The notes beneath the pieces are model-generated. The model was not told the origin of the DNA. It did no database searches and saw nothing but the letters and a program-made list of their open reading frames with translations. DNA of 64,000 nucleotides, taken from assembly GCA_963664305.2 (NCBI GenBank), contig CAXXLV010000001.1, forward strand, positions 832,001 to 896,000. The letters are read 5' to 3'. The position numbers were made by a program, and so were the translations under genes. The DNA comes from an uncultured Aliarcobacter sp. (GTDB lineage Bacteria > Campylobacterota > Campylobacteria > Campylobacterales > Arcobacteraceae). Shown here in pieces: positions 1 to 64,000 of this stretch (positions are counted from its first letter, which is position 1; each line of letters starts with the position of its first letter).

Positions 1-395
1 ACAATAATATGTTCACAAGAAACATCTTCAAATGCTCTTAATATAATGTTTGTTGCAATATAGTATGGTAAGTTTGCTATCAAGTCATATTTACCATCAT
101 GCAGGCTTTTTTGCTTATCCCAAGCCTCTAAAACATCAGTGTGGATCAGTTTTAGTTTACCCTCTTCTATCTCTATTGCAAATTTAGACTTTAAAATACC
201 GATTAAATCAGTATCAACCTCATAAGCAGTTAAATCTTTGTACTTGACTAAATTTTTGGTCAAATCACCTAATCCAGGCCCAATTTCAACCACATAATTA
301 TTGTTCATGGGCATCGATTGGATGATTTTATCCAAAATAGTCGTATCTTTTAAAAAGTTTTGTCCGTATTGTTTTTTTGCTTTTACTTTTTCCAT
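1..395 (-). CDS. rsmA: 16S rRNA adenine dimethyltransferase (partial, runs off window start)
   Basis: Manual translation from ATG at 395: MEKVKAKKQYGQNFLKD...VEIGPGLG...ANLPYYI, which are KsgA motifs; not in ORF track. Confidence 0.93.
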   Translation of the reverse strand, partial: MEKVKAKKQYGQNFLKDTTILDKIIQSMPMNNNYVVEIGPGLGDLTKNLVKYKDLTAYEVDTDLIGILKSKFAIEIEEGKLKLIHTDVLEAWDKQKSLHDGKYDLIANLPYYIATNIILRAFEDVSCEHII

Positions 396-468
396 AATTG
401 GGAAGAGTATATCTGCTTTTAACTTATAATTAGATAAGATAATTTTTAGTTATTACGAAGGATTTTAT

Positions 469-1230
469 TTGAGTAGTTTTGCAAAAAGAATAATACCATG
501 TCTAGATGTTGATAATGGAAGAGTTGTAAAAGGCGTGAATTTTGTAGGTTTAAGAGATGCAGGAGATCCTGTAGAAGTTGCAAAAAGATATAACGCAGAA
601 GGTGCAGATGAAATAACTTTTTTAGATATTACTGCAAGTCATCAAAATAGAGGAACGATTGTTGATATAGTAAAACAAGTTGCAAAAGAAGTTTTTATTC
701 CTTTAACAGTTGGTGGGGGAATTAGAAAACTTGAAGATATTTATGCACTTTTAAATGTAGGTTGTGACAAAGTTTCAATTAACTCATCAGCAGTTTCAAA
801 TCCAGATTTAATAAATGAAAGTTCAAAAAGATTTGGAAGTCAATGTATTGTTGTTGCAATTGATGTTAAAAGAGTTGCTGATGGTTCATACCATGTTTTT
901 GTAAAAGGAGGACGTGAAGATACTGGACTTGACGCACTTGCTTGGGCAAAAGAAGTTTATGATAGAGGTGCTGGTGAAATACTTCTTACTTCTATGGATA
1001 CAGATGGTGCAAAAACAGGATTTGAATTAAATATTACTGAACAAATTTCAAAATTAGTTGATATTCCAGTAATTGCAAGTGGAGGAGCTGGATCTATGGA
1101 ACATATAAAAGAAGCATTTGAACATGGTGCTAGTGCTGCACTTGCTGCTTCAATTTTTCACTTTAAAGAAATTGATATTATGGATTTAAAGAGATATTTA
1201 AGAGCAAACAACATTCCTGTAAGGATATAA
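469..1230 (+). CDS. hisF: imidazole glycerol phosphate synthase subunit HisF
   Basis: [40 protein letters not shown] motifs. Confidence 0.97.
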
Positions 1231-1231
1231 A

Positions 1232-1918
1232 ATGAAAATGAAATTATTTATGGGATTATTACTACCAATATTGGCATTTTCGTATGAAATAGAATTTAAT
1301 AAAAGTTTTTCAAAAGTAGTAAACCCAGATTTATTAACTACAAATGTAAATATAAGTGTTGAAAAAAAAGATGAAGTTAGAGTAAATAGTGAAATTGAAA
1401 AATTTAACGATTTTATTAAAAACAATAAAGAAGTGACTATAAAAAATGGAAGTTTTACTTTAAGTCCAAAATACAAATATTATGATAATAAACAAGAATT
1501 TATAGGATATATTGGAAATTTAAGATATTCAGTTGAGTCGAAAGATGCAAAAGAGTTAAACAGTTTTATGGATGAATTAATTGCTATAAAAGAAAGAATA
1601 AAGTCTGATGATATAAAACTTAATATTTCAAATGTTTCTTGGAAAGTAAGTGATGAATTACAAAATAAAAGTTTTGACAATTTAAGATTTGAATCAATAA
1701 CTTGGATTGAAAATTATGCAAATGTTTTATCTTCAAAATTATCAAAAAAATGTGAAGTTAAAAAAATAAATATAAATGAATTTAACAGTGGAAATATAGT
1801 GTATGCAAGAAGTGAAATGGCATTATCAAGTATGTCAAAATCTGTTGCAGATGTAGCTCCAATAAGTAGTGAACAAAATATTACAGTAAATCCAAACTTT
1901 ATTTTGGAGTGCAGATGA
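1232..1918 (+). CDS. exported SIMPL/DUF541-like protein
   Basis: Signal peptide; VNPD strand, GY..., C-terminal API.SEQNITVN pattern resembling SIMPL domain. Confidence 0.6.
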   Translation: MKMKLFMGLLLPILAFSYEIEFNKSFSKVVNPDLLTTNVNISVEKKDEVRVNSEIEKFNDFIKNNKEVTIKNGSFTLSPKYKYYDNKQEFIGYIGNLRYSVESKDAKELNSFMDELIAIKERIKSDDIKLNISNVSWKVSDELQNKSFDNLRFESITWIENYANVLSSKLSKKCEVKKININEFNSGNIVYARSEMALSSMSKSVADVAPISSEQNITVNPNFILECR

Positions 1919-2451
1919 TTGTATGTGCAGGAAGAAATGAAACTTTCCCATTTGCTCATCCAATTGGTGTTGGATTAATTGAAAGTTCAATAAATCTTAC
2001 AAGAATGTGTCTATTTGATAAGCCTGACTTTTTACTTTTTGTTGGAAGTGCAGGAAGTTATGGTGAACATAAAATTTTTGATATAGTTGAGTCAAAAAGA
2101 GCATCAAATATTGAGTTAGGATTTTTAACAGAAAGTGCATATACACCTCTTGATAATGTCTTAGAATCAGAAAATAAATTTGCAAGAAATGATACCATCG
2201 TAAACTCTTCAAACTATATATCAACAAATGAAAAACTTTGTAAAGAGTTTTTAGAATATGGTGTTGGAATTGAAAATATGGAATTTTTTTCAGTTCTTAG
2301 TGTTGCAAAAGAGTTTGAAATTCCAGTTGCTGGAATTTTTGTAGTAACAAATTATACAAATGAAAATGCCCATGAAGATTTTATAAAAAATCACAAAGAG
2401 GCAATGGAAAAATTAACAAATTATTTAATAGAAAAAAATATAATAAAATAG
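1915..2451 (+). CDS. nucleoside phosphorylase (PNP/MTAN) family protein
   Basis: IGVG, FVGSAG, ENMEF, VTNY motifs; likely start ATG 1915 overlapping upstream stop. Confidence 0.75.
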   Translation: MIVCAGRNETFPFAHPIGVGLIESSINLTRMCLFDKPDFLLFVGSAGSYGEHKIFDIVESKRASNIELGFLTESAYTPLDNVLESENKFARNDTIVNSSNYISTNEKLCKEFLEYGVGIENMEFFSVLSVAKEFEIPVAGIFVVTNYTNENAHEDFIKNHKEAMEKLTNYLIEKNIIK

Positions 2452-2470
2452 AAAATTGGAATAAATTATA

Positions 2471-3553
2471 ATGGCAAAAGAAGAATTATCATCAATTTAT
2501 GATTACACATTAGATGAATTAAAAGAAAAATTAAAACCATCATTTAGAGCAAAGCAAGTTTATAATTGGCTTTATAAAAAATATGCTAGTTCGTATGATG
2601 ATATGAAAAACTTACCAAATGAATTAAAAGAAGATTTAAAAGCAAACTATCCAATAGATATTATGCAAATTGTAAAAAAAGAACAAAGTAGAGATGGAAG
2701 TATAAAATATCTTTTTAAATTAAGAGATAATCATACAGTTGAAGCTGTACTTCTTTTAATGAAAGATAAAAAGATAGATGAAGATGGACAAATTGTAAGA
2801 AGTGAAAAATATACTGTTTGTATTTCTTCTCAAGTTGGCTGTAAAGTTGGCTGTAGTTTTTGTTTAACTGCAAAAGGTGGATTTGTAAGAAATCTTACAG
2901 TTGGAGAGTATATCGCTCAAATTGTAAATATAAAAAGAGATAATCAAATAGCTGAAAATAAAGCTTTAAATATCGTTTATATGGGAATGGGTGAACCTCT
3001 TGATAACTTTGACAATTTTACAAAAGCAGTTGAGATTTTCTCTGAACTTGATGGTTTAGCAATTAGTAGAAGAAGACAAACAGTTTCAACTTCAGGAATT
3101 GCAAGTAAAATCAAAAAACTTGGCGAAAAAGATTTAGGTATGCAATTAGCTATTTCTCTTCATGCAGTTGATGATGAGTTAAGAAGTGAATTAATTCCTA
3201 TGAATAAAGCTTATAATATTGCATCTATTATCGAAGCTGTTAAAGGCTTTCCTGTTGATACAAGAAAAAAAGTTATGTTTGAATATCTTGTAATAAAAGA
3301 TAAAAATGATTCAATAGATGCTGCTAGAAAATTGGTTACTTTATTAAATGGAATTCAAGCAAAAGTAAATTTAATTTACTTTAATCCATATCCTGGAACT
3401 ACATATCAGCGACCTGTTGAAGAAGATATGTTAAGATTCAAAGATTTTTTAAACCAAAAAGGTGTAATCTGTACAATCAGAGAATCAAAAGGACTTGATA
3501 TATCTGCTGCTTGTGGACAATTAAAAGAAAAGGAAGCAAATGGGAATTCTTGA
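2471..3553 (+). CDS. rlmN: dual-specificity RNA methyltransferase RlmN
   Basis: [15 protein letters not shown] radical SAM motif, [15 protein letters not shown]. Confidence 0.96.
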
Positions 3554-3638
3554 AATTTCTTTATTGATGTTTATAGCAATAGTGGTGATTGTAACGGGTG
3601 TAGGATTTTACATACAAAATAAAAAAGAGGAGAAATAA
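3540..3638 (+). CDS. small single-pass membrane protein (32 aa)
   Basis: [40 protein letters not shown]; fills the rlmN-gltX gap; below ORF-track cutoff. Confidence 0.65.
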
Positions 3639-3643
3639 TTTAA

Positions 3644-5053
3644 ATGGCAGTAACAAGATTTGCTCCAAGTCCAACTGGATATTTACATATTGGGGGATTA
3701 AGAACTTCATTATATAGTTATTTATGGGCTAGAAAAACTGGCGGAGAATTTAGATTAAGAATCGAAGATACAGACTTAGCAAGAAATAGTGAAGAAGCTA
3801 TGAAAGCAATTATAAATGCTTTTGAATGGGTTGGATTGAACTATGATGGTGAAGTATTTTATCAATCAAAAAGAACAGATATTTATAAACAATATATTGA
3901 TAAATTATTAGAAAGTGGAAATGCTTATAAATGTTATATGAGTAAAGATGAACTGGATGCTTTAAGAGCAGCTCAAGAAGCAGCAAAACAAACACCAAGA
4001 TATGATGGAACTTGGAGACCAGAAATTGGAAAAGTTTTACCTGAAATTCCAGCAGGTGTTGAACCAGTAATAAGAATAAAAGCTCCAACAACTGGAACAA
4101 TTGAGTTTGATGATGGTGTAAAAGGACATATGAAATTTGATGCAAATCAGGTTGATGATTATGTAATTGCAAGAAGTAATGGAATGCCTACTTATAACTT
4201 TGTAGTTGCTATTGATGATGCCTTAATGGGTATGACAGATGTAATTAGAGGAGATGACCACCTATCTAATACTCCAAAACAAATTGTAGTTTATAATGCT
4301 TTAGGATTTAAAGTTCCAAAATTTTATCATGTGCCAATGATAAATAATCCACAAGGGAAAAAACTATCTAAAAGAGATGGTGCAATGGATGTTATGGATT
4401 ACAAAAGAGAAGGATATTTAGCTGAAGCTTTACTAAACTTTTTAGTAAGACTTGGTTGGTCAAATGGTGACCAAGAGATTTTCTCTATGGAAGAAATGTT
4501 AGAACTATTTGACCCATCAAATATTAATAAATCTGCATCATCTTATAATGCTGAAAAACTTTTATGGTTAAATAGTGAATACATTAAAGCTGTTTCAAAT
4601 GATAGATTAATTGAAGAGTTAAAATTCTTTGATTTAGATTTATCAACTCATCCAAAAAGAACAGAACTTTTAGATTTATCTAAACAAAGAGCACAAACAT
4701 TAATTGAATTAAAAAAATCTATAACTGATATTTTAGATGTCCCAACATCTTATGAAGAAGCTGGAGTTAAAAAATTTGTAAAAGAAGATACAAAAGAATT
4801 TTTAGAAAAATATCTTGTTTTATTAGAAAAAAATAGAGAAATTTTATATGATGTTGCAAAAATTGAAGAGATAACTAAACCATTTATTTCTGAATTAGGA
4901 TTAAAATTTCCACAATTATTCCAACCAATAAGAATTGCATTAACTGGTGGAACGCAGGCTCCATCGGTATATGACATAATTTCTATACTTGGATTTGATG
5001 AAGTTTCTGCAAGATTAAATGAGGCTTTAAAAAGAAATTTTCAAAACTCTTGA
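3644..5053 (+). CDS. gltX: glutamate--tRNA ligase
   Basis: RFAPSPTGYLHIGG (HIGH-type), RIEDTD, KLSKR. Confidence 0.96.
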   Translation: MAVTRFAPSPTGYLHIGGLRTSLYSYLWARKTGGEFRLRIEDTDLARNSEEAMKAIINAFEWVGLNYDGEVFYQSKRTDIYKQYIDKLLESGNAYKCYMSKDELDALRAAQEAAKQTPRYDGTWRPEIGKVLPEIPAGVEPVIRIKAPTTGTIEFDDGVKGHMKFDANQVDDYVIARSNGMPTYNFVVAIDDALMGMTDVIRGDDHLSNTPKQIVVYNALGFKVPKFYHVPMINNPQGKKLSKRDGAMDVMDYKREGYLAEALLNFLVRLGWSNGDQEIFSMEEMLELFDPSNINKSASSYNAEKLLWLNSEYIKAVSNDRLIEELKFFDLDLSTHPKRTELLDLSKQRAQTLIELKKSITDILDVPTSYEEAGVKKFVKEDTKEFLEKYLVLLEKNREILYDVAKIEEITKPFISELGLKFPQLFQPIRIALTGGTQAPSVYDIISILGFDEVSARLNEALKRNFQNS

Positions 5054-5106
5054 TTATTTGAAAATAATCAGGCATAATGTTCTAACTTTTAAAAAGGATA
5101 GAATAG

Positions 5107-5373
5107 ATGAATATTTACGTAGGTAATTTATCATACAAAATGAATGATAAAGAGTTAGAAGGAATCTTCTCAAAGTTTGGTGCAGTGAAAAGTGCAAAAG
5201 TTATTATGGATAGAGAAACTGGAAAATCAAAAGGTTTCGGTTTTGTTGAAATGGCAGAAGCATCAGCTGGAAATCAAGCGATCGAAGCTTTAAATGGTAA
5301 TGAGTGCGAAGGTAGAACTTTAAGAGTTAACGAAGCAAAACCAAGAGAAGAAAGACCAAGAAGACAATTCTAA
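5107..5373 (+). CDS. RRM RNA-binding protein
   Basis: RNP2 IYVGNL and RNP1 KGFGFVEM. Confidence 0.93.
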   Translation: MNIYVGNLSYKMNDKELEGIFSKFGAVKSAKVIMDRETGKSKGFGFVEMAEASAGNQAIEALNGNECEGRTLRVNEAKPREERPRRQF

Positions 5374-5375
5374 TT

Positions 5376-5407
5376 AAGTTTATGTAGTGCTTTAGCACTA
5401 CAAACTT
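5376..5407 (+). terminator. hairpin directly after RRM gene (terminator or 3' stabiliser)
   Basis: TGTAGTGC-TTTA-GCACTACA stem extended by AAGTT/AACTT. Confidence 0.6.
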
Positions 5408-5595
5408 TACAGCCTAAAATTAACTTTTATAAAAAGTTAATCATCCAAATCTATAAATTTAAGACTAAAGCTCCTATTTAAAGAAGAATTTTATATTTGT
5501 AGATACTAATAGATTAGTTATTTGTAGGAGTTTTAGTATCCCTACTTTCTAAATTTTTATTGAAATTTATAATACAATTCATATTGAGGATTTGT

Positions 5596-6258
5596 ATGAA
5601 AATTTTGTTGCTTGAAGATGATTTTATTTTAAATGAGATAATAGAAGAACACTTAGTTTCACAAAACTATGAAGTTGTTACAGCTTACAATGGAAATGAA
5701 GCCCAAGAACTTTTGTATTCTCAAACTTTTGACTTATTACTTTTAGATGTAAATGTTCCAGATATAAATGGTTTTGAACTTTTAAGTGATTTAAGAGTTC
5801 AAAACATTAAAACGCCAGCTATTTTTATTACGTCATTAAATATGGCAGATGATATGCAAAAAGGTTTTGATAGTGGTTGTGATGACTATATTAAAAAACC
5901 CTTTGAATTAAAAGAATTAGACTTACGAATAAACAATATTAAAAGACTTTTTAATATTTCTCCTATAAATTTAATAAATATTTCTCCAAATATAAACCTT
6001 GATACACAAAATCTTTTAATTATTAGAGATAAAGAAAAAATTCATATTGCAAAAAAAGAGTCTGAAGTTTTACAATATTTGATAAATAACTCAATAAAAA
6101 CAGTAAGTATTGATGAACTAAGTATGAATATTTGGGCATATGAAGAAACACCAAACGCATCAACAGTTAGAACCTATATAAAAAATTTACGTAAAATTTT
6201 AGGAGAAGAACAAATCTTAAATATACGAGGAGTTGGTTATAGATTTAACAAAAAGTGA
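5596..6258 (+). CDS. OmpR-family response regulator (CrdR-like)
   Basis: MKILLLEDD, LLLDV, DDYIKKPF, RGVGY; GAGGA RBS before ATG 5596; upstream of copper efflux genes. Confidence 0.9.
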   Translation: MKILLLEDDFILNEIIEEHLVSQNYEVVTAYNGNEAQELLYSQTFDLLLLDVNVPDINGFELLSDLRVQNIKTPAIFITSLNMADDMQKGFDSGCDDYIKKPFELKELDLRINNIKRLFNISPINLINISPNINLDTQNLLIIRDKEKIHIAKKESEVLQYLINNSIKTVSIDELSMNIWAYEETPNASTVRTYIKNLRKILGEEQILNIRGVGYRFNKK

Positions 6259-7387
6259 AAAAATCACACTATTTAGATTTCTATTTTTGTATTTAGGCTC
6301 TTCGTTAATTTTGATGTTAATAACTATATTTTTTTATTATCAAAATGAAAAGACTTTATTTATTGATTTAATAAAATCAAATATGCAAAATATTACTTCA
6401 AAAATTTCAAATGAAGTAATTGTTTCTCATATGATGGGCACAAACTTTGATAAAGATAAATACTTAAATTCAAAAGAGTACAAAATATCTTTTTATAATA
6501 AGAATAAAGAGCTAATTTATGGTAATTTTGATGAAAAAGTAGATTTTAGTCAGAAGTTTATCTTTGATGAAAAATCATTAATTTTAGTAGATAATTCAAC
6601 AGTAGGACATTTAGGTATTGAATATATTGTTTTAAAAGATATTAGTTTAGAAGTGAAGATTTATGAGTTGAAAATATCTATAATTTTGATTTTTTTAGCT
6701 TTTTATTCTTTAGTTACAATAATTGGTTTTTATCTTGCTAAGTTATTTTTAAAACCAATAAAAGATGAAAGAATAAAGTTAAATAATTTTATAAAAGATA
6801 CAACCCATGAACTAAATACTCCAATAAGTGCAATTATGATGTCAACAGAGAGTGAAAACTTATCTTCAAAACAAATAGAAAGAATAAAACTAAGTGCTAA
6901 AAGAATAAGTGAAATTTATAAAGATTTAACTTATATATTTTTAGAGAATAAAGAGATAAAAAAAGATAAAAAAGAGTTAGATTTATCTTTACTTATTAAA
7001 GAACAAATTGATAATTTTGAACCTCTATTTTTAAAAAAGAAGATAGAAGTTTTAACACAATTAGAATCGACTTCTTATAAGATTGATAAAGATGATTTTA
7101 TTAGATTATTTAACAATCTTTTTTCAAATGCAATAAAATATAATAAAATTAATGGAAAAATAGAAATATCACTAAAAAATAGAGTTTTAAGTATTAAAGA
7201 TAGTGGAATAGGAATAAAAAAAGATAAATTAAAAGATATTTACAAAAGATATTATAGAGCAACAACACAAAATGGTGGTTTTGGTTTAGGATTAAACATT
7301 GTAAATATGATATGCAAAAGTTATAATATAAATATTGAAGTTGAATCCATAGAAAATGAAGGGACAATTTTTAAGTTATATTTTTAA
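6233..7387 (+). CDS. sensor histidine kinase (CrdS-like)
   Basis: Two TM helices, HELNTP H-box, NLFSNAIKY, DSGIG, GFGLGL. Confidence 0.92.
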   Translation: MVIDLTKSEKITLFRFLFLYLGSSLILMLITIFFYYQNEKTLFIDLIKSNMQNITSKISNEVIVSHMMGTNFDKDKYLNSKEYKISFYNKNKELIYGNFDEKVDFSQKFIFDEKSLILVDNSTVGHLGIEYIVLKDISLEVKIYELKISIILIFLAFYSLVTIIGFYLAKLFLKPIKDERIKLNNFIKDTTHELNTPISAIMMSTESENLSSKQIERIKLSAKRISEIYKDLTYIFLENKEIKKDKKELDLSLLIKEQIDNFEPLFLKKKIEVLTQLESTSYKIDKDDFIRLFNNLFSNAIKYNKINGKIEISLKNRVLSIKDSGIGIKKDKLKDIYKRYYRATTQNGGFGLGLNIVNMICKSYNINIEVESIENEGTIFKLYF

Positions 7388-7388
7388 C

Positions 7389-7421
7389 TCCACACAAACT
7401 GCACATAGTATTTGATAAAAT
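7389..7421 (+). promoter_or_regulatory. candidate response-regulator direct repeat plus -10 box of the copper efflux operon
   Basis: TCCACA-N5-TGCACA (11-bp period) followed by TAAAAT at 7416. Confidence 0.5.
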
Positions 7422-7449
7422 TTTTTCATAAATATTTCAAGGAGAAATT

Positions 7450-7833
7450 ATGAAAAACCTTTTCAAAATAATTCTAACTTTAGTTCTTGCATTAAATTTT
7501 TTAAATGCAGAGCCAATAAATCAAAATGGTGAAAAAGATGGTTACAATGTTACATTGATGAGTGAAAAATCACTTGTTGTTGGAGATAATGAATTTGTAA
7601 TCAAGTTAGCTAAAGATGAAAAAAATGTAACAACAGCAAAAGTTAAAATAAAATTCTTTATGCCTGAAATGCCAGGAATGCCATATATGGAACATGAAGA
7701 AAAAGCTGAGTTAGTTGATGGTGTTTATAAAACAAAAGTTAATTTCTCAATGGCTGGTACATGGCAATATCAACTTAAATTCAAAACAGATGATGATGTT
7801 GTTCATACAATTAGAGGAAGCGTAAATATCTAA
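7450..7833 (+). CDS. exported CrdA-like / YtkA-FixH family copper-binding protein
   Basis: Signal peptide; MPEMPGMPYM Met-rich motif; FSMAGTW. Confidence 0.8.
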   Translation: MKNLFKIILTLVLALNFLNAEPINQNGEKDGYNVTLMSEKSLVVGDNEFVIKLAKDEKNVTTAKVKIKFFMPEMPGMPYMEHEEKAELVDGVYKTKVNFSMAGTWQYQLKFKTDDDVVHTIRGSVNI

Positions 7834-9029
7834 TGTTAAAAATAGTTTTAGCTTCATCATTAACTTTATCACTTTTAAGTGCAATATCAATTGATGAATT
7901 GGTTAATTCTACATTTGAAAATAGTTATGATTTAAAAAGTGTAGAAAAATCTATTGAAGTTGCAAATCAACAAATATCAATTGCAAAAAAGTGGCAAAAT
8001 CCAGTATTGTCTATGGGAATAAATGATGTATGGATAAATGATTTTAGTTCACGAAATAAAGAGGCGATGCAAGCCTCTTTTATAGGAATTTCTCAAGTAA
8101 TTCCAACAGGAGATAAACTTGATATAAAAGAAAAAATTGCTTCTAAAGAGAAAAATATAAAGCTTTATGATTTTGAAGATAAGAAGTTAGAACTTACATC
8201 AAAAATAAATGAGTTGGTTTATAATATCTTGTTATCAGAGGAAAAATATAAACTTTTAGAAGAGTACGAAAAAAACTTGGAAAAATTAGAGAGTTTATAT
8301 GGTTCTTTATATAAATATCAAAAAGCAACTCAAAATGAGATAATAAATTCTCAAATCTCAACAGTTGAATTAAAAATACAAAAACAAAATCTAAAGAATT
8401 TAATAGATAATTCATACTTAAAATTAGAACAAATAACATATACAAAAATAGACAAAATTGATGAAAAAATAGATATAAAAAAAGTTGATTTGTTGATTGA
8501 AAATTCTTCTCATCCAAAATTTAAAAGTTTAGAAGAGAGTTCATCAAAACAGCAAAGTATAGCTGAATTAGAAAGAGCAAAAAAGATTCCAGATGTTCAA
8601 GTAAGTTTGGCATATTTCCAAAGGGATGATAAATTTAATGATTATGTAAATATGGCTGTTTCTATTCCTCTACCAATTTATGACACAGAAAATGTTACAA
8701 GAGTTCAAGCAAAAATGAGTGCGAATGAAACAAATGATAAATTGGAACAACTAAAACACAATTTTGAAATTCAATCAAAAATATTAAAGAATAATTTAAA
8801 TAATGCTTATGAAAATTATAATTTAATAGGTCAAAAGATAATTCCATTAAAAGAAAAGATACAAAAAAATATTGAAACATATAATAGTTTTGATGATGTT
8901 AAACCACAAGAAAGTATTAAAAACCTAAATGATTTAATCACTTATCAAATGAAAGCAATTGATGAGCAACAAAAATATTATGAAGCCTATTCAGGATTAA
9001 TTTACTATGCAAATAAAGGTATCAAATGA
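7833..9029 (+). CDS. TolC-family outer membrane efflux protein (CrdB/CusC-like)
   Basis: Signal peptide, NPVLS, KIPD, VSIPLPIY; position before MFP and RND genes. Confidence 0.85.
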   Translation: MLKIVLASSLTLSLLSAISIDELVNSTFENSYDLKSVEKSIEVANQQISIAKKWQNPVLSMGINDVWINDFSSRNKEAMQASFIGISQVIPTGDKLDIKEKIASKEKNIKLYDFEDKKLELTSKINELVYNILLSEEKYKLLEEYEKNLEKLESLYGSLYKYQKATQNEIINSQISTVELKIQKQNLKNLIDNSYLKLEQITYTKIDKIDEKIDIKKVDLLIENSSHPKFKSLEESSSKQQSIAELERAKKIPDVQVSLAYFQRDDKFNDYVNMAVSIPLPIYDTENVTRVQAKMSANETNDKLEQLKHNFEIQSKILKNNLNNAYENYNLIGQKIIPLKEKIQKNIETYNSFDDVKPQESIKNLNDLITYQMKAIDEQQKYYEAYSGLIYYANKGIK

Positions 9030-10030
9030 TTAAAAAACTACTTATAATCACCCTATTTTTAAGTGCTGTATTAAATGCAGAGATTATAAATGCAAAACAA
9101 CTGTTTAATAAAAAAATAGTAAAAGTAAAAAAAGAAGAAGTTATTGAGAATAAAAGTTTTTATGGAGTAACAAAGATTGATGAATCATCAATTGTTGATA
9201 TTGTAAGTAGATTTGATGGTTATATAACAAATTTAAATGCAAATAAGATTTATATGAATATCAAAAAAGGTGAAACTTTATATTCAATTTATTCTGATGA
9301 TATTTTATCTATTCAAAATGAACTTCAAATTGCAAAAGATATAAATAAAAATATCTATTCTTCAACACTTTTAAAACTTGAAAATTTAGATATATCAAAA
9401 GAAAATCAACAAAAAATTAAAGATGGGAAGTTAAATAATAGTGGACTAGTGGTTACTTCAAATTTTAATGGTATTTTACTTCAAAAAAACATAAATAATA
9501 AAAGTGCAGTTAAAAAAGGAACTACCCTACTTCAGTTAGGAAATCTAGATAAAATGTGGTTTATTGCTTCAATTTATCAAGATGATTTATCTTTTGTTAA
9601 AAAAGATAAAGAAGCAATGATTCATATTGATGGATTAAACAAAATGATTAACTCAAAAGTTGATTTTATCTACCCTATTTTTGATGAAAAAAGTAAAACA
9701 GTAAATGTTAGATTTATCATTGATAATGAAAATAATGAATTAATACCAAGTATGTTTGGTAAGGTTGATATAAATATCAAAAAAGAGATACTTTTAACTC
9801 TTCCAAAAACAGCTGTGTTAAAAAAAGCAAATAGTTTTTATGTATTTAAACCAACGTCAAATGATGAGTTTGAACCTGTAAAAATAAACGCAAAAAGAGT
9901 TGCTTCAAATAAATATCAAATAGTAAGTGGGCTTGAAGAAAATGATGAAGTTATTAATAATGCCCTATTCTTATTAGATTCAGATGCCGTAACAAATAAC
10001 TTATATGAATCAGACAATGAAGATTGGTAA
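9026..10030 (+). CDS. CusB-like periplasmic adaptor (membrane fusion protein)
   Basis: SRFDGYI, IKKGETL, VDFIYP, LIPSMFG, IVSGL. Confidence 0.88.
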   Translation: MIKKLLIITLFLSAVLNAEIINAKQLFNKKIVKVKKEEVIENKSFYGVTKIDESSIVDIVSRFDGYITNLNANKIYMNIKKGETLYSIYSDDILSIQNELQIAKDINKNIYSSTLLKLENLDISKENQQKIKDGKLNNSGLVVTSNFNGILLQKNINNKSAVKKGTTLLQLGNLDKMWFIASIYQDDLSFVKKDKEAMIHIDGLNKMINSKVDFIYPIFDEKSKTVNVRFIIDNENNELIPSMFGKVDINIKKEILLTLPKTAVLKKANSFYVFKPTSNDEFEPVKINAKRVASNKYQIVSGLEENDEVINNALFLLDSDAVTNNLYESDNEDW

Positions 10031-10036
10031 AAAATT

Positions 10037-13000
10037 ATGGTAGAAAATATAATTTCATATAGTGTAAGAAATAAATTTTTAATTTTATTTTTTATTTTTA
10101 TATTAACACTTGGTTCTTTTTGGGCTGTAAAAAATACAAGTTTAGATGCATTACCAGATTTATCACCTCCTCAAGTAATAGTTCAAGTTGAATGGAGTGG
10201 ACAAAGTCCAAAAACAATTGAAGAACAAATCTCTTATCCATTAATTTCAAGTTTGATGAGTTTACCAAATATTCAAACTGTTCGTGCAATGAGTTCATTT
10301 TCAAATGCAATGATATATATTATTTTTAAAGATGGAACAGATTTATATGACTCAAGAAGTAGAATATTAGAACAACTTTCAACACTTCAAGGAACATTCC
10401 CTGAAGGTGCATCTGTTCAAATAGGTCCAGATGCAACTGGTGTTGGTTGGGCTTATGAATATGCGTTAAAATCAAAAACAAAAAGTTTAGAAGAACTTAG
10501 AACTTTACAAGATTATTATTATAAATTTGCCCTACTTGGAGTTGATGGAGTTAGTGAAATCGCAACAATTGGTGGTTATATAAAAAATTATGAAATAACT
10601 CTAAATCAGGATAAATTAGTTCAGTATGATTTGAGTATTGATGAAATTAAAAAAGTATTACAAGCGAACAATAGCGATACTGGTGGAAGAATAATTTTAG
10701 AAAATGGATATGAACATATTATAACTGCTCGTGGTTACTTAAAATCTGTTGTGGATATTGAAAATATCACAATTAAAACTTTAAATAATACACCACTAAA
10801 AATAAAAGATATTGCAACTGTTAATATCACTTCAACAAATAGAAGAGGAATGGCTGATTTAGATGGTGAAGGTGAAACTGTTGGAGGAATAGTTGTTGTT
10901 AGATTTGGTGAAAATCCATATAAAGTAATAAATGCAGTAAAAGAAAAACTAAAAACTCTAAATGTTCCAGATGTAGAAGTTGTCGAAGTTTATGATAGAA
11001 GTTCATTGATTGATAAAGCTATAGATACATTAAAAAGAACATTAGTAGAAGAATCAATTATTGTTATGATAATAGCTGGATTATTTTTATTTCATTTTAG
11101 AAGTGCATTAATTATTATTATAACTTTACCAATTACTGTTTTAATTAGTTTTTTACTAATGAAAGCATTTAATATAGGTTCAAATATTATGAGTTTAGGT
11201 GGAATTGCTATTGCAATTGGAGCAATGGTTGATGCAACGATTGTAATGGTTGAAAATGCACATAAACATTTACAAGGAAAAGAGAATATTACAAAAGAAG
11301 AAAGAGTAAGTATTATAATTGAATCAGCAAAACAAGTTGGTCGTCCAATATTTTTTGCATTGATACTTGTTGTAGTCTCTTTTTTACCAATCTTTGCTTT
11401 AAGTGGACAAGAAGGAAGGCTATTTTCTCCTTTAGCATTTACAAAATCATTTGCAATGATGACAGGTGCAATCTTATCAATAACATTAGTACCAATTTTG
11501 ATGATATTTTTGATAAAAGGAAAAATATTAAAAGAGGAAGAAAATTTATTAAATAGATTTTTTATAAAACTTTATTCACCGCTTTTACATCTTTCTTTAA
11601 AATTGAAATATTTAATAGTAGCAATATTTATAGGAACTTTAGTTTTTGCTGTAACAGTTTATGAAAAGCAAAAATGGGAATTTATGCCTATGATGAATGA
11701 ACAAACTTTTATGTATATGCCTGTAACTCCATATGGAATTGGGATTGATTTAGCAAAAGAGTTAGCACAAAAAACAAATATGGTAATCAAATCATTTCCT
11801 GAAGTTGAAAGTTCATTTGCAAAAGTAGGGCGTGCTCAAACTGCAACAGATCCAGCACCACTTGCAATGATTGAAACAATAATTACTTTTAAACCACAAA
11901 GTGAGTGGAGAGAAGGTATAACATATAAAAAATTAATGGAGGAAATGGATAAAAATCTTCAAGTTAATGGACTTATTAATTCATGGACATATCCAATTCG
12001 TGGACGTATAGATATGCTTTTAACAGGAATTAGAACGCCATTAGGTATAAAACTATATGGAAATAATCATGAATTACTTGAAACAACTGCTTCAAAGATA
12101 GAACAAGCATTAAAAAAATATGAAGGAACTTTATCTGTTTCAGCTGATAAAATGAATTCTGGATATTATTTGAATATTGAGATTAATGATGAAATGATTT
12201 CAAGATATGGAATAAGTAAAAAAGATGTATTAGAAGTAGTTTCTTTAGGAGTAGGGGGAAGTCAAATCTCTACTTATTTAGATAAATTAGAACGATATCC
12301 AATAAGTCTAAGATTTGAAATAACTCAAAGAGAAGATATAAAAGCTTTAGAAAATTTACAAATAAAAACAAAATTAGGTTATCAACCTCTAAGACTTTTT
12401 GCAGATTTAAAATATGAAGAAGGACCATCAGTTATAAAATCTGAAAAAGCATTAAATGTTAATTTTATATATATTACACCAAAAGATGGCTTTTCAGCAA
12501 AACAATATAAAGATGAAGCAAATAAGATTTTAAAAGAGATAAAGTTACCAGATGGTTACTATTTTGAATGGGCAGGACAAAGTGAATATTTAGAATCAGC
12601 AATGAAAAAATTATCATATATCATACCAATTACATTTATGATTATATTTATTTTAATCTATTTAGCTTTGAAAAATTTAACTTATACTTTTGTAATATTT
12701 TTTACATTACCTTTTGCTTTAACTGGAGGAATATTTTATTTAGAATATCTAAATTTTAATATCTCAATTGCAGTTATCGTAGGATTTTTAGCTTTATTGG
12801 GAGTTGCTGCTGAAACTTCTATTGTAATGTTAGTATATTTAGATGAAGCTATGAAAGAATTTTATAAAAATAAAGAAGAGTTTACAAATAAAAATATTGT
12901 TGAAACAATCTATAAAGGAGCAGTTTTAAGGCTTCGTCCAAAACTTATGACTCTATTTAGTATTTTAGGAGGTTTAATTCCAATTATGTATATAAATGGC

Positions 13001-13138
13001 GTAGGAAGTGAAGTTATGCAAAGAATTGCAGCACCAATGATTGGAGGAATGGTAAGTTCAACATTTTTGACACTTATAATAATTCCATCAATTTTTTATA
13101 TTATAATTTTAAAAAGAAATAATGTATCTACACATTAA
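10037..13138 (+). CDS. cusA: CusA/CzcA-family heavy-metal RND efflux pump
   Basis: LDALPDLS, GPDATGVGW, AIGAMVDA, EFMPMMNE, TDPAPLAM, RIDML, RLRPKLMT. Confidence 0.9.
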   Translation: MVENIISYSVRNKFLILFFIFILTLGSFWAVKNTSLDALPDLSPPQVIVQVEWSGQSPKTIEEQISYPLISSLMSLPNIQTVRAMSSFSNAMIYIIFKDGTDLYDSRSRILEQLSTLQGTFPEGASVQIGPDATGVGWAYEYALKSKTKSLEELRTLQDYYYKFALLGVDGVSEIATIGGYIKNYEITLNQDKLVQYDLSIDEIKKVLQANNSDTGGRIILENGYEHIITARGYLKSVVDIENITIKTLNNTPLKIKDIATVNITSTNRRGMADLDGEGETVGGIVVVRFGENPYKVINAVKEKLKTLNVPDVEVVEVYDRSSLIDKAIDTLKRTLVEESIIVMIIAGLFLFHFRSALIIIITLPITVLISFLLMKAFNIGSNIMSLGGIAIAIGAMVDATIVMVENAHKHLQGKENITKEERVSIIIESAKQVGRPIFFALILVVVSFLPIFALSGQEGRLFSPLAFTKSFAMMTGAILSITLVPILMIFLIKGKILKEEENLLNRFFIKLYSPLLHLSLKLKYLIVAIFIGTLVFAVTVYEKQKWEFMPMMNEQTFMYMPVTPYGIGIDLAKELAQKTNMVIKSFPEVESSFAKVGRAQTATDPAPLAMIETIITFKPQSEWREGITYKKLMEEMDKNLQVNGLINSWTYPIRGRIDMLLTGIRTPLGIKLYGNNHELLETTASKIEQALKKYEGTLSVSADKMNSGYYLNIEINDEMISRYGISKKDVLEVVSLGVGGSQISTYLDKLERYPISLRFEITQREDIKALENLQIKTKLGYQPLRLFADLKYEEGPSVIKSEKALNVNFIYITPKDGFSAKQYKDEANKILKEIKLPDGYYFEWAGQSEYLESAMKKLSYIIPITFMIIFILIYLALKNLTYTFVIFFTLPFALTGGIFYLEYLNFNISIAVIVGFLALLGVAAETSIVMLVYLDEAMKEFYKNKEEFTNKNIVETIYKGAVLRLRPKLMTLFSILGGLIPIMYINGVGSEVMQRIAAPMIGGMVSSTFLTLIIIPSIFYIIILKRNNVSTH

Positions 13139-13187
13139 ATAAACAATTATAATATAAAATTGTTCATCAATAAAATAAGGAGATAAT

Positions 13188-13766
13188 ATGAATTTCGTAA
13201 CAAAAGTGACAAGTGCATTGATTTTAAGTATGGGGTTAGCAAATGCTGCTATATACGATGTTGATACATCACATACAAATGTAGGTTTTACAGTAAAGCA
13301 TATGATGATTACAAATGTTAATGGAAATTTTGGTACTTATGATGCAAATATAGATTTTGATCCAGCAACAAAAACTTTTAAAACTTTTAGTGCAACAGTT
13401 GAAACAAACTCAATTAATACAGGAATAGAAAAAAGAGACGACCATTTAAGAAGTGAAGACTTTTTTGCTTCACAAAAATTCCCTAAAATGACTTTTGAAA
13501 TGACATCATATAAAGCAGATGGAACTGATGGAGAAATGAAAGGTAATCTAACAATTAGAGGAATTACTAAACCTGTAACTTTCAAAGTTGAAGACATTGG
13601 AACTATTAAAGATTTTAAAAATCAAAATAGGGTAGGGTTTGCTTTAAAAGGTAAAATAAACAGAATGGATTATGATTTAAAATGGAATAAAGCTTTAGAG
13701 TTAGGTGGTGTTGCTGTAGCTGAAGAAGTAAAAATTACTGTAGAAGTTGAAGCAGTAGAGAAATAG
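13188..13766 (+). CDS. YceI-family periplasmic protein
   Basis: Signal peptide; F.VKHMM, RDDHLRSEDFF, GNLTIRG, INRMDY. Confidence 0.92.
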   Translation: MNFVTKVTSALILSMGLANAAIYDVDTSHTNVGFTVKHMMITNVNGNFGTYDANIDFDPATKTFKTFSATVETNSINTGIEKRDDHLRSEDFFASQKFPKMTFEMTSYKADGTDGEMKGNLTIRGITKPVTFKVEDIGTIKDFKNQNRVGFALKGKINRMDYDLKWNKALELGGVAVAEEVKITVEVEAVEK

Positions 13767-13809
13767 TATATTATAATTAGAGAATTAAATTTAAAAAAGA
13801 GGAAAAAGA

Positions 13810-14133
13810 ATGAAAATTAAATTAGCAGGGTTATTATTTGGAGCATTATTAGCAACTACATCGTTATTTGCAGCAAGTTCTTGTGGAGCAGGTAAATGTG
13901 GTGGAGAAATGAAAAAAGAGATGATTGAGAAAAAAAGCTCTTCTTGTGGTACTGGTAAATGTGGTGCAAATATGAAAGAAGAAGTAAAATCAGGTTCTTG
14001 TGGTGTTGGTAAATGTGGTGGCCCAATGAAAAATGACATGTCTAAAATGAATAATGAAATGAAAGATACAAAAAAAGAGATGAAAGAAGAAGTTAAAGGT
14101 TCTTGTGGTTCAGGAAAATGTGGTTCTAAATAA
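13810..14133 (+). CDS. secreted Cys-rich repeat protein (4x SCGxGKCG), HvfA-like metallophore precursor candidate
   Basis: Signal peptide ending SLFA; SSCGAGKCG, SSCGTGKCG, GSCGVGKCG, GSCGSGKCG with Met/Lys/Glu linkers. Confidence 0.75.
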   Translation: MKIKLAGLLFGALLATTSLFAASSCGAGKCGGEMKKEMIEKKSSSCGTGKCGANMKEEVKSGSCGVGKCGGPMKNDMSKMNNEMKDTKKEMKEEVKGSCGSGKCGSK

Positions 14134-14141
14134 TCATTTAT

Positions 14142-14165
14142 AAAAAGCCTCTTTTGAGGTTTTTT
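14142..14165. terminator. bidirectional intrinsic terminator
   Basis: AAAAAGCCTC-TTTT-GAGGTTTTTT between convergent genes. Confidence 0.75.
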
Positions 14166-15522
14166 ATATGGTCTTGTTGCAGATAGTTTTTAAAAGATTA
14201 TTTGTATAAAAATATGCAAAAATAGCTGCACTATAAATCATAACTAATATACCAACCCAAAGATATATAAAATCCAATTCAAAAAGTTTTACTATTACAA
14301 ATGCAATTAAAAGTTTTGCAATAATTTGTCTATATAAAGCAATATATAAAATCATTTTAGGTTGTTTAATCGCTTGTAAAGTAGATACACAAATAAATAA
14401 AACTACATAAGCGTAAAATATCCATATCTCAACTAATAAATATTTTATTCCAAAATCAATAACTATTGGTGTAGAATCAAATAAAGATATTAAAAATTTG
14501 CCAAAAATAGTAAGAACAATAATTCCAACCGTTGATAAAATAAATCCATATTTAATAGAAACTCTTAATGTTTCAATAACTCTATCATATTTTTTTGCTC
14601 CAAAGTTATTTGAAACTATTGTTAAAACAGCAGTGCTTAGTCCCAAAATTGGTAAAAGCATAAGTTGTTCAACTCTAAAAGCAATTCCATATCCTGCAAC
14701 TGCCATTACTCCATATTGAGCAACAAAATAAGTAAGTATAACTGAACCAATAGACATAATAAGCATATTTAAACTAGAAGGAATACCTTGTGTTAGAAAT
14801 AGTTTATAGACTCTAAAATCTGGCAAGAAATAAGAGAGTTTTTCAAAATGAATAACTTTTGTTTGTAAAACTTTATAAAACATATAAATCATATTTATTA
14901 TTTGAATTAAAACTGTTGCAAATGAAATACCAGATAGTCCCATTGCTGGAATAAATAAAAAACCAAACATAAACAGTGGATTTAGAACTAAGTTAGCAAA
15001 GAAACCAAAAATCAAAGTATTTCTATATGTTTTTGTATCTCCAAGTGCTACTAATATAGAATTTAGCGAGAAATTAAACATAAAAAATATTGTTCCAAAT
15101 AAAATAGGATTTATATATGTTATAGCATCTTGTAAGTATTCATCACGTGCACCAAGTAATACAAACATAGAAGGAGCAAAAATATAACCTAATATAGTAA
15201 GAAAAACACCAAGTATAGGAATAAATAGTAAACCTTTATGTGCATGAATTGATGCTAGTTTATTTTTTCTTTTACCAAATGAATTCCCAAGTATTGCAGT
15301 AATTGCTGAACTAAATCCATATCCTAAACCAATAATTAGGAAAAATACCATAAATGATATTGTTAAAGCAGAAACAGCTTGTGTTGAAATAAATCCTGCA
15401 TAATAAGTATCTATGACATTATATAGAGTATTAAAAAGCATTCCTGTACTTGCAGGAATGGCTAATTGTTTTAGTAAAGATGAAATATTTTCGTTTAGTA
15501 AGTTTTTTGAGTTAGTTTTCAA
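14164..15522 (-). CDS. MATE-family efflux transporter
   Basis: About 12 TM helices; LAIPA...LYNVIDT, NLVLNPLF, AGYGIAFRVEQ, NNFGAK. Confidence 0.92.
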   Translation of the reverse strand: MKTNSKNLLNENISSLLKQLAIPASTGMLFNTLYNVIDTYYAGFISTQAVSALTISFMVFFLIIGLGYGFSSAITAILGNSFGKRKNKLASIHAHKGLLFIPILGVFLTILGYIFAPSMFVLLGARDEYLQDAITYINPILFGTIFFMFNFSLNSILVALGDTKTYRNTLIFGFFANLVLNPLFMFGFLFIPAMGLSGISFATVLIQIINMIYMFYKVLQTKVIHFEKLSYFLPDFRVYKLFLTQGIPSSLNMLIMSIGSVILTYFVAQYGVMAVAGYGIAFRVEQLMLLPILGLSTAVLTIVSNNFGAKKYDRVIETLRVSIKYGFILSTVGIIVLTIFGKFLISLFDSTPIVIDFGIKYLLVEIWIFYAYVVLFICVSTLQAIKQPKMILYIALYRQIIAKLLIAFVIVKLFELDFIYLWVGILVMIYSAAIFAYFYTNNLLKTICNKTI

Positions 15523-15537
15523 GAGAAGATAAAAGAG

Positions 15538-16800
15538 TTACTCTTCTATTCTTATCATTGCTGGTTTTGCAAGAACAACACCAGAATTTTCTAGCTCATT
15601 GATAGCTTTTAAAATATCTTTTTCAACACAAGTGTGTGTTGTTAAAAGAAGATTTGCATTTTGTGTTTTTAATGGTTTTTGCATCATTGCTTCAATAGAA
15701 ATAGAATTATCTCCAAAGATTGTTGCCACTTTTGCTAAAGTACCAGATTTATCAGCTACTTCAAGTCTTAGATAATATTTTGTTTGAATATTTTCTTTAG
15801 ACATTAAAGATATTTTTTCACCTGGTTGATTTTCAAAACCAAGCATTGGTGAACCTTTTCCTTTTCTTGCAATATCTATAATATTTGCAACAACTGCTGA
15901 TGCTGTTGCATCTCCACCTGCTCCTGCTCCATAGAACATTGTTTCACCAACTTTATCTCCAACAACAGAGATACCGTTCATTACACCATCAACTTTTGCA
16001 ATCATTTTATCTTGTGGAATTAAAACTGGATGAACTCTTAATTCAATTTCACTACCAACTTTTTTTGCAATTCCTAAAAGTTTAATAGAGTATTCAAACT
16101 CTTTTGCAAAATCGATATCTGCTTTTGTGATATTTTGAATACCTTCTATTAAGATATCTTCTGGTTTAACATCAATTCCATATGCAATAGAACCAAGAAT
16201 TAGAAGTTTATGCGCAGCATCAAAACCACCAACATCAAACGTTGGGTCAGCTTCTGCATATCCTAATTCTTGAGCTTCTTTTAATATCTCATTATAATTA
16301 ACACCATCATTAATCATACGAGTTAGCATATAGTTACAAGTTCCATTCATAATACCTTGAATAGATTTAATGTGATTTGCACTTAATCCATCTCTTAAAG
16401 CATTAATGATTGGAATTCCTCCTGCAACTGCTGCTTCAAATTCAAATGGAATATCTCCAGCTAATTCTTGAAGTTCATATCTATGATAAGCTAATAAAGC
16501 CTTATTTGCTGTAACAACAGCTTTACCTTTTAATAAAGCTTTTTTTACGATTTCGTAAGGTTTCTCTATTCCACCCATTAATTCAACAACAATGTCAATT
16601 GAATCATCTTCTAATATTTCATCAGCATTAGTAGTTAATTTAATACTAACATCTCTTTTTTTATCTAAGTTTGAAACTACACCAATGGTTGGTACAATTT
16701 CTTTTCCCGCACGTGCAGTGATAATATTTTTATTTTCTAATAAAATATTCGCAACGCTTGTTCCAACTGTACCAACACCTATAATTCCAACTTTTAACAT
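15538..16800 (-). CDS. hom: homoserine dehydrogenase
   Basis: GVGTVG, VVTANK, EAAVAGGIP, GYAEADPTFD, C-terminal ACT domain. Confidence 0.96.
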   Translation of the reverse strand: MLKVGIIGVGTVGTSVANILLENKNIITARAGKEIVPTIGVVSNLDKKRDVSIKLTTNADEILEDDSIDIVVELMGGIEKPYEIVKKALLKGKAVVTANKALLAYHRYELQELAGDIPFEFEAAVAGGIPIINALRDGLSANHIKSIQGIMNGTCNYMLTRMINDGVNYNEILKEAQELGYAEADPTFDVGGFDAAHKLLILGSIAYGIDVKPEDILIEGIQNITKADIDFAKEFEYSIKLLGIAKKVGSEIELRVHPVLIPQDKMIAKVDGVMNGISVVGDKVGETMFYGAGAGGDATASAVVANIIDIARKGKGSPMLGFENQPGEKISLMSKENIQTKYYLRLEVADKSGTLAKVATIFGDNSISIEAMMQKPLKTQNANLLLTTHTCVEKDILKAINELENSGVVLAKPAMIRIEE

Positions 16801-16809
16801 ACTAATTTC

Positions 16810-18024
16810 CTATTTTTCTAATGATTTTAAATATTTTTTTATATTTTTTGCAGCTTGTCTAATTCTTTTTTCATTTTCAATTAATGCAATTCTCACATAT
16901 TGGTCACCATAATGTCCAAATCCAATTCCAGGACTTACTGCAACTTGTGCTTGAGTTAATAATTGTTTAGAAAATTCCATACTTCCTAAGTGAGCTGCAA
17001 CTTCTGGGATTTTTGCCCAAATAAACATCGATGCATTAGGTTTATTCATAACCCATCCAGCATCTGCAAATGTTTCAAGCATTAAATCTCTTCTTTTTCT
17101 ATATTTTTCAACATGCTCATCAACACACTCTTGTGGACCATCAAGTGCAACAGTAGCAGCAATTTGAATAGGAGTAAACATACCATAGTCAAGCCATGAT
17201 TTAATTCTTTTTAATGCACCGATTAATCTTTCATTTCCAACGATACATCCAACTCTCCATCCTGCCATATTATATGATTTACTTAATGTAAAACATTCCA
17301 CTGCAACATCAAGTGCACCTTCTGCTTGGAAAATAGAAGGAGTTTTATATCCATCAAATGTAATATCAGCATATGCAATATCAGAGATGATATAGAATCT
17401 CTCTTTTTTTGCCATAGCTACTAATTTTGTGTAAAATTCTGGAGTAACTGTTGCACAAGAAGGATTGTGAGGAAAGTTAACAACAACAAATTTTACTTTT
17501 GGAATTGATTCATTAATTGTTTTTTGTAATCTTTCAAAGAATAAATCTTCATCAACTTTAAATGTATCATCAAATGATAATTCAAATTTATGAACAGCTG
17601 CCCCATTTAACATAAATGCATATGAGTGGATTGGATAAGTTGGGTCTGGAACAACAGCAACATCACCAACATTTACAACAGCTTGAACTAAATGAACATA
17701 ACCCTCTTTTGAACCCATAGTTGCACAAGCATGTTTATTAGGGTCTAAGAAATCTACATTATATTTTCTTTTATACCAATTACAAATAGCAAGTCTTAAT
17801 TTATAAATTCCAGCACTTGCACTATAACCATGATTTTTTGGTTTTGCAGCAGCTTCGATTAATTTATCTGTAATGTGTTGTGGTGCAGGACCATCTGGAT
17901 TTCCCATTGAAAAGTCAATTACATCTTCACCAGCACGTCTAGCTTCCATTTTAATATTATTTACTTCTGCAAACACATAGTTTGGAAGTCTTTTCATTCT
18001 TTCAAATTCAAATTCGTGGAACAT
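16810..18024 (-). CDS. class I PLP-dependent aminotransferase (AlaC / LL-DAP aminotransferase-like)
   Basis: MGNPD, NFPHNP, SDIAY, SKSYNMAGWRVG. Confidence 0.88.
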   Translation of the reverse strand: MFHEFEFERMKRLPNYVFAEVNNIKMEARRAGEDVIDFSMGNPDGPAPQHITDKLIEAAAKPKNHGYSASAGIYKLRLAICNWYKRKYNVDFLDPNKHACATMGSKEGYVHLVQAVVNVGDVAVVPDPTYPIHSYAFMLNGAAVHKFELSFDDTFKVDEDLFFERLQKTINESIPKVKFVVVNFPHNPSCATVTPEFYTKLVAMAKKERFYIISDIAYADITFDGYKTPSIFQAEGALDVAVECFTLSKSYNMAGWRVGCIVGNERLIGALKRIKSWLDYGMFTPIQIAATVALDGPQECVDEHVEKYRKRRDLMLETFADAGWVMNKPNASMFIWAKIPEVAAHLGSMEFSKQLLTQAQVAVSPGIGFGHYGDQYVRIALIENEKRIRQAAKNIKKYLKSLEK

Positions 18025-18030
18025 TTTATA

Positions 18031-18840
18031 CTACTCCTTAGTAATGTTAAGCCCATATTTTAAATTAGTTAGGCTATAAAAATCATCAATTTTGATATAT
18101 TTTGTATTATTCGGTACATCAAGTTTTAAACTTTTGTACAAACTATCTTTTTCAACAACTTCTATAATATTGAAATCATTGTCATAGAAGATTATACTTG
18201 GATACCAACTATTACCAGCATTTGGGTTTATTGTTATACTTGAAATATTTGCCACTTGAACAATATAAGGTTTAAGTGGTTTTCTTAACGATAATTGGTT
18301 TGTATTTATTAAATCTTCTGCTTTATAAATTGTAGAATTACTTGAATCTATATAGTAACTCCATTTATAATTTCCCTCTCTTTTAATATCAACAATATTG
18401 CAGTTTACACCCTGTAACTCTTGAGATAATCTGAGAGGGCTTATGGCGGCTGCGGTTTTTAATTTTATCATCCATTTAAGTTGATTATCTACAACAACTT
18501 CACCTTGTGTGATAAAATCTTGATAACCTAATACTCTTAATATATCATTTATATTTTTCATTGATTTTTTAGGATTTGAATTGAAGTAAAATGTTGCTTC
18601 AATATTTTGAACAGAATCTAAATTTAATTTTAATATCCCATTATTTGATAGTTCTTGACTAATTTTTGTGTAATCAAGTTGACCATTTTTATAGAAATTA
18701 CTAGAGTTTCTAAATATATGATTAATCAAATTTCTATGTGTATTATAATCTGCATTTCCAAGCAGATTTAAAACAGCATCATTTACACTTGCATAAGAAC
18801 TTATATATAATGAAATGATTAAAATTAATTTTTTTATCAT
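18031..18840 (-). CDS. exported hypothetical protein
   Basis: Signal peptide; inside co-directional run of genes. Confidence 0.7.
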   Translation of the reverse strand: MIKKLILIISLYISSYASVNDAVLNLLGNADYNTHRNLINHIFRNSSNFYKNGQLDYTKISQELSNNGILKLNLDSVQNIEATFYFNSNPKKSMKNINDILRVLGYQDFITQGEVVVDNQLKWMIKLKTAAAISPLRLSQELQGVNCNIVDIKREGNYKWSYYIDSSNSTIYKAEDLINTNQLSLRKPLKPYIVQVANISSITINPNAGNSWYPSIIFYDNDFNIIEVVEKDSLYKSLKLDVPNNTKYIKIDDFYSLTNLKYGLNITKE

Positions 18841-18852
18841 GATATTCTTCTT

Positions 18853-19542
18853 TTATCTTTTTAGATTGTAAATTAAAATCCCAGCTGCTACAGAAACATT
18901 TAAAGAATCAAATTCGTGTTCCATTCCAATAGAAACTTTTAAATCAAGTTTTTTTGCAACTTTTGGAGAAATTCCTTCTCCTTCACTTCCTAAAAATAGA
19001 GCAACTTTATCAGTTTTTTCTATTTTTCCATATTTTTTTAAATCTACTCCATCCATTGTTGCACCAATTAGTGTGAATCCACAATCGATTAATTCACTAG
19101 CTAAATCAGCACTTCTTGGATGAACTAAAAATGGTAAATCAAGTAAAGCACCAGAACTAGTTCTTATAACTCCAGAATCATTTACAGTTTTAATATTTGA
19201 AGCAATTAATCCTTCAATTCCTAAAGAGTATGCAGTTCTTGCAATTGCTCCAATGTTTCCAACATCTGTTACACCATCTAATACTAAAATAAAATTCATT
19301 TTTTTGAATTCTTTAATATCTGTATAACCAACTGGAGATAGTTTTAAAAAGAAACCTTGATGGTTTCCACCTTTTGCTAATGCTTGAGCTTTTTGATTAT
19401 CCACTTTATGGATTTTTTTATCAAGTTTTGCAAATCTTGTGAAAAGTTTTTTATCAATTTCTTTTGAAAGAAAAACTTCTTCTATTAAATGAGGGTGATT
19501 GTCAAGTACGTAAAGTACGATTTGTTTTCCATATATTATCAT
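18853..19542 (-). CDS. rlmB: TrmH/SpoU-family rRNA methyltransferase (RlmB-like)
   Basis: HQG, DVGNIGAIAR, GSEGEG, SLNVSVAAGI. Confidence 0.85.
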   Translation of the reverse strand: MIIYGKQIVLYVLDNHPHLIEEVFLSKEIDKKLFTRFAKLDKKIHKVDNQKAQALAKGGNHQGFFLKLSPVGYTDIKEFKKMNFILVLDGVTDVGNIGAIARTAYSLGIEGLIASNIKTVNDSGVIRTSSGALLDLPFLVHPRSADLASELIDCGFTLIGATMDGVDLKKYGKIEKTDKVALFLGSEGEGISPKVAKKLDLKVSIGMEHEFDSLNVSVAAGILIYNLKR

Positions 19543-20360
19543 GACGGCATGTTATCCAAAATTTGTTGATAAACCTCTTTGATTGATTGTCCAGTCATTT
19601 TAGCAATAAGTTTTGCTTTTACTTTTGGTGCTAAATCTAAAGGTAGTATGTCATTTAGTTCAAGATTAAAACCAATTTTTTCTTTTGGTTCAATTACTAC
19701 AACCCATTCACCTTTTATATTTATATTTTTAAACTCTTCAAATATTTTTGAAGCGCTGTTTTTATAAATTGTTTGGTGAAGTTTTGTTATCTCTTTTGCT
19801 AAAAATATTGTTCTATTTGGTTCTTTTTCATTTAACTCTTCAAGAAGTTTTAAAAGTCTATGAGGTGATTCATAAAGTATTGATAATTTATCATCATTTA
19901 AAATTTCATCAAGTTTTGAAGCACGACTAGCTCCTTTATGGTCTAAAAATCCATAAAAAGAAAATGATGTATGTGAAAATCCACTCATAGCATAAGCAGT
20001 TAAAATAGCATTTGCTCCAGGAAGTACATCATAAGGAATTTGATTTTTTATACAAAAATCTACAAGTGTTGCACCAGGGTCACTAACACAAGGCATTCCA
20101 GCATCGCTTACATAAACAACATTTTTAGAAAAAGTCTCTTTATCTAAAGTTTTTAAAATTTGATTTTCATTGTGAGAGTGAAAAGATTTGTATTCTTTAT
20201 TTGAAAAGTCTAGGTTATATTTTTCACCTAAAAGATGTAGAAGTTTTTTTGTAACTCTTGTATCTTCACAAAAAATTAATTCCGATTCTTCTAGGACTTT
20301 TAAGGACCTATTCGAGATATCTTCCAAATTTCCTATTGGAGTCGGAACTAAGCACAACAT
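19539..20360 (-). CDS. rsmI: 16S rRNA (cytidine-2'-O)-methyltransferase RsmI
   Basis: TPIGNLEDI, CEDTR, SDAGMPCVSDPG, YESPHR, KGEWV. Confidence 0.95.
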   Translation of the reverse strand: MLCLVPTPIGNLEDISNRSLKVLEESELIFCEDTRVTKKLLHLLGEKYNLDFSNKEYKSFHSHNENQILKTLDKETFSKNVVYVSDAGMPCVSDPGATLVDFCIKNQIPYDVLPGANAILTAYAMSGFSHTSFSFYGFLDHKGASRASKLDEILNDDKLSILYESPHRLLKLLEELNEKEPNRTIFLAKEITKLHQTIYKNSASKIFEEFKNINIKGEWVVVIEPKEKIGFNLELNDILPLDLAPKVKAKLIAKMTGQSIKEVYQQILDNMPS

Positions 20361-20369
20361 AGTATTGTA

Positions 20370-20573
20370 CTATTTAGCCATATTATATTTAGCTTTGAAT
20401 TTCTCAACTCTACCAGCAGCATCAACGATTTTTTGCTCACCAGTGAAGAATGGGTGGCAAGATGAACAAATGTCAATTCTTAAAGACTCAACATTTGATT
20501 TTGTTTCGAAAGAATTACCACACGCACAAGAAACTGTACAAACTTTGTAATCTGGATGAATATTTTTTTTCAT
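20370..20573 (-). CDS. rpmE: 50S ribosomal protein L31 (Zn-binding type)
   Basis: [29 protein letters not shown]; true start ATG at 20573. Confidence 0.96.
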
Positions 20574-20654
20574 TCCAATTTTCCTTAATTTAATTATTGT
20601 TAGACAAAAGGTCAAGTCTTCGCAGGCCCTTTATCAAACTCTTTAGGGACGTGA

Positions 20655-21530
20655 TTATATCGAGAAATACTTAATAATATCTGAATTTAAGTTTTCTATT
20701 ATATTTGAAGTTTTATTTAAAAATTGACTTTTATTAAACGTATTTTGTCTTTTTGCAAGTTTAGCTGTATTTAATGAAATCTTTTCTTCAAGTTCAACTT
20801 TTGATAATTTACCATCTAAATACTCTAAAGTTTCAATTATTCCAATTGATGACATACAATTTGGTGCCCTTGTATATTTTTTTTCTAAATAAATAATCTC
20901 ATCAATTAATCCAGCTTTTATCATCTGATTTGTTCTTAAATTTATTCTTTTTTTTAGTTCTTCTTTATCCCATAAAATTTCAAATATTTTTAAATCTTTT
21001 GCTACAGCAATTTTAGGATTTTTTTCAAAATAAATAGAAGGAGTTAGACCAGTTTCTTTATAAATTGCATAAGCTTTTTCTATTCTATATCTATCATTTT
21101 TTTCAATTTTCTGCATATACTCTTTATCTAATGAATATAAAAGTTCATATGCTTCATTTTGAGGTAAATCAAGCTTTATTTTTGATTCAATACCTAAAGA
21201 TAAACCTTCTGTTAGAGCTTTTAGATAAAAACCTGTTCCACCAACGATAATTAAATTTTTAGCATTGTCTAAAGCATAATTTTTTGCAGTTTTGTAAAGT
21301 TCAATAAATTTTATAACATCAAAATCAACATTGGGATAAACTTCATCTATACCAAAATGAATAATATCACCTCTTTCTTCAACAGTTGGTTTTGCAGAAA
21401 CAATATCTATTTCTTTATAAACACAAAGAGAATCAAGAGATAAAATAATCGAATTTGTTTTTGATGCAATTTCTAAAGATAAAGCAGTTTTCCCTGAGGC
21501 TGTAGAGCCAATAATTGCAATTTCTTTCAT
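20655..21530 (-). CDS. miaA: tRNA dimethylallyltransferase
   Basis: GSTASGKT, SAKPT, VGGTGFY, LAKRQ. Confidence 0.95.
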   Translation of the reverse strand: MKEIAIIGSTASGKTALSLEIASKTNSIILSLDSLCVYKEIDIVSAKPTVEERGDIIHFGIDEVYPNVDFDVIKFIELYKTAKNYALDNAKNLIIVGGTGFYLKALTEGLSLGIESKIKLDLPQNEAYELLYSLDKEYMQKIEKNDRYRIEKAYAIYKETGLTPSIYFEKNPKIAVAKDLKIFEILWDKEELKKRINLRTNQMIKAGLIDEIIYLEKKYTRAPNCMSSIGIIETLEYLDGKLSKVELEEKISLNTAKLAKRQNTFNKSQFLNKTSNIIENLNSDIIKYFSI

Positions 21531-21731
21531 TTATTTTGTTTTCGATTCTTTACAATCTTCAAGTTTTTTATTAAGTTCATTTATCTCTTTTTCTTTTTGA
21601 ATTAAAGTTCTTAATAATTCTGATACATCATTTGTACTTGAATTTGAAACTTCATTTTCAGTTTTTGTAGCACAAGCTGTAAAATTGAATAAAAACAGTA
21701 AACTTAAAATTAATAACAAATATTTTTTCAT
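21531..21731 (-). CDS. small lipoprotein with coiled coil
   Basis: Lipobox FTAC after hydrophobic stretch. Confidence 0.7.
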   Translation of the reverse strand: MKKYLLLILSLLFLFNFTACATKTENEVSNSSTNDVSELLRTLIQKEKEINELNKKLEDCKESKTK

Positions 21732-21822
21732 GAAACTCTTTTTTGTATAAAATATACTAGATTATAACTAGAAAAAGTTTAATTTTTATTTTTTTAATAA
21801 TATCTTCGATAAAATCCCAAAC

Positions 21823-22683
21823 ATGAATAAACTGATAAAAAAACTTAATGATTTCAATGAACTAGTGATGTTCAAACACTCAATTTTTTCACTACCTTTT
21901 ATTTTTATTGCAATGGTAGTTGGTGCCAAAGGTTGGTTTGGTTTTAAACTTTTAATTCTTGGTGTAATGGCAGCTTTAACAGCTAGAAATTTTGCAATGG
22001 GATTTAATAGATTTATGGATAGAGATATAGATGCTTTAAATCCAAGAACTATAAACAGACCAAATGTTGATGGAAGAATCAGTCCCACTTCAATGTTTAT
22101 TTTTGTATTATTAAATGCAATTGGATTTATTGTTGTTGCCTATTTTGTAAATGATTTAGCTTTATATTTATCTATACCTATTTTGATTATCATTGGCTCA
22201 TACTCTTATTTTAAAAGATTTTCATTTTTAGCTCATATTATTTTAGGAATATCTTTAGGTTTAGCTCCTATTGCAGGAGTTGTTGCTGTTACTGAAACAA
22301 TTCCTTTTTGGGCAATAATTTTAAGTCTTGGTGTAATGTTTTGGGTTGCTGGATTTGATTTACTTTATTCTTTACAAGATATAGAAGTTGATAAAAAACT
22401 TGGACTTCACTCTATCCCATCAAAATTTGGTGTTGAAAAAACTATGTTCATTTCAAAAGTTTTTCATGCTTTAACTGTATTTTTTTGGCTTTTATTTGTT
22501 GTGTTATCTGATAGTTCTTATTTTGCTTACGTGGCAGTTGTTTTAAGTGCATTGATGCTTGGTTATGAACACTATTTAGTAAATAAAGATTTCAAAAAAA
22601 TTGATAAAGCATTCTTCACTGTAAATGGATATTTAGGGATTATATTTTTTATTTTAATTGTACTTGATAATATCTTTTTTTAA
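21823..22683 (+). CDS. mqnP: UbiA-family prenyltransferase (MqnP-like, futalosine pathway)
   Basis: KHSIFSLPF, NRFMDRDIDALNPRT, YSYFKRF, YSLQDIEVD. Confidence 0.8.
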   Translation: MNKLIKKLNDFNELVMFKHSIFSLPFIFIAMVVGAKGWFGFKLLILGVMAALTARNFAMGFNRFMDRDIDALNPRTINRPNVDGRISPTSMFIFVLLNAIGFIVVAYFVNDLALYLSIPILIIIGSYSYFKRFSFLAHIILGISLGLAPIAGVVAVTETIPFWAIILSLGVMFWVAGFDLLYSLQDIEVDKKLGLHSIPSKFGVEKTMFISKVFHALTVFFWLLFVVLSDSSYFAYVAVVLSALMLGYEHYLVNKDFKKIDKAFFTVNGYLGIIFFILIVLDNIFF

Positions 22684-22739
22684 ATCATTACAAAAAATTT
22701 AAGTATAGCTATGCTAATATTCCAGCCTATTTTTTAGGT

Positions 22740-22816
22740 GCGTCTGTAGTTCAACTGGATAGAATGGCCGGTTTCGACCCGGTAGGTTGTGGGTTCGAAT
22801 CCTACCAGGCGTGCCA
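22740..22816 (+). tRNA. tRNA-Arg (anticodon TCG)
   Basis: Acceptor stem GCGTCTG/CAGGCGT, anticodon arm GCCGG-TTTCGAC-CCGGT, GTTCGAATCC T-arm, encoded CCA. Confidence 0.96.
22798..22816 (+). repeat. att core (tRNA 3' end copy)
   Basis: AATCCTACCAGGCGTGCCA. Confidence 0.92.
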
Positions 22817-22848
22817 CTATTCCTTAAAAACCCTTAAAATAAGGGCTT

Positions 22849-24012
22849 TCAAATACTCTCATTTTTTTTAGGTGTCAATTCGGTGTCTAATGGTGTCAGA
22901 ATTTTTTTAAAACAATTTCCGAAATTCATATTCTGAATTGGTATATATTGTGAATATTTTTCAAGAGTTATTTTTACATTTTCGTGTCCAGCAATTTTAC
23001 TCACATAGTTTATATCTTCCCCATTACTAATTAGAGTTGATATAAATGTTCCTCTTGTTTGATGTAGATTTCTATATTCTACATTTGCTTTTTCTATTAT
23101 TGGTATCCAAATTTGTTCTCTTATTTTTCCAGCTGAATGAAAATGTTTATTTGTTCTTGTTGTTAAAAATACAAATGAATTATGATTCCCCGTTATTATT
23201 TTTTGATTTTCTAAAAAAGGAATTAAAGGTTCTATTATTGGAATAATTCTCTTGCTTTTAGTCGTTTTCAAAATATCTTTTATTTGCCCGTTTACAATTT
23301 GTCTCTTTACTGTGATAGTTCTATTTTCAAAATCTATACAATCCCAAGTTAGACCTATACATTCTCCTATCCTTAATCCAGTCATAAAAAGAACGGCTAT
23401 TAAGTTTTTATCTTGATTGGTAGCCACTGATAAAATTTGAATTATTTCTTCCGTTTTAAAAGGTGTTAGTTCTATTCTTTTAACTTTTGATTGTTCAGTT
23501 TGTTTTATTGTTTTTACCTTTTTAATAGGATTTATTTTAATAATTTCATTTTCAATAGCATCTTCAAACATTGTATATAACAATCCCCTAATTTTTAAAA
23601 TATAGCTTTTAGATAATTTATACTCTTTTTGAAGATTGTTTTGCCATAAAGTAATTTCAGAAGGTTTTACTTTATCTAATGTTTTATGCCCAAATGTTTC
23701 CTTTATATATTTATCATAATTCTTTTGGTGTCCATATATAGTGCTTTGACATCTACCACCTTTGTGTAATTCAAAAGAAAAATTCATATATTCTTCAACA
23801 GTTGGAATTTTTTTGTTTTGGTTTAATTCTCCATTCATTAGTTTGTATTGTAATATAGGAAGAATTTCATTTTCTGCTTTTTTATAATTAGCTTTTGTAT
23901 TTTCCATTTCAAGAGGTTTTCTGAATCTTTTTCCATTAATTGTATAGTTTACCCATAACCATTCTTTTGTTTGCCCTTTTTTATTTTTTACTTGTTTTAT
24001 ATAGATATTCAT
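22849..24012 (-). CDS. tyrosine recombinase / site-specific integrase
   Basis: N-terminal arm-binding-like region; TGLRIGE, K, HQTR, AGH, EKY catalytic residues. Confidence 0.95.
   Translation of the reverse strand: MNIYIKQVKNKKGQTKEWLWVNYTINGKRFRKPLEMENTKANYKKAENEILPILQYKLMNGELNQNKKIPTVEEYMNFSFELHKGGRCQSTIYGHQKNYDKYIKETFGHKTLDKVKPSEITLWQNNLQKEYKLSKSYILKIRGLLYTMFEDAIENEIIKINPIKKVKTIKQTEQSKVKRIELTPFKTEEIIQILSVATNQDKNLIAVLFMTGLRIGECIGLTWDCIDFENRTITVKRQIVNGQIKDILKTTKSKRIIPIIEPLIPFLENQKIITGNHNSFVFLTTRTNKHFHSAGKIREQIWIPIIEKANVEYRNLHQTRGTFISTLISNGEDINYVSKIAGHENVKITLEKYSQYIPIQNMNFGNCFKKILTPLDTELTPKKNESI
22871..22897. repeat. candidate integrase arm-type sites (3x GGTGTC)
   Basis: GGTGTC at 22871, 22882, 22892; matching GGTGTC/GGTGCC pair at 30499 and 30510 near the other att. 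Confidence 0.65.
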
Positions 24013-24021
24013 TTTTTCTCC

Positions 24022-24342
24022 TTATGCTACATTTTCTAATATTCTATTTGCTAATAATTCATAATTTTTATTAGTTGTTTTATCTGAACACATTATCCAT
24101 TTATCAATTTCTGTTTTATCAAATATATTTTTCCTATGTTTTTTGTAATAGTGTAAGTCAATTACAAATTCTTCATCCTTAATCATATTTTTTATGCTCT
24201 CTTTGCTATATCCAATATATTCACTTAGTTCCTCTGTTGTTAACCATCGTTTTTCAATTTTATTCATTTCTCTATCTCTTAACAAAACTAATATGTTATA
24301 AATTTCTTGTATTTTTTCTAAATTTTCTAATGCTATATTCAT
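24022..24342 (-). CDS. excisionase-like HTH protein
   Basis: RWLTTEELSEYIGYSKESIKNMI...FDKTEIDKWI; directly upstream of integrase. Confidence 0.8.
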   Translation of the reverse strand: MNIALENLEKIQEIYNILVLLRDREMNKIEKRWLTTEELSEYIGYSKESIKNMIKDEEFVIDLHYYKKHRKNIFDKTEIDKWIMCSDKTTNKNYELLANRILENVA

Positions 24343-24367
24343 TATATTTCCTTTTTATATTGATTTA

Positions 24368-24530
24368 GTGTACAAAAATCTACACATTGCAAATAAAAAA
24401 TATATGTCAATAAAAGTGTAGAAAAATGTACATTGAAATTCTATAACGAATTTACTTAAGTGTACATTAAAGTACACAAAAAATAAATCTTTAAACATTA
24501 TTAATATAAAATGTGTACAAAAAAATACAC
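24368..24530. promoter_or_regulatory. four palindromic operators GTGTA-N8-TACA(C/T) in the divergent promoter region
   Basis: Copies at 24368-24385, 24416-24433, 24460-24477, 24513-24530. Confidence 0.8.
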
Positions 24531-24542
24531 AAAGTTTATAGA

Positions 24543-24947
24543 ATGATTAAAAAGAAAAAAGAAAGAAAAAAAGTTTTATTGAATGATTTTGATAGTGACT
24601 TATTAAATAAAAAAGAAATTAATGAACTATTTGGAATTTTAAAAGAATTAAAAGAAAAATTAAAATTTTACATAGAAAAAAATGAATTAGATAATAAAAT
24701 AAAAAATATTGATAATTTATATTCAATTACAATACAAGAAACTGAAAGAAATATTAGACTACTAGCAACCATTTTAGAATTAAAAGATAATGAAGAAGTT
24801 GAAAAAAAGATTTCATTGGTTACATTAGCATTAAGCGATAAAAAAACTGATAAATATTCAGAAATTATAAATCTAAAAAGAGCATTTTATTCTTATAGAC
24901 ATTTATTAATCACATTAGAATTTTTAAATCCAAATTTAAATGAATAA
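24543..24947 (+). CDS. hypothetical helical protein (possible element regulator)
   Basis: ORF track starts at GTG 24513, which lies inside operator 4; in-frame ATG at 24543 is the more likely start. Confidence 0.55.
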   Translation: MIKKKKERKKVLLNDFDSDLLNKKEINELFGILKELKEKLKFYIEKNELDNKIKNIDNLYSITIQETERNIRLLATILELKDNEEVEKKISLVTLALSDKKTDKYSEIINLKRAFYSYRHLLITLEFLNPNLNE

Positions 24948-24981
24948 TTAAACCTGACACTTTTAATTAAATAGGTCAAGA

Positions 24982-25019
24982 GTAAGCTTACAACTCACTT
25001 GCGTGAGTTTTCAGCTTAC
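24982..25019. other. hairpin: candidate rolling-circle origin or bidirectional terminator
   Basis: GTAAGCT-TAC-AACTCAC-TTGC-GTGAGTT-TTC-AGCTTAC. Confidence 0.55.
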
Positions 25020-25022
25020 GAA

Positions 25023-26312
25023 CTATATATTTTTTGAGTAAATTTTAAGAATTGTATTTAAAAAATTGTCTGAAATAAAAGGTATTTGAAAAAGATTTTT
25101 ATCACTTGTAAAACCATTTTTAATAATTGCTCTACCTTTTGTAAAATCTTGAATTTCTTTCGTAGAGATTCTTTCTCGAATATTATCTTTTAAATCTATA
25201 ATATTTATATTATTATCGTTTGCAGTTTTTAATAATACTCTTGATTGAATATTATTTGTAATTGCAGTTGGTAGAATGGTACTATCAATTTTTTGACCAA
25301 ATAAAAATAATAAGATTCCTGAGGCTCTTCCTTGCATAGCTATCAAAGAAAGCTTATTAAATATAGATTCACGAATTTTTTTATCAGGATAAACACTAAC
25401 AGCACCTATCTCGTCAAATATTAGTAATGTATATGTATCTATTTTTCTAATATTATTTTCTAACATATATTTTTGAGTAGATTCCAATTCTTTTAAAACA
25501 CTATCTAGTAATATATCTAGTTTTTCAATACTTGAAACAAACTCTACATTATCAATTTTTTCATATTGTTTTAATTCAACTCCACCTTTGAGGTCAATCA
25601 TATACATTTTATTAAATCTATTAGAATTATGTAAAAAGTTTATGTTAAAAAGTTGCATTAAATTTGATTTTCCACTCCCTGATTCACCTACAATTAGGTG
25701 GTGGTCTAAAGAATTTATATCTCGATAATAAAAGCCTTTTTCATATATTCCTAGGAATAAGTAATCTTTTTTAAATAAAGAAAAATCAATAGAATAAAAA
25801 TTGGGTAACTTATAAAATGATAGAACTACACTTTTATTTTTTTTTGCTTTTATACTTACTTCATAATCATTTGAAATAATCCCCAAATAATGCAGGATTT
25901 TTTCTTTATTTTTTCTATAAGTTTCTAAATCAATTGAAACTAAATTTGCATATTCAAGCTCAAACCTTTTTAAATCCTTTGTAAAAATTTCTTCCAGAAC
26001 ATTTTTTGATTTAATATTTTTTTTAGATATAAAGAAATCCAAAAATAGTGTTCTTTTATTTCGTATCTCAATTAAAGTGTTATGTGAAAACAAGCTATGA
26101 AAGTTAAGAGAATAAGGCATTAAAATATATTTCCAGTTCCACATATAATATATAGAAACCAATAAAGAAGATATAGTAATCATGATGTATAAAGAATCTA
26201 ATTCCTCTTTAAAATCTTTTGTTGATAAACTTATTGCTGTAACATACATTATAAAACAAAAGAAGCCCATTATTAATAGGCTTCGGAAATAACTTATGAT
26301 TCCGTATATCAT
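25023..26312 (-). CDS. membrane-anchored FtsK/SpoIIIE-family ATPase (TcpA/TraB-like)
   Basis: Two N-terminal TM helices; HHLIVGESGSGKS, IDLKGGVE, LIFDE, GRASGILLFLFGQK. Confidence 0.88.
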   Translation of the reverse strand: MIYGIISYFRSLLIMGFFCFIMYVTAISLSTKDFKEELDSLYIMITISSLLVSIYYMWNWKYILMPYSLNFHSLFSHNTLIEIRNKRTLFLDFFISKKNIKSKNVLEEIFTKDLKRFELEYANLVSIDLETYRKNKEKILHYLGIISNDYEVSIKAKKNKSVVLSFYKLPNFYSIDFSLFKKDYLFLGIYEKGFYYRDINSLDHHLIVGESGSGKSNLMQLFNINFLHNSNRFNKMYMIDLKGGVELKQYEKIDNVEFVSSIEKLDILLDSVLKELESTQKYMLENNIRKIDTYTLLIFDEIGAVSVYPDKKIRESIFNKLSLIAMQGRASGILLFLFGQKIDSTILPTAITNNIQSRVLLKTANDNNINIIDLKDNIRERISTKEIQDFTKGRAIIKNGFTSDKNLFQIPFISDNFLNTILKIYSKNI

Positions 26313-26572
26313 TTTAACATAGGCTCACTTTGTGTAAAAAAAAGTTTGTTTTCAAAACTTGAAACTTTAACTGGGATTTTTACTGTTAAACCTTCTTTAA
26401 TAGATAAAGTATCATTTTTATCAGTTAATTTTATTTGTTGAATTTCAACACCACCGTTATCATTTTTATTAAGGAATTGTACATATATAACTTCTTCTTC
26501 CTTATACATTTTCTTTGCCATTGCAAAAACTTGACCTGTTATAATTATTTTTGAATTCATTTTTTTCTCCAA
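26309..26572 (-). CDS. small beta-rich protein, putative ssDNA-binding (OB-fold-like)
   Basis: 87 aa with alternating beta-strand pattern, directly downstream of HUH Rep; fold is inferred. Confidence 0.5.
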   Translation of the reverse strand: MEKKMNSKIIITGQVFAMAKKMYKEEEVIYVQFLNKNDNGGVEIQQIKLTDKNDTLSIKEGLTVKIPVKVSSFENKLFFTQSEPMLK

Positions 26573-26575
26573 TAT

Positions 26576-27754
26576 TTAAATTTTTATTTTTATATATTTT
26601 TCTTTTTTATAAACTAATTCTTTATTTATAAAAATTTCTAACTTGTCAATATAATTGTGACAAGCACCTTTAACTGAAAATTGTGTGATATATTTAAAAA
26701 GAATTATGGAAGAATTTTTATTCACTAAAAATTGATTTATGTTAGTTTGCCCTTTTTGTTTAACAAACTTTATAATAGATATATTTTTTAAAATATAATA
26801 AAAAATACTTTTACCAGTTGATGAAGCTTTTTTTAATAGCTTATCTTTTTCATTCCTATCTATACTGTGATAAATAGTCCTATAATCACCTAAAGATAAA
26901 TCTAAGTTCGATGAAGTGATTATTTTAATTTTATTAACTCTTTTCCAGCCGTCAAGTAGTCGAGCTAAATAATAGTCTGAACCCGTTTTTAGAGACTTAG
27001 TTATATATTTCATTAAATATAATGCAGGTCTACTAATACCAGATTTAAATCTGATTTTTTCTAATTCTTTCTTATCAAAATGAACTAAGTTAAAATCGTT
27101 TTGATTCAACTCAAATTCATCTATAATTTTATCAAATTTTTCTCTTACTTTTTCACTTATGCTACTTTTTTTGTTTGTTATTTTTGAATTCTTTTTTTTA
27201 CTTTTTTTAACAATAGTTTCATCTTTTACATAAAGTAAAATGTGAACATGTGGAATTAAAGTTTTATGTATTTCAAATACTTTAATATAATAAAGTTTTT
27301 TTGAAATATTTTTTATTCTTTTATAAAAAACTCTAAATACATTATTTAAAAATTTGTAACCTTGCAATATTGATTCTTCTATACTTTTAAAATCAAAATT
27401 TTTATTTATGCTAGTGTATAATCTTCTATTTTTATAATTTATAGAAGAAAAAGGATGAAAATTTGAAGGTAAAGTAAAAGTAATAAATATAGGCATTAAA
27501 CCTTCTTCTTTTGCCAAATCTTCAATGCAAAAAATTTTTTGTTCTATTGATTTTATATATTTTTTATAATTATTATCAAAGGAATAATTAATATTTAGGC
27601 ATTCACCAGTTTTTTCGTTACTAAACAAATATTTTTTTAAATAATTTTGTTGATTTAACTCCTTCCGTAAAGATGTTTTATAGTAAGAATCTTTTAAAAA
27701 TTCATATTGACTGAATAAAGGTTCTTCTTGCAATTCTTTAGTTGCATATATCAT
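26576..27754 (-). CDS. HUH rolling-circle replication initiator (two-tyrosine type)
   Basis: Motif I FITFTLP, motif II PHVHILLY, motif III YLMKYITK, in Rep-class order. Confidence 0.88.
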   Translation of the reverse strand: MIYATKELQEEPLFSQYEFLKDSYYKTSLRKELNQQNYLKKYLFSNEKTGECLNINYSFDNNYKKYIKSIEQKIFCIEDLAKEEGLMPIFITFTLPSNFHPFSSINYKNRRLYTSINKNFDFKSIEESILQGYKFLNNVFRVFYKRIKNISKKLYYIKVFEIHKTLIPHVHILLYVKDETIVKKSKKKNSKITNKKSSISEKVREKFDKIIDEFELNQNDFNLVHFDKKELEKIRFKSGISRPALYLMKYITKSLKTGSDYYLARLLDGWKRVNKIKIITSSNLDLSLGDYRTIYHSIDRNEKDKLLKKASSTGKSIFYYILKNISIIKFVKQKGQTNINQFLVNKNSSIILFKYITQFSVKGACHNYIDKLEIFINKELVYKKEKYIKIKI

Positions 27755-28015
27755 TTAATTTTCTCTCTGAAACTCTTTCATGAAAATCATGAAGAGCCTA
27801 GAAGGAAAGAAGAGTTTTATTTTAAATTTTTAGTTTATTTTGCACCTTTATTTTAGATGTTATATATAGTTGTAAAAAAAAATATAAGTTTTTCTCTATT
27901 TATTTTATAAATAGGAATAAAAAAATTATGAAATAATAATTTTCATTGGAACTTTTAATATAATAATTGTTAGTATTGTAAAATATTAACGATATTAACC
28001 TAAGGAAATAAAAGC

Positions 28016-30481
28016 ATGATAAAAGCATTTTTATCTCATTCTTCATCGGATAAAGACAAATTTGTTAGAATAGTTGCCGATAAGCTAAAAAACAAACATG
28101 GAATTCACTATGATGAATATACTTTTGAAATAGGAAATAAAACAATTGATGAAATTTTAGAAGGTTTAGATAAAACTGATTTATTTGTTTTTTTTATTTC
28201 AGAAAATTCATTAGAATCAGAGTGGGTAAAAAAAGAAGTTTTAGTTGCAACAAATAATTTAGGAAATAGGACAAAACAGTTTTATCCAATTATTATTGAT
28301 AAAAACATTACATATAAAGATGAAAGAATTCCTGAGTGGTTAGTAAGTGAATATAATATTAAATTTGTAAGTAAGCCAACAGTTGTAGCTAAACGAATTG
28401 AACAAAAATTAAGAGAAATATCTCTTAAAAAACATCCAAAATTAATGAAAAAAAATAATTTATGTATAGGTAGAAATAAAATTCTTGAAAATTTTGAGGA
28501 AAGATTAGATAATTTTGAGAAAGCTCAACCTAAATGTATAATTGCAACGGGACTAGAATCAATTGGAAGAAGAACATTTTTAAAATATGCTCTTGTTAAA
28601 ACGGATATTATCAATCAATACTACACCCCAAATTCTATTTATCTTGATACAAATGATAGTATAGAAGATTTTATTTTAAAAATAAATGATTTTGGATTTT
28701 TAGATATTGATTCAGATTTATCAGATTTATTATCTAAAAATCAAGACTATAAAATAAATTTAGCAATTAATATTTTAAAAGAAATACAATCAAACAATGA
28801 AATTATTTTGATATTAGATAATGGTTGTATTGTAAATTATGAAAGAAAATTTTCTAATTGGTTTAGAAAAATAATTGAGTCTAGTGAATTAGATAATAAA
28901 GTTCTTATTTGTACTGCTTCAAAATATAAAGTTCATTATACTGAAATTAATAATGATGCCTTTTATTCGGAGCATGTTGATGATTTAACTCCATCTGAAA
29001 GAAAAAGATTATTTAAAAGATTATTAGAAATATATGATATTGAAATGGTAGTAGATGATTTTAACTATATAAGTGATACTTTCAAAGGTCTTCCTGAACA
29101 AATTTTATATTGTGTAGATTATATTGATAGAACTAATATAGAAACTGTGAAAAAAAATATTCATGAAATTAGAGAGTTTAATGATGAAAAAGCTTCAGCG
29201 CTTATTAAACATTATCAAGAAGATGAGTACATATTGTCTTTAATAAGATTAATTGCTCAATTTGAGATAATAAGCATAGAGTTTTTAAATGAGATAATAT
29301 CTGATGAAACAATTAATGAAATATTAGAAATATTAGTTACAGAAAATATTTGTGAATATTTTGGTTATGATGGACAATTTATCAGAGTAAATGATTCCAT
29401 TAGAGATTATATAATTAGGAATAGATTAAAAATAAAAGAAGAATATTTAACTAAAATAAAAACACATGTTTCAGCATTTATTCGTTCTGATGAGAAAATT
29501 GAAAAGGATTCTAGTGATTATTTGTTTTCTTTAAAACAAGCATTATTAGAAGGTGAAGAAATTGATGAAAATTTATTATTACCATCCCATTTTTTAAGAA
29601 CAATGAAAGATTTATATCATAATGGAAGTTTACAGAAAGTAATCGATTTAGCATATAAAGTTTTAGAGAAAGAAGAGTACATTGATTATTATTTAGCAAA
29701 TGATATAAAATACTATTTGTGTTTAGCTTTGGCAAAAAAAAGAGATAAAAGAGTTTTAGATGAAGTTCAAAGAATTAATGGTGATCAACATAATTTTGTT
29801 TTAGGATATTATTACAGATTAATAGGAGAATATACAAAAGCAATAGATAGATTGAAATCTATAGTTGATTCACAATATATAAAAGCAAGAGCAAAGCGAG
29901 AAATTGTACATTGTTATATTCAAACAGAAGGATATTCAAAAGCCCTTAGTTTTGCTAAAGATAATTATATAGAGAATAGAAATTATATATATCATGTTCA
30001 ATTATATTTTTATTGTCTAATTTATAGTGATAAAAGTTTTGAAAATAAAGAAGAACTTAGAAGAATTACTATTGAGTTAAAGAGATTGAGTGTGGAATCT
30101 AATATGGATATGGGAGACAGAGCAGAGGCTCTTTATCTAGCAAAGTGTGAGAATAAAGAAGAAGAATCATTAAGATTAATAAATGATGCAATTGCAAAAT
30201 ATCCAGATAGTTATTACCCGTTATTAACTAAATTTGATATTGCACTTAAATTTTATAATATAAATGAAATGGAAGATTGTATTTTAAAACTTGAAAAATT
30301 TAATGGTAAAACTTTATCTAAAAAAACATATACTAAACAAAAAGCATATTTTATTGCATTAAAAGAGAAAAATGCAACGAAAGCTAAACAGTTAATTATT
30401 GATGATTTAAATAAATATCCTCAGGAAGCAAAAGATTTGATTTTAGAAAAAATTGATTATTTAGCAAATAAATTAAAATAA
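28016..30481 (+). CDS. TIR domain - STAND-like NTPase - TPR-like protein, candidate anti-phage defence
   Basis: AFLSHSSSDK...FISENSLESEWVKKE TIR; IGR...GLESIGRRT P-loop-like; ILILDN Walker B-like; helical repeats at the C-terminus. Confidence 0.8.
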   Translation: MIKAFLSHSSSDKDKFVRIVADKLKNKHGIHYDEYTFEIGNKTIDEILEGLDKTDLFVFFISENSLESEWVKKEVLVATNNLGNRTKQFYPIIIDKNITYKDERIPEWLVSEYNIKFVSKPTVVAKRIEQKLREISLKKHPKLMKKNNLCIGRNKILENFEERLDNFEKAQPKCIIATGLESIGRRTFLKYALVKTDIINQYYTPNSIYLDTNDSIEDFILKINDFGFLDIDSDLSDLLSKNQDYKINLAINILKEIQSNNEIILILDNGCIVNYERKFSNWFRKIIESSELDNKVLICTASKYKVHYTEINNDAFYSEHVDDLTPSERKRLFKRLLEIYDIEMVVDDFNYISDTFKGLPEQILYCVDYIDRTNIETVKKNIHEIREFNDEKASALIKHYQEDEYILSLIRLIAQFEIISIEFLNEIISDETINEILEILVTENICEYFGYDGQFIRVNDSIRDYIIRNRLKIKEEYLTKIKTHVSAFIRSDEKIEKDSSDYLFSLKQALLEGEEIDENLLLPSHFLRTMKDLYHNGSLQKVIDLAYKVLEKEEYIDYYLANDIKYYLCLALAKKRDKRVLDEVQRINGDQHNFVLGYYYRLIGEYTKAIDRLKSIVDSQYIKARAKREIVHCYIQTEGYSKALSFAKDNYIENRNYIYHVQLYFYCLIYSDKSFENKEELRRITIELKRLSVESNMDMGDRAEALYLAKCENKEEESLRLINDAIAKYPDSYYPLLTKFDIALKFYNINEMEDCILKLEKFNGKTLSKKTYTKQKAYFIALKEKNATKAKQLIIDDLNKYPQEAKDLILEKIDYLANKLK

Positions 30482-30517
30482 AAATCTATAATTCAATTGG
30501 TGTCAAATTGGTGCCTT

Positions 30518-30584
30518 TAAATACCATTTATTAGCTTCATAAAATATAATTAATATTTTAGGAGTAATGACTAAATGGTATTTA
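30518..30584. repeat. long imperfect inverted repeat inside the element's right end
   Basis: TAAATACCATTTA (30518-30530) / TAAATGGTATTTA (30572-30584), inner TAAAATAT/ATATTTTA. Confidence 0.7.
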
Positions 30585-30609
30585 TTAGTTAAGAGTTCGA
30601 TTCCTATAA

Positions 30610-30628
30610 AATCCTACCAGGCGTGCCA
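30610..30628 (+). repeat. att core (distal duplicate of tRNA-Arg 3' end)
   Basis: AATCCTACCAGGCGTGCCA identical to 22798-22816. Confidence 0.92.
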
Positions 30629-31070
30629 TTTTTAAATCTAACACAATCCAAGATAGTCTATAAAATCCCGATAAAATCAAGCTTCTTGTTAAATATTAAT
30701 CTAACTTATGCTAATGTAATCTAATTAAATATAGAAAAAATTAGGGCGTTTGTTAGGGCGTAAGCCAAAAATATTGAAATTATCAAAAATTTATGCCCAG
30801 ATATTTTAATAGAACATTGTAAATACAGAAGTTAAGAGGATATTCAAAAATCTTCAAACTATTTCTATTTATTTTTTTATTTATATTATTCTAAAAAATG
30901 AAAATTTATGAATATTTAATTATTAATTGTAATATTAGATTATTTAATTATTTTTGAATAAATAAGCATTCAAAAATGTATTTAAAAATAATTAGTTTTA
31001 AGTTTTTCTTTAGTGTATCTTGTGTTAGAATATATCCCAAGTTAGAAAAACTCTAATTCAAGGATAATAT

Positions 31071-31619
31071 TTGCCATATCTTGTTTCATCAATAATTGCA
31101 ATTGTTTCAGCTTTAATAATTTTACTTACTAGATATGAAGCTGATGACAGTACAATAACAAGTGAACTTGATAGAATGAAATCTATGTTTATAACAATGG
31201 ATGGATTTGTAAATACTTATATTCAATCTGGTGGAACTTTATCAAGTATAAATTTTGAGGAATTGGATAAAGCGGGTATTTTATTATCAAATATGGAAAT
31301 AACTCCAGTAGCAGATACAAATTCTAGTACTGGTGAAAATAAAACTACAACAAAATTTCCAAATAGTGAAGTGATTTGGCAAATTATACCAAATATAAAT
31401 GACACTAGTTCATATAAACTTTTAGTAGATATGTCAAAAGCTAGTGCATTGATGAGTAAGGCTATTTTCTCAGAAAGTTTCTCAGGTCGAGAATTTTGTG
31501 AAAAGATGCTTTTTGGTACATTTGATCAAAATGGAAGTGCATATGTTGAGGGAACAAAAGATTTTGGAACAACAGGCACAACAAAAGACGGAATTTTTGT
31601 TTGTATAGTTTTTAAGTGA
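31071..31619 (+). CDS. pilin-like protein without class III leader
   Basis: TTG start after AAGGA; N-terminal hydrophobic helix MPYLVSSIIAIVSALIILL, amphipathic helix, C-terminal Cys pair. Confidence 0.6.
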   Translation: MPYLVSSIIAIVSALIILLTRYEADDSTITSELDRMKSMFITMDGFVNTYIQSGGTLSSINFEELDKAGILLSNMEITPVADTNSSTGENKTTTKFPNSEVIWQIIPNINDTSSYKLLVDMSKASALMSKAIFSESFSGREFCEKMLFGTFDQNGSAYVEGTKDFGTTGTTKDGIFVCIVFK

Positions 31620-31700
31620 TTTTTGGTGCAACTAAAATAATAGTTGTTGTATAATAGGGCGGTTGGTAGGTAAACTTAAATTTAATAAAGGGGAAAGAAA

Positions 31701-32399
31701 ATGCCACAGTTGATAGCTATGATTATCGTAGTAGTTGGAGCAATGATTTATATGTTCCAAACATTTGGAGGAACTGGAGATAAAATCGAAGGTATTGCAC
31801 AAAAAACAAGTATTATTACTGAAATTAATAATATAAAAGATGGGGTTAAAATCGCAGCTAAATCAGAGCAAATTGCAAGTACAGCATCAGGTGATAAAGT
31901 TAACACTTTAGAGGGATTAGCAGCTCTTTCATATTTTGCAGAACAAATTAATACACAATTAACTGATACAAATAATAATGCAAATAATGCAAATATATAT
32001 AATGCTATTTCATTTGGTGGTGGAGTTGTATCTGCTGCAACAAATACTAGTGATATGCAAATTTCTTTAGTAGCACCAGCTGCAGTTGGTACTGTAAAAA
32101 GAGTACCTGGAATATTTGTAGATTTTTCTAAAGGTGGTTTATCTTCAAATGCTGCATTTTTAGAATCACAAATAGCAAGTGATTTAGCTGCTGTAGCTTA
32201 CATAGATAGAACAGCAACAAGTGCTACAGCAAAAAGTGGAGTAATTAGTTCAACAGGTTCATCTATTGAACAACGAACACCTGCTATTGGTACTGTAGAT
32301 GCTGATGGGAAGCCTGTTGATCCTACAGCTGCTCAATTAGGTGATGGAATGTTCATTCTTTATTTTAAAGATTTTGGTTCAGACGAAGTAGTTCAATAA
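31701..32399 (+). CDS. putative major pilin-like subunit without class III leader
   Basis: MPQLIAMIIVVVGAMIYMFQTFGG plus long amphipathic helix, Ala/Ser/Thr/Gly-rich head; TATAAT at 31650, strong RBS, downstream hairpin. Confidence 0.65.
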   Translation: MPQLIAMIIVVVGAMIYMFQTFGGTGDKIEGIAQKTSIITEINNIKDGVKIAAKSEQIASTASGDKVNTLEGLAALSYFAEQINTQLTDTNNNANNANIYNAISFGGGVVSAATNTSDMQISLVAPAAVGTVKRVPGIFVDFSKGGLSSNAAFLESQIASDLAAVAYIDRTATSATAKSGVISSTGSSIEQRTPAIGTVDADGKPVDPTAAQLGDGMFILYFKDFGSDEVVQ

Positions 32400-32424
32400 T
32401 ATTTAGGCTTTTGCCTAAATATTA
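32397..32424 (+). terminator. perfect 12-bp stem after putative major pilin gene
   Basis: TAATATTTAGGC-TTTT-GCCTAAATATTA followed by T-run. Confidence 0.75.
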
Positions 32425-32501
32425 TATTTTAAAAAACAAAACCTAAGTGCTAAGTATTAGCATTTACTTTTTGTTTTACTCTTAAAAAAGGTTTTTTTCT
32501 A

Positions 32502-33236
32502 ATGTTGGGAAATATATGGCTATCATCGGCACTTATTGTTACAGCTATATTTTCTGCAGGTGCTATGTATAAATCTTATAGTGATATTCAAGAAGCAAAA
32601 CAAATCCAAGAACATTATGAAATAATCTCTGAAATCAAAACTTTATTAGCCAAGCAATACAATAAAAATCCAGATGAAATAACACGTGATGATATTATTG
32701 CCAATTTACCAAAAGGTGAAAACTGGGGAAAAGTTCTTCTTCTTGATAGAAATAAAGATAGCAATCTTTCTAATAAAGAGTTAGTAAATGAAACTGGAAA
32801 TTTTGAGATAAGTGAAGATGAAAAGTTAAAATTACTTGCACTAAAAGCAAAACTAAAAGATGTTATTGATGTAACTTCAATTGAACCAGTTGATAAAAAA
32901 TATACTTTTGAAGTTGGGAAAGTTGAGAAAAATAGAGTATTAAATGATATTGATATTGAAGAAAATTTAACAAAAGCAATACATTTTTTGGCAGATGAAA
33001 TCTTATATAATACAAGTTCAAATAAAGAAACTACATTGAATGCAATTTTAGATGAGTTTACCCCTTATGATAAGCTTTATTTTGATTTTTTAAATAATGG
33101 CGAAACTTCGATTAGCGAACAAACGTTAAAAGATAGGAAAAAAGCTTATTTTAAATCAAGAATAAAAGATAGACTTTATAAAAATGAGAATGCACTTGAA
33201 ACAAGACTTTATAAAGAGTTGAAAGATATATTATGA
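32502..33236 (+). CDS. minor pilin-like / N-terminally anchored protein
   Basis: N-terminal hydrophobic helix followed by amphipathic helix; inside type IV filament cluster. Confidence 0.5.
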   Translation: MLGNIWLSSALIVTAIFSAGAMYKSYSDIQEAKQIQEHYEIISEIKTLLAKQYNKNPDEITRDDIIANLPKGENWGKVLLLDRNKDSNLSNKELVNETGNFEISEDEKLKLLALKAKLKDVIDVTSIEPVDKKYTFEVGKVEKNRVLNDIDIEENLTKAIHFLADEILYNTSSNKETTLNAILDEFTPYDKLYFDFLNNGETSISEQTLKDRKKAYFKSRIKDRLYKNENALETRLYKELKDIL

Positions 33237-33958
33237 AGAAAATTTTATTTATTTTATTTTTATTGATTAACTCATCTTTTGCTTTAGATTTAACTAATTT
33301 TGAAGATAGACAAAGTGCTCTTCAAGATGTAAAAACAATCATCTTATATGAAGAATCAATAGCAAAAGCTTATGAAGAGTATATTTTAACAAACTACAAG
33401 TTTCCAACTCTTGCTGAAATAAAAACATTGATAGGGAATTTAACTTTAGTAAATAATGTAAATTCAAATATAGCTTTGAGTAGTACATTGACAAAAATCT
33501 CTTATGGTTTAAATAGTGATTTAAAAGCTGATACTTCAATAAAAGCTTTATATGAAAGTAATACATATAGAAAAAGAACTTATGTTAGGAATGATGAGGT
33601 AAACTTTATTTTAGAAGATGAATTTGCGAAACATTTATATGATTTAATCAAACAAAATGGTGGCGCAATTCAAGATTGTCCAACGACAGCATTTACAACA
33701 GCTGTAAATTGTAAAGAGAATAATCATATTTATATTAAATTGACAAAAAAACTTGATGGTTTAGAAGTTGTTCCAAATACATATTTGATAGCATATCATG
33801 TTGATAATTTTAAAAATGGACCGATAATTATTACAAACGATACTTCAAAACATATTACTGAAAATGCTTTCGATTCTATACCAAAAGGTGCTTTGTTATA
33901 TGACATTGACGGTGTAAAATATGTAAAAACTTTAGATGGAATAGAGATTTTAAAATGA
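33233..33958 (+). CDS. exported protein with pseudopilin-head-like domain (paralog 1)
   Basis: Sec signal ending SFA; EESIAKAYEEYILTNYKFPT; LYESNTYRKRT. Confidence 0.6.
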   Translation: MKKILFILFLLINSSFALDLTNFEDRQSALQDVKTIILYEESIAKAYEEYILTNYKFPTLAEIKTLIGNLTLVNNVNSNIALSSTLTKISYGLNSDLKADTSIKALYESNTYRKRTYVRNDEVNFILEDEFAKHLYDLIKQNGGAIQDCPTTAFTTAVNCKENNHIYIKLTKKLDGLEVVPNTYLIAYHVDNFKNGPIIITNDTSKHITENAFDSIPKGALLYDIDGVKYVKTLDGIEILK

Positions 33959-34719
33959 TTAGACAATTTATACTTTTGATTACAATTTTAATATCATCTT
34001 TTTCACAAGATACATTAACAGCTCAAAAACAAAATACTTTATATATTCAAGATTTGATTCAAATAGAAGAGAATATCGCAAAAAATTTTGAAAAATATAT
34101 TTTAACTGAATATAAAATTCCAACAATAACAGATTTAATAGATGATAACTATTTAGGAAGTAATTTTTCTGTACTAAATAGAATGGGTGAAAATATTGAT
34201 TTTAAAGATAGTTCAAAATTACAACTAAAATATGCAATTACAAAAGATGAATATAGAAAAACAAGAGATGAAAATCTAGGAATTGAAAATTTTTTAGTTC
34301 AACTTTACAATAGAGATTTATACAGAGATTATACGACAGTTTTTAGTGATGATACTGATGTAAATAATATGTACGTTGAGTTTGAGCTAAAATCCGATGA
34401 AGCAAAAAATATATTTGATTTATTAAAAAATGGAAATAGTATTGCAAAAACTTGTGTTGCATCACTAAAAAGTACTTATTGCAACAATAATGATAGAACA
34501 ATTAGATGGTATAACGCTAGTTCAAATTGGATTGAATATGATAAAAAAGATTTTAATAAAGGGAATATAACAGTTAGTAGTGAAAGTATTTTAACTTCAG
34601 AAACAACAAAACTTTCAAATTTAAAAGTTGGTAGTTATATCTATATAAAAGATAAAACAAAAAATGTAAAAATGATAGATGATTCTTCTGGAAATTTACA
34701 AATTCTAAAGGTGGATTAA
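33955..34719 (+). CDS. exported protein with pseudopilin-head-like domain (paralog 2)
   Basis: Sec signal; EENIAKNFEKYILTEYKIPT...NYLG; LYNRDLYRDYT. Confidence 0.6.
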   Translation: MIRQFILLITILISSFSQDTLTAQKQNTLYIQDLIQIEENIAKNFEKYILTEYKIPTITDLIDDNYLGSNFSVLNRMGENIDFKDSSKLQLKYAITKDEYRKTRDENLGIENFLVQLYNRDLYRDYTTVFSDDTDVNNMYVEFELKSDEAKNIFDLLKNGNSIAKTCVASLKSTYCNNNDRTIRWYNASSNWIEYDKKDFNKGNITVSSESILTSETTKLSNLKVGSYIYIKDKTKNVKMIDDSSGNLQILKVD

Positions 34720-37641
34720 ATCAAAACTCTAATTTTTATAATCATATTTTTTAATTTTGTTTTTGCGTCAAGTGAAAATATATCATTGATGAATAATGTA
34801 AAATCTCTTATTCAAAAAGAGGAATATATATCATTAGCATTAAATAAATATATTTTACAAACAGGAAAAATTCCTAAAAAAAGTGATGATACAATAGATT
34901 GGGATAAATTAGAAGTTAAAGACTATTTAGGAACAAATTTTAATAAAACAAATCCTCTTACTTCAAAAGATATTGTAATAACTTTTGATGATAAAAATAG
35001 TGCATTTATTAAAGGTGCTATCGAAAAAGAGACAGATTATAATGAAGAGTATAATTATCTATATAATTTTTATACGAATAAAGTATTTAGAGTAAATACA
35101 ATTCCTCCAAAAAATATTTCTAAAACAGAGTTGGTAAAAGGTTCCCTTGTTTTATATAACTCTTTACAAAAAGAGATAGTTTCTGTTTTAACAAAAGGAG
35201 ATAATTCTATATTTTTACCTTCTCAAAGTTGTAATTCAGGACAATATTTTTATGAACTAAAAAATGAAAAATTAATCTACAAATATTGTAAAACAGCAAG
35301 CAATTCTATAGAAGTTTATCAAAAGGCACCAGTTTATTTAGATAATTTAGATGATTTAGCATATATAAAAGTGGGAATAGGTGAAAAAGCTTATGTAAAA
35401 GATGGAAATTCTTGGTATGAGTATTATTATGAAGGAAATAATACATGGATACCATCAGGAACAGGAAGAACAACAGGGCAAGTAAATGATGAAATAAGTA
35501 TAGGAGATAGAATTTTATCTTATATTCCTGATGCAAAAGATTTGCTTTTAAGACGTGATGGTGGCTGTATGTTAGCAAATGGTGATATTTTTTGTTGGGG
35601 AAATAATCAATATAAAAAAGCAGGAATACAAAGTTATGGGCAATTAGATAAAACTTTATCTCCTGATTATGTTAATACACCTGTAATGTTAAAAGTTCAA
35701 ATAGAAGATATTAATACAGGAACAGAAACATTAGATTTAATAAATAAAAAATGGTACAACAATCCATATAGAATAAAATTTGAAAAAATGGCAATGAATA
35801 GTAGTAATGTTTGTGCTATTTCACCTTTATTTAATTATTTTGATAAAGTTCAAAAAAAGTTTGGTGGAGATTTATATTGTAATGGACAAATTTCACAAAT
35901 GTATTTTGAAAATATTAGTTCAACTGTAAGTGAAACTTCTATTTTAAGTAAAAATAAATTTTTTGGATGGGGAAAAAGTGATCAGACTGATGATAGTCCT
36001 AAAACTATCAAAATATCTGATGATGGAGGACCAGTTATAGAAGATGGTTCAGGTAATGAATTAATGATTACAAGAGATGAAATCTATTTAACAGATATTG
36101 TAATGGTTGAAGATACAATTGCTGTTTTATCTGATGAAGGAAAAATTTATACAATAGGAAGAAACTATAAAGGTGGATTAGGTATAGGAAGTAGTGATAA
36201 ATTTATTGTTCAGTTAACTCCAGAAGAAGTAAAAAGTAATGGAGCAATATTTAAAAAAATATTTGCATTAAGAGATACTGCGATGTTTGGTGCAATAGAT
36301 AGTAATAACTATTTTTATATTTGGGGTGAAAGACCTAATGGTACAGTTTATTATGAGCCAACACTTGTTAGTAGTTCTTTAAAATTTAATCCAGATGGAA
36401 TTTTTACAAATAGTAAAGATTTTCTTTTAAAGGGAGTTGATAATAACTTTTATAGAACAGTTGGAAATAAAGAACTAAGTCTTGTAAGTGAAATTCCAAG
36501 TAGTGCAGTTAGTGCATCAATCTATGATAATAATTCTCAAGAATTATATGTATATGTAAATGATAGTATGCAGTTATTTGGAAGTAGTGATTTTTTAACT
36601 TGTAAAACAACTACAGCAACAAACTGTACAACAACAGATAATAAAATTTTTACAACTGCTTTGGATGAGTTAAATACTTTTTCAAATAATTTTAATGGAA
36701 AAGATTATGCAAATTTTTCAAATATTTCAATTTATCAATTAGACACTGTTAAATATGAAATTTTTGAAGATTTTGAAGATGGAAAATCAACAGGATGGGA
36801 TGGAAGTTCAGTAAATAAAAGTTCTGGAAAAATTAGGGTAACTTCTGTAAGTGATGATGGTACAGATGAAATACCTGTAACAAAATTTTTAGGTAGTTTT
36901 AATATTGAAGAGGTTGAATATGGAAGTCAACCTCCAATAAATTATACAAATAAACCTTCTTATATAGAAAAAACATTCTCTATAGGGACAAGTTATGCAA
37001 ACAATGAAGTTGAATTGGAATTTGACTTTTATGAGATTGATACTTGGGATTTTGAAAGATTTACTGTAACTTTAAATGATGTAGTTTTTGTTGAAGATGA
37101 TTTTATACATGATAACCATCCTTATCTTTCTGATATAAATGATACTGGAGAATCATTACAAAAAGTTGGTTCTTCAGGAAGTTACAATAACGATAATGAT
37201 GAAAAATATCATTATAAAATAAAAACAAAATTAGATTCTTCTGGAAAATTAAAAGTTAGATTTAGTACAAGAGGTTTAAAAAGTACGGATTATGGTTATA
37301 ATGGTTGGTCTTTCGCTCAATCAAGAGGTGATGAATCATGGGGAATAGATAATGTACATGTGAAAGTAAAAGAGACAAGTAAAACTTTTGTATGTGCAAT
37401 GACAGGAATAGGTAGCCAGTCTCAAATGTATTGTTGGGGAAATGTTGGACGAAGTATACCAATTTTAAGCACATCTTTATATGATGTAAGTAAAATAAAT
37501 ACTATAAATAAGTTATTTATTTCTCAAGAAAGTGATAAGACTTCTCAAATGGCTTTTGATAATTTTAATAACAATGGGAATTTATTTCTAAAATATCCAA
37601 CTTATATCGGGGGATTCGATTATGCATTTTATTTTAAATAA
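34720..37641 (+). CDS. large exported protein: pseudopilin-head-like domain, RCC1-like repeats, inserted beta-sandwich; putative tip adhesin
   Basis: ORF track starts at 34786, but frame is open from ATC 34720 encoding (I/M)KTLIFIIIFFNFVFA; GDIFCWGNN, GKIYTIGRN, QMYCWG repeats. Confidence 0.65.
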   Translation: MKTLIFIIIFFNFVFASSENISLMNNVKSLIQKEEYISLALNKYILQTGKIPKKSDDTIDWDKLEVKDYLGTNFNKTNPLTSKDIVITFDDKNSAFIKGAIEKETDYNEEYNYLYNFYTNKVFRVNTIPPKNISKTELVKGSLVLYNSLQKEIVSVLTKGDNSIFLPSQSCNSGQYFYELKNEKLIYKYCKTASNSIEVYQKAPVYLDNLDDLAYIKVGIGEKAYVKDGNSWYEYYYEGNNTWIPSGTGRTTGQVNDEISIGDRILSYIPDAKDLLLRRDGGCMLANGDIFCWGNNQYKKAGIQSYGQLDKTLSPDYVNTPVMLKVQIEDINTGTETLDLINKKWYNNPYRIKFEKMAMNSSNVCAISPLFNYFDKVQKKFGGDLYCNGQISQMYFENISSTVSETSILSKNKFFGWGKSDQTDDSPKTIKISDDGGPVIEDGSGNELMITRDEIYLTDIVMVEDTIAVLSDEGKIYTIGRNYKGGLGIGSSDKFIVQLTPEEVKSNGAIFKKIFALRDTAMFGAIDSNNYFYIWGERPNGTVYYEPTLVSSSLKFNPDGIFTNSKDFLLKGVDNNFYRTVGNKELSLVSEIPSSAVSASIYDNNSQELYVYVNDSMQLFGSSDFLTCKTTTATNCTTTDNKIFTTALDELNTFSNNFNGKDYANFSNISIYQLDTVKYEIFEDFEDGKSTGWDGSSVNKSSGKIRVTSVSDDGTDEIPVTKFLGSFNIEEVEYGSQPPINYTNKPSYIEKTFSIGTSYANNEVELEFDFYEIDTWDFERFTVTLNDVVFVEDDFIHDNHPYLSDINDTGESLQKVGSSGSYNNDNDEKYHYKIKTKLDSSGKLKVRFSTRGLKSTDYGYNGWSFAQSRGDESWGIDNVHVKVKETSKTFVCAMTGIGSQSQMYCWGNVGRSIPILSTSLYDVSKINTINKLFISQESDKTSQMAFDNFNNNGNLFLKYPTYIGGFDYAFYFK

Positions 37642-37649
37642 GGAATTAT

Positions 37650-39311
37650 ATGTTGAAAGATTTTAAAAATTTATGGTTTTTAGGAACGCTTTTTTTACTA
37701 CTAGGTGGTTGTAGCTCAAAAGATTATCATGAAGAGATGCTTGAGAATACAAAATCTTCTTTAGATAAAGAAAATTACAATGCGATAAAAAAATCATATT
37801 CCGATTCCTTAGTTGATGAAAAAGTAAAAGATAAAGAGTTCATAAGTATTTTAGAAGATAAATCTTTAAGTGATATTTTAAAAGAGATGGAGATTTTAGA
37901 TGGTAATTTTTACTATTTAAAAAGTAGTGATGTTTTAATACCAAAAAGTAGAATTAAAATACATAATATTACAGAGTTAAATCAGTATTTAAATGCTGTT
38001 TTAGATAAAGAATTATTTATTAAGAAAAATGGTTCAATTTATCTTGTAAAACTTTTAAGTACTAGTGAAACAAAAAAACAATCAATAGAACATATTCCTT
38101 TTAAATTAGATGGTCAAATATCAGTTGAAGAGTTAATCAAACTAATTACAACAGAATCAGGCTATGAAGTAAATATTGGAAATTATATAGATAATAAAGA
38201 TGATTTCCAAAATAGTATTATTAGTATTAGTTCAAAAGATTTAAAAGATGCATTAAATTCTTTAGGTCATGCAAAAGATGTATATGTTGACATAGATTAT
38301 GATAAAGAAGTTATAAATATAACAAGATATAAAGATACAGTTATAGAATTAAATATTCCTTTATTAGATATCAAATCTACAAGTCAAACAACTAATCAAG
38401 AATCAACTGGAGAGAGCAAAGTAGAAAACAATTCTCAAATTGTTTTATATGATGAACTTGACAAAATGTTAAAAAATATAATCTCAACAGATAAAATTTC
38501 AACTTATCATATAGATAAAGCTAGTGGATTGATATTTCTAAAATCAACAAAATCAATAGAAAATGCAGTAAGAACTGTAGCAAAAGCTTATGAATCAACA
38601 TTCTCAAAAGAAGCAGTTATTGAGTTTGAAAGAATTGAAATACTTTTAAATAAAAATAGACAATATGGAATTGGAAGTATTTCAGATGATAGACAAACAA
38701 ATGCAGGAACAGGAGTTATAAGAGGAATTGGAGCTGATGGAGCACTTAATTTTACAAGTGATAATGTAACTAGACTTTTAAAAGTTGCAGCAACTGCAAA
38801 CAATGAAATTGGAAAAATATTAAACTACAGTAAAAATATGATTGTTCTAAAAAACAATATTCCAACTGTTCAATCAATCACTGAAAATACAGATTATGTT
38901 GAAAAAATTGAAACTACAATTGATGCAGATACAAATACAAGAACTTCTGATGTTACAGTAAATACTTTGAAAGAAGGAACTTCAATAACAGCAATGGCAA
39001 AAATATCAAGAGATAAAATTTTCTTGAATATCTTACCATCAATTAAAAAATTAATTGAGTTTGGAGAAGTAAGTATTGATGGAACAACTATTAAATTACC
39101 TCAGTACAATGACCAAAGTTATAACATTTCTAGAGAAGTAAGCTTAGGTGAAACTGCAATAGTTGGTTCAATTATTGTTCATGATGATACAAAAAATTAT
39201 CAAGGAGTTTTACCGGTGGAAGGATTTGCAATTGGTGGAACAGATTCAAAATCTTATGTAAGAAGAGAGATTGTTTACGTAGTTACTCTTAGAAATATTA
39301 AAGGCTTTTAA
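37650..39311 (+). CDS. lipoprotein secretin (type II secretion / type IV pilus family)
   Basis: Lipobox LGGC; IDKASGLI; LKNNIPT; EGTSIT; IKLPQ; LGETAIVG; RREIVYVVT. Confidence 0.8.
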   Translation: MLKDFKNLWFLGTLFLLLGGCSSKDYHEEMLENTKSSLDKENYNAIKKSYSDSLVDEKVKDKEFISILEDKSLSDILKEMEILDGNFYYLKSSDVLIPKSRIKIHNITELNQYLNAVLDKELFIKKNGSIYLVKLLSTSETKKQSIEHIPFKLDGQISVEELIKLITTESGYEVNIGNYIDNKDDFQNSIISISSKDLKDALNSLGHAKDVYVDIDYDKEVINITRYKDTVIELNIPLLDIKSTSQTTNQESTGESKVENNSQIVLYDELDKMLKNIISTDKISTYHIDKASGLIFLKSTKSIENAVRTVAKAYESTFSKEAVIEFERIEILLNKNRQYGIGSISDDRQTNAGTGVIRGIGADGALNFTSDNVTRLLKVAATANNEIGKILNYSKNMIVLKNNIPTVQSITENTDYVEKIETTIDADTNTRTSDVTVNTLKEGTSITAMAKISRDKIFLNILPSIKKLIEFGEVSIDGTTIKLPQYNDQSYNISREVSLGETAIVGSIIVHDDTKNYQGVLPVEGFAIGGTDSKSYVRREIVYVVTLRNIKGF

Positions 39312-39313
39312 TA

Positions 39314-40330
39314 ATGAGTATGTTTGCTGATCCATATGAACAATTTTTGCTTGATTATCTTGTTACAAAATTAGAAAATGGTTCTAATACAAGAAGAGCA
39401 TTATTGTTATATAGTGAACAAATTACAAGAGAAACAAATTTCAAAAAAAGATTAATGGCTGCCATTAAAGATATGGAAATAGGAAAACATAAACTTGAAG
39501 CTATTTTACATAAACATAAATTTTTGAATAGTTTTCAATTTAGTTTGGTTGTAAATAGTACAAATACCTTAGATGGATTAAAGCTTGTTTTATCTTTTAA
39601 AAAAGCAAATTCAAATCTGATGTTAAAGATGATAAATCCTATTTTTGTTCCTTTATCTATTATCATTGGTACTTTTTATGGTTTGATTTTATATCTTGAT
39701 ATGTTACAAAAAGATTTAGTTCAATTAAGAAAGTTAAATCCTGATGTGGAACAATTTTTAGGAATACCAAAATATTTTACTTATGATGTGGCTTACATAG
39801 GATTAGGAGTTTCTATATTTGTTACGGCATTTATATTTTTTGGATATTTGTATACTGAAAAGTATAAACCAGCATGGTTATATAAAGTATTTAAAACTCA
39901 AGCGTTTTCTGATGGAAGATTTATGTTTAGGATTTTAAATGGTATGTTAAGTGCTGGTATCTCTTTTCATAAAACTTCATTGATTTTATCAAAAGATTAT
40001 TTTAAAGAGGGGCTTCGACCATTTTTTAAAGAGTTGGCAGAGATGATAAATAAAAATAGAAAACTATTTATTATGTTTGAAAAATACAATTTTCCTGCAA
40101 TCATAACAGCCGATATAAAATTGTCAGAGTTAAGTAAAACAAGTTTTTCAGAAGTTACAAAAGCTTTATATCAAACATGTGACACAATGTATGAAAAAAA
40201 CATAAATTATATGGTTTTACAATGGAAGTTTATGTTTTGGATGATTGCAATGTTGGTTACTGTAATAATAGGTTCAGATGTTATTAACTTGGTAATTAGT
40301 ACTTTTACATTTAAAACTTTATATCAATAG
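39314..40330 (+). CDS. GspF/PilC-like inner membrane platform protein (divergent)
   Basis: Two helical cytoplasmic repeats with three TM helices; RILNGMLSAGISF; lies between secretin and ATPase. Confidence 0.7.
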   Translation: MSMFADPYEQFLLDYLVTKLENGSNTRRALLLYSEQITRETNFKKRLMAAIKDMEIGKHKLEAILHKHKFLNSFQFSLVVNSTNTLDGLKLVLSFKKANSNLMLKMINPIFVPLSIIIGTFYGLILYLDMLQKDLVQLRKLNPDVEQFLGIPKYFTYDVAYIGLGVSIFVTAFIFFGYLYTEKYKPAWLYKVFKTQAFSDGRFMFRILNGMLSAGISFHKTSLILSKDYFKEGLRPFFKELAEMINKNRKLFIMFEKYNFPAIITADIKLSELSKTSFSEVTKALYQTCDTMYEKNINYMVLQWKFMFWMIAMLVTVIIGSDVINLVISTFTFKTLYQ

Positions 40331-40341
40331 AAGATGAAATT

Positions 40342-42033
40342 ATGATAAAGAAAATAGTAACAACTTTAAAGAATACTCCTAAATTTCCTTTTATGAAAAG
40401 TGAAAAAAAGAAGAAATCTCAGAAAAAAGTGAAAAAAGCAGAGTTTGATTTTAAAGATTTTTTTGAAAAACAAAAGAAGTCAATTTATGATTTTATAGGT
40501 AAAAGTGACGACCCAGATACTCATTTATCAAATATAATCGAAGATATGATTAAAGAGAAATTCCATTTAAAAGGTGGATATGGAGATTTAATCGCAAATG
40601 AAGAAAAATATGAACAATTTGTAAGAACTTTAGGTTATGAATATTATGCAACTTACAATGAATTATCAAAATATTATCAAGATACTTCATTTCAACTTGA
40701 TGAAAAAAAACTTGAATTTTGTACAACAATGTATATTATTACATTAGAAGATAAAAAGAATAAAAATAAAGTTTTAGGTATTAGAGATGTTGTAAATCTT
40801 GATTTTGAAATTTTAAGTAAATTCTATTTTACAAAAATAGTAGTTTTAGGTGAGGGCGTTTTATCTTCAGTTTTTGGGGAAGATAGAGAGATTATTTTTA
40901 GTTCAAATAGTGATACAGAAAATGATGAAGAGATAAATAAATATTTTGACAAAATGATGGGACAAGCTATTTTACTTGGAGCATCTGATATCCATATTCA
41001 AAAAACAAGTAGATATGCTTCTTTATGGTTTAGAATTGATGGTATAAAAGTTGATATGGGAACAATGCCAATTACTATTGCAAAAACATTAAAAAGAAGA
41101 CTTGTAACTATGGCTGACCAAGAGGATTCAGATTATGAATCAATTAATGGGGTTATAAATTATGAATATGGAAAGAAAAATATTAAATTCAGACTTGGTC
41201 TTATAAATTCAAAATTAAACTTTTCATTAGTTATGAGGATGATTGGTGGACGTGGAGTTGTTTCTCATAATTTAAGAGGGTTAAACTATCCACAAGAAAC
41301 AGTTGATATCCTTTCAAATTTAACAAAATATGCAAATGGAATGATATTAATTACCGGACAAGTTGGAAGTGGTAAAACACACTTGATGTATGCTTTATTA
41401 CAACAACTTGCAAAACAACAACAATATGTAATTACAATTGAAGATCCAGTTGAATATGTGGATGAATCTTTCTTCCAAATTGATTTATCTGAGTTTGCAA
41501 GTGCAAGTGAGGAGTTTAAGTATGGTTACCCAGAAGCCGTTGTTGATATCCTAAGACAAGATTCAAATATCATCTTAATTGGGGAAACAAGAGAACCACA
41601 AACGGCATCACAACTTGTAAATGCATCTAACTTAGGTCAGTTAGTTTTCTCAACAATGCACACAAACTCAGCCCCAGCAACTGTTTCAAGGATGACAAGT
41701 TCTCTTGGAATAAATGAAGGGGATATTATCGATAACTTAAGAGGTATTGTATCTCAAAGATTAGTTCGAAAATTATGTAAATTTTGTAAAGAACCTGATG
41801 GAGAAGGTGGATATAAAAAAGTTGGTTGTGATGAATGTAACCATACAGGGTTTAAAGATAGGGTACCAATCGCTGAGGTTGTAAGATTTAAACTTGGACA
41901 TGGTGGTGATTTTGAAAATCCAGCAGAATATATGACGGTTGAAAAAGCTTCAATGGCACAATACAAAGAAGGGTTAATAACAAAAGAAGATGCAATTGCA
42001 ATTATCAGAGGGGAAGAAGTATGGTACGATTAG
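40342..42033 (+). CDS. GspE/PilB-family assembly ATPase
   Basis: ASDIHI, FRIDG, GQVGSGKT, TIEDPVE, LRQD, IGETR, STMHTN, SQRLVRKLC..C / C..C Zn site. Confidence 0.93.
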   Translation: MIKKIVTTLKNTPKFPFMKSEKKKKSQKKVKKAEFDFKDFFEKQKKSIYDFIGKSDDPDTHLSNIIEDMIKEKFHLKGGYGDLIANEEKYEQFVRTLGYEYYATYNELSKYYQDTSFQLDEKKLEFCTTMYIITLEDKKNKNKVLGIRDVVNLDFEILSKFYFTKIVVLGEGVLSSVFGEDREIIFSSNSDTENDEEINKYFDKMMGQAILLGASDIHIQKTSRYASLWFRIDGIKVDMGTMPITIAKTLKRRLVTMADQEDSDYESINGVINYEYGKKNIKFRLGLINSKLNFSLVMRMIGGRGVVSHNLRGLNYPQETVDILSNLTKYANGMILITGQVGSGKTHLMYALLQQLAKQQQYVITIEDPVEYVDESFFQIDLSEFASASEEFKYGYPEAVVDILRQDSNIILIGETREPQTASQLVNASNLGQLVFSTMHTNSAPATVSRMTSSLGINEGDIIDNLRGIVSQRLVRKLCKFCKEPDGEGGYKKVGCDECNHTGFKDRVPIAEVVRFKLGHGGDFENPAEYMTVEKASMAQYKEGLITKEDAIAIIRGEEVWYD

Positions 42034-42770
42034 TAATTACTGATTTTGCAACAAAAGAGGATAGTGAATTTTTCTATATAAATGATGAATTTGATGTTTC
42101 TCAAAATATGTTTACATATCATTCCTTTAAAAAATATAGTGTATATCTATCAAAATATACAAATGATGAAATTTATTCATTAAATTTATTATCAAAAAGA
42201 TATTTAGGAAGAAATCAATTTTTAATCCATATTGCTGATGGAGAGTATGTAATTTTATTTAATCATAAAACAGTATATTCTGCAAAAATAAATCAAAACT
42301 TTATTACAGATGACATGATTAAATCAATTTTGATTACAAAACATATAGCAATGCTTTCAAGTGGTGGAGCAATTGAAAATATTTATTATGTAATTAACTC
42401 AAAATATAAGTGTGCAATTGAGAATATTTTAAAACAAAATACAAAAAATGAGAAACAAGAAGTAGTAGCTAAATCTTTAGGAGAAATTGAAGAATTAGTT
42501 AAACCTTTAAAAGAGTTAGATACAGCAAAATCTCATACAACAAAACTAACTTATATGTCATTACTATTAGGGGTAAGTTGTTGGGTAATGTTTTCAGGAT
42601 TAAAAACATTTACTGATAAAGTTTTTTATACTGAACCTTTAGAAAATTTACATAGAGAGTTAAAAATTGAGACTCAACTAGCAAAACGTCAAGAAAAATT
42701 ATTGGGTGAAAGTCAAAATAAATATAAAGAATTAGTTGATTGTATAACTCCAACTAAGGTAGTGAAATGA
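42021..42770 (+). CDS. bitopic membrane protein, possible GspL/PilM-N-like alignment subunit
   Basis: Cytoplasmic domain, one TM helix, coiled coil; overlaps ATPase stop; role inferred from position. Confidence 0.45.
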   Translation: MVRLVITDFATKEDSEFFYINDEFDVSQNMFTYHSFKKYSVYLSKYTNDEIYSLNLLSKRYLGRNQFLIHIADGEYVILFNHKTVYSAKINQNFITDDMIKSILITKHIAMLSSGGAIENIYYVINSKYKCAIENILKQNTKNEKQEVVAKSLGEIEELVKPLKELDTAKSHTTKLTYMSLLLGVSCWVMFSGLKTFTDKVFYTEPLENLHRELKIETQLAKRQEKLLGESQNKYKELVDCITPTKVVK

Positions 42771-43258
42771 TTAGTATAAGCAATAAAGTAATAAAAAATG
42801 GAAGTAAATTAATTATTTCAACTTTAGTAATTTATTCAATAGTTTATGTTGGATTTAGAGCTTTAAACTATTATAAAACATATTATGAAAAAGAAAAACT
42901 TACAAATGAACTTCAAATAAAAAGAGATGAAACAATATCATTAAAAACTAGAGCTAATGAAGCAAAGAAAAAAATTGAAGATTTAGAAAAAAGTTATATC
43001 TCAAAAGAAGAAATTGAAACAAAAGTAAAAGATATCTTTTCAAGAATGTCTTTACTTGATTATCAATTAGATTTTGTAGATTCAAAAAAAATGTGTATAG
43101 ATAGATATATAATCATAACTAGAGTACATACTCAAAGTGAAAATGGACTAAAAGCAGCAGAAGGTATTTTATCATATCTAGGAGAAATTAAAAAAAGTGA
43201 TATGGATGAATCTTTATATTTTGTAAATTATATTTCAAAACCTAGGGAAATAAAATGA
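42767..43258 (+). CDS. bitopic membrane protein, possible GspM/PilO-like subunit
   Basis: N-terminal TM helix, coiled coil, small alpha/beta domain. Confidence 0.5.
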   Translation: MISISNKVIKNGSKLIISTLVIYSIVYVGFRALNYYKTYYEKEKLTNELQIKRDETISLKTRANEAKKKIEDLEKSYISKEEIETKVKDIFSRMSLLDYQLDFVDSKKMCIDRYIIITRVHTQSENGLKAAEGILSYLGEIKKSDMDESLYFVNYISKPREIK

Positions 43259-45456
43259 AAGTTTGTATGAAAGCTTTTTTCCTTTTTTTCCTTTCTATAA
43301 ATTATTTATTCGCAGATAATTATATAGATTCTTTAACTCTTACAAAAATAAAAAAACTTGTACAAAAAGAAGAAGAGATAGCTTTTGCATATAAAAAATA
43401 TCTTTTAGAAAAGGGAACAACTCCTACAACTATTGATACTTTAAAAGAGCAAAATTATTTACCAAAGGGATTTGATTTTATAAATCCTTTTGGTAAAGTA
43501 ATTACTTTAAAAAATGATGAATATGTAATAAATGGTTTTTCAACTATGGATAATGTTTTAAAATCAAATTTATATGATTACTATTATTCAAGTAAGTACA
43601 GAACTTATACTAAAGCTCCGTTAAGTACAAATGAAACTGATGTAGGAATTATTTTATCAACAAAAGAAAAATTCATTTTTAATAATAAAAGTAAAATTAC
43701 AACTACAAAAGCAGATGCAAAAGCAAAATATTATTTAGATTCAAATGGGGTTTTACATTGGTATGATGTAAATGGGAATTATAAATACTCTTTTGATAAA
43801 GATTTACTTCTTGATGAAAATGTAACGTTATTAAATGAAGATGGGACAGTAAATAGTACATATAAAGAGTTAGTAAAAGATGTGTCTTTTGCAGGAATGA
43901 CTGTTTTACATAAAAATACTACTTCAAGTACAGCTGATGAATATATTATGATTGGTTCATCAAGTGCAGTAAAAGTAAAACAAACAACAAGAGATATAGG
44001 AAAAACAGTTATTCAATTTACTAGACGTGCTGGTGGAATGATTGTAAATGGAGATATTTATACTTGGGGAAATATAGCTAATAGAATTGTAGGTATAGAT
44101 ATAGATAATAATAAATATACAAAAGAAAATGGTAGTTTAGGTTCATATTATCCAGTTATTACAGGATTAGTTAGAGCAAGAGCTAAAACATATGATACAA
44201 ATATAGACAATCAAAACTACTTTTCTTCACCCTTAAGACCAAAATTTGTTGATTTTTTTAGTACAGTTTTTCATAGTACTTGTGGAATTTCAATAAAAGG
44301 AGAATTATATTGTGGAGGACTTGCAAGTGCATATCAAAAAGGTTTTTTATATTCTAATGTAGATCCATCGAGTCCAAGTGTTGAAATGTTGTATAAAAGT
44401 AAAGATTTTGATGGTACAGTTAATAAAAAAGCAACTAAAATATTTGCGAATGATGGATTTTGGTTAATTTTTGGAAATACTGATACAGATAATAATGGAA
44501 ATTATAAAAATGGTAAAATTTATAGATGGGGTGGCACAAACTATGGATTTGGAGGAACAGGAAATAGAACTTATTCAACTACAAGAATATCAGAATTAGA
44601 TATAACAGATAATAATGTAAAAGTATTATTTAAAGACTTAACATATCTTCTTACTCTTGGACATAGGAAAATAGCAGCATTATCTAATCAAGGAGATATT
44701 TATATTTGGGGAGTAGATACATATAATTCAAATTCTTTTGATTGTACAATTAAATGGGAAAATATTAATTATGATTTATGTGTACCAACTAAAATTATAA
44801 TTTCGAATTCAACAATGAATTCTTCAATAAAATTTGAATCAATTCAAGGTGGATTAGACTCTTTTATTGCAAAAAGTGAAGATGGAATATATTATAAAAT
44901 TTCTCACCCAATTAATAAAAAAATACAAGTGATACCTATAGATAGTACAATAAAAAATTATGAAGAATATAAATTAGAAGATGATGTAGAACTTTTATCA
45001 GTTGATTTTTCTAAAAAAGTTTCAGAAATAGGAACAACAACTGCAAGTAATGGAATAGTTTGGATAAATAGTAAAAATGAATTAAAAGGTGATTATTATA
45101 CAGATGAAAATAAAAATGATCCAGTATTTAAAGATTCTATAAAAAAAATAAAATGGAAAAAAATAAAAGTTATACAAGATGATAATGGTATGTGTGGAAT
45201 TGATATAAATGATCAAATGTATTGTTGGGGAATGATGTCTTTTTATGGTCAAGATATGAGAGATACATTTATGTTACCAGTATTTAATACAAATTTATAT
45301 GATTCTAATAAGGATTTTTTAGTTGTTGAGGGAGGTAATTCAAATCTTACAAACATGACATCTGATGATTGGACAACTAGTGATTCAAAAAAACCATTTT
45401 TTATGAAGTATCCTACATATATAGGTGGATTTAATTATGAGTTTATATTTAAATAA
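43255..45456 (+). CDS. large exported protein: pseudopilin-head-like domain plus RCC1-like repeats; second putative adhesin
   Basis: Sec signal; EEEIAFAYKKYLLEKGTTPT...NYLP...NPFG; GDIYTWG, GELYCGG, QMYCWG; C-terminus shared with 34720 protein. Confidence 0.65.
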   Translation: MKVCMKAFFLFFLSINYLFADNYIDSLTLTKIKKLVQKEEEIAFAYKKYLLEKGTTPTTIDTLKEQNYLPKGFDFINPFGKVITLKNDEYVINGFSTMDNVLKSNLYDYYYSSKYRTYTKAPLSTNETDVGIILSTKEKFIFNNKSKITTTKADAKAKYYLDSNGVLHWYDVNGNYKYSFDKDLLLDENVTLLNEDGTVNSTYKELVKDVSFAGMTVLHKNTTSSTADEYIMIGSSSAVKVKQTTRDIGKTVIQFTRRAGGMIVNGDIYTWGNIANRIVGIDIDNNKYTKENGSLGSYYPVITGLVRARAKTYDTNIDNQNYFSSPLRPKFVDFFSTVFHSTCGISIKGELYCGGLASAYQKGFLYSNVDPSSPSVEMLYKSKDFDGTVNKKATKIFANDGFWLIFGNTDTDNNGNYKNGKIYRWGGTNYGFGGTGNRTYSTTRISELDITDNNVKVLFKDLTYLLTLGHRKIAALSNQGDIYIWGVDTYNSNSFDCTIKWENINYDLCVPTKIIISNSTMNSSIKFESIQGGLDSFIAKSEDGIYYKISHPINKKIQVIPIDSTIKNYEEYKLEDDVELLSVDFSKKVSEIGTTTASNGIVWINSKNELKGDYYTDENKNDPVFKDSIKKIKWKKIKVIQDDNGMCGIDINDQMYCWGMMSFYGQDMRDTFMLPVFNTNLYDSNKDFLVVEGGNSNLTNMTSDDWTTSDSKKPFFMKYPTYIGGFNYEFIFK

Positions 45457-45472
45457 AATTAAAAGGGAAAAA

Positions 45473-46444
45473 ATGAAGAGAATAAGTATGATTTTATTGG
45501 GGTTTCTTACTGCAATTAATCTTTATGCAGAAGATCAAAATATACAAAATATGGATAAATTAGATGCTTTAGATCAGCAATCTAAAGAGTTCTTTAAAGC
45601 AATTACTGGATTAGAGAAAGATTATTTAGAGGAACAAGTAAATGCAATAAAAAATAAAAAAGTAGAGCAAATTTCAAATCCAAATATGCCAAATCAACCA
45701 CAAATGATTATAAAAGAAGAACCAAAATTATCACAAGAAGATTATGAAAAAAATGTATTTACTCATCAAAATGAAATGGCAAGATTAACTACAGATTTTA
45801 CTAGAACAAAAAAATTAAAAGATTTAAAAATAAAAAGTATGTACTCTTTTAATGGGAAAGATTATGTAGTACTAGAATTAAATGATGAAACAGCAGTAAA
45901 TAAACAAAATGGTTTAACAAAAACTGAGTTAAGTGCAAATATAGAAGGAAGATATGTTGAGGGTGATAATATCTTAGGACATAAAATCATTGATATTAAT
46001 ACAAGAACAAAAAGTGTTGAACTATATAAAAAACTTGATGAAGAGTATGGTTATACAATCTATTTAAGCAATTATGGTATTTCTGTTAGTGATTTAAAAA
46101 AGATAGAACAAAAAGAAGAAGCTAAAAAAGAAGATAAAAATAGTGTAAAAAAAGCATTTGAACAAGTTAAAACTGAACAAAAAAATGTAAGTGAAAAAAA
46201 CTCTTCTTGTTATATAGTTAATAAACAAAATTTAAATGTAAGAAATAGTACAAATTCAGACGCTAGAATTTTAAGAATTTTAAAACTTGATGATAAATTC
46301 ACTATAAAAGAAAAAAACAATGATTGGCTTCAAATAGATACTATTTATAAAAAAGTTTCAGGTGATGTAATGAATGTATCAAATGAAAATAACTGGGTTC
46401 AATTAGTAGAAGGAAATGTAAGTCTAAGTGATAATTGTAAATAG
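45473..46444 (+). CDS. exported protein with C-terminal SH3b-like domain (possible PilP/GspC-like)
   Basis: Start MKRISMILLG at 45473 after AAGGG; YVEGDNILGHKIIDI; LNVR...WLQI...NWV SH3b pattern. Confidence 0.6.
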   Translation: MKRISMILLGFLTAINLYAEDQNIQNMDKLDALDQQSKEFFKAITGLEKDYLEEQVNAIKNKKVEQISNPNMPNQPQMIIKEEPKLSQEDYEKNVFTHQNEMARLTTDFTRTKKLKDLKIKSMYSFNGKDYVVLELNDETAVNKQNGLTKTELSANIEGRYVEGDNILGHKIIDINTRTKSVELYKKLDEEYGYTIYLSNYGISVSDLKKIEQKEEAKKEDKNSVKKAFEQVKTEQKNVSEKNSSCYIVNKQNLNVRNSTNSDARILRILKLDDKFTIKEKNNDWLQIDTIYKKVSGDVMNVSNENNWVQLVEGNVSLSDNCK

Positions 46445-46453
46445 GAAAGTAAA

Positions 46454-47524
46454 TTGGAAAATCTAAGAGATTATAAATCAGAAATTTTTGTAAATATTGA
46501 AAGAATTTCAAATGAAGTTCTCATATTAAAAAGTAAATATAATAAATTTTTTAATATAGAAGAGATATTTTCTAGTGAAAATGGTGGAAAAACAAGATTA
46601 AATAGACAAATATTTAATGAAAATCATGAGAATATCCAATCTTCAATTTTAGAGATAAGTTTATCTTTAGATGAAATTACAGGTCTAATAAAAGAGCAAA
46701 TGAGAATTGTTTTAAATAATAACAATCAATTTGAAAAAGCAGAATTAAATACATTGATTTTTGATGATAAAAATTTTTTAGAAATATTATCTTTAGATTT
46801 AGACACTCATGGCATAAAAGGTGAAGCTAAAAATAGATGTTTAAATGAGATAAAAGATTTAATCAATTTAAAAAATAAGGTGTTTAATCTACGATATTTT
46901 ATAGATATGTTTGATACTTCAATTTTTGATAAATATATAAATAGATTAGGAGTTGAAGATTTAATCAATAGTACAATTATTTTTGAAACTATAGACTCTT
47001 ACGCTTTACAGTTTGAAGAGTTGAAAAAATTTGCAGAACAATTAGCTACATTAAGTGTTGAAAATATAAAAGTTACAAATCTGAATAGTTTTAACACTTT
47101 ATTAGAATTACATAAAAGAAGAGTTGATAACTATATGTATGCAGGTATAAAATATAAAATATTTATTGAATACAATAGTGAAATAAATATAGTTAAGCCT
47201 GTTAATTTAAATATGGCATATTTAGAAAATATTTTATCTGCATTAATAGAACAATCATCAATGGATGTTGTAAAAAAAGAGTTAAAAAAAGGAAAAATAC
47301 AAAAGCAAATAGATGTAAATATTTCGCTAAATAAAAATATATTTCAAATGAGTGTAAAAAACAATGGTTTTGAAGTTAGAAATATTCACAATTTATTTTT
47401 ATCAGATATTGATAATAAAAATATTTTAGAAGCAAAAAATTTAGCTAGTTTTATAAATGCAAAACTTGATATTTCAAGTATTGACAATGAAGGTATGCAG
47501 TATACAGTAACTCTTAAAGTTTAA
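46454..47524 (+). CDS. hypothetical protein with degenerate HATPase-like C-terminus
   Basis: Helical N-terminus; LENILSALIEQS...MSVKNNG...GMQYTVTL resembles a kinase CA domain without intact N/G boxes. Confidence 0.45.
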   Translation: MENLRDYKSEIFVNIERISNEVLILKSKYNKFFNIEEIFSSENGGKTRLNRQIFNENHENIQSSILEISLSLDEITGLIKEQMRIVLNNNNQFEKAELNTLIFDDKNFLEILSLDLDTHGIKGEAKNRCLNEIKDLINLKNKVFNLRYFIDMFDTSIFDKYINRLGVEDLINSTIIFETIDSYALQFEELKKFAEQLATLSVENIKVTNLNSFNTLLELHKRRVDNYMYAGIKYKIFIEYNSEINIVKPVNLNMAYLENILSALIEQSSMDVVKKELKKGKIQKQIDVNISLNKNIFQMSVKNNGFEVRNIHNLFLSDIDNKNILEAKNLASFINAKLDISSIDNEGMQYTVTLKV

Positions 47525-47543
47525 AACTAAAGGTAAAAAACCT

Positions 47544-48713
47544 TTAGTTATCTTTGAAATTTCCAATAATCTCTTTTGCTTTTTGTAAAGCTTTATCACT
47601 ACTATCTTTATCAAATGTAAGTGCCACAGCCATTCTTCTTCCCACATGACTTTGCGGTTTTCCAAATACTCTAATAATTGAATCTTTTGTAAATGAAGAA
47701 TCAAATATATCAATTTGTGGATTAAATGTATCTCCACTTGCTTTGTAAGCAGCACTTGCACCTGCTCCATAAGTTATAAAATCAACTGGTAAACCTAAAA
47801 CTGCTCTTACATGAAGTGCAAATTCACTAGCACTTTGAGTAATCATAGTAACCATTCCAGTATCATGTGGTCTTGGACTTACTTCTGAAAAATAAACATC
47901 GTCACCTTTTACAAAAAGTTCAACACCAAAAATACCTCTTCCACCAAGACCATCAGTAATTGTTTTTGCAATTTCTTGTGATTTTTTAACTGCAATTTCA
48001 CTCATATTCATTGGTTGCCAAGAGAAGATATAATCTCCATCTTTTTGAATATGTCCAATTGGTTCACAAAATACTGTATCTTTTCCATTTCTAACAGTTA
48101 ACATAGTAATTTCATAATCAAAAGTGATAAATTCTTCAACGATTAATTCGCTTGCATCACCTCTTGCTTCTTTTGCCATTTCCCAAGATTTTTCTAAATC
48201 AGCTTCACTTCTTGCAACACTTTGACCATGACCAGAAGAACTCATTACAGGTTTGATAACACAAGGGAATCCAATAACACCAGCAGCTTCTTTTAAAGCT
48301 TCAAATGTAGTAACAAATTTATATTTACTTGTTGGTAATTTTAATTGTTCAGCAGCAAATTCTCTAATGTTTTTTCTGTTCATTGTTTTGTTAACAGCAT
48401 CAGCATTTGGAATTACATGAAATCCTTCTTTTTCAGCTTCAAATAAAGCTTGAATATTGATAGCTTCAACTTCAGGTAGAATATATGTAGGTTTTTCTCT
48501 TCTTATAATATCAAGAAGTTCATTTTTATTTTTCATATTAATTGTATATGATTTATTTGCTACAAGTTGTGCAGGAGCATTATTGTAGCTATCAACAGCA
48601 ATTGTTTCTATACCTAATCTTTGAGCTTCAATTACAACTTCTTTTCCTAATTCTCCACTTCCAAGAAGCATAATCTTAATAGAGTCAGATTTTAAAGGTG
48701 CTGGAAATTTCAT
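47544..48713 (-). CDS. purT: formate-dependent phosphoribosylglycinamide formyltransferase
   Basis: [37 protein letters not shown]. Confidence 0.96.
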
Positions 48714-48721
48714 TTTTATCC

Positions 48722-49480
48722 TTATGATTGATAGAATCTTCTATCAAAGTTTTGTAAATTGTTAACGACAATTATATCTTTTAATATTTTTAAATAATCT
48801 TGTGCAATACCTGAATAATTTAACATTGTTTGTGAAAGTGCTAAGCCTTCAGGATGTTTTTGTCTATTTCTTTGTTCATATCTTTGTTCTTGAAAACTTT
48901 TATAAGCCAAATTTCTATTTAGATTTAACATATAAACACTAACTGATTCTTTTAGATTTTTAAATACTCTAACGAAATGAGATGAACCTTCTTTTCTCTC
49001 TTTTGGAATTAATCCCATTTTAGAGTTGTATGTCCAGTGACCAAAAATGTTATTAGCTTCTTTAAAAAATCTACTTTTACCCCAACCACTCTCAATTGCA
49101 GCTTGTGCAAGAGCTAAAGATGGAGGGATAATGTCAACTTTTTTTAGATAGTCTTCCAAAGAATAGATATTCTCAACTTTATACTTCTCTTTTATTTTAA
49201 GAAGTCTGATAAATGTGTCAGAATCATAATCTATATCCAAAATATTTGATGTTAAAACATTTCTGATAAATTCTCTTTCACCTTTTATCACTTCATTTTC
49301 TTCCATAATTAATGTATATAAATGTTCAAAAAAATACTCTTTTGCTTTTGTTATATCATTAATTTCATAATACTCTTTAGGTAAACCTTTTGCTAAACAG
49401 TGAGTTTGTACAGTTCCAACTAAACAAACAGCTAGCAGAAGTTTCTTTGAGTTATTGATTAAAAATTTTAATAAATACAT
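48722..49480 (-). CDS. glucosaminidase-domain (Bax-like) protein
   Basis: [28 protein letters not shown]. Confidence 0.85.
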
Positions 49481-49491
49481 AGGCCTCTTTA

Positions 49492-50232
49492 TTAAATATT
49501 AGTTATAAAAACTTTTTTGACGGCACCTTTAAAATAAATGATACCATCCTTAATTGAAAGAGTTAATTGTTCTCCACTTTTTGGATAAACAAAAGCTTTT
49601 TCTTTTACTAAATTCAAATTAAAAGCTCTTAAAAAACATGCAGCCATTCCTGTACCACATGCCAAAGTTTCTCCTTCAACACCACGTTCGTATGTTCTAA
49701 CTTTTATAAATCCGTCTTCTATTTTTGCGAAATTTACATTTGCATTATGTTTATATCTCATTTTTGCGGATAAATTGTGATCATATAAATTTAGATCATC
49801 AACTATAGTTACTAAATGAGGAACACCAGTATCAACAAGATACCAAGTTAATCCCTCTTCTTGAAACTCTTCTTTTACAACTATTGGTGCAGTAAGTTGC
49901 GTTTCAACTATATCATTTTCGATAGTTGATTTTATTAATCCGGCACCAGTTAAGAATTTTGTTTCATTTGAAGTAATTAATCCATTTGTAAACGCGTAAT
50001 GTGCACAGGCTCTAGTTGCATTCCCACACATAGCAGCATCACTTCCATCACTATTATAAAATAGCCATTTGAAGTCTGCTTCATTTGTTGGAACCAAAAC
50101 TACAAAACCATCAGCACCGATTCCTTCAGTTCGATTACATAATTTTATTGCATCTTCTGAATAATCTTTTTCAACAAAAGAGTGACATATGATAAAATCA
50201 TTTCCACTCGCACTATATTTTGTGTATGTCAT
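49492..50232 (-). CDS. dapF: diaminopimelate epimerase
   Basis: GNDF, GIGADG, NSDGS..MCGN, GVPH, ERGVEGETLACGTG. Confidence 0.95.
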   Translation of the reverse strand: MTYTKYSASGNDFIICHSFVEKDYSEDAIKLCNRTEGIGADGFVVLVPTNEADFKWLFYNSDGSDAAMCGNATRACAHYAFTNGLITSNETKFLTGAGLIKSTIENDIVETQLTAPIVVKEEFQEEGLTWYLVDTGVPHLVTIVDDLNLYDHNLSAKMRYKHNANVNFAKIEDGFIKVRTYERGVEGETLACGTGMAACFLRAFNLNLVKEKAFVYPKSGEQLTLSIKDGIIYFKGAVKKVFITNI

Positions 50233-50819
50233 ATAATTTCTCCGATGATTCTTTCTACTTCATCTTGTAAATGTTTTAAATCTTTTGAATTATCAATTAC
50301 CATATCAGCAAGATTTTTTTTCTCTTCAATATCCATTTGATTAGAAATTTTTAATTTTGCTTCATTCTCATCAATATTATCTCTTTTCATAAGTCTTTGA
50401 ATTTGTAACTCTTTTGGAGTATAAATAACTAAAGATTTAGGAATTGGATAATGCATTTTTTCAAAGAATAGTGGAATATCTACAAAATACGGTTTATTTT
50501 GTTCTTCAAAGACTTTTGATTCTTTAATTATCTCTTCTTTAATTAAAGGGTGAAGTAGAGCTTCAAGTTTTAACTTGTTTTCTTCATTTGAAAAAATGAT
50601 TTTTCCAAGTTCTTTTCTTAAAACTTTTCCATTTTCCACATACTGTTTTCCAAACATTTCAATAATCTTATCAGAGTTCTCATCCAATAGCTTATGAGCT
50701 ATTTTATCAGCATCAATAGTTAGAAAACCATGAAGCTTAAATAGGTTGCAAACAGTACTTTTTCCAGTTGAAATTCCGCCTGTTAAAGCGATAGCGTTTT
50801 TAAATAAATCATTACTCAT
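50229..50819 (-). CDS. coaE: dephospho-CoA kinase
   Basis: LTGGISTGKST, IDAD, HPLI, DIPLFFE. Confidence 0.95.
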   Translation of the reverse strand: MSNDLFKNAIALTGGISTGKSTVCNLFKLHGFLTIDADKIAHKLLDENSDKIIEMFGKQYVENGKVLRKELGKIIFSNEENKLKLEALLHPLIKEEIIKESKVFEEQNKPYFVDIPLFFEKMHYPIPKSLVIYTPKELQIQRLMKRDNIDENEAKLKISNQMDIEEKKNLADMVIDNSKDLKHLQDEVERIIGEII

Positions 50820-50869
50820 AGTAATATTTTACTATAAAAATGATTTATTTTTATTAAATAGGAGAATTT

Positions 50870-51418
50870 TTATCTTTTAGCGATACCAGTAAGTGCTCTA
50901 AATTCGGCAGCTGGGAATACAAATGAAGCATTGTGTATTTCTGCAGAATAGTAATCTAAATCATCAAGTAAATCAGCTCTTTGTAGATTTAAATCAGCAG
51001 TTGGATGATATCTTTTTGATGCAATAATTGAAGTATTATGTCCAAATCTAAATGGCATAGCAATCCAGAATTTTGACCCAACTAATTTTAAATCTGCTAA
51101 TAATTGTTCTTCATCTTTTGAAAATGCTTTTGTTGCAAAACAAATTAATCCATCATCATTTAAAATTCTTTCAATATTTGCAAGTAATAATTCATCGATT
51201 TTAACATCAGTTAAAATTATTACATCAACGTTTTTTTCGTTTTTAGAAGTTAAAAAAGATGTGTCTCCAAATTCAATTTTTGAAGTTTTATTATGTTTAG
51301 AAGCTTCTGATTTTAAATCTTCATCAACAGTTCCAATTATTAGAACATTTGCGGCTTCTTTATGAGTACATAATGGCACATGTACCATCATTTCATTAAA
51401 TGCGTAATTATCTTTCAT
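50870..51418 (-). CDS. short spermidine synthase-like protein
   Basis: EMMVHVPLCTH...VLIIG; YYSAEIHNASFVFP; only 182 aa, no GGGDG motif. Confidence 0.7.
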   Translation of the reverse strand: MKDNYAFNEMMVHVPLCTHKEAANVLIIGTVDEDLKSEASKHNKTSKIEFGDTSFLTSKNEKNVDVIILTDVKIDELLLANIERILNDDGLICFATKAFSKDEEQLLADLKLVGSKFWIAMPFRFGHNTSIIASKRYHPTADLNLQRADLLDDLDYYSAEIHNASFVFPAAEFRALTGIAKR

Positions 51419-51517
51419 TATATATAGTCCTTAATATTTATAAACATTTTGCTATAATACCAAAAAATTTTTAAAGTATTCGTAGATTAGAAAATTGAAT
51501 ATAAAAAAAGGTGAATA

Positions 51518-52513
51518 ATGGCAACAGTTAGTTACAAAGATGCAGGTGTTGATATTGATGCAGGAAATCAATTTGTAGAAAATATTAAACCATACGTTAA
51601 ATCAACAGTAATTCCAGGAGTTTTAGGTGGAATTGGTTCTTTTGCAGGAGCATTCGAGTTACCAAGTGGATATAAAAAACCTGTATTACTTTCAGGAACT
51701 GATGGTGTTGGTACAAAATTAAAATTAGCAATTGATTCTAAAAAATTTGATACAGTTGGTATTGACTTAGTTGCAATGTGTACAAATGATTTATTATGTA
51801 ATTTTGGAGAACCATTATTTTTCCTAGATTATTATGCAACTGCAAAACTTGAAGTTGAAGAAGCAACTCAAGTTGTAAAAGGAATTGCAGAGGGTTGTAT
51901 TAGAAGTGAGTGTGCATTAGTTGGTGGTGAAACTGCTGAAATGCCAGGAATGTATAAAGAAGGTGATTTCGATTTAGCTGGTTTCTGTGTTGGAATAGCT
52001 GAAAAAGATGAATTAAATAGAATTGATAAAATTGCAGTTGGAGATACTTTAATTGCATTACCAAGTTCTGGAGTTCACTCAAATGGTTTTTCATTAGTTA
52101 GAAAACTTTTATTAGAAAAATTAGGAATGTCTTTAGAAGATGATTTCCAAGGAAAACCACTTAAAGATGTTTTACTTGAACCAACTAGAATTTATGTAAA
52201 AGAGTTCAAAGCTAATAAAGATAAAATCAATGCTTTAGCACACATCACTGGTGGTGGAATTACTGAAAACTTACCAAGAGTTTTACCAGATAATTTTAAA
52301 GCAGTTGTTGATAGAAGTAAAATCAAAGTTTTACCAATTTTTGAATTTATGGGTAAACATGTAGAACTTGAAGAGATGTATAGAACATTTAACATGGGTG
52401 TAGGAATGGTTTTAGTTGTAAATCCTTCAAATGTTGATGCAATCTTAGCAAACACTGATGGATATGTTATTGGACATATTGCTGAGGGTGCAAAAGGTGT
52501 AGAGTTTATCTAA
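51518..52513 (+). CDS. purM: phosphoribosylformylglycinamidine cyclo-ligase
   Basis: YKDAGVDI, TDGVGTK, GGETAEMP, SSGVHSNGFSL, HITGGG, FNMGVG. Confidence 0.97.
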   Translation: MATVSYKDAGVDIDAGNQFVENIKPYVKSTVIPGVLGGIGSFAGAFELPSGYKKPVLLSGTDGVGTKLKLAIDSKKFDTVGIDLVAMCTNDLLCNFGEPLFFLDYYATAKLEVEEATQVVKGIAEGCIRSECALVGGETAEMPGMYKEGDFDLAGFCVGIAEKDELNRIDKIAVGDTLIALPSSGVHSNGFSLVRKLLLEKLGMSLEDDFQGKPLKDVLLEPTRIYVKEFKANKDKINALAHITGGGITENLPRVLPDNFKAVVDRSKIKVLPIFEFMGKHVELEEMYRTFNMGVGMVLVVNPSNVDAILANTDGYVIGHIAEGAKGVEFI

Positions 52514-52553
52514 TTCTTAGATAAATTCCATTTTTTTAAAAGGCAAGTATTTT

Positions 52554-53585
52554 TTACTTGCCTTTTTTTATTTCTTCATAATATTTTAAAATCTCAACAA
52601 CTTTTGAAGCATAACCCCATTCATTGTCATACCAAAGTAGTAGTTTAATCATATTGTTCTTTACTTCTAAATATCTAAAATCAACTATGGTTGTATATTT
52701 TTCCTTTTTAAAATCACTTGAAACTAAAGGTTCAATATTATTTAGAATTATTGGAAATTGTTGATTTTTTTCATACTCTTTAAAAAGTTCTATAATCTCA
52801 TTTTTTGTTGAACTTTTTTTTGTAAATAAAGTTACATTTATAGCACCAACTGTATCTGTTGGAACTCTCAAAGAGTTTGATGAGATAAGGTCTTGATTGA
52901 ATTTTTCTAAAACATAAGAACATGCCTTTATAGTAGTTGTTTTATTTGGAATAATATTTTGAGTTGAAGACCTTCCAAATTCAAAATTACAATCAACTTC
53001 TCTAGTTGGGCTTCCAACAAAACTTCCATCTAAAACTCTTTGATGATTTAAAAGAGGGTGAATAGTAACTATATCTCCACATAAAATCTTTTTATTTTCA
53101 TCTATTAGTTTTAAAGCTGGAAGTAGGGCAGTTGCATTACATGAACTTGTAGAGATGATTTTATGAATAGTTGGATTTAGTTTCTCTTCATTTGCTCCCA
53201 AAATCACATTTATATCTGCATTTTTGTTTGGGTGAGTTAAAAAAATAGCACTAACAGGAAGACTTTTTAGAAGATTTATATCCTCTTTTTTTCCACTAGA
53301 ATCAATAATAATATCTATATTTGTTAAATCAAGTTTATCTAGGGAATTAAAATTTGTGATTTTTATTTTTGAGTTTTTATTTTTTATATAGTTATTTTCA
53401 ACTATTTCAAATTTATTTTCAAGTTTTCCATAAGTTGAATCATAGTTTATAGAATAAACTATATTTTCAATATATGGATTTATTTCATTTATAATAACTA
53501 TTTCAAAATCTTTATAATCTAGTAACTGTTTTAAAACAGCCTTACCAATTCTTCCTGCACCATTTAAAAGTACTTTTATTGCCAT
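52554..53585 (-). CDS. divergent GAPDH / erythrose-4-phosphate dehydrogenase family protein
   Basis: NGAGRIG, YDSTYG, SSCNATA, NIIP, RVPT, WYDNEWGY. Confidence 0.8.
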   Translation of the reverse strand: MAIKVLLNGAGRIGKAVLKQLLDYKDFEIVIINEINPYIENIVYSINYDSTYGKLENKFEIVENNYIKNKNSKIKITNFNSLDKLDLTNIDIIIDSSGKKEDINLLKSLPVSAIFLTHPNKNADINVILGANEEKLNPTIHKIISTSSCNATALLPALKLIDENKKILCGDIVTIHPLLNHQRVLDGSFVGSPTREVDCNFEFGRSSTQNIIPNKTTTIKACSYVLEKFNQDLISSNSLRVPTDTVGAINVTLFTKKSSTKNEIIELFKEYEKNQQFPIILNNIEPLVSSDFKKEKYTTIVDFRYLEVKNNMIKLLLWYDNEWGYASKVVEILKYYEEIKKGK

Positions 53586-53641
53586 AACTTAACCTATACA
53601 AATTTTATAATTGGTAGTATAGTTTAATTTTATTTATATAA

Positions 53642-54340
53642 TTATTTTCTTTCCATTTCTATGAATAAAATATGACTCTTTGTAAGAGGTTTAACTGTTA
53701 ATTTATCAACGTCAACTATTTCCATTGCATCACCATTTTCTAAAGTGATACCATTTATATTTGAACTTCCTTCAATTTGTACAAAGTATACTTGTCTATT
53801 TTCTTTTATTTCAAAATCAAAATCTTTATCAAATTCACTTACATAAATATTTATATCTTGATAGATTTTTATATCACTATCACCATCTTGTGATGATACA
53901 ATTTTTAACAACTTATTAGCTCTTTCATTTTCTTCATATTTCTTTGAACCATAAAGTCTTGGCAGACCAGCTTTGGGAGGAATAATCCAAATCTGTAAAA
54001 GTCTTAAATCATCACTATTATGAAGATTATGTTCACTATGATAAATGCCATCACCAGCACTTAAATATTGAACTTCTCCTCTTTTTAGAGTTTCACTATT
54101 TCCCATAGAATCTTTGTGAGTAATCTCTCCATTTACAACATAAGAGATTATTTCCATATTTGAATGTGGATGTGTATCAAATCCTGACATAGGATGCACA
54201 ATATCATCATTTAAAACTCGCAAAACTCCAAAGTTTATATTATTTGGATTTCTATACTCTGCAAAACTAAAATGAAAACGACTCTCTAACCAACCAAGAT
54301 TAGATGTTCCCATATTTCCTTTTGGTAATTTTTTTAACAT
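53642..54340 (-). CDS. pirin family protein (YhhW-like)
   Basis: FSFAEY, LRVLNDD, HPHSNMEI, HKDSMGN, GIYHSE, LQIWI. Confidence 0.93.
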   Translation of the reverse strand: MLKKLPKGNMGTSNLGWLESRFHFSFAEYRNPNNINFGVLRVLNDDIVHPMSGFDTHPHSNMEIISYVVNGEITHKDSMGNSETLKRGEVQYLSAGDGIYHSEHNLHNSDDLRLLQIWIIPPKAGLPRLYGSKKYEENERANKLLKIVSSQDGDSDIKIYQDINIYVSEFDKDFDFEIKENRQVYFVQIEGSSNINGITLENGDAMEIVDVDKLTVKPLTKSHILFIEMERK

Positions 54341-54343
54341 AAT

Positions 54344-54847
54344 TTACTCCTTTACTAAGGTTTCAAATTGTGAAAGAATTCTCTCTAAACTATCAACATT
54401 ACATTTTTTTTCATAAGTTGTAATAATTTCTCTTGGCATTACAACTGCACCAAGTCTTGTAAATTGGCTTCTTAATGCATTTAATAAATCTTGTCCATTA
54501 CTTCCTGAATGAGTTGCAAGTTGAATTTTTTTCAAAGTAAATAATTTTCTAAAATTATCTCCAATTCTTGAAACCCATGCTATCATATTTACAAGTACAG
54601 GAGGAACACTAAAATTATATTCAGGTGAAACAAAAATATAAGCAGTTGCATTTTCCATCTCATTCGCTAAATCTAAAGCAATTTGAGGAATACCATCATG
54701 TTGTTCTTTAAAAGTATCATACATTGGTAGATTTAACTCTACCAAATTTATTATTTTCGAATTTATATTTTTATTATCTAATTTATCTTTTATTATATTT
54801 GCAAGATTTACATTTTCATTTAAACTTGCTACAAAAATTAATATCAT
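54344..54847 (-). CDS. NADPH-dependent FMN reductase family protein
   Basis: LPMYD, SPEYNFSVPPVLVN. Confidence 0.85.
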   Translation of the reverse strand: MILIFVASLNENVNLANIIKDKLDNKNINSKIINLVELNLPMYDTFKEQHDGIPQIALDLANEMENATAYIFVSPEYNFSVPPVLVNMIAWVSRIGDNFRKLFTLKKIQLATHSGSNGQDLLNALRSQFTRLGAVVMPREIITTYEKKCNVDSLERILSQFETLVKE

Positions 54848-54859
54848 TTTTAACTCCTT

Positions 54860-55624
54860 TTATTTATCAAAAATGAAGCTTTCCATTGAAATATTTGAAT
54901 ATTGCATTTCACTATTTATTGATTTTCCTTTTTTATCTATAGCATTACCAAAAGCTATAAATAAAGGTAAAAAATGTTCGCTTGATGGATGGTTTTTTCG
55001 GAAATTTATATCTGATGTAATATTTAATAAACCATTTTTATCACTATTTTCTATAATATATTTAATTTTTTCATTAAAATCTTTTGCATAACTTTTAGGA
55101 GTAAGGCTATAACTCATATCTCCAAGATTGTGAGTAACACCACCACTACAAATAATCATTGCGTCATCTTTAAAAACTTTTAATTTTTCACCTAAATTCA
55201 TTAGTTCAGATGGACTATATGAATAAGGAATACTTAGTTGAAGAACAGGAATGTCTAACTTTTCATATAATAAAGCTAGAACATTCCATACTCCATGATC
55301 ATAACTTTTTCTGCTCTCATCGATAGATATATTTATATTCTCTTTTTTTAAAGTTTCGATGAGGTTGGAAGTTAAATCTTTATCACTATTTATTTCATAA
55401 ACAACTTTATATAATTCATCTTCAAAGCCATAAAAATCGTACATAATTTTATTTGCTTCAGGGCTAATAATTTTTAATTCATTTGTAACATAATGTGCAG
55501 AAACAATTATTATATATTTAGGAATAGATAAACTTTTTCCTAGTTTTTGAAAATTCCTTTTTGATTTAGAGTCACTTAAAATTATATTTGGTGCTCCGTG
55601 TGAAATAAATAGTGTTGGATACAT
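54860..55624 (-). CDS. DODA/YgiD-type extradiol dioxygenase
   Basis: FISHGAP, SAH, YDFYGF, DHGVW, SGGVTHNL, HPSSEHFLPL. Confidence 0.9.
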   Translation of the reverse strand: MYPTLFISHGAPNIILSDSKSKRNFQKLGKSLSIPKYIIIVSAHYVTNELKIISPEANKIMYDFYGFEDELYKVVYEINSDKDLTSNLIETLKKENINISIDESRKSYDHGVWNVLALLYEKLDIPVLQLSIPYSYSPSELMNLGEKLKVFKDDAMIICSGGVTHNLGDMSYSLTPKSYAKDFNEKIKYIIENSDKNGLLNITSDINFRKNHPSSEHFLPLFIAFGNAIDKKGKSINSEMQYSNISMESFIFDK

Positions 55625-55635
55625 TTTTCCCTCAA

Positions 55636-55839
55636 TTATTTTTCATGTGAACCATCACAGAATGGTGCATTTGCTGTTTTTTTACAGCCACATAAATGAT
55701 ACTCTTTAGTTTCACTTACAGTAAAAACTTTTGGTGTAAATTCAGTTCCTTTGTGTGAACCATTACAGAAAACTCCATCTGTACCTTTACCACATGTACA
55801 GTAGTAATATTCTTTGTTTGCTTCTAATAAAGTTGCCAT
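55636..55839 (-). CDS. CDGSH iron-sulfur domain protein (two motifs)
   Basis: CTCG...FCNGSH and LCGC...PFCDGSH. Confidence 0.92.
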   Translation of the reverse strand: MATLLEANKEYYYCTCGKGTDGVFCNGSHKGTEFTPKVFTVSETKEYHLCGCKKTANAPFCDGSHEK

Positions 55840-55864
55840 TTTTTATCCTTTAAATTTTAGCTAA

Positions 55865-56431
55865 TTACTTAGCTAAAATTCCTTCAATTTCTACATCTAA
55901 TTTAACAGTTTCATCAACTAACATTCCACCAGTTTCTAAAACTTTATTCCATTTTAAACCAAAATCAGTTCTATTGATTTTTCCTGATAATGCTAAAGCA
56001 ACTCTTGTATTTCCCCATGGATCAATCGCAGTTCCATTATTTTCTAAATCAAGTTTAACATCTTTAGTTACACCTTTGATAGTTAATTTTCCATAAGCTG
56101 CATCTTTTTCAACTTTATCTAATTTAAAAGTTAGTTTTGGGAAGTTTGCTTCATCAAAAAAATCTGCAGATTTTAAGTGACCATCTCTTTTTTCATCTTC
56201 AGTATTGATTGAAGCAACAGTTACATCACCAACTAAACTTTTTAATGTTTTTGTTTTTTCATCATATTCAAACGAACCATTGAATGTATCAAATTTTCCA
56301 GATACATTTGAAATCATTAAGTGTTTAATTTTAAACCCAACATTTGAATGACTCGCGTCAACATTATAAGTTCCTGCAAAAAGAGCACTTGAAGCGATAA
56401 CTGAAGCTAATCCTAATTTTAAAAATTTCAT
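55865..56431 (-). CDS. YceI-family periplasmic protein
   Basis: Signal peptide; FKIKHLMI, RDGHLKSADFF, GKLTIKG, DPWG. Confidence 0.92.
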   Translation of the reverse strand: MKFLKLGLASVIASSALFAGTYNVDASHSNVGFKIKHLMISNVSGKFDTFNGSFEYDEKTKTLKSLVGDVTVASINTEDEKRDGHLKSADFFDEANFPKLTFKLDKVEKDAAYGKLTIKGVTKDVKLDLENNGTAIDPWGNTRVALALSGKINRTDFGLKWNKVLETGGMLVDETVKLDVEIEGILAK

Positions 56432-56458
56432 TTTTTATTCCTTATTTTTATTATTTTA

Positions 56459-56476
56459 TATTACTAATTAGTACTT
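56459..56476. promoter_or_regulatory. MarR operator copy upstream of yceI
   Basis: TATTACTAATTAGTACTT, near-identical to the palindrome at 56969. Confidence 0.75.
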
Positions 56477-56493
56477 TTAAAGCAAAAAAATAT

Positions 56494-56952
56494 TTAATTT
56501 GCTTTGTAAACCTTATTCAATAAATCATATAAAGTATCCAATTCTTCATCACTTAAAACTTCTAATGCTTTATGTAAATTTTTTGCGTGATTTGGAAAAA
56601 CTTCTTCAATAATATCTCTACCTTTTTGTGTAATTGATAAAATTGATGCTCTATTATCATTTGGGTCTTTTATTGATGTAATCCATTCATCTCTTTTTAA
56701 ATTTTTTACAACAACAGTGATATTCCCTGGTGTGCTCATTGTTAATTTTGTGATTGAACCAATATTTAAATCACCTAAATGATATAAAACTTCTAATACT
56801 TTAAATTGATTAAACGTTAGATTATGTTTCGATAAATAATTAACAGTTAAATTTGTGATTTTTAAACTTGCTTTTTCTAATCTAACAACAGTTTTCATAG
56901 ATTTATCAGTTCTTGAACCATATGATTTTAAAGTTTTATTATTCATTGACAT
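56494..56952 (-). CDS. MarR-family transcriptional regulator (MhqR-like)
   Basis: LT..QFKVLEVLYHLG, GNITVVVKNL, DPNDNRA, ITQKG. Confidence 0.9.
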   Translation of the reverse strand: MSMNNKTLKSYGSRTDKSMKTVVRLEKASLKITNLTVNYLSKHNLTFNQFKVLEVLYHLGDLNIGSITKLTMSTPGNITVVVKNLKRDEWITSIKDPNDNRASILSITQKGRDIIEEVFPNHAKNLHKALEVLSDEELDTLYDLLNKVYKAN

Positions 56953-56968
56953 ACTCCTTGTGAAATTA

Positions 56969-56986
56969 TATTACTAATTAGTAATA
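56969..56986. promoter_or_regulatory. MarR autoregulatory operator
   Basis: Perfect 18-bp palindrome TATTACTAATTAGTAATA just upstream of the marR start. Confidence 0.8.
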
Positions 56987-57010
56987 ATGTCAAGAGTAAA
57001 TTAAAAAAAT

Positions 57011-57634
57011 TTATGATTTTTTTGCTGTTGACATTAGAAATGCCGCAAATATAAGGAATAAGCCAGTAATTCTATTTTGAATTTTTAAAGCTTTTACATC
57101 TTTTAATAGAAATTTTAATTTTGATGCCATTGAAGAATATCCAATCATAACAAAAATATCTACTAAACTTAATGTTAAACTAATAATTAAAAATTGAAAT
57201 AAAATTGATTCATTAGGATTCAAAAATTGAGGGATAAATGCAACTAAAAAAACAGTAGCTTTTATATTTGTAAGATTAATTAATGTTGCACTTAGTAATA
57301 CTTTTTTTGGATTATAAGAGTTTATTTTTTCTTCATTATTTATAACTTCAACTTTTTTAAAAAAAGCATTTAATCCTAAATACAAAAGATAACAAACACC
57401 AATCCATTTTATAATATTAAAAAGTAAAATTGATTTAGCAATTAATGAACCAAGACCGATAATTACAATTAACATTTGAATTATATATCCAAATTGTAAT
57501 CCAAGTATTGCCCAAAGTGATTTTTTTAAACCATAATTAATTCCATAATTCATAGAAAGTACTGCTCCAGCTCCTGGTGAAACAGAAATAGCAATTGCAG
57601 CTAAAAAGAGAGTTAACCAAATCTCAAAACTCAT
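57011..57634 (-). CDS. LysE/RhtB-family amino acid exporter
   Basis: SPGAG, YLLYLG, NLTNIKA, FIPQF. Confidence 0.9.
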   Translation of the reverse strand: MSFEIWLTLFLAAIAISVSPGAGAVLSMNYGINYGLKKSLWAILGLQFGYIIQMLIVIIGLGSLIAKSILLFNIIKWIGVCYLLYLGLNAFFKKVEVINNEEKINSYNPKKVLLSATLINLTNIKATVFLVAFIPQFLNPNESILFQFLIISLTLSLVDIFVMIGYSSMASKLKFLLKDVKALKIQNRITGLFLIFAAFLMSTAKKS

Positions 57635-57754
57635 AAAATATGTCCTAATTTTTTGAAATTATACAACATGAAACTTACTTAACCGATTAATAAACTATAT
57701 TTAGATAAAATGTTTCGTTTTGCTATAAAAGAATGAAAATATAAGGATAATGAA

Positions 57755-58861
57755 ATGCTATTAACACCAGGTCCAACTCCTGTACCAGAATTTGTTAGAA
57801 AAGCAATGTCAGATGTTACTATACATCATAGAACTGAAGAGTTTGAAGCAATTTTTAAAAATACTAGAGAATTATTATTAGAATTATACGGAATGCCTGA
57901 AGTTGTAATGTTAGCTTCAAGTGGAACAGGTGCAATGGAGGCTTGTGTTACAAATTTAACACATAAAAAAGCACTTACTGTTAATTCTGGAAAATTTGGT
58001 GAGAGATTCGGAAAAATTTGTGCTGCTTTTGGTATTGAATATACTGAAATTAAAAATGAATGGAATACTCCTGTATCAGTAGATGCTGTTGTTGAAGCTG
58101 TAAAAGCTGATTCATCAATTGATGCTGTATTCATTCAAATTTGTGAAAGTGCTGGAGGTTTAAGACACCCAGTTGAGCAAATTGCTGCAGAAGTTAAAAA
58201 AATCAATAAAGATATTATGATTATTGCTGATGGAATTACAGCTATTGGTGTTGAAAAAATTGATACAACAAATCTTGATGCAGTTGTAACAGGAAGCCAA
58301 AAAGCTTTAATGTTACCTCCTGGTCTTGCAATGATTGGATTCTCAAATGCAGCTGTTGCAAAAATTGAGTCAAAACCAAGAGGTTATTATTTTAATCTTG
58401 CAATTGAAATCAAAAAACAAAGAACAAATACAACTGCTTGGACAGCTGCAACAACTTTAATCATTGGATTAGGTGCAATTTTAGAAAAATTAAAAGCTGA
58501 TGGATTTGAAAACTTATATGCTAAAACAGCTTTAAGAGCAAAAGCTACAAGAGAAGCTTTAAAAGCAATTGGTTTTGAAATATATCCAAAAACTCCAGCA
58601 GATGCAATGACAACAGCTTATACAGAACAATCAAGTGCAATTAGAAAAATATTAAAAAATAAATATAATGTAAATATTGCAGGTGGTCAAGATCATTTAG
58701 CTGGTAAAATCTTTAGAATTAATCACATGGGATTAGTAGAAGATTATGAAGCTTCATGGGCTGTAAATGCAGTTGAATTAGCACTTGATGATTTAGGTAT
58801 TAGAACATTTGATGGAACAGCAAATAAAGTTTTTGCATCAAATATGTTTAAAGGAAATTAA
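57755..58861 (+). CDS. class V PLP aminotransferase (alanine-glyoxylate / phosphoserine aminotransferase-like)
   Basis: LLTPGPT, SGTGAME, GKFGERF, GSQKALMLPPGL, FRINHMG. Confidence 0.9.
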   Translation: MLLTPGPTPVPEFVRKAMSDVTIHHRTEEFEAIFKNTRELLLELYGMPEVVMLASSGTGAMEACVTNLTHKKALTVNSGKFGERFGKICAAFGIEYTEIKNEWNTPVSVDAVVEAVKADSSIDAVFIQICESAGGLRHPVEQIAAEVKKINKDIMIIADGITAIGVEKIDTTNLDAVVTGSQKALMLPPGLAMIGFSNAAVAKIESKPRGYYFNLAIEIKKQRTNTTAWTAATTLIIGLGAILEKLKADGFENLYAKTALRAKATREALKAIGFEIYPKTPADAMTTAYTEQSSAIRKILKNKYNVNIAGGQDHLAGKIFRINHMGLVEDYEASWAVNAVELALDDLGIRTFDGTANKVFASNMFKGN

Positions 58862-58866
58862 TAAGA

Positions 58867-60965
<2,099 letters not shown>

Positions 60966-60970
60966 AAAAT

Positions 60971-61522
60971 ATGAGGTTAAAATTACATCATACGCCATAT
61001 GTCTCAAGAAGAATAACTAGAGATTTAGCTAATTGTGAATTTGTAGAAATAAGAAAAGATAAAAATGCTATTGAAGCAGAAGTAGAAAGAATACTTGATG
61101 CTGATATTGAAAAAGAGTTTGCATTAGATGAAAAAGTTCAAGAGATTTTAGAAGCACAAGAAGAAGAGATTGAGTATTTAAATGCTGATAGAAGACAACT
61201 TTTCTGGATGACAAAAAAGAGATTGGCAAATGATTATGGAGTTATTTTAAATAATGAAGATAGATTTTCTGATATTGCACATAAAATATTAGATTATCTA
61301 TGGGAAGAAGATTTTATACACTATACATGCTCAGACAATCAAGTAAAAAATGTAATTTTTAGCTCATTAGATGATTTTATAAAAGGTTTTGAAAAAGCTG
61401 ATAGTGAAGTATTAACAAAACTGAAAAATTACAAAAGAAAACTTATCCCTGGAACTGAGGATTATGATTTAGTTTATCATAGACTATATGAAGAGGAATT
61501 AATAAAAAGAGGATTAATATAA
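60971..61522 (+). CDS. DUF507-like protein
   Basis: Acidic helical protein with two related halves, between purA and carA. Confidence 0.6.
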   Translation: MRLKLHHTPYVSRRITRDLANCEFVEIRKDKNAIEAEVERILDADIEKEFALDEKVQEILEAQEEEIEYLNADRRQLFWMTKKRLANDYGVILNNEDRFSDIAHKILDYLWEEDFIHYTCSDNQVKNVIFSSLDDFIKGFEKADSEVLTKLKNYKRKLIPGTEDYDLVYHRLYEEELIKRGLI

Positions 61523-62641
61523 ATGCAAAATGTATGGATATATTTAGAAAATGGGACTTTTTTAGAGGCAAAATCTTTTGGTGCAACAGGAACAGCTGTT
61601 GGAGAAATTGTTTTTAATACTTCATTAACTGGTTATCAAGAAATTATCTCAGATCCATCTTATGCAGGACAATTTATTACTTTTACAATGCCAGAAATTG
61701 GTAATGTTGGAGTAAATGCAGATGATATGGAGAGCAAAACTTGTCACTGTAAAGGAGTATTAGTTAGAAATTATCATAATGATTACTCAAATTATAGAGC
61801 ACAAAATGATTTAGATTCTTTATTAAAAGAGCATGGTGTTTTAGGAATTTGTGAAATAGATACAAGATATTTAACTAAAATGATTAGAGATGAGGGAGCT
61901 ATGATGATGATAGCTTCAACTGAAATTTCTGATAAAGAAGAGTTAGCAAAACAATTAAAAGCAAGTCCTAGAATTGAAGATATAAATTATATTGAACAAG
62001 TATCAACAAAAGAGAGTTATATTCACAAAAGTGGAGCATGGAATCATGCAATTAAAGCTTATGATAAAGCTGTGATGAGTGATAAAAAAGTTGTTGTAAT
62101 TGATTTTGGTGTAAAAAGAAATATATTAAATGAATTAGTTCAAGCTGGTCTTGAAGTTGAAGTTGTACCTTCAACTTTTAAAGGTGAAGATTTAATAGCT
62201 AGATTTGAAGCTAAAGAGATTGGTGGAGTATTCTTATCAAATGGACCAGGTGACCCACTTACTTTAACTGCTGAGAAAAAAGAAGTACAAAAACTTATCA
62301 ATGCAAATATTCCAATGTTTGCTATTTGTTTAGGTCATCAAATGCTTTCTATTGCTCATGGATATGATACATATAAATTGAAGTTTGGTCAACATGGTGG
62401 TAACCATCCAGTTGCAAATAATGGTGTAGTTGAAATTACAGCTCAAAATCATAATTATAATGTACCTGATAATATTATTGAAATAGCAGATATTACACAT
62501 ATTAACTTATTTGATAATACTATTGAAGGTGTTAAATATAAAAATAAAGAGATTTTTTCAGTTCAGCATCACCCAGAAGCAAGTCCTGGACCACATGAAT
62601 CAAAATATATCTTCAAACAATTTGCAGAGATAGTGAAGTAA
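61523..62641 (+). CDS. carA: carbamoyl-phosphate synthase small subunit
   Basis: FNTSLTGYQE, DPSY, LSNGPGDP, ICLGHQ, QHHPEASPGPH. Confidence 0.97.
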   Translation: MQNVWIYLENGTFLEAKSFGATGTAVGEIVFNTSLTGYQEIISDPSYAGQFITFTMPEIGNVGVNADDMESKTCHCKGVLVRNYHNDYSNYRAQNDLDSLLKEHGVLGICEIDTRYLTKMIRDEGAMMMIASTEISDKEELAKQLKASPRIEDINYIEQVSTKESYIHKSGAWNHAIKAYDKAVMSDKKVVVIDFGVKRNILNELVQAGLEVEVVPSTFKGEDLIARFEAKEIGGVFLSNGPGDPLTLTAEKKEVQKLINANIPMFAICLGHQMLSIAHGYDTYKLKFGQHGGNHPVANNGVVEITAQNHNYNVPDNIIEIADITHINLFDNTIEGVKYKNKEIFSVQHHPEASPGPHESKYIFKQFAEIVK

Positions 62642-62672
62642 TTCACTATCTTTTAGTAATTAAGATTTTAAA

Positions 62673-63155
62673 TTAGTTAGGAAGTAAAAACTTAGCAATC
62701 ACTTGATAAGTTCCAGCAGTTGCAATTCCAGCAGCTATTCCTGCAACTATATCATCACCCATAACACCTAATCCACCTTTTACATCTCTGTCAATTTTAC
62801 CTATAATTGAAGGCTTCCAAATATCAAAAAGTCTAAAAAATATAAAAGCTAAAGGTGCCATATAAATAAGATTTTCACTGTTAATTCCACAAATAGCTAA
62901 AGCAATCCACATTCCAGCTAATTCATCAATAACTATTTCACTATTATCATGAATACCAGACTCTTTTTCATAAGCATCAATTTGTTTAATAGCAATTACA
63001 GTTACAAGTAAAGATAATAAAAATAGAGTTGAAGGATGTAAAATCTCTAATAGAAAAAGTCCTAAAATCAAAGATACAAATGAACCAACAGTTCCAGGAG
63101 CTTTTGGGCTTAATCCACTAAAACCAACTGTTAAAAAAAATCTTCTAAAGTTCAT
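62673..63155 (-). CDS. pgpA: phosphatidylglycerophosphatase A
   Basis: PKAPGTVGS, IVIDELAG, FRLFDIWKP, GVMGDD. Confidence 0.93.
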   Translation of the reverse strand: MNFRRFFLTVGFSGLSPKAPGTVGSFVSLILGLFLLEILHPSTLFLLSLLVTVIAIKQIDAYEKESGIHDNSEIVIDELAGMWIALAICGINSENLIYMAPLAFIFFRLFDIWKPSIIGKIDRDVKGGLGVMGDDIVAGIAAGIATAGTYQVIAKFLLPN

Positions 63156-63166
63156 AAAGTATCCTT

Positions 63167-64000
63167 TTATTTTTTCTTTTCAATATCAAGTTTTTTTCTT
63201 TTTTCCCAAAGAGATTTTCTTGAAATACCAAGTTTTTTTGAAAGTTCAGTATCAGGATATTTCCCTTGATAAGAAATAACCATCATTTTAACGTAATCAT
63301 TTATCGTCATAATATTTGAATTACCTAATAGAACTTTTTCATTATTAAATTCAATTTTTCTATAAGGGAAATCTTCTTCTTGTTCTAGTGTTGAGATAAT
63401 ACAATTTTTTTCTTCAATTAATTTTACTAATTGCTCTTTAACATTTTTCTTTAAAGTATGATAATCAGTTAAATAAATGATAGTTTTTCCTTGAACAGCA
63501 TTAATTTGTTTTTGCCATGAAGATGAAGTTAAAGATATAAAACAAATTGGTAAATCCATTTTTCTTGCTAATTCAAAAACAAGTTTATCTGCACATTTTT
63601 GAGAATTTGTTTCTATTAATGTTGGGAATGATGGTGGAAGTAAAATTTCACTCGTATCAATATCTGACATTGTAAAATTAAAATAATCTCTTAACGTTTG
63701 TAATTCCCTTCTAATACTTCTACATTCTTTGTAGTGATAAATCTTTCTTACTAATTCATCCATAATAAATGGTTTCATAATATAATCTTTAGCACCATCT
63801 TTAATAGGATTAGTTACTGTTTCATCAGAAATATATGAAACAAGTAAAAGAATTATTGAATTTTCACTATAACGTTTGATGATGTTTTTACATAAACTAG
63901 ATGGAAGAGATGTAGAAAGAAGGATAGTATCATAATCTTTTGTTAGATTATCAATATTAGGTGATTCAATATAATCACAACTATGTCCATCATCAAGTAA
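63167..64000 (-). CDS. atypical response regulator (HP1021/Cj1608-like), N-terminus outside window
   Basis: Frame open to 64000: ...DYDTILLSTS...GAKDYIMKPF; C-terminal DTELSKKLGISRKSLWEKRKK HTH. Confidence 0.8.
   Translation of the reverse strand, partial: LLDDGHSCDYIESPNIDNLTKDYDTILLSTSLPSSLCKNIIKRYSENSIILLLVSYISDETVTNPIKDGAKDYIMKPFIMDELVRKIYHYKECRSIRRELQTLRDYFNFTMSDIDTSEILLPPSFPTLIETNSQKCADKLVFELARKMDLPICFISLTSSSWQKQINAVQGKTIIYLTDYHTLKKNVKEQLVKLIEEKNCIISTLEQEEDFPYRKIEFNNEKVLLGNSNIMTINDYVKMMVISYQGKYPDTELSKKLGISRKSLWEKRKKLDIEKKK

Follow-up and report, generated by a model that had tools for sequence, protein, structure and literature searches.

What kind of element occupies the tRNA-Arg(TCG) locus in the window, the whole 64-kb stretch of DNA analysed here, and by what means might it move? 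The host is an environmental Campylobacterota bacterium. A 7,812-bp insert lies directly 3′ of the tRNA-Arg gene (22740–22816, plus strand; anticodon TCG, ARAGORN), its integration target, with exact 19-nt repeats at both ends, and it is a genuine mobile element. The attL core, AATCCTACCAGGCGTGCCA (22798–22816, plus strand; repeat search, family D16, and sequence reading), sits at the tRNA 3′ end, which the left end of the element restores. The attR core is the second copy of this direct repeat (30610–30628, plus strand; repeat search and comparison with empty-site relatives), and the sequence 3′ of it is homologous to the tRNA-Arg 3′ flank in those relatives. The repeat is G+C-rich against 19–24% G+C for the surrounding region. 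The sequence thus supports a discrete, integrative element with both ends intact, and the att repeats that an earlier note on this DNA took to be intact are exact over 19 nt. All other features named in that note were likewise confirmed at the coordinates it gives.

The same site is unoccupied in related genomes. Of 24 genomes of the same genus, five have the two flanks joined directly and overlapping on the 19-nt core, and three more have them 75–290 nt apart, which exceeds chance. The core is identical at the empty sites of G021 and G014. This comparison supports an insertion that is polymorphic among related genomes. In genome G024 this tRNA gene holds an element of 6,665 bp with the same core. 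The integrase of that element is 84% identical to that of the window element while its Rep, OB-fold protein and ATPase triad is 34–37% identical. Therefore, modules have been exchanged. A related element of 8,091 bp (L015) is flanked by 65-nt repeats at tRNA-Ser.

Both an integrase and an Xis-like protein had been claimed, and both are present with family matches. The tyrosine integrase (22849–24012, minus strand; 387 aa) has an arm-binding-like N-terminus and matches PF00589 (E 1.6e-21), PF14659 (E 3.4e-6) and PF12167 (E 1.7e-4) in Pfam and phrog_1 (E 3.8e-59) in PHROGs. The Xis-like HTH_17 protein (24022–24342, minus strand; 106 aa) matches PF12728 (E 4.8e-7) and, as its best excisionase PHROG, phrog_66 (E 3.7e-6; others weaker), and it falls under the model cut-off for NCBIfam TIGR01764 (E 0.0018). 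GGTGYCRAWT has only two matches in the 64 kb, and these lie just inward of the two att ends: GGTGTCAATT (22871–22880, plus strand) and, near attR, GGTGTCAAAT then TGGTGCC (30499–30508, plus strand). At least two matches arise in 4 of 100 shuffles, and the pair may serve as integrase arm-type sites.

Four 17-nt palindromes of the GTGTAC-N5-GTACAC type, found by pattern search at 24368–24530 (starts 24368, 24416, 24460 and 24513), are candidate operator sites between the divergent xis and orf144 genes. The looser GTGTAN{6,10}TACA has 11 matches in the window, seven of them in the xis-orf144 region, against 2.14 expected, and none of 100 shuffles reached 11. No such palindromes were found in the related elements. 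The ORF list gives orf144 (24513–24947, plus strand) as a lysine-rich protein of 144 aa, more likely starting at the ATG at 24543, with no family in Pfam, PHROGs, NCBIfam or PADLOC and no tblastn match in 41 loci.

The cargo is a TIR-NLR anti-phage defence protein of 821 aa (28016–30481, plus strand). It matches PADLOC PDLC03015 at full length (E 2.4e-232; residues 1–818 on positions 1–822 of the 824-position profile) and TIR_2 (E 5.6e-15). Cargo in the related elements is mostly defence as well, namely HamA, restriction-modification, ParE, AbiE/AbiT and GmrSD. The TIR-NLR gene and orf144 are the two genes missing from the reasoning of the earlier note. Its claim that T4SS, capsid and coat genes are lacking agrees with zero matches to such families among the seven element ORFs in Pfam, PHROGs, NCBIfam and PADLOC.

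Around these varying integrases, tRNA targets and defence cargoes, Rep, the OB-fold protein and the ATPase form a fixed module. Where a related contig has room for the gene, the OB-fold protein is always found (27/27), as is the ATPase (26/26). The complete triad is in all 26 related contigs that are long enough to show it, and 11 of the 12 loci fetched from genomes have it too. One relative (L064, genome G319) has Rep and lacks the ATPase. A search for this triad in related genomes, proposed earlier as a check, thus finds it strongly conserved. All named sources are Campylobacterota save one metagenome bin labelled Bacteroidales. This family of elements occurs in at least four families of Campylobacterota, with differing integrases and tRNA target genes, and efficient horizontal movement is thereby implied.

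Rep, a 392-aa HUH rolling-circle protein and putative relaxase (26576–27754, minus strand), matches Phage_GPA PF05840 (E 9.7e-13; 48.3 bits, cut-off 31.4) and phrog_91, ‘nicking at origin of replication’ (E 1.7e-12). It has the HxH and YxxxY motifs, the latter noticed before, and H169, H171, Y246, K249, Y250 and K253 are invariant in 17 of 17 family members. Rep may be only a replicase. Its leader holds, 19–51 nt upstream of rep, CCTTCTAGG (27797–27805; motif search) and then an imperfect 24-nt palindrome found by eye (27773–27796), both on the minus strand. In 14 of 34 elements, CCTT[TC]TAGG lies no more than 100 nt upstream of rep, and it has just 15 plus-strand matches across 254,898 nt (38 loci). 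The motif with the palindrome is a candidate nick site or origin, or else a control site of rep. The long inverted repeat in the rep leaders of the relatives is absent from the window's own.

The small beta-rich protein of the earlier note is a beta-rich OB fold in its AF2 model (pLDDT 88.4). Its 87-aa ORF (26309–26572, minus strand) more likely begins at ATG 26560 and ends in a stop that shares 4 nt with the ATPase start, and no family match was found in Pfam, PHROGs or NCBIfam. The best Foldseek rows are SSB and PriB chains, the strongest at E 1.3e-3 and so none reaching 0.001, and VIA-align returns Z scores from 8.8 down to 6.7, mainly to SSB, PriB and other OB domains. Both sets of scores are middling; for models that match nothing clearly, a best Z of 7–8 is usual. 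The protein is modelled as SSB-like, and no sequence link to HelP was found.

A predicted complex of Rep with the OB-fold protein scored 0.33 against 0.00 for the best control, with at least 80% of contacts agreeing between runs and a partner pLDDT of at least 80. Of 157 solved complexes, 116 attain the mark used, as do 2 of 215 mismatched pairs. Scores of 0.60 or less include only 18 of those solved complexes and both mismatches that passed, and the support for this pair was graded weak.

The ATPase (25023–26312, minus strand; 429 aa) belongs to the FtsK/SpoIIIE family (PF01580, E 2.9e-13) and has Walker A and B motifs, with G209, S211, G212, G214, K215, S216 and E301 invariant in 28 homologues. 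The membrane anchor claimed before corresponds to two long N-terminal transmembrane helices in the model (2–30 and 34–68). Among PDB sequences the ATPase best matches TcpA, the coupling protein of pCW3 (E 6.4e-9), and in Foldseek TcpA scores E 6.6e-23 and FtsK E 6.9e-19. With the family profile, FtsK (E 1.4e-13) and TcpA (E 6.6e-12) are about equal. ‘TcpA-like’ therefore denotes a modest margin in sequence and fold matches and not a phylogenetic placement. Plasmid records matching the ATPase come mostly from Firmicutes, namely Clostridium (107/175) and Bacillus (31/175), with 9/175 of Streptomyces.

In domain content the element is nearer to the Firmicutes IMEs and ICEs, with an RCR-type relaxase, a HelP-like OB protein and TcpA, than to the actinomycete AICEs. 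Accordingly, of the two comparisons drawn in the earlier note, the one with Firmicutes IMEs is the closer, TcpA being the best solved relative of the ATPase, and the AICE likeness reduces to analogy. IMEs pairing a Rep-like relaxase with TcpA are already defined in Coluzzi 2017 and Guedon 2017, so the element is a variant of that class and not a new class. No equivalent in Campylobacterota was found in the literature searched on integrative and mobilizable elements, genomic and defence islands and T4SS-independent conjugation, and the earlier note knew of none.

The same papers (PMC5357655, PMC5704250) describe streptococcal IMEs, much as here, as few-kb islands that direct repeats flank, frequently at the 3′ end of a tRNA gene, with a tyrosine integrase and excisionase, a Rep-like nickase replacing the canonical relaxase, a two-TM TcpA-type FtsK-family ATPase and no T4SS of their own. 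According to Coluzzi et al. 2017 (PMC5357655), their relaxase, Xis and Int genes are in compact order, and 83 of 118 have tcpA ahead of them. Unlike them, the element here resides in a diderm Campylobacterota host and not a Firmicute, and places its OB-fold gene between rep and the ATPase gene. Its Rep is of the Phage_GPA-type HUH group and not PF02486, PF01719 or PF02407.

The Tn916/ICEBs1/ICESt3 superfamily likewise adjoins a rolling-circle-related relaxase (MOBT), an OB auxiliary (HelP, OrfL or OrfM) and an FtsK-related, TcpA-type ATPase. In Laroussi et al. 2025 (PMC12614216), these OB-fold proteins work with RCR-type relaxases, and the excised element also replicates through its relaxase. 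The differences are that the Rep here is HUH and not Rep_trans, that mating-pore genes are absent in cis, that the host is diderm and that the single OB protein has no detectable sequence likeness to any family. A conceptual likeness only is offered by TdtA of Thermus ICETh1, a T4SS-independent ‘transjugation’ in which the donor ATPase reportedly expels DNA and recipient competence takes it up (Blesa et al. 2017, PMC5365140).

On balance, and with confidence just past even, we read the element as a small IME-type integrative mobile element, of a family of environmental Campylobacterota. We infer excision, nicking, replication and export in the following way. Int and Xis would excise the element as a 7.8-kb circle by recombining its 19-nt cores, and Rep would nick a single strand at an origin close to the 5′ end of rep for rolling-circle replication that yields ssDNA. 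The OB-fold protein might bind this ssDNA or aid Rep, by analogy with HelP, OrfL and OrfM in ICEBs1 and ICESt3, and the membrane-anchored TcpA-like ATPase would pump DNA through the inner membrane. In a new host, Int would put the circle into tRNA-Arg, and the TIR-NLR cargo would benefit that host against phages.

A helper for transfer is not evident. The TcpA partners in print are monoderm MPF-FA systems, and ICEs of this kind, the proposed helpers of streptococcal IMEs, were not found in any searched host genome. In the phylum sample of 401 genomes, nine bear the module. Neither the window's genome nor any of the nine triad-bearing ones has VirB4 (PF03135), and AAA_10-type VirB4 is missing from the same nine and from G319. 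VirB4 is present only in G017 and G019, two further carriers within the genus.

This lack of transfer machinery in the element and most host genomes would also suit an integrated rolling-circle plasmid, whose ATPase serves segregation or dimer handling and which spreads by natural transformation or passive routes. The equal FtsK score with the family profile fits it, and so do the Rep relatives that initiate replication in P2-like phages. However, plasmid partition does not usually involve a two-helix membrane pump whose gene is translationally coupled to an SSB-like one, the closest solved ATPase relative is a conjugation coupling protein, and the efficient movement implied by the spread does not favour it. 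We regard such a plasmid as unlikely.

Less probable still is an inovirus satellite or remnant, with Rep and the SSB-like protein as a pII/pV-type pair and a resident inovirus that packages and extrudes the ssDNA. Inoviruses encode Rep and then a small ssDNA-binding protein, an order seen here too, and Rep falls in their Phage_GPA/G2P group. Related Reps occur inside inovirus-like prophages of the same genus, and the window's genome has one with Zot, secretin, Xis, Int and a related Rep (34% identity, residues 28–196). Zot (E 1e-8 or better) is found in three of the nine triad-bearing sample genomes, including the window's own, but is absent in the other six, against a background of 16/84 in the same families. 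The element lacks a secretin, and neither it nor any related element scanned has a Zot or coat-like gene; its ATPase is FtsK/TcpA-like with N-terminal membrane helices. Moreover, no Rep relatives are found in 2.9 million viral contigs, and a satellite would have no need of a membrane ATPase, but this gene is kept in every contig with room.

The gene set of Int, Xis, rolling-circle Rep and one FtsK-family ATPase in a small tRNA-inserted element, the lack of VirB4 in the nine genomes and the Streptomyces plasmid matches fit the outline of pSAM2-type AICEs, in which the ATPase alone would move dsDNA to a neighbour like TraB of pSAM2/pIJ101. We consider such self-transfer highly improbable, since Rep reaches only 16.2 bits with the RepSA model (cut-off 34), Spd, Pra, Kor and Nudix genes are absent from the element, the ATPase is nearest to TcpA and not to a mycelial dsDNA pump, the adjoining SSB-like protein indicates ssDNA, TraB transfer is described only in mycelial Actinobacteria according to Guedon 2017 (PMC5704250) and Guglielmini 2013, and one inner-membrane ATPase cannot cross the outer membrane of this unicellular, diderm host.

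In summary, the favoured reading is a mobile element of the IME type, in which a fixed Rep, OB-fold protein and ATPase module is shuffled with integrases, tRNA targets and defence cargo. Environmental Campylobacterota carry a three-gene DNA-handling set that was previously described only from Gram-positive mobile elements.

The 7,812-bp element is a real mobile island that is inserted in a tRNA gene and carries an anti-phage gene. The only tRNA that ARAGORN detects in the window is tRNA-Arg(TCG) (22740-22816), and its final 19 nt, AATCCTACCAGGCGTGCCA, make the attL core (22798-22816) and recur exactly as the attR core at 30610-30628. The element size is counted as the segment between the repeats plus one repeat copy. 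Its G+C content is 19-24% versus 25-33% in the flanks.

Five of the genes lie on the minus strand. They encode a tyrosine integrase (22849-24012; PF00589, E 1.6e-21), an HTH_17 excisionase-like protein (24022-24342; PF12728, E 4.8e-7), an FtsK/SpoIIIE-family ATPase (25023-26312; PF01580, E 2.9e-13), an 87-aa protein with no family match (26309-26572) and an HUH Rep (26576-27754; Phage_GPA, E 9.7e-13, exceeding the cut-off). On the plus strand are a 144-aa ORF without relatives or any family match (orf144, 24513-24947) and an 821-aa TIR-NLR protein (28016-30481), matched end to end by PADLOC PDLC03015 (E 2.4e-232). The repeats, Int, Xis, Rep, small protein and ATPase that an earlier note had read from the sequence are thus all found at their exact coordinates. 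Its claim that T4SS, capsid and coat genes are absent also holds, as no such family is matched in the 7 element ORFs scanned, and the defence cargo was unmentioned in its reasoning.

We compared an 11.9-kb stretch spanning the element with 40 relatives, 24 of them from the same genus. The site is empty in 5 of these 24 genomes (G021, G003, G014, G001 and G007), where the match to the left flank stops at the tRNA and that to the right flank starts on the same 19 nt. Because both matches meet there, the flanks are contiguous in those genomes. The sequences of G021 and G014 read through the exact core into a homologue of what follows attR in the window, and in 3 further same-genus genomes (G019, G016 and G022) the flanks are 75-290 nt apart. 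The element hence combines an integrase, flanking att repeats and insertion polymorphism with the absence of its own mating-pore (T4SS) genes, as an integrative mobilizable element (IME) does, and it is probably an active island.

The same site is occupied in two other species, G024 and G017, with integrases 83-84% identical to the window's. The G024 element (L052:1135-7819) is 6,665 bp long, lies in the same tRNA-Arg and is bounded by the same att core. Its cargo is two Sel1-repeat proteins with no defence gene, and its triad of Rep, 87-aa-type protein and ATPase is inverted relative to int. G024 and the window share 84% identity in the integrase but only 34-37% in the triad, and therefore the integration and DNA-processing modules recombine.

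In the G017 island (L053:3844-8388), IS transposase genes (HTH_Tnp_1 / rve, DDE_Tnp_1) come after an 83% identical integrase and there is no triad; the island is a decayed or different occupant of the same tRNA-Arg hotspot. Past attR in the window, five successive same-strand ORFs of 182-254 aa start after 440 nt (31071-34719), each with a hydrophobic N-terminal segment and none reaching a curated Pfam cut-off. This stretch is host DNA outside the element because parts of it are conserved in the empty-site relatives.

The element is a member of a Campylobacterota family not described before, which is defined by its Rep, OB-fold protein and TcpA-like ATPase. The Rep is rare, with relatives in only 17 clusters among 5.8 billion. 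Scanning with the family alignment yields 32 metagenomic loci and 6 from species genomes, namely Arcobacter, three Sulfurimonas, a Campylobacterales MAG and a metagenome bin with the label Bacteroidales, which is the only named source record outside Campylobacterota. Downstream of rep, the small OB gene is present in 27/27 and the ATPase gene in 26/26 contigs with room; among 12 additional loci taken from genomes, 11 have the full triad.

The triad is therefore conserved, with a tRNA or tmRNA adjoining or flanking the elements, in the search through related genomes that the earlier note had proposed. The note knew of no described equivalent in Campylobacterota, and our literature searches found none; supplements of the cited papers could still list such elements. 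The single exception to the triad among the fetched genome loci is G319 (L064:3887-9364), in which a 443-aa Rep (family-profile E 1.5e-67) stands without an FtsK-like neighbour and a weak OB-like ORF is located 2.5 kb upstream.

Around the module, the integrases vary (a 387-aa type with Xis, a 578-aa DUF6538 type and others), and the targets adjoining or flanking the elements are tRNA-Arg, Ser, Leu, Asn and Met and tmRNA. The relatives' cargo comprises HamA, an R.HinP1I-methylase fusion, other methylases, ParE, DUF7380/DUF4209, AbiEii/AbiTii, GmrSD and Sel1-repeat proteins. One complete relative (L015) is 8,091 bp long with 65-nt repeats, and two minimal ones (L032 and L029) have Rep, OB protein, ATPase, Xis and Int only. 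The ATPase family has about 100 clusters, with named members from Sulfurimonas, Sulfurospirillum and Halarcobacter. None of 41 loci is a circular contig as judged by a terminal overlap of 15-200 nt.

In the module proteins, the Rep residues H169 and H171 of the HUH motif and Y246 and Y250 of the YxxxY motif are invariant in the family. The Rep matches PF05840 in Pfam, plus PF23343 and PF20199 below threshold, and no PDB chain at E up to 1. The model of the 87-aa protein (pLDDT 88.4) is a barrel of five to six strands with one short helix. Its best Foldseek rows are bacterial or mitochondrial SSB and PriB chains with E about 1e-3, none reaching 0.001, and a Foldseek-independent search gives mostly SSB, PriB and other OB domains with Z from 8.8 down to 6.7.

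Models without a clear match commonly reach Z 7-8 in such a search, and therefore the modelled OB fold is a good call and an SSB-like function is inferred from it. A predicted complex of Rep with the OB protein lends weak support to their partnership, scoring 0.33 against 0.00 for the best control, with the runs agreeing in at least 80% of contacts and the partner pLDDT at least 80. The score mark is reached by 116/157 solved complexes and 2/215 mismatched pairs, and a score of 0.60 or lower at that mark is seen in only 18/157 solved complexes plus both passing mismatches.

The ATPase model (pLDDT 88.1) has two long N-terminal helices. Its family shows no variation at the Walker A residues or at E301 of Walker B, and the neighbouring D300 is conserved in at least 90% of sequences. 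The best PDB sequence match by phmmer is TcpA, the conjugation coupling protein of pCW3 (E 6.4e-9), and Foldseek also ranks TcpA first (E 6.6e-23 to 1.1e-20), then the FtsK motor (6.9e-19), EssC and HerA, with no VirD4 or TrwB chain among the structure matches listed. A TcpA-type protein has two N-terminal TM helices and is nearer to TcpA than to VirD4; the best PDB sequence and fold matches place the ATPase so, while the family-profile search leaves FtsK (1.4e-13) and TcpA (6.6e-12) about equal.

PADLOC matches the ATPase to SspH, mad8 and HerA, but we reject it as a defence gene and take these matches as generic FtsK/HerA P-loop likeness, since the gene accompanies Rep and the OB protein but no particular cargo.

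Several candidate cis sites are suggested by the nucleotide sequence. GGTGTCAAWT occurs only 2 times in the window, each just inside an att end, and the pair is likely to be the integrase arm sites. Upstream of rep, within 100 nt of its start codon, CCTT[TC]TAGG is found in 14/34 family members, with close variants in eight or nine more and only 15 plus-strand matches in 254,898 nt of loci. This motif, CCTTCTAGG in the element, together with the adjoining palindrome is a probable candidate for an origin or a rep control site.

RNAalifold draws only a 3-bp stem within the conserved motif of the rep leader. In L008:3004-3059 and 16 other related loci (alignment A4), the 10 nt after CCTTTTAGG and the opening 10 nt of the rep frame form a stem that encloses the ribosome-binding site. 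This stem has 81.8% of cells paired versus 31-43% with the partner slid, compensatory changes in 5/10 pairs and a covariation score reached by 0/500 shuffles, in a test biased in its favour as the stem was drawn from the same sequences. It could serve translational control of rep or be an origin hairpin. Elsewhere, between xis and orf144 (24368-24530), four 17-nt palindromes of the GTGTAC-N5-GTACAC type are evenly spaced by 48, 44 and 53 nt; they are absent from the related loci and are probably operators of an element regulator.

Among known systems, the element is by analogy taken to work like the IME class of Firmicutes. As described for streptococcal IMEs, relaxase, Xis and Int genes are in compact order, tcpA precedes in 83/118, and the relaxases are kin of rolling-circle initiators (Coluzzi 2017, PMC5357655; Guedon 2017, PMC5704250). 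The class relaxase models named in one of these accounts are PF02486, PF01719, PHA00330 or PF02407 (Coluzzi 2017, PMC5357655). However, the Rep matches none of PF02486, PF01719 and PF02407, three of these four. Moreover, instead of a Firmicute host with MPF-FA / TcpA helper ICEs, the sources are Campylobacterota bar one bin, and AAA_10-type VirB4 is in 0/10 Rep-bearing genomes with a positive B. subtilis control.

A similar set of an RCR-related relaxase, OB-fold HelP/OrfL/OrfM and a TcpA-type coupling protein is described for ICEBs1, ICESt3 and Tn916 (Laroussi 2025, PMC12614216). The element differs in having an HUH Rep in place of a MOBT relaxase (Rep_trans, PF02486). Its 87-aa protein has a modelled OB fold but matches no sequence family, and no HelP-family chain is among the fold matches listed. 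TcpA homologues are given as confined to Firmicutes and TraB to Actinobacteria in the account of Guglielmini 2013.

The earlier note had likened the element first of all to the actinomycete AICEs, which Botelho 2023 describes as almost confined to Actinobacteriota. As to the TraB-clade FtsK-like dsDNA translocase of AICEs, the ATPase matches PF01580, and its plasmid relatives, all below 28% identity, include Streptomyces in 9/175 records next to Clostridium in 107/175 and Bacillus in 31/175. But the resemblance fails at the Rep family and the accessory genes: PF20199, for a RepSA / RepAM-type initiator, reaches only E 0.0062 and 16.2 bits against a cut-off of 34, and the 7 ORFs include no Spd, Pra/KorSA or Nudix gene.

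An inovirus would carry Zot and coat genes, but PF05707 is unmatched in the element, as against E 1.1e-16 for an ORF of a prophage in the same genome. All its ORFs of at least 100 aa are accounted for with no structural PHROG, the systematic search for coat genes covering those of 60 aa and longer. A viral origin in general is rejected, as the alignment scan finds no Rep relative in the viral contigs of IMG/VR and the phage matches are P2-like gpA with 25-26% identity over 38% of the protein, and so is a plasmid origin, for which the Rep has a single weak match, a Salmonella 'replication endonuclease'.

Two other Rep-bearing elements reside on contig C2 of the same genome. The inovirus-like prophage (about 1,568,500-1,576,000; L056:5475-12964) has, in order, a 63-aa ORF, 486-aa and 137-aa ORFs, Zot, a secretin (E 3.6e-27), a 67-aa ORF, a Phage_GPA Rep (E 1.2e-20), a small Xis-like ORF and a tyrosine integrase. 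The Reps of prophage and element are distantly related, with 34% identity over residues 28-196, and no likeness is found between the prophage's 67-aa ORF and the OB protein.

The other is a second minimal element (about 1,254,300-1,257,700; L057:9309-12716) with an integrase, a Xis-like ORF and a Phage_GPA Rep (E 8.5e-24) preceded by 88-aa and 159-aa ORFs, and no FtsK-like gene. The start of the 88-aa ORF resembles the OB-protein family, with 10/14 residues identical to those of the L054 member, and the likeness is confined to this N-terminal stretch of 14-15 residues (hhalign probability 6%; BLASTP E 5e-4, single pair).

For potential helpers, we examined the host genomes. A strong Rep of this family is in 4/44 species genomes of the genus and in 10/401 genomes of an evenly drawn phylum sample, each at least 90% complete, with the full triad in 9 of these 10. 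No carrier is seen in the two largest families (f18 0/118, f11 0/158). VirB4 (PF03135) is in 0/9 triad-bearing sample genomes versus 117/401 overall, mostly in f18 (65/118) and f11 (45/158), and its background is low in f1 (3/23), f15 (0/34), f17 (0/8) and f20 (2/19).

VirB4 is present in two further carriers of the genus, G017 and G019, so a co-resident one is absent from 9/11 triad-bearing genomes checked. Zot (E 1e-8 or better) is in 3/9 triad-bearing genomes (G000, G421 and G084) versus 16/84 in the same families, and the element's own genome has the inovirus-like prophage but lacks VirB4. None of the candidate helpers accompanies the carriers regularly, in counts that are small and come from related, non-independent genomes.

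As to the mechanism, we lean slightly towards the element being excised, processed by Rep as a rolling circle and exported as single-stranded DNA by the ATPase. A rather improbable extension is that in diderms the triad is a self-sufficient donor-side export module without a T4SS. Rep would make single-stranded DNA, the OB protein would coat it and the membrane ATPase would push it out, to be taken up by recipient competence ('push-pull', cf. Thermus transjugation) or to exit via a borrowed secretin. This T4SS-independent export would explain the module in the VirB4-poor families (f1, f15, f17 and f20), unseen in the VirB4-rich f18 and f11.

TcpA-type proteins with RCR-type relaxases and OB-fold helpers were hitherto regarded as a Firmicutes speciality. 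In environmental Campylobacterota the same functional trio is conserved as a module, on tRNA-inserted islands of 6.6-8.1 kb that carry single anti-phage systems. As most host genomes are without a T4SS, either such DNA-processing modules dock onto very different exit routes or diderms have a T4SS-independent route. With five core genes, these small elements would be tractable for studying how minimal mobile islands spread defence genes.

Follow-up and report, generated by a model that had tools for sequence, protein, structure and literature searches.

An open reading frame beside a replication initiator gene raises the question of whether this locus encodes a new anti-phage receptor. A first-pass annotation of the window, the whole stretch of 64,000 nucleotides that was analysed, had proposed such a receptor, composed of a TIR domain, a STAND module and TPR repeats. 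It had also suggested a subtype in which a lysine-to-arginine exchange in the P-loop alters nucleotide handling, and had added that the novelty would fall away with a clean match to a named system. The reading frame itself proved to be real (Table 1). In a PADLOC search the protein of 821 aa matched the model PDLC03015 "TIR-NLR" with 772.1 bits (E 2.4e-232), whereby aa 1-818 were aligned to positions 1-822 of the 824 model positions. A genome-wide profile search gave the same PDLC03015 result and revealed a single copy of the TIR-NLR gene in the genome. By the annotation's own reasoning, the novelty is thus gone.

Table 1: Features of the TIR-NLR gene and of the element that carries it (positions in the window).
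Feature	Position	Strand	Basis
tRNA-Arg(tcg), integration target; last 19 nt (22798-22816) = attL	22740..22816	+	ARAGORN; repeat family D12
Tyrosine integrase	22849..24012	-	Pfam Phage_integrase E 1.6e-21; SAM-like and Arm-binding domains
HTH_17 excisionase-like protein	24022..24342	-	Pfam HTH_17 E 4.8e-7
orf144 (144 aa), possible second accessory gene or spurious ORF	24513..24947	+	no family match
FtsK/SpoIIIE-type ATPase, putative DNA translocase/coupling protein	25023..26312	-	Pfam FtsK_SpoIIIE E 2.9e-13; canonical GESGSGKS
orf87, conserved small backbone gene	26309..26572	-	between rep and ftsK in 10/10 sibling loci
Rep, rolling-circle initiator like phage GPA	26576..27754	-	Pfam Phage_GPA E 9.7e-13
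TIR-NLR gene	28016..30481	+	ORF listing; 821 aa plus stop codon, ATG start
TIR effector domain (about aa 1-140)	28016..28435	+	Pfam TIR_2 aa 5-97, E 5.6e-15
WVKKE (aa 70-74), presumed catalytic Glu74	28223-28237	+	conserved Glu
STAND/NB-ARC-like module (aa 146-473): nucleotide-binding domain, helical domain, winged helix	28451..29434	+	AF2 model, fold matches
Non-canonical P-loop GLESIGRRT (aa 179-187)	28550..28576	+	between strand 174-178 and helix 185-195 (model)
Walker B-like ILILDNG (aa 264-270)	28805..28825	+	ILILD at end of strand 264-268
GLPEQ (aa 358-362)	29087..29101	+	start of helix 360-372 in model
RVND (aa 457-460)	29384..29395	+	after winged-helix hairpin (model)
TPR-like helical repeat region, presumed sensor (aa 499-818)	29510..30469	+	paired helices throughout model
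attR, exact 19-nt copy (AATCCTACCAGGCGTGCCA) of tRNA 3' end	30610..30628	+	repeat search

A homologue search with the TIR-NLR protein yielded 600 sequences at E ≤ 1e-3, the best 120 of these 600 at E ≤ 3.8e-190. On these statistics the resemblance of the protein to its homologues is far beyond chance. Among the matches listed, the closest named homologues belong to Arcobacter and Halarcobacter; the host itself belongs to the Arcobacter group and is AT-rich. All invariant columns of a 29-sequence alignment were kept in the window protein, E74, G184-R185-R186, D268, G358/P360 and R457/N459/D460 included. It is therefore extremely improbable that the gene is a decaying or inactive copy, since the frame is open and full-length, the family-invariant residues are all kept and the profile match runs from end to end. 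Judged by its sequence, the gene is an intact member of the named, single-gene anti-phage family TIR-NLR, and the general reading as an anti-phage TIR-STAND-TPR receptor is supported by this full-length membership in a validated family.

TIR-NLR, also called Rst_TIR-NLR in the literature, was reported as a single-gene system that blocks phages and is encoded on a P4-like satellite in K. pneumoniae SB5442 (Rousset 2022, PMC9122126). The window protein resembles the K. pneumoniae protein in length (821 versus 824 aa), in the same TIR/STAND/TPR order with an end-to-end profile match, in the P-loop G-x-G-R-R-[S/T] (GVGRRS in the Klebsiella protein) and in being encoded by a single gene on a small mobile element. 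It differs in sequence, with an identity of approximately 44-45%, in the second residue of Walker B, which is Asp there and Asn here, and in its vehicle, a P4-like satellite there and a tRNA-Arg element with rep and ftsK here. Phage resistance was demonstrated for the K. pneumoniae homologue only and is predicted for the window protein.

The PDB entries 9m0n and 9umd contain an 824-aa chain deposited as "Tetratricopeptide repeat protein", which was matched by the TIR-NLR family profile with 1311.9 bits over positions 1-821. Over approximately 400 visible residues this chain is the pFR90 protein tested by Rousset. 9m0n and 9umd are the solved structure of the TIR-NLR family, namely of the K. 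pneumoniae protein. Both entries were absent from the fold library that was searched (entries released up to 2026-04-08). A family that is already catalogued, phage-tested and structurally solved is not a novel system.

Membership in other known systems was rejected. PADLOC matches at E ≤ 0.01 comprised zero Avs models, which argues against Avs types 1-5. The ThsB models of Thoeris, in which a stand-alone TIR protein acts with ThsA, matched the TIR domain weakly (E 3e-7 and 0.0064), and Pfam and PADLOC revealed no ThsA-like gene on the element. Among the NCBIfam models, only a retron-TIR model matched, at the level of the TIR domain, with 46 bits versus a cut-off of 600. The "TIR-II" proteins of PMC11350192 combine TIR and TPR, about 30% of them with an ATPase domain, and as far as that account goes no escaper phages were obtained; they may overlap with the TIR-NLR family. 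TIR-NLR is not mentioned in the text of the STAND survey preprint PMC12803255.

Pfam TIR_2, the AlphaFold (AF2) model and the fold matches describe one polypeptide with an N-terminal TIR domain, a central STAND NTPase-like module and C-terminal TPR repeats. The model reached a pLDDT of 85.5 and a pTM of 0.84; its least confident stretch is the TIR domain (block pLDDT 55-80). The motifs named in the first-pass annotation, WVKKE, GLESIGRRT and ILILDNG (Table 1) as well as CIGR at aa 150-153, were all present, and the N-terminal TIR domain was recovered by Pfam. The glutamate E74 was invariant in 29/29 aligned sequences and in 65/65 loci, and WxxxE occurred in 117 of the best 120 of 600 homologues. 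The solved TIR domains nearest to that of the window protein are NADases (Cat1, AbTIR).

The long helical repeat region that had been claimed was likewise found: the C-terminal 320 aa or so form helical repeats in the model which superpose on TPR proteins. VIA-align of these repeats gave APC3, the Pex5 TPR, Rap and NprR at Z 14-17.7, and the TPR of MalT superposed also. For the K. pneumoniae homologue an HHpred match to TPR_MalT at aa 528-809 has been reported (Rousset 2022 Table S3, PMC9122126). No part of the TIR-NLR protein varies more than this presumed sensor region. Given this variability and the identity of only 44-45% to the tested homologue, the trigger may differ between the two proteins.

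The central module was identified by fold. VIA-align of the model with the NB-ARC of NRC1 (8bv0) gave Z 17.6 with an rmsd of 3.7 Å over 302 aa, followed by NRC2 (16.9), Apaf-1 (16.4) and MalT (15.5). The top overall fold match was the archaeal STAND-TPR protein 6mfv (Foldseek E 1.3e-8, VIA Z 18.5 over 536 aa), in which STAND is likewise followed by TPR but which has no TIR effector and is 13% identical; Avs3, RPP1 and Apaf-1 were matched as well. According to the model, the central module is a nucleotide-binding domain with helical domain and winged helix of the STAND/NB-ARC type. When aa 131-480 were searched against the PDB sequences, 9m0n was the sole match (281 bits). Pfam at E ≤ 10 detected no NTPase family (NB-ARC, NACHT, AAA_16) in the same segment and gave one chance match to a beta-galactosidase only. 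HHpred on the K. pneumoniae homologue reportedly assigned AAA_35 with 99.7% probability (Rousset 2022, PMC9122126).

Plant TIR-NLRs and other NB-ARC proteins (RPP1 7dfv, NRC1 8bv0, NRC2 8rfh) and Apaf-1 share with the window protein the NB-ARC-like fold, which superposes at Z 16-18, and the G-x-P at the GLPL place; the plant TIR-NLRs share in addition the N-terminal TIR domain with catalytic Glu. In contrast, the sensor of the window protein consists of TPR and not of LRR or WD40, its P-loop has Arg for Lys, the MHD His is replaced by Asn, and Pfam NB-ARC does not match the sequence. Avs/AVAST proteins (Avs3 8dgc, Avs4 8dgf, Avs5 9jap/9nc9) have the same succession of effector, STAND and repeat sensor. 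The comparison with Avs structures that had been proposed as a check gave fold-level matches with Foldseek E-values of 1.4e-7 to 2.7e-4. However, Avs effectors are nucleases or SIR2 domains and not TIR domains, and PADLOC gave no Avs match for the window protein. The Walker A of EfAvs5 (K379/S380) is canonical, unlike that of the window protein, and defence depends on it.

In order to judge the proposed P-loop subtype, the motif was followed through the family. Neither the window protein nor any of the best 120 of 600 homologues has the canonical GxxxxGK[S/T] (0/120). Conservation of GRRT, which the first-pass annotation had wished to see checked, was found in 100 of these 120 homologues, with GRRS in 12 and GRRA and GRRR in 1 each. 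At position 185, the place of the Walker A Lys, 64/66 genome loci have R and 2/66 have K, and the arginine persists to identities as low as 22%. G184-R185-R186 was invariant in 29/29 aligned sequences, with G184 kept in 66/66 loci, and G-x-x-G-x-G-R-[R/K]-[S/T] persists from Campylobacterota to Cyanobacteria and Acidobacteriota, again down to 22% identity. The validated K. pneumoniae defender with its GVGRRS has the arginine as well. Consequently, the idea of a subtype did not hold; from these alignments, Arg at the Walker A Lys is a hallmark of the whole TIR-NLR family and of a wider clade.

The remaining motifs are partly conserved and partly unusual. The residue after R185, Ser/Thr in canonical P-loops, is R/K/S/N/Q in the family. 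The Walker B Asp, D268, was found in 29/29 aligned sequences and 62/66 loci and G270 in 29/29; the residue following D268 is D in 61, N in 27, E in 22 and S in 2 of the best 120 of 600 homologues. G358 and P360 are kept in 66/66 loci and lie in GLPEQ, which we take to stand in the place of GLPL in NB-ARC proteins. RVND presumably stands where NB-ARC proteins have MHD. R457, N459 and D460 were invariant in 29/29 aligned sequences and [LVI]ND occurred in 103 of the best 120 of 600 homologues; the place of the MHD His is N in 42/66 loci, as in the VND of the window protein (aa 458-460), and His in 1/66. At the TT/SR sensor place A-S-[K/R] has K/R in 43/66 loci. The equivalence of VND with MHD, like the other motif equivalences, is suggested by secondary-structure topology and not by residue-level superposition.

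These substitutions can be read in two ways. With an arginine in Walker A, a lost Ser/Thr at the following position and Asn for the MHD His, the module could possibly bind no nucleotide at all. It would then be a ligand-driven assembly scaffold with the same output, and the arginine P-loop would mark a lost switch. The missing canonical P-loops, the free choice of residues at the +1 position and at the second place of Walker B, the near absence of the MHD His and the failure of every Pfam NTPase model would fit such a scaffold. On the other hand, the P-loop glycines, R185, the Walker B Asp and G-x-P are under strong constraint down to 22% identity, which is hard to explain by an empty pocket, the A-S-[K/R] sensor-like position is mostly kept, and arginine is still able to bind phosphates. 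On balance we consider the nucleotide-free scaffold improbable. Nucleotide is likely still bound by the central module, as the conserved glycine scaffold of the P-loop, the Walker B Asp and the A-S-[K/R] position suggest. The family-wide Arg for Lys, the non-canonical +1 residue and the variable second residue of Walker B point to a nucleotide that serves as structural co-factor or switch without dependence on hydrolysis. EfAvs5 binds but does not hydrolyse ATP, and the arginine of its TTR is said to sense the gamma-phosphate.

Taken together, we favour, with a probability of roughly 0.8, an intact TIR-NLR orthologue of approximately 44-45% identity with TIR effector, STAND switch and TPR sensor, which is carried by a mobile element, acts by NAD+-depleting abortive infection and binds a nucleotide without needing its hydrolysis. 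For the window protein we infer the trigger, the oligomerisation, the NAD+ depletion and the role of the nucleotide as follows. During infection the TPR array would bind a phage-made protein, which would lift autoinhibition and allow the central modules, with nucleotide bound as structural co-factor or switch and no hydrolysis required, to assemble into an oligomer. In the oligomer the TIR domains would be brought into contact and would build composite active sites; these would hydrolyse NAD+, and the infected cell would stop before phage progeny is released. TPR sensing, NTP-dependent oligomerisation and degradation of NAD+ by the TIR domain were proposed by Rousset 2022 (PMC9122126). 9m0n and 9umd together contain 10 chains of one sequence, which was counted in favour of oligomers. 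A literature search returned no mechanistic study of a bacterial TIR-NLR and no paper behind 9m0n/9umd, although one may still exist in print.

Alternatively, the TIR domain might act as in Thoeris. Instead of killing by NAD+ depletion, it would make a nucleotide signal (a cyclic ADPR isomer or similar conjugate) that switches on a distinct effector encoded at another place in the genome. Bacterial TIR domains are known to make such signals (PMC9122126), and the weak PADLOC similarity to ThsB (E 3e-7) points in the same direction. The ThsB matches are, however, far weaker than the TIR-NLR match, Pfam and PADLOC gave no candidate effector on the element, and the homologue alone was reported to be active in a heterologous host (PMC9122126). 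This alternative is therefore very unlikely.

An integrative element of 7.8 kb, inserted at tRNA-Arg(tcg) and flanked by 19-bp att repeats, carries the gene as its main cargo. The element is probably mobilisable. Its GC content is 0.228 compared with 0.282 and 0.261 in the flanks, and the site is empty in three genomes of the same genus (G010, G042, G033), with junctions at 22816-22818 and 30913-30996. Homologues of Rep occur in 39/184 genomes of the taxonomic family. As had been claimed, the gene is transcribed away from rep: the two lie on opposite strands (rep minus, TIR-NLR plus) and are separated by 261 bp. The claim that it is the only cargo stood insofar as TIR-NLR is the sole recognisable cargo; it is not provably the sole cargo, with orf144 as a second non-backbone ORF. 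For orf144, Pfam and PADLOC gave no match and tblastn no counterpart in 10 sibling loci. Against plasmids, megablast with the complete element yielded zero matches. A scan of this AT-rich DNA was uninformative, with 30 promoter-like sites versus 26.5 expected, and 0 terminators.

A gene in such a position may mainly serve the mobile element, by excluding rival phages and mobile elements or by stabilising the island, with protection of the host as a by-product. In support of this, the gene resides on an integrative element, the tested homologue resides on P4-like satellites, and that homologue was reported to reduce P2 and P4 transfer also (PMC9122126). Service to the element is compatible with defence. 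In the sibling elements, however, the cargo is of other kinds (Sel1 proteins, an OMP barrel, unknowns) and includes no recognised defence genes; exclusion is thus not what the slot is reserved for. We regard a mainly element-serving role as unlikely. Pfam assigned Sel1 repeats, OMP barrel, HTH and integrase to the sibling cargo. The cargo slot as a defence hotspot was unsupported with the PADLOC models: three delimited sibling elements have 15 ORFs outside the backbone, for which there was no convincing match, the best being partial with E 3.4e-5. As a point against the favoured reading, a PADLOC match (E ≤ 1e-15) among the neighbours of TIR-NLR homologues was observed in only 9/21 loci, and only 3 of these 9 have clear named systems, as raw counts.

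Since TIR-NLR is catalogued, validated and structurally solved, the finding is of little weight for discovery. It illustrates that Pfam and NCBIfam see the TIR domain only while the STAND module stays invisible, so that such genes are under-annotated without PADLOC-type models or structure. The arginine P-loop is a clade-wide signature by which TIR-NLR receptors can be recognised, and it poses a defined biochemical question, namely how nucleotide is used in an NLR-like switch. Very tentatively, the clade could be an ancient class of STAND receptors without the canonical Lys/Ser-Thr P-loop and MHD His, whose switch would differ from that of textbook NLRs by hydrolysis-free nucleotide binding through arginines or by a ligand other than ATP/ADP; the work behind 9m0n/9umd may already have settled this point. 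The carrier belongs to a family of compact elements that sit at tRNA-Arg in the Arcobacter group and have an exchangeable cargo slot; this family is another mobile vehicle for defence genes beside P4-like satellites.

Translation at 28016-30481 recovered the TIR-NLR open reading frame together with the WVKKE, IGR, GLESIGRRT and ILILD motifs listed by the first-pass annotation. As stated there, the gene is transcribed away from rep, with which it forms a divergent pair separated by a 261-bp spacer. It is single-copy in its genome. The sole Pfam domain found in the protein was TIR_2 (aa 5-97, E 5.6e-15). PADLOC revealed a full-length match to TIR-NLR (PDLC03015; 772.1 bits, E 2.4e-232), residues 1-818 aligning to positions 1-822 of the 824 model positions. 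A protein database search, in which 7999 candidates were scored, yielded 600 relatives at E≤1e-3. The 120 relatives listed were nearly all 815-830 aa long, and their sources included Arcobacter, Halarcobacter, Acinetobacter, Klebsiella, Vibrio, Pseudomonas, cyanobacteria and many metagenomes. A profile built from 29 of these 120, picked for named or diverse sources, matched PDB 9m0n/9umd ("Tetratricopeptide repeat protein", 824 aa; 2 entries, 10 chains) over the whole length with 1311.9 bits.

Rousset et al. 2022 (PMC9122126) cloned a one-gene system named TIR-NLR, carried by a P4-like satellite in K. pneumoniae SB5442, and showed that it blocks phages. They proposed that the TPR region senses, that oligomerization is NTP-dependent and that the TIR domain degrades NAD+. 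The protein in Table S2A of that paper is identical to the 9m0n chain over the ~400 residues compared. Thus, the family is already named, validated and structurally solved, and the gene studied here, on a different mobile carrier and with ~44-45% identity to the K. pneumoniae protein, is a further member of it. The full-length PADLOC match and the validated homologue argue for the general functional reading, a predicted anti-phage TIR-STAND-TPR receptor; the clean match to a named system removes the claimed novelty, by the criterion that the first-pass annotation itself set.

Coordinates and conservation of the features discussed (loci: homologue loci of the species-level scan)
Feature	Location	Detail
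Element in the window	22817-30628	
orf144	24513-24947 (+)	GTG start
rep	26576-27754 (-)	
TIR-NLR gene	28016-30481 (+)	821 aa
Gene run right of element	31071-37641 (+)	
Sibling element	L085:1138-7819	
Sibling element	L092:4682-14526	
Sibling element	L091:7123-12883	
Weaker Rep homologues	G000 contig C2, 1573301-1573774 and 1256253-1256741	
Defence genes beside homologue	L037:5938-9056, 14096-18041	
WVKKE	aa 70-74	translated codons
CIGR	aa 150-153	translated codons
GLESIGRRT	aa 179-187	translated codons
ILILDNG	aa 264-270	translated codons
G184	aa 184	G 66/66 loci
Walker-A Lys place	aa 185	R 64, K 2 (L059, L061) of 66 loci
Ser/Thr place	aa 186	R 50, K 9, S 5, Q 1, N 1 of 66 loci
Following position	aa 187	T 35, S 24, other 7 of 66 loci
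Walker B Asp	aa 268	62/66 loci
Residue after Asp268		variable: D 61, N 27, E 22, S 2 of 120 listed homologues
A-S-[K/R]	after strand 298-302	K/R in 43/66 loci
G-x-P	GLPL place	66/66 loci
[LVI]-N-D	NB-ARC MHD place	103/120 listed homologues; His in 1/66 loci

The 3' end of tRNA-Arg(tcg) lies at 22816, and its last 19 nt, AATCCTACCAGGCGTGCCA, are repeated exactly at 30610-30628. Between the two copies are genes for a tyrosine integrase, an HTH_17 excisionase-like protein, the unassigned orf144, an FtsK/SpoIIIE ATPase, the small orf87, a GPA-like rolling-circle Rep and TIR-NLR. The GC content of the element is 0.228 vs 0.282 and 0.261 in the flanks. Three genomes of the same genus (G010, G042, G033) have empty sites: homology to the left flank stops at 22816-22818 and restarts at 30913-30996. 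The Lys/Glu-rich orf144, located between the excisionase-like gene and ftsK, gave no family match and had no counterpart in any of 10 sibling loci. If not a spurious ORF, it may be a regulator or a second accessory gene. Immediately right of the element, a same-strand gene run is conserved beside tRNA-Arg in congeners and lacks Pfam matches before its last gene. The first two products start with hydrophobic stretches that resemble pilins in appearance alone; the last, of 951 aa, has RCC1-like repeats: Pfam RCC1_2 and RCC1 narrowly pass their cut-offs, and WD40_RLD scores 40 bits against a cut-off of 150.

Rep homologues were found in 39 of 184 genomes of the taxonomic family. Among the 10 best loci, a selected and not a random set, rep-orf87-ftsK was syntenic in all, att repeats were found in 3, and 2 carried the same integrase (82-84% identity) at the same tRNA. 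The 15 non-backbone ORFs of the three att-delimited siblings encode Sel1-repeat proteins, an OMP beta-barrel, an HTH protein, an integrase and unknowns, and PADLOC gave no convincing match on them. The cargo is swappable, and the copy studied here happens to hold a defence gene. These compact tRNA-integrated elements (5.8-9.8 kb) share the constant trio and vary in cargo. Relative to int-xis, L085 and L092 have the replication/transfer module in the opposite orientation to that in the window. Three L092 proteins of 437, 424 and 257 aa, without Pfam or PADLOC match, could be unrecognized accessory or defence genes. Two weaker Rep homologues on another contig of the window's own genome (31-34% identity, N-terminal half) point to putative further related elements there.

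Neighbours of the gene were surveyed in 21 homologue loci whose 10-kb flanks were complete (154 ORFs, each 200 aa or longer, within ~6 kb of it); the survey is descriptive and no enrichment is claimed. At least one PADLOC match at E≤1e-15 was present in 9 loci and none in the other 12. Three of the nine held clear named systems (AbiE and a retron-type RT in L013, type II restriction-modification in L018, SIR2-pAgo and Hachiman in L037), two held candidate PDC families (L031, L038) and four gave partial or ambiguous matches (mad2, mad3, dGTPase, WYL). In L037, from Bacteroidota, a SIR2-APAZ/pAgo pair and complete Hachiman (HamA/HamB) flank the homologue, a textbook defence island.

The central domain escaped Pfam detection from sequence even at E≤10. 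AlphaFold2, given the 29-sequence alignment, produced a confident model (mean pLDDT 85.5, pTM 0.84), in which the TIR domain is the weakest part. The model's best Foldseek matches were STAND proteins: archaeal STAND-TPR 6mfv (E 1.3e-8), Avs3, SAMD9, RPP1, Apaf-1, MalT and CED-4. In VIA-align, aa 146-473 superposed on the tomato NRC1 NB-ARC module (Z 17.6, rmsd 3.7 Å, 302 residues), with Z of 16.9 for NRC2, 16.4 for Apaf-1 and 15.5 for MalT, and aa ~500-821 on TPR proteins. In the model, strand 174-178, loop 179-184 and helix 185-195 place GLESIGRRT at the position expected of a P-loop.

GxxxxGK[S/T] occurred nowhere in the 120 listed homologues. G-R-R-[T/S/A/R] was present in 114 (GRRT 100, GRRS 12, GRRA 1, GRRR 1) and other forms in 4 (GRSS 2, GRSA 1, GRKT 1); in the remaining 2, with a shorter N-terminus, the region fell outside the search slice. 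A species-level scan (one genome per species) gave 198 relatives and 70 kept loci, 69 with an alignable ORF and 66 covering the P-loop. Arginine at position 185 in 64 of these 66, and GVGRRS in the validated K. pneumoniae protein, led us to reject the proposal that a K-to-R change marks a subtype; the arginine is clade-wide. Even among the 20 loci of lowest identity (22-36%), 18 have R and 2 have K. That lysine does occur here, if rarely, supports equating R185 with the Walker-A Lys. Among the relatives, Lys at this position is confined to L059 (GIGKKQ) and L061 (GIGKRR), neither of which has Ser/Thr at +1; this suggests that Ser/Thr may have been lost before Lys gave way to Arg.

GLPL, MHD and hhGR are motif names of the NB-ARC/STAND literature. 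We read the TIR-NLR pocket as strongly constrained and probably still able to bind nucleotide, with arginines in place of Lys, and hydrolysis in this module is unlikely to matter. For EfAvs5, PMC11897194 describes a TT/SR sensor, the canonical residues K379/S380, ATP that is bound and not hydrolysed, and loss of defence upon K379A. Structural work on 9m0n/9umd may already account for the arginine P-loop. This clade-wide P-loop is the sole residual point of interest of the gene.

What the first reader, a model, noticed from the sequence alone, without database searches (positions are those of the whole stretch)
31071..32424. Two tandem 'MPxL' leaderless pilin-like genes, the second organised like a major subunit
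Seen: both begin M-P-x-L directly into a ~20-aa hydrophobic helix (MPYLVSSIIAIVSALIILL; MPQLIAMIIVVVGAMIYMF), followed by an amphipathic helix. In-frame stops just upstream (TAA 31065-31067 and 31686-31688) exclude a missed leader. The second gene has its own TATAAT (31650), a strong RBS and a 12-bp hairpin after it. Established: Met aminopeptidase can remove Met before Pro. Inference: a mature N-terminal Pro replaces the usual N-methyl-Phe and there is no Glu5, so these would be pilins made without peptidase processing.
Basis: partly seen in the sequence, partly recalled or inferred. Interest (0 to 1): 0.85.

Follow-up and report, generated by a model that had tools for sequence, protein, structure and literature searches.

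The report
Pilin-like genes without leader peptides
Two neighbouring genes of an Arcobacter-type bacterium look like the building blocks of a type IV pilus but are made without the short leader peptide that all known pilins carry, so this pilus machine may need no leader-cutting enzyme.

Summary
Gene 1 (31071-31619, TTG start) and gene 2 (31701-32399) begin MPYL / MPQL and run straight into a 20-residue uncharged helix. In-frame stops lie 1 and 4 codons upstream.

Both belong to large families found only in Arcobacteraceae, with no Pfam, NCBIfam or PHROG match. No homologue carries a leader: 115 of 120 gene-2 relatives start MPQL, and the other 5 are truncated gene calls.

The genes head a conserved operon with a lipoprotein secretin-like protein, a divergent GspF/PilC platform and a GspE/PilB ATPase. 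The operon has no prepilin peptidase.

The N-terminal segments are the best-conserved parts of both proteins, whereas true signal peptides in the same operons are the least conserved. This argues against signal peptidase I cleavage.

Best reading (about 0.62): these are the minor and major subunits of a type IV filament system that has lost the class III leader and Glu5. Filament formation, Met removal and the role of Pro are inferred, not shown.

The parts
31060..31064 (+). Shine-Dalgarno (AAGGA) of gene 1
   Evidence: Read, 6 nt before the TTG start. An AAGGA-type motif sits in the same place in most related loci.
31071..31619 (+). Gene 1: leaderless pilin-like protein, 182 aa, TTG start; candidate minor subunit
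31650..31655 (+). TATAAT, possible -10 box of an internal promoter for gene 2
   Evidence: Read. An exact TATAAT at -50 to -55 from the ATG is kept in 9 of 24 loci. The consensus scan did not list it, and the region has no excess of promoter-like sites.
31690..31694 (+). Shine-Dalgarno (GGGGA) of gene 2
   Evidence: Read. An AGGA/GGGG motif lies 5-9 nt before the ATG in the related loci.
31701..32399 (+). Gene 2: leaderless pilin-like protein, 232 aa; candidate major subunit
32396..32425 (+). 13-bp hairpin overlapping the gene-2 stop codon, followed by UAUAUUUU
   Evidence: -15.7 kcal/mol, z -4.06. A comparable stem occurs in 18 of 22 loci, with sequence changes that keep the pairing. It is absent in the two minimal loci, where the secretin gene follows directly.
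32502..33236 (+). g3: 244-aa protein with a conserved uncharged N-terminal hydrophobic segment; possible third anchored subunit
   Evidence: conservation of residues 1-20 is 0.81. No family match. Not linked to g1 or g2 by hhalign.
33233..34719 (+). g4 and g5: two paralogous Sec-exported proteins (241 and 254 aa)
   Evidence: hhalign 99.8 %. Their signal peptides are variable, at 0.46 and 0.48. Both are absent from the minimal loci L018 and L028.
34720..37641 (+). g6: large RCC1-like beta-propeller protein; the start is probably ATC at 34720, which gives a Sec signal peptide
   Evidence: Pfam RCC1-type hits.
37650..39311 (+). g7: lipoprotein, secretin-like outer-membrane channel
   Evidence: Lipobox LLGGC. 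TIGR02519 MshL E 7.6e-12 and TIGR02520 PilN E 4.1e-5, both below the curated cut-offs. No Pfam Secretin hit in 0 of 11 members and no PDB match.
39314..40330 (+). g8: polytopic inner-membrane protein, divergent GspF/PilC platform
   Evidence: The window protein scores T2SSF 12.6 bits, E 0.14. Homologues P0314, P0365, P0367 and P0361 score 30.2-35.4 bits, above the 25.2 cut-off, each with two stretches. Sources name one relative a type II secretion system F family protein. It is the most conserved gene of the operon, at 79-94 %.
40342..42033 (+). g9: GspE/PilB-type assembly ATPase
   Evidence: Pfam T2SSE E 8.2e-66. TfpB, GspE and PilB models score about 195 bits. Closest solved chain is EpsE/GspE, E 1.8e-45.
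42021..47524 (+). g10-g14: bitopic proteins (249 and 163 aa), a second RCC1-like protein (733 aa), an SH3-domain protein (339 aa) and a 356-aa protein
   Evidence: g10, g11 and g13 are kept in the minimal loci L018 and L028.

Best explanation
Genes 1 and 2 encode the minor and the major subunit of a divergent type IV filament system restricted to Arcobacteraceae. The subunits have a type IVb pilin-like shape: an uncharged N-terminal helix of about 20 residues, a kink, an amphipathic helix and an alpha/beta head. Unlike all described pilins, they are translated without a class III leader peptide.

Proposed course (steps marked shown or inferred):
1. Translation starts at MPxL (shown by sequence and homologues).
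2. Deformylase and Met aminopeptidase probably remove Met1, because Pro, or Ala in some gene-1 relatives, is a permissive second residue (inferred from general knowledge).
3. The hydrophobic segment is not cut off. It anchors the protein in the inner membrane with the head in the periplasm (inferred from conservation, and from the even number of Cys in gene 1).
4. The GspF-like platform g8 and the GspE/PilB-like ATPase g9 lift subunits out of the membrane and stack them. Gene 1 would prime assembly and gene 2 would form the bulk (inferred).
5. The fibre leaves through the lipoprotein secretin-like g7 (inferred).

No prepilin peptidase step is needed. Classical pilins of this organism already have leaders of only four residues, so losing the leader is a small evolutionary step. 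Whether the product is a long surface pilus or a short secretion pseudopilus is open.
For: No leader:
- In-frame stops lie 1 and 4 codons upstream.
- 115 of 120 gene-2 relatives start MPQL. The other 5 are shorter calls starting at an internal Met, and none is extended.
- Every full-length representative in the exhaustive profile search aligns residue 1 to profile position 1.
- 24 of 24 gene-2 loci have no canonical start codon upstream of the MPQL start.

Fold:
- Gene-2 model: pLDDT 88.2, pTM 0.83, helices 2-22 and 25-54, then an alpha/beta head.
- In the second look the top 9 rows are all pilins, and then Z drops to 3.0.
- Gene 1, modelled independently, gives the same answer: 9iuf 7.5, TcpA 6.8, PilA1 6.5, PilS 5.7.

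Context:
- 18 of 18 related loci that reach far enough downstream carry the secretin-like gene, g8 and the ATPase after genes 1-2.
- Two minimal loci consist of g1-g2-secretin-g8-ATPase-g10-g11-g13 only.
- The ATPase is GspE/PilB-type, and g8 relatives pass the Pfam T2SSF cut-off.
- The window has no Peptidase_A24 and no N_methyl pilin.
- In complete genomes the peptidase gene lies hundreds of kb from the operon.

The segment is not a signal peptide. In the same 14 genomes the conservation of residues 1-20 is:

| Protein | Segment | Conservation |
|---|---|---|
| g2 | N-terminal hydrophobic helix | 0.96 |
| g1 | N-terminal hydrophobic helix | 0.80 |
| g4 | true signal peptide | 0.46 |
| g5 | true signal peptide | 0.48 |
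| secretin | lipoprotein signal peptide | 0.42 |

No Lys or Arg occurs in the first 22 residues of any of the 115.

Pilin-like conservation pattern: gene-2 residues 1-50 score 0.80-0.93 and the head 0.17-0.78, with many insertions and deletions.

Other points:
- Gene 1 has 2 or 4 Cys in 118 of 120 relatives, with an invariant pair near the C-terminus.
- The genome's own classical pilins have 4-residue leaders, MKTA|FSLLE and MKKS|FSLLE.
- A hairpin follows gene 2 in 18 of 22 loci.
Against: - No sequence method links either protein to pilins: Pfam, NCBIfam and PHROGs give nothing, a PDB profile search gives nothing, and the exhaustive HMM search stays inside the family.
- Two defining pilin features are absent, the class III leader and Glu5. 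A charged N-terminal amine would sit in the fibre core without its usual partner.
- There are no positive charges before the hydrophobic segment to fix an N-in topology.
- Gene 2 has no Cys, so it has no D-region disulfide.
- T21-F22-G23|G24 could serve as a signal peptidase I site.
- The secretin call rests on one sub-threshold model.
- The window's own g8 does not reach the T2SSF cut-off, and hhalign against the genome's PilC-like protein gave 4.8 %.
- A housekeeping A24 peptidase is present in 149 of 151 genomes of the family, so independence from it cannot be read from gene content.
- Nothing here shows a filament.
Confidence: 0.62

Rival explanations
1. Genes 1 and 2 encode membrane-anchored periplasmic proteins with a pilin-like shape. 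They serve as fixed parts of the assembly machine or as anchors for the Sec-exported proteins g4-g6 and g12, and are never polymerised. The fibre, if there is one, would be built from classical pilins encoded elsewhere and cut by the housekeeping peptidase.
For: - The genome has three classical N_methyl pilin genes and two A24 peptidases elsewhere.
- Glu5 and the leader, both normally needed for assembly, are missing.
Against: - The full-length alignment to pilins inside solved filaments includes the N-terminal helix: model residue 2-3 falls on chain residue 1.
- The pattern of a conserved N-terminus with a variable, indel-rich head is typical of exposed fibre subunits.
- No other pilin candidate lies in any of the 18 operons.
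- The minimal loci keep exactly g1 and g2 with the machine.
Confidence: 0.17
2. The N-terminal hydrophobic segments are unusual Sec signal peptides. Signal peptidase I removes them, for example after Gly23 in gene 2, and releases soluble periplasmic or secreted proteins.
For: - T-F-G|G fits the small -3/-1 rule loosely.
- Neighbouring genes g4, g5, g6 and g12 do use ordinary cleavable signal peptides ahead of a helix.
Against: - Residues 1-20 are the most conserved part of g2 (0.96) and are well conserved in g1 (0.80). Real signal peptides of the same operons in the same genomes score 0.42-0.48.
- The first 22 residues contain no Lys or Arg (0 of 115).
- AF2 models the segment as one confident helix continuous with the next one (pLDDT 93 and 90 for residues 1-20), and it superposes on the alpha1-N helix of pilins in filaments.
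Confidence: 0.07
3. This reading agrees on what the proteins are but differs on function. Genes 1 and 2 form a short periplasmic pseudopilus of a type II secretion-like machine. That machine pushes the Sec-exported operon proteins (g4, g5 and the RCC1-like g6 and g12) through the secretin, rather than forming a long adhesive pilus.
For: - The ATPase is closest to GspE/EpsE: 159 bits against 139 for PilB.
- The operon has no retraction ATPase.
- Four operon proteins carry Sec signal peptides, as type II substrates do.
Against: - The minimal loci L018 and L028 keep the machine without g3-g6 and g12.
- The gene-2 head is large, variable and indel-rich like an exposed major pilin.
Confidence: 0.25

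Closest known systems
Type IVb major pilins (V. cholerae TcpA, ETEC CofA/longus-type pilin, Salmonella Typhi PilS)
   Same: - Overall predicted architecture and size are alike: an N-terminal helix of about 50 residues with a break, and an alpha/beta head with an extra long helix.
- They are encoded next to a lipoprotein secretin-like gene, a platform and an assembly ATPase, as in type IVb clusters (the cluster layout is recalled).
- One small and one large-copy subunit lie in tandem.
   Different: - There is no leader at all, whereas type IVb pilins have long leaders (recalled).
- There is no Glu5.
- The second residue is Pro.
- Gene 2 has no disulfide.
- The cluster has no prepilin peptidase gene.
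- No sequence similarity is detectable.
Classical type IV pilins of the same genome (N_methyl, PF07963)
   Same: The hydrophobic N-terminal helix has similar length and composition. After the cut the classical ones read FSLLE-LIFAIVILG / FSLLE-IIIVITLIG, and gene 2 reads (M)PQLIA-MIIVVVGAM.
   Different: - The classical ones carry a 4-residue basic leader (MKTA, MKKS), Phe+1 and Glu+5.
- Genes 1 and 2 have only Met before the helix, no charge in the first 20-22 residues, and no PF07963 match.
Type II secretion major pseudopilin GspG/PulG and minor pseudopilins
   Different: The structural similarity is much weaker than to type IVb pilins. Pseudopilins have the class III leader and Glu5 (recalled). 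No GspC, L, M or K relatives were found.

Membership tests
Type IV pilin (class III signal peptide protein) | Class III signal peptide: a short basic leader cut by prepilin peptidase just before the hydrophobic helix | tested here: not met
   In-frame stops lie 1 and 4 codons upstream. 115 of 120 gene-2 relatives start MPQL and none is extended. 24 of 24 loci have no canonical upstream start. The PF07963 genome scan finds nothing in the window.
Type IV pilin (class III signal peptide protein) | Glu at position 5 of the mature protein | tested here: not met
   None of the 115 gene-2 relatives that start MP has Asp or Glu in the first 22 residues. None of the gene-1 relatives checked has one in the first 20.
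Type IV pilin (class III signal peptide protein) | Hydrophobic alpha1-N of about 20 residues continuous with an amphipathic alpha1-C | tested here: met
   AF2 gives helices 2-22 and 25-54 for gene 2 and 2-21 and 25-52 for gene 1. These are predictions, not experiment.
Type IV pilin (class III signal peptide protein) | Alpha/beta head packed on alpha1-C with pilin topology | tested here: met
Type IV pilin (class III signal peptide protein) | C-terminal disulfide-bounded D-region | tested here: inconclusive
   Gene 1 has an invariant Cys143/Cys178 pair, but the bond itself is not shown. Gene 2 has no Cys in 120 of 120 relatives.
Type IV pilin (class III signal peptide protein) | Polymerises into a helical fibre | not testable with these tools
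   It needs purification of fibres or cryo-EM.
Type IV filament machine (type IVb-like) | GspE/PilB-family assembly ATPase in the cluster | tested here: met
   PF00437 E 8.2e-66. TfpB, GspE and PilB models give E about 1e-57. EpsE gives E 1.8e-45.
Type IV filament machine (type IVb-like) | GspF/PilC-family platform protein | tested here: met
   4 of 5 homologues tested pass the Pfam T2SSF cut-off, each with two stretches. The window's own protein scores only 12.6 bits. hhalign to the genome's PilC-like protein was uninformative.
Type IV filament machine (type IVb-like) | Secretin, a lipoprotein in type IVb and MSH systems | tested here: inconclusive
   The lipobox is present. TIGR02519 gives E 7.6e-12, far below its cut-off. 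Pfam Secretin matches 0 of 11 members. PDB searches are empty.
Type IV filament machine (type IVb-like) | Prepilin peptidase (Peptidase_A24) dedicated to the system | tested here: not met
   None is in the window. The two copies lie at C1:474 kb and C1:553 kb, and the window is at 832-896 kb. In complete relatives the peptidase and the operon lie hundreds of kb apart.
Sec-type cleavable signal peptide | Positively charged n-region | tested here: not met
   None of the 115 gene-2 relatives has Lys or Arg in the first 22 residues.
Sec-type cleavable signal peptide | Sequence evolves faster than the mature protein | tested here: not met
   Conservation of residues 1-20 is 0.96 for g2 and 0.80 for g1. 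True signal peptides of g4, g5 and the secretin in the same 14 genomes score 0.46, 0.48 and 0.42.
Sec-type cleavable signal peptide | Small residues at -3 and -1 of a cleavage site after the h-region | tested here: inconclusive
   T21-F22-G23|G24 in gene 2 is a possible site. No predictor was available.

The most novel reading that the evidence does not exclude
This would be the first type IV filament family whose subunits bypass the prepilin peptidase entirely. The leader has shrunk to the initiator Met, and ordinary Met aminopeptidase exposes Pro. Pro's secondary amine chemically mimics the N-methylated first residue of classical pilins. The fibre assembles without the Glu5 to N-terminus salt bridge that is held to be essential. 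If true, the class III signal peptide is not a necessary feature of the superfamily.
Probability: 0.4. Interest if true: 0.85.

Novelty: new variant of a known kind. Interest (0 to 1): 0.78.

Why it matters
[quoted passage not shown] I saw this definition in a passage of PMC6668835.

A conserved system that keeps the ATPase, the platform, the channel and pilin-shaped subunits, but has neither leader nor Glu5, has three consequences:
- Leader cleavage, N-methylation and the Glu5 salt bridge would be dispensable for membrane extraction and assembly.
- It offers a natural system for testing what those features do.
- Motif-based pilin finders would miss such systems altogether.

The system occurs in 28 of 151 sampled Arcobacteraceae genomes, in 10 of 22 genera. 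This group includes animal- and human-associated and wastewater species, so the fibre may matter for their adhesion or secretion.

Tried and rejected
- **Complex prediction with three copies of gene 2.** The result was 'no answer' (score 0.00, controls not run). It says nothing either way.
- **Expression from public RNA-labelled runs.** Only assembled contigs were available.
  - They cover gene 2: X6 record 26 spans 31703-32384 and X1 record 6 spans 31739-32441. One contig bridges gene 2 into g3 (X2 record 14, 31808-32770).
  - Contig depth cannot rank genes, and the RNA label is a guess for most runs. No statement on expression level, transcript start or a coverage step at 32424 is possible.
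- **Gene content as a test of peptidase independence.** Peptidase_A24 is in 149 of 151 genomes of the family, so no genome has the system without a peptidase. The test does not discriminate.
- **Sequence links to known families.**
  - Pfam, NCBIfam and PHROGs give nothing for genes 1 and 2.
  - A PDB profile search gives nothing.
  - The exhaustive profile search found only the family itself, plus three weak hits to long unrelated proteins.
- **Platform identity by other routes.** The PDB profile search of g8 gave only an insignificant PilC N-domain hit (E 1.4). hhalign against the genome's PilC-like protein gave 4.8 %.
- **Secretin identity.** PDB searches and Pfam gave no secretin match.
- **Are g3, g4 and g5 pilin paralogues?** hhalign found no link to g1 or g2. 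The shared helix motif and C-terminal strand motif remain an impression only.
- **Phage origin.** It was rejected. There are no PHROG hits. The neighbouring integrative element ends at an att repeat at 30610-30633, upstream of gene 1, and none of its genes accompanies the operon in the 23 related loci.
- **ESM Atlas.** The tool did not hold g8 and did not answer for a gene-2 homologue.
- **Literature.**
  - 'leaderless pilin': 0 papers.
  - 'peptidase-independent' + 'type IV pilin' + 'leader peptide': 0 papers.
  - Arcobacter + type IV pili + pilin: 5 papers, judged irrelevant from the listing only.
  - Arcobacter + type II secretion + secretin: 2 papers, irrelevant.
  - Campylobacterota + type IV filament: 7 papers, none on such a system by title or abstract.
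  - Subscription journals are not covered, so this does not prove that the system is unpublished.
- **Earlier findings of this scan.** Nothing was found for this place or this sequence.
Full report
**1. The observation**

The window is AT-rich, about 27 % G+C. It lies at 832-896 kb of a 2.78-Mb genome. Homologues bear Arcobacter and Aliarcobacter names.

Gene 1 runs 31071-31619 and encodes 182 aa. It starts with TTG, preceded by AAGGA and by an in-frame TAA one codon upstream. Gene 2 runs 31701-32399 and encodes 232 aa. It starts with ATG, preceded by GGGGA and by an in-frame TAA four codons upstream, and none of those four codons is a start codon. TATAAT lies at 31650-31655.

A 13-bp hairpin at 32396-32425 overlaps the gene-2 stop. 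It folds at -15.7 kcal/mol with z -4.06, and none of 200 shuffles folds as well. The generic scan did not call it a terminator and found no excess of promoter-like sites. The stem has 13 pairs rather than 12.

**2. Real, conserved genes without a leader**

| Measure | Gene 2 | Gene 1 |
|---|---|---|
| Relatives at E <= 1e-3 | 486 | 411 |
| Common starts among the 120 listed | 115 MPQL | 110 MPY[L/F/I] |
| Other starts | 5 shorter calls from an internal Met; none longer | 4 MAYF, 2 MQYF, 1 LPYF, 2 called from an upstream start, 1 truncated |
| Codons between upstream in-frame stop and start | 1-15 | 0-29 |
| Loci with ATG, GTG or TTG in that gap | 0 of 24 | TTG in 3 of 23 |

All relatives are named 'hypothetical'. 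Neither gene has a Pfam, NCBIfam or PHROG match.

A profile of gene 2 was run against 1.84 billion cluster representatives. It found only 42 proteins at E <= 1e-3. Every one that matches the profile's start does so from its own residue 1.

M1 and P2 of gene 2 are invariant in 32 diverse sequences. In gene 1 the second residue can be P, A, Q or F. Among the relatives checked, no acidic residue occurs in the first 22 (gene 2) or 20 (gene 1) residues, and gene 2 also has no basic residue there. There is therefore no leader and no Glu5.

**3. Fold**

With a 32-sequence alignment, AlphaFold2 gives gene 2 a confident model (pLDDT 88.2, pTM 0.83). It has helix 2-22, a kink at Gly23-Gly24, helix 25-54 and an alpha/beta head.

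- Foldseek finds nothing significant, but its first three hits are type IVb pilins (best E 0.092).

|---|---|---|
| ETEC type IVb pilus 9iuf | 7.6 | 164 residues, rmsd 5.1, model 3-223 on chain 1-208 |
| S. Typhi PilS | 7.5 | not recorded here |
| TcpA | 7.2 | model 2-222 on chain 1-198 |
| CofA | 6.7 | not recorded here |
| C. difficile PilA1 | 6.3 | not recorded here |

- Gene 1 was modelled separately (pLDDT 77.3, the same architecture). It gives 9iuf 7.5, TcpA 6.8, PilA1 6.5 and PilS 5.7, with one non-pilin at 5.8.

**4. Context**

Genes 1 and 2 head a co-directional operon that runs to 47524.

| Gene | Coordinates | What it is |
|---|---|---|
| g7 | 37650-39311 | Lipoprotein with weak but significant matches to the MshL and PilN secretin models. 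It has no Pfam Secretin or PDB match. |
| g8 | 39314-40330 | Polytopic membrane protein, the best-conserved gene of the operon. Its relatives pass the Pfam T2SSF cut-off with two domains, although the window's copy does not. |
| g9 | 40342-42033 | GspE/PilB-type ATPase. |

In 23 related loci from Arcobacteraceae genomes, 22 have gene 1 directly upstream of gene 2. All 18 loci that extend far enough have g7, g8 and g9.

Two loci (L018, L028) show a minimal layout: g1-g2-g7-g8-g9-g10-g11-g13. The core is therefore two pilin-like genes plus a machine. g3-g6 and g12 are accessories.

The window contains no Peptidase_A24 and no classical N_methyl pilin. The genome has two of the former and three of the latter elsewhere. 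The system occurs in 28 of 151 sampled genomes of the family, in 10 of 22 genera. The peptidase is nearly universal (149 of 151) and lies far from the operon in complete genomes. No peptidase is dedicated to the system, but gene content cannot prove independence from the housekeeping one.

**5. Signal peptide or pilin helix?**

I used the operon's own proteins as a control. In the same 14 genomes the fraction of sequences sharing the majority residue over residues 1-20 was as follows:

| Protein | Residues 1-20 | Rest of the protein |
|---|---|---|
| g2 | 0.96 | 0.52 |
| g1 | 0.80 | 0.64 |
| g3 | 0.81 | 0.60 |
| g4 (Sec signal peptide) | 0.46 | not recorded here |
| g5 (Sec signal peptide) | 0.48 | not recorded here |
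| Secretin (lipoprotein signal peptide) | 0.42 | 0.81 |

In gene 2, residues 1-50 are the most conserved part (0.80-0.93). The head is variable and rich in insertions and deletions. This is the pattern of fibre-forming pilins. It is the opposite of a cleavable signal peptide.

Gene 1 has 2 or 4 Cys in 118 of 120 relatives, with an invariant pair at 143 and 178. That fits a periplasmic, disulfide-bonded head. A T-F-G|G site for signal peptidase I cannot be excluded from sequence alone.

**6. How it probably works**

- *Shown:* translation starts at MPxL, no leader exists in the family, the predicted shape is pilin-like, and the genes are linked to a type IV filament machine.
- *Inferred:*
  - Met1 is removed because Pro is a permissive second residue (general knowledge of Met aminopeptidase).
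  - The helix stays and anchors the subunit.
  - g8 and g9 polymerise gene-2 subunits on a gene-1 primer, and the fibre exits through g7.

The classical pilins of this genome have leaders of only four residues, MKTA|FSLLE and MKKS|FSLLE. After the cut they resemble (M)PQLIA..., so reducing the leader to the initiator Met is a short step.

A hairpin follows gene 2 in 18 of 22 loci, and TATAAT is kept in 9 of 24. This is compatible with higher output of gene 2 than of the downstream genes. It could not be tested: public runs gave contigs only.

*Unexplained:*
- How a charged N-terminal amine is tolerated in the fibre core without Glu5.
- What fixes the N-in topology without positive charges.
- Why Pro2 is invariant in gene 2 but replaceable in gene 1.

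**7. Comparison with the known**

The system works like a type IVb pilus or a type II secretion pseudopilus. It fails two defining tests for type IV pilins, the class III leader and Glu5, and it has no dedicated peptidase. I therefore do not file genes 1 and 2 as ordinary members.

The superfamily's subunits are defined in the literature by the class III signal peptide (passage seen in PMC6668835). Full-text searches for leaderless or peptidase-independent pilins returned nothing. Searches on Arcobacter or Campylobacterota filament systems returned nothing relevant by title and abstract. Subscription journals are outside that library.

**8. Verdict**

It is unproven in its chemistry (Pro as a stand-in for N-methyl-Phe) and in the existence of a fibre.

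Novelty is a new variant of a known kind. Interest is high, because it makes the necessity of leader cleavage, N-methylation and Glu5 directly testable in a natural system.

Noticed in passing
window 22740-30633: A 7.8-kb integrative element sits in tRNA-Arg (22740-22816). It has a 19-nt att repeat at 22798 and 30610, an integrase (22849-24012), an HTH_17 excisionase-like gene, an FtsK-like ATPase (25023-26312), a rolling-circle Rep of the phage GPA type (26576-27754) and an 821-aa TIR-domain protein (28016-30481), which is a likely defence cargo. It ends 440 bp before gene 1 and is not linked to the operon in other genomes. One wastewater contig runs on unlike the window exactly at 30610.
   Followed up: partly
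window 34717-34790: g5 and g6 are in the same frame, separated by a single TAA. The stretch 34720-34785 reads as a Sec signal peptide (IKTLIFIIIFFNFVFA|SS) with a strong Shine-Dalgarno (AAAGGTGGA) just before an ATC at 34720. g6 therefore probably starts at a non-canonical ATC, not at the TTG at 34786.
   Followed up: partly
window 32502-33236: g3 also starts directly with a conserved, uncharged hydrophobic segment (MLGNIWLSSALIVTAIFSAGA; conservation 0.81) followed by a helix. It could be a third leaderless anchored subunit. No fold prediction was possible, and hhalign shows no link to g1 or g2.
   Followed up: partly
window 33233-37641 and 43255-45456: g4, g5, g6 and g12 share a post-signal-peptide helix motif (EE.IA..[YF]E.Y[IL]L....P[TS]). 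Together with g1 and g2 they share a C-terminal strand motif (G.....[ILFV].[FL]K). g6 and g12 carry RCC1-like propellers and end in KYPTYIGGF.Y.F.FK. They may be pilin-related adhesins or secretion substrates. g4 and g5 are paralogues (hhalign 99.8 %).
   Followed up: partly
L031 1174-1572 (-) and L032 946-1560 (-), own genome: The classical type IV pilins of this genome have very short leaders of four residues (MKTA, MKKS) before FSLLE.
   Followed up: no
L029 8700-10000: One related genome has gene 2 and the rest of the operon but no gene 1 directly upstream. PgpA-like and YceI-like genes lie there instead.
   Followed up: no
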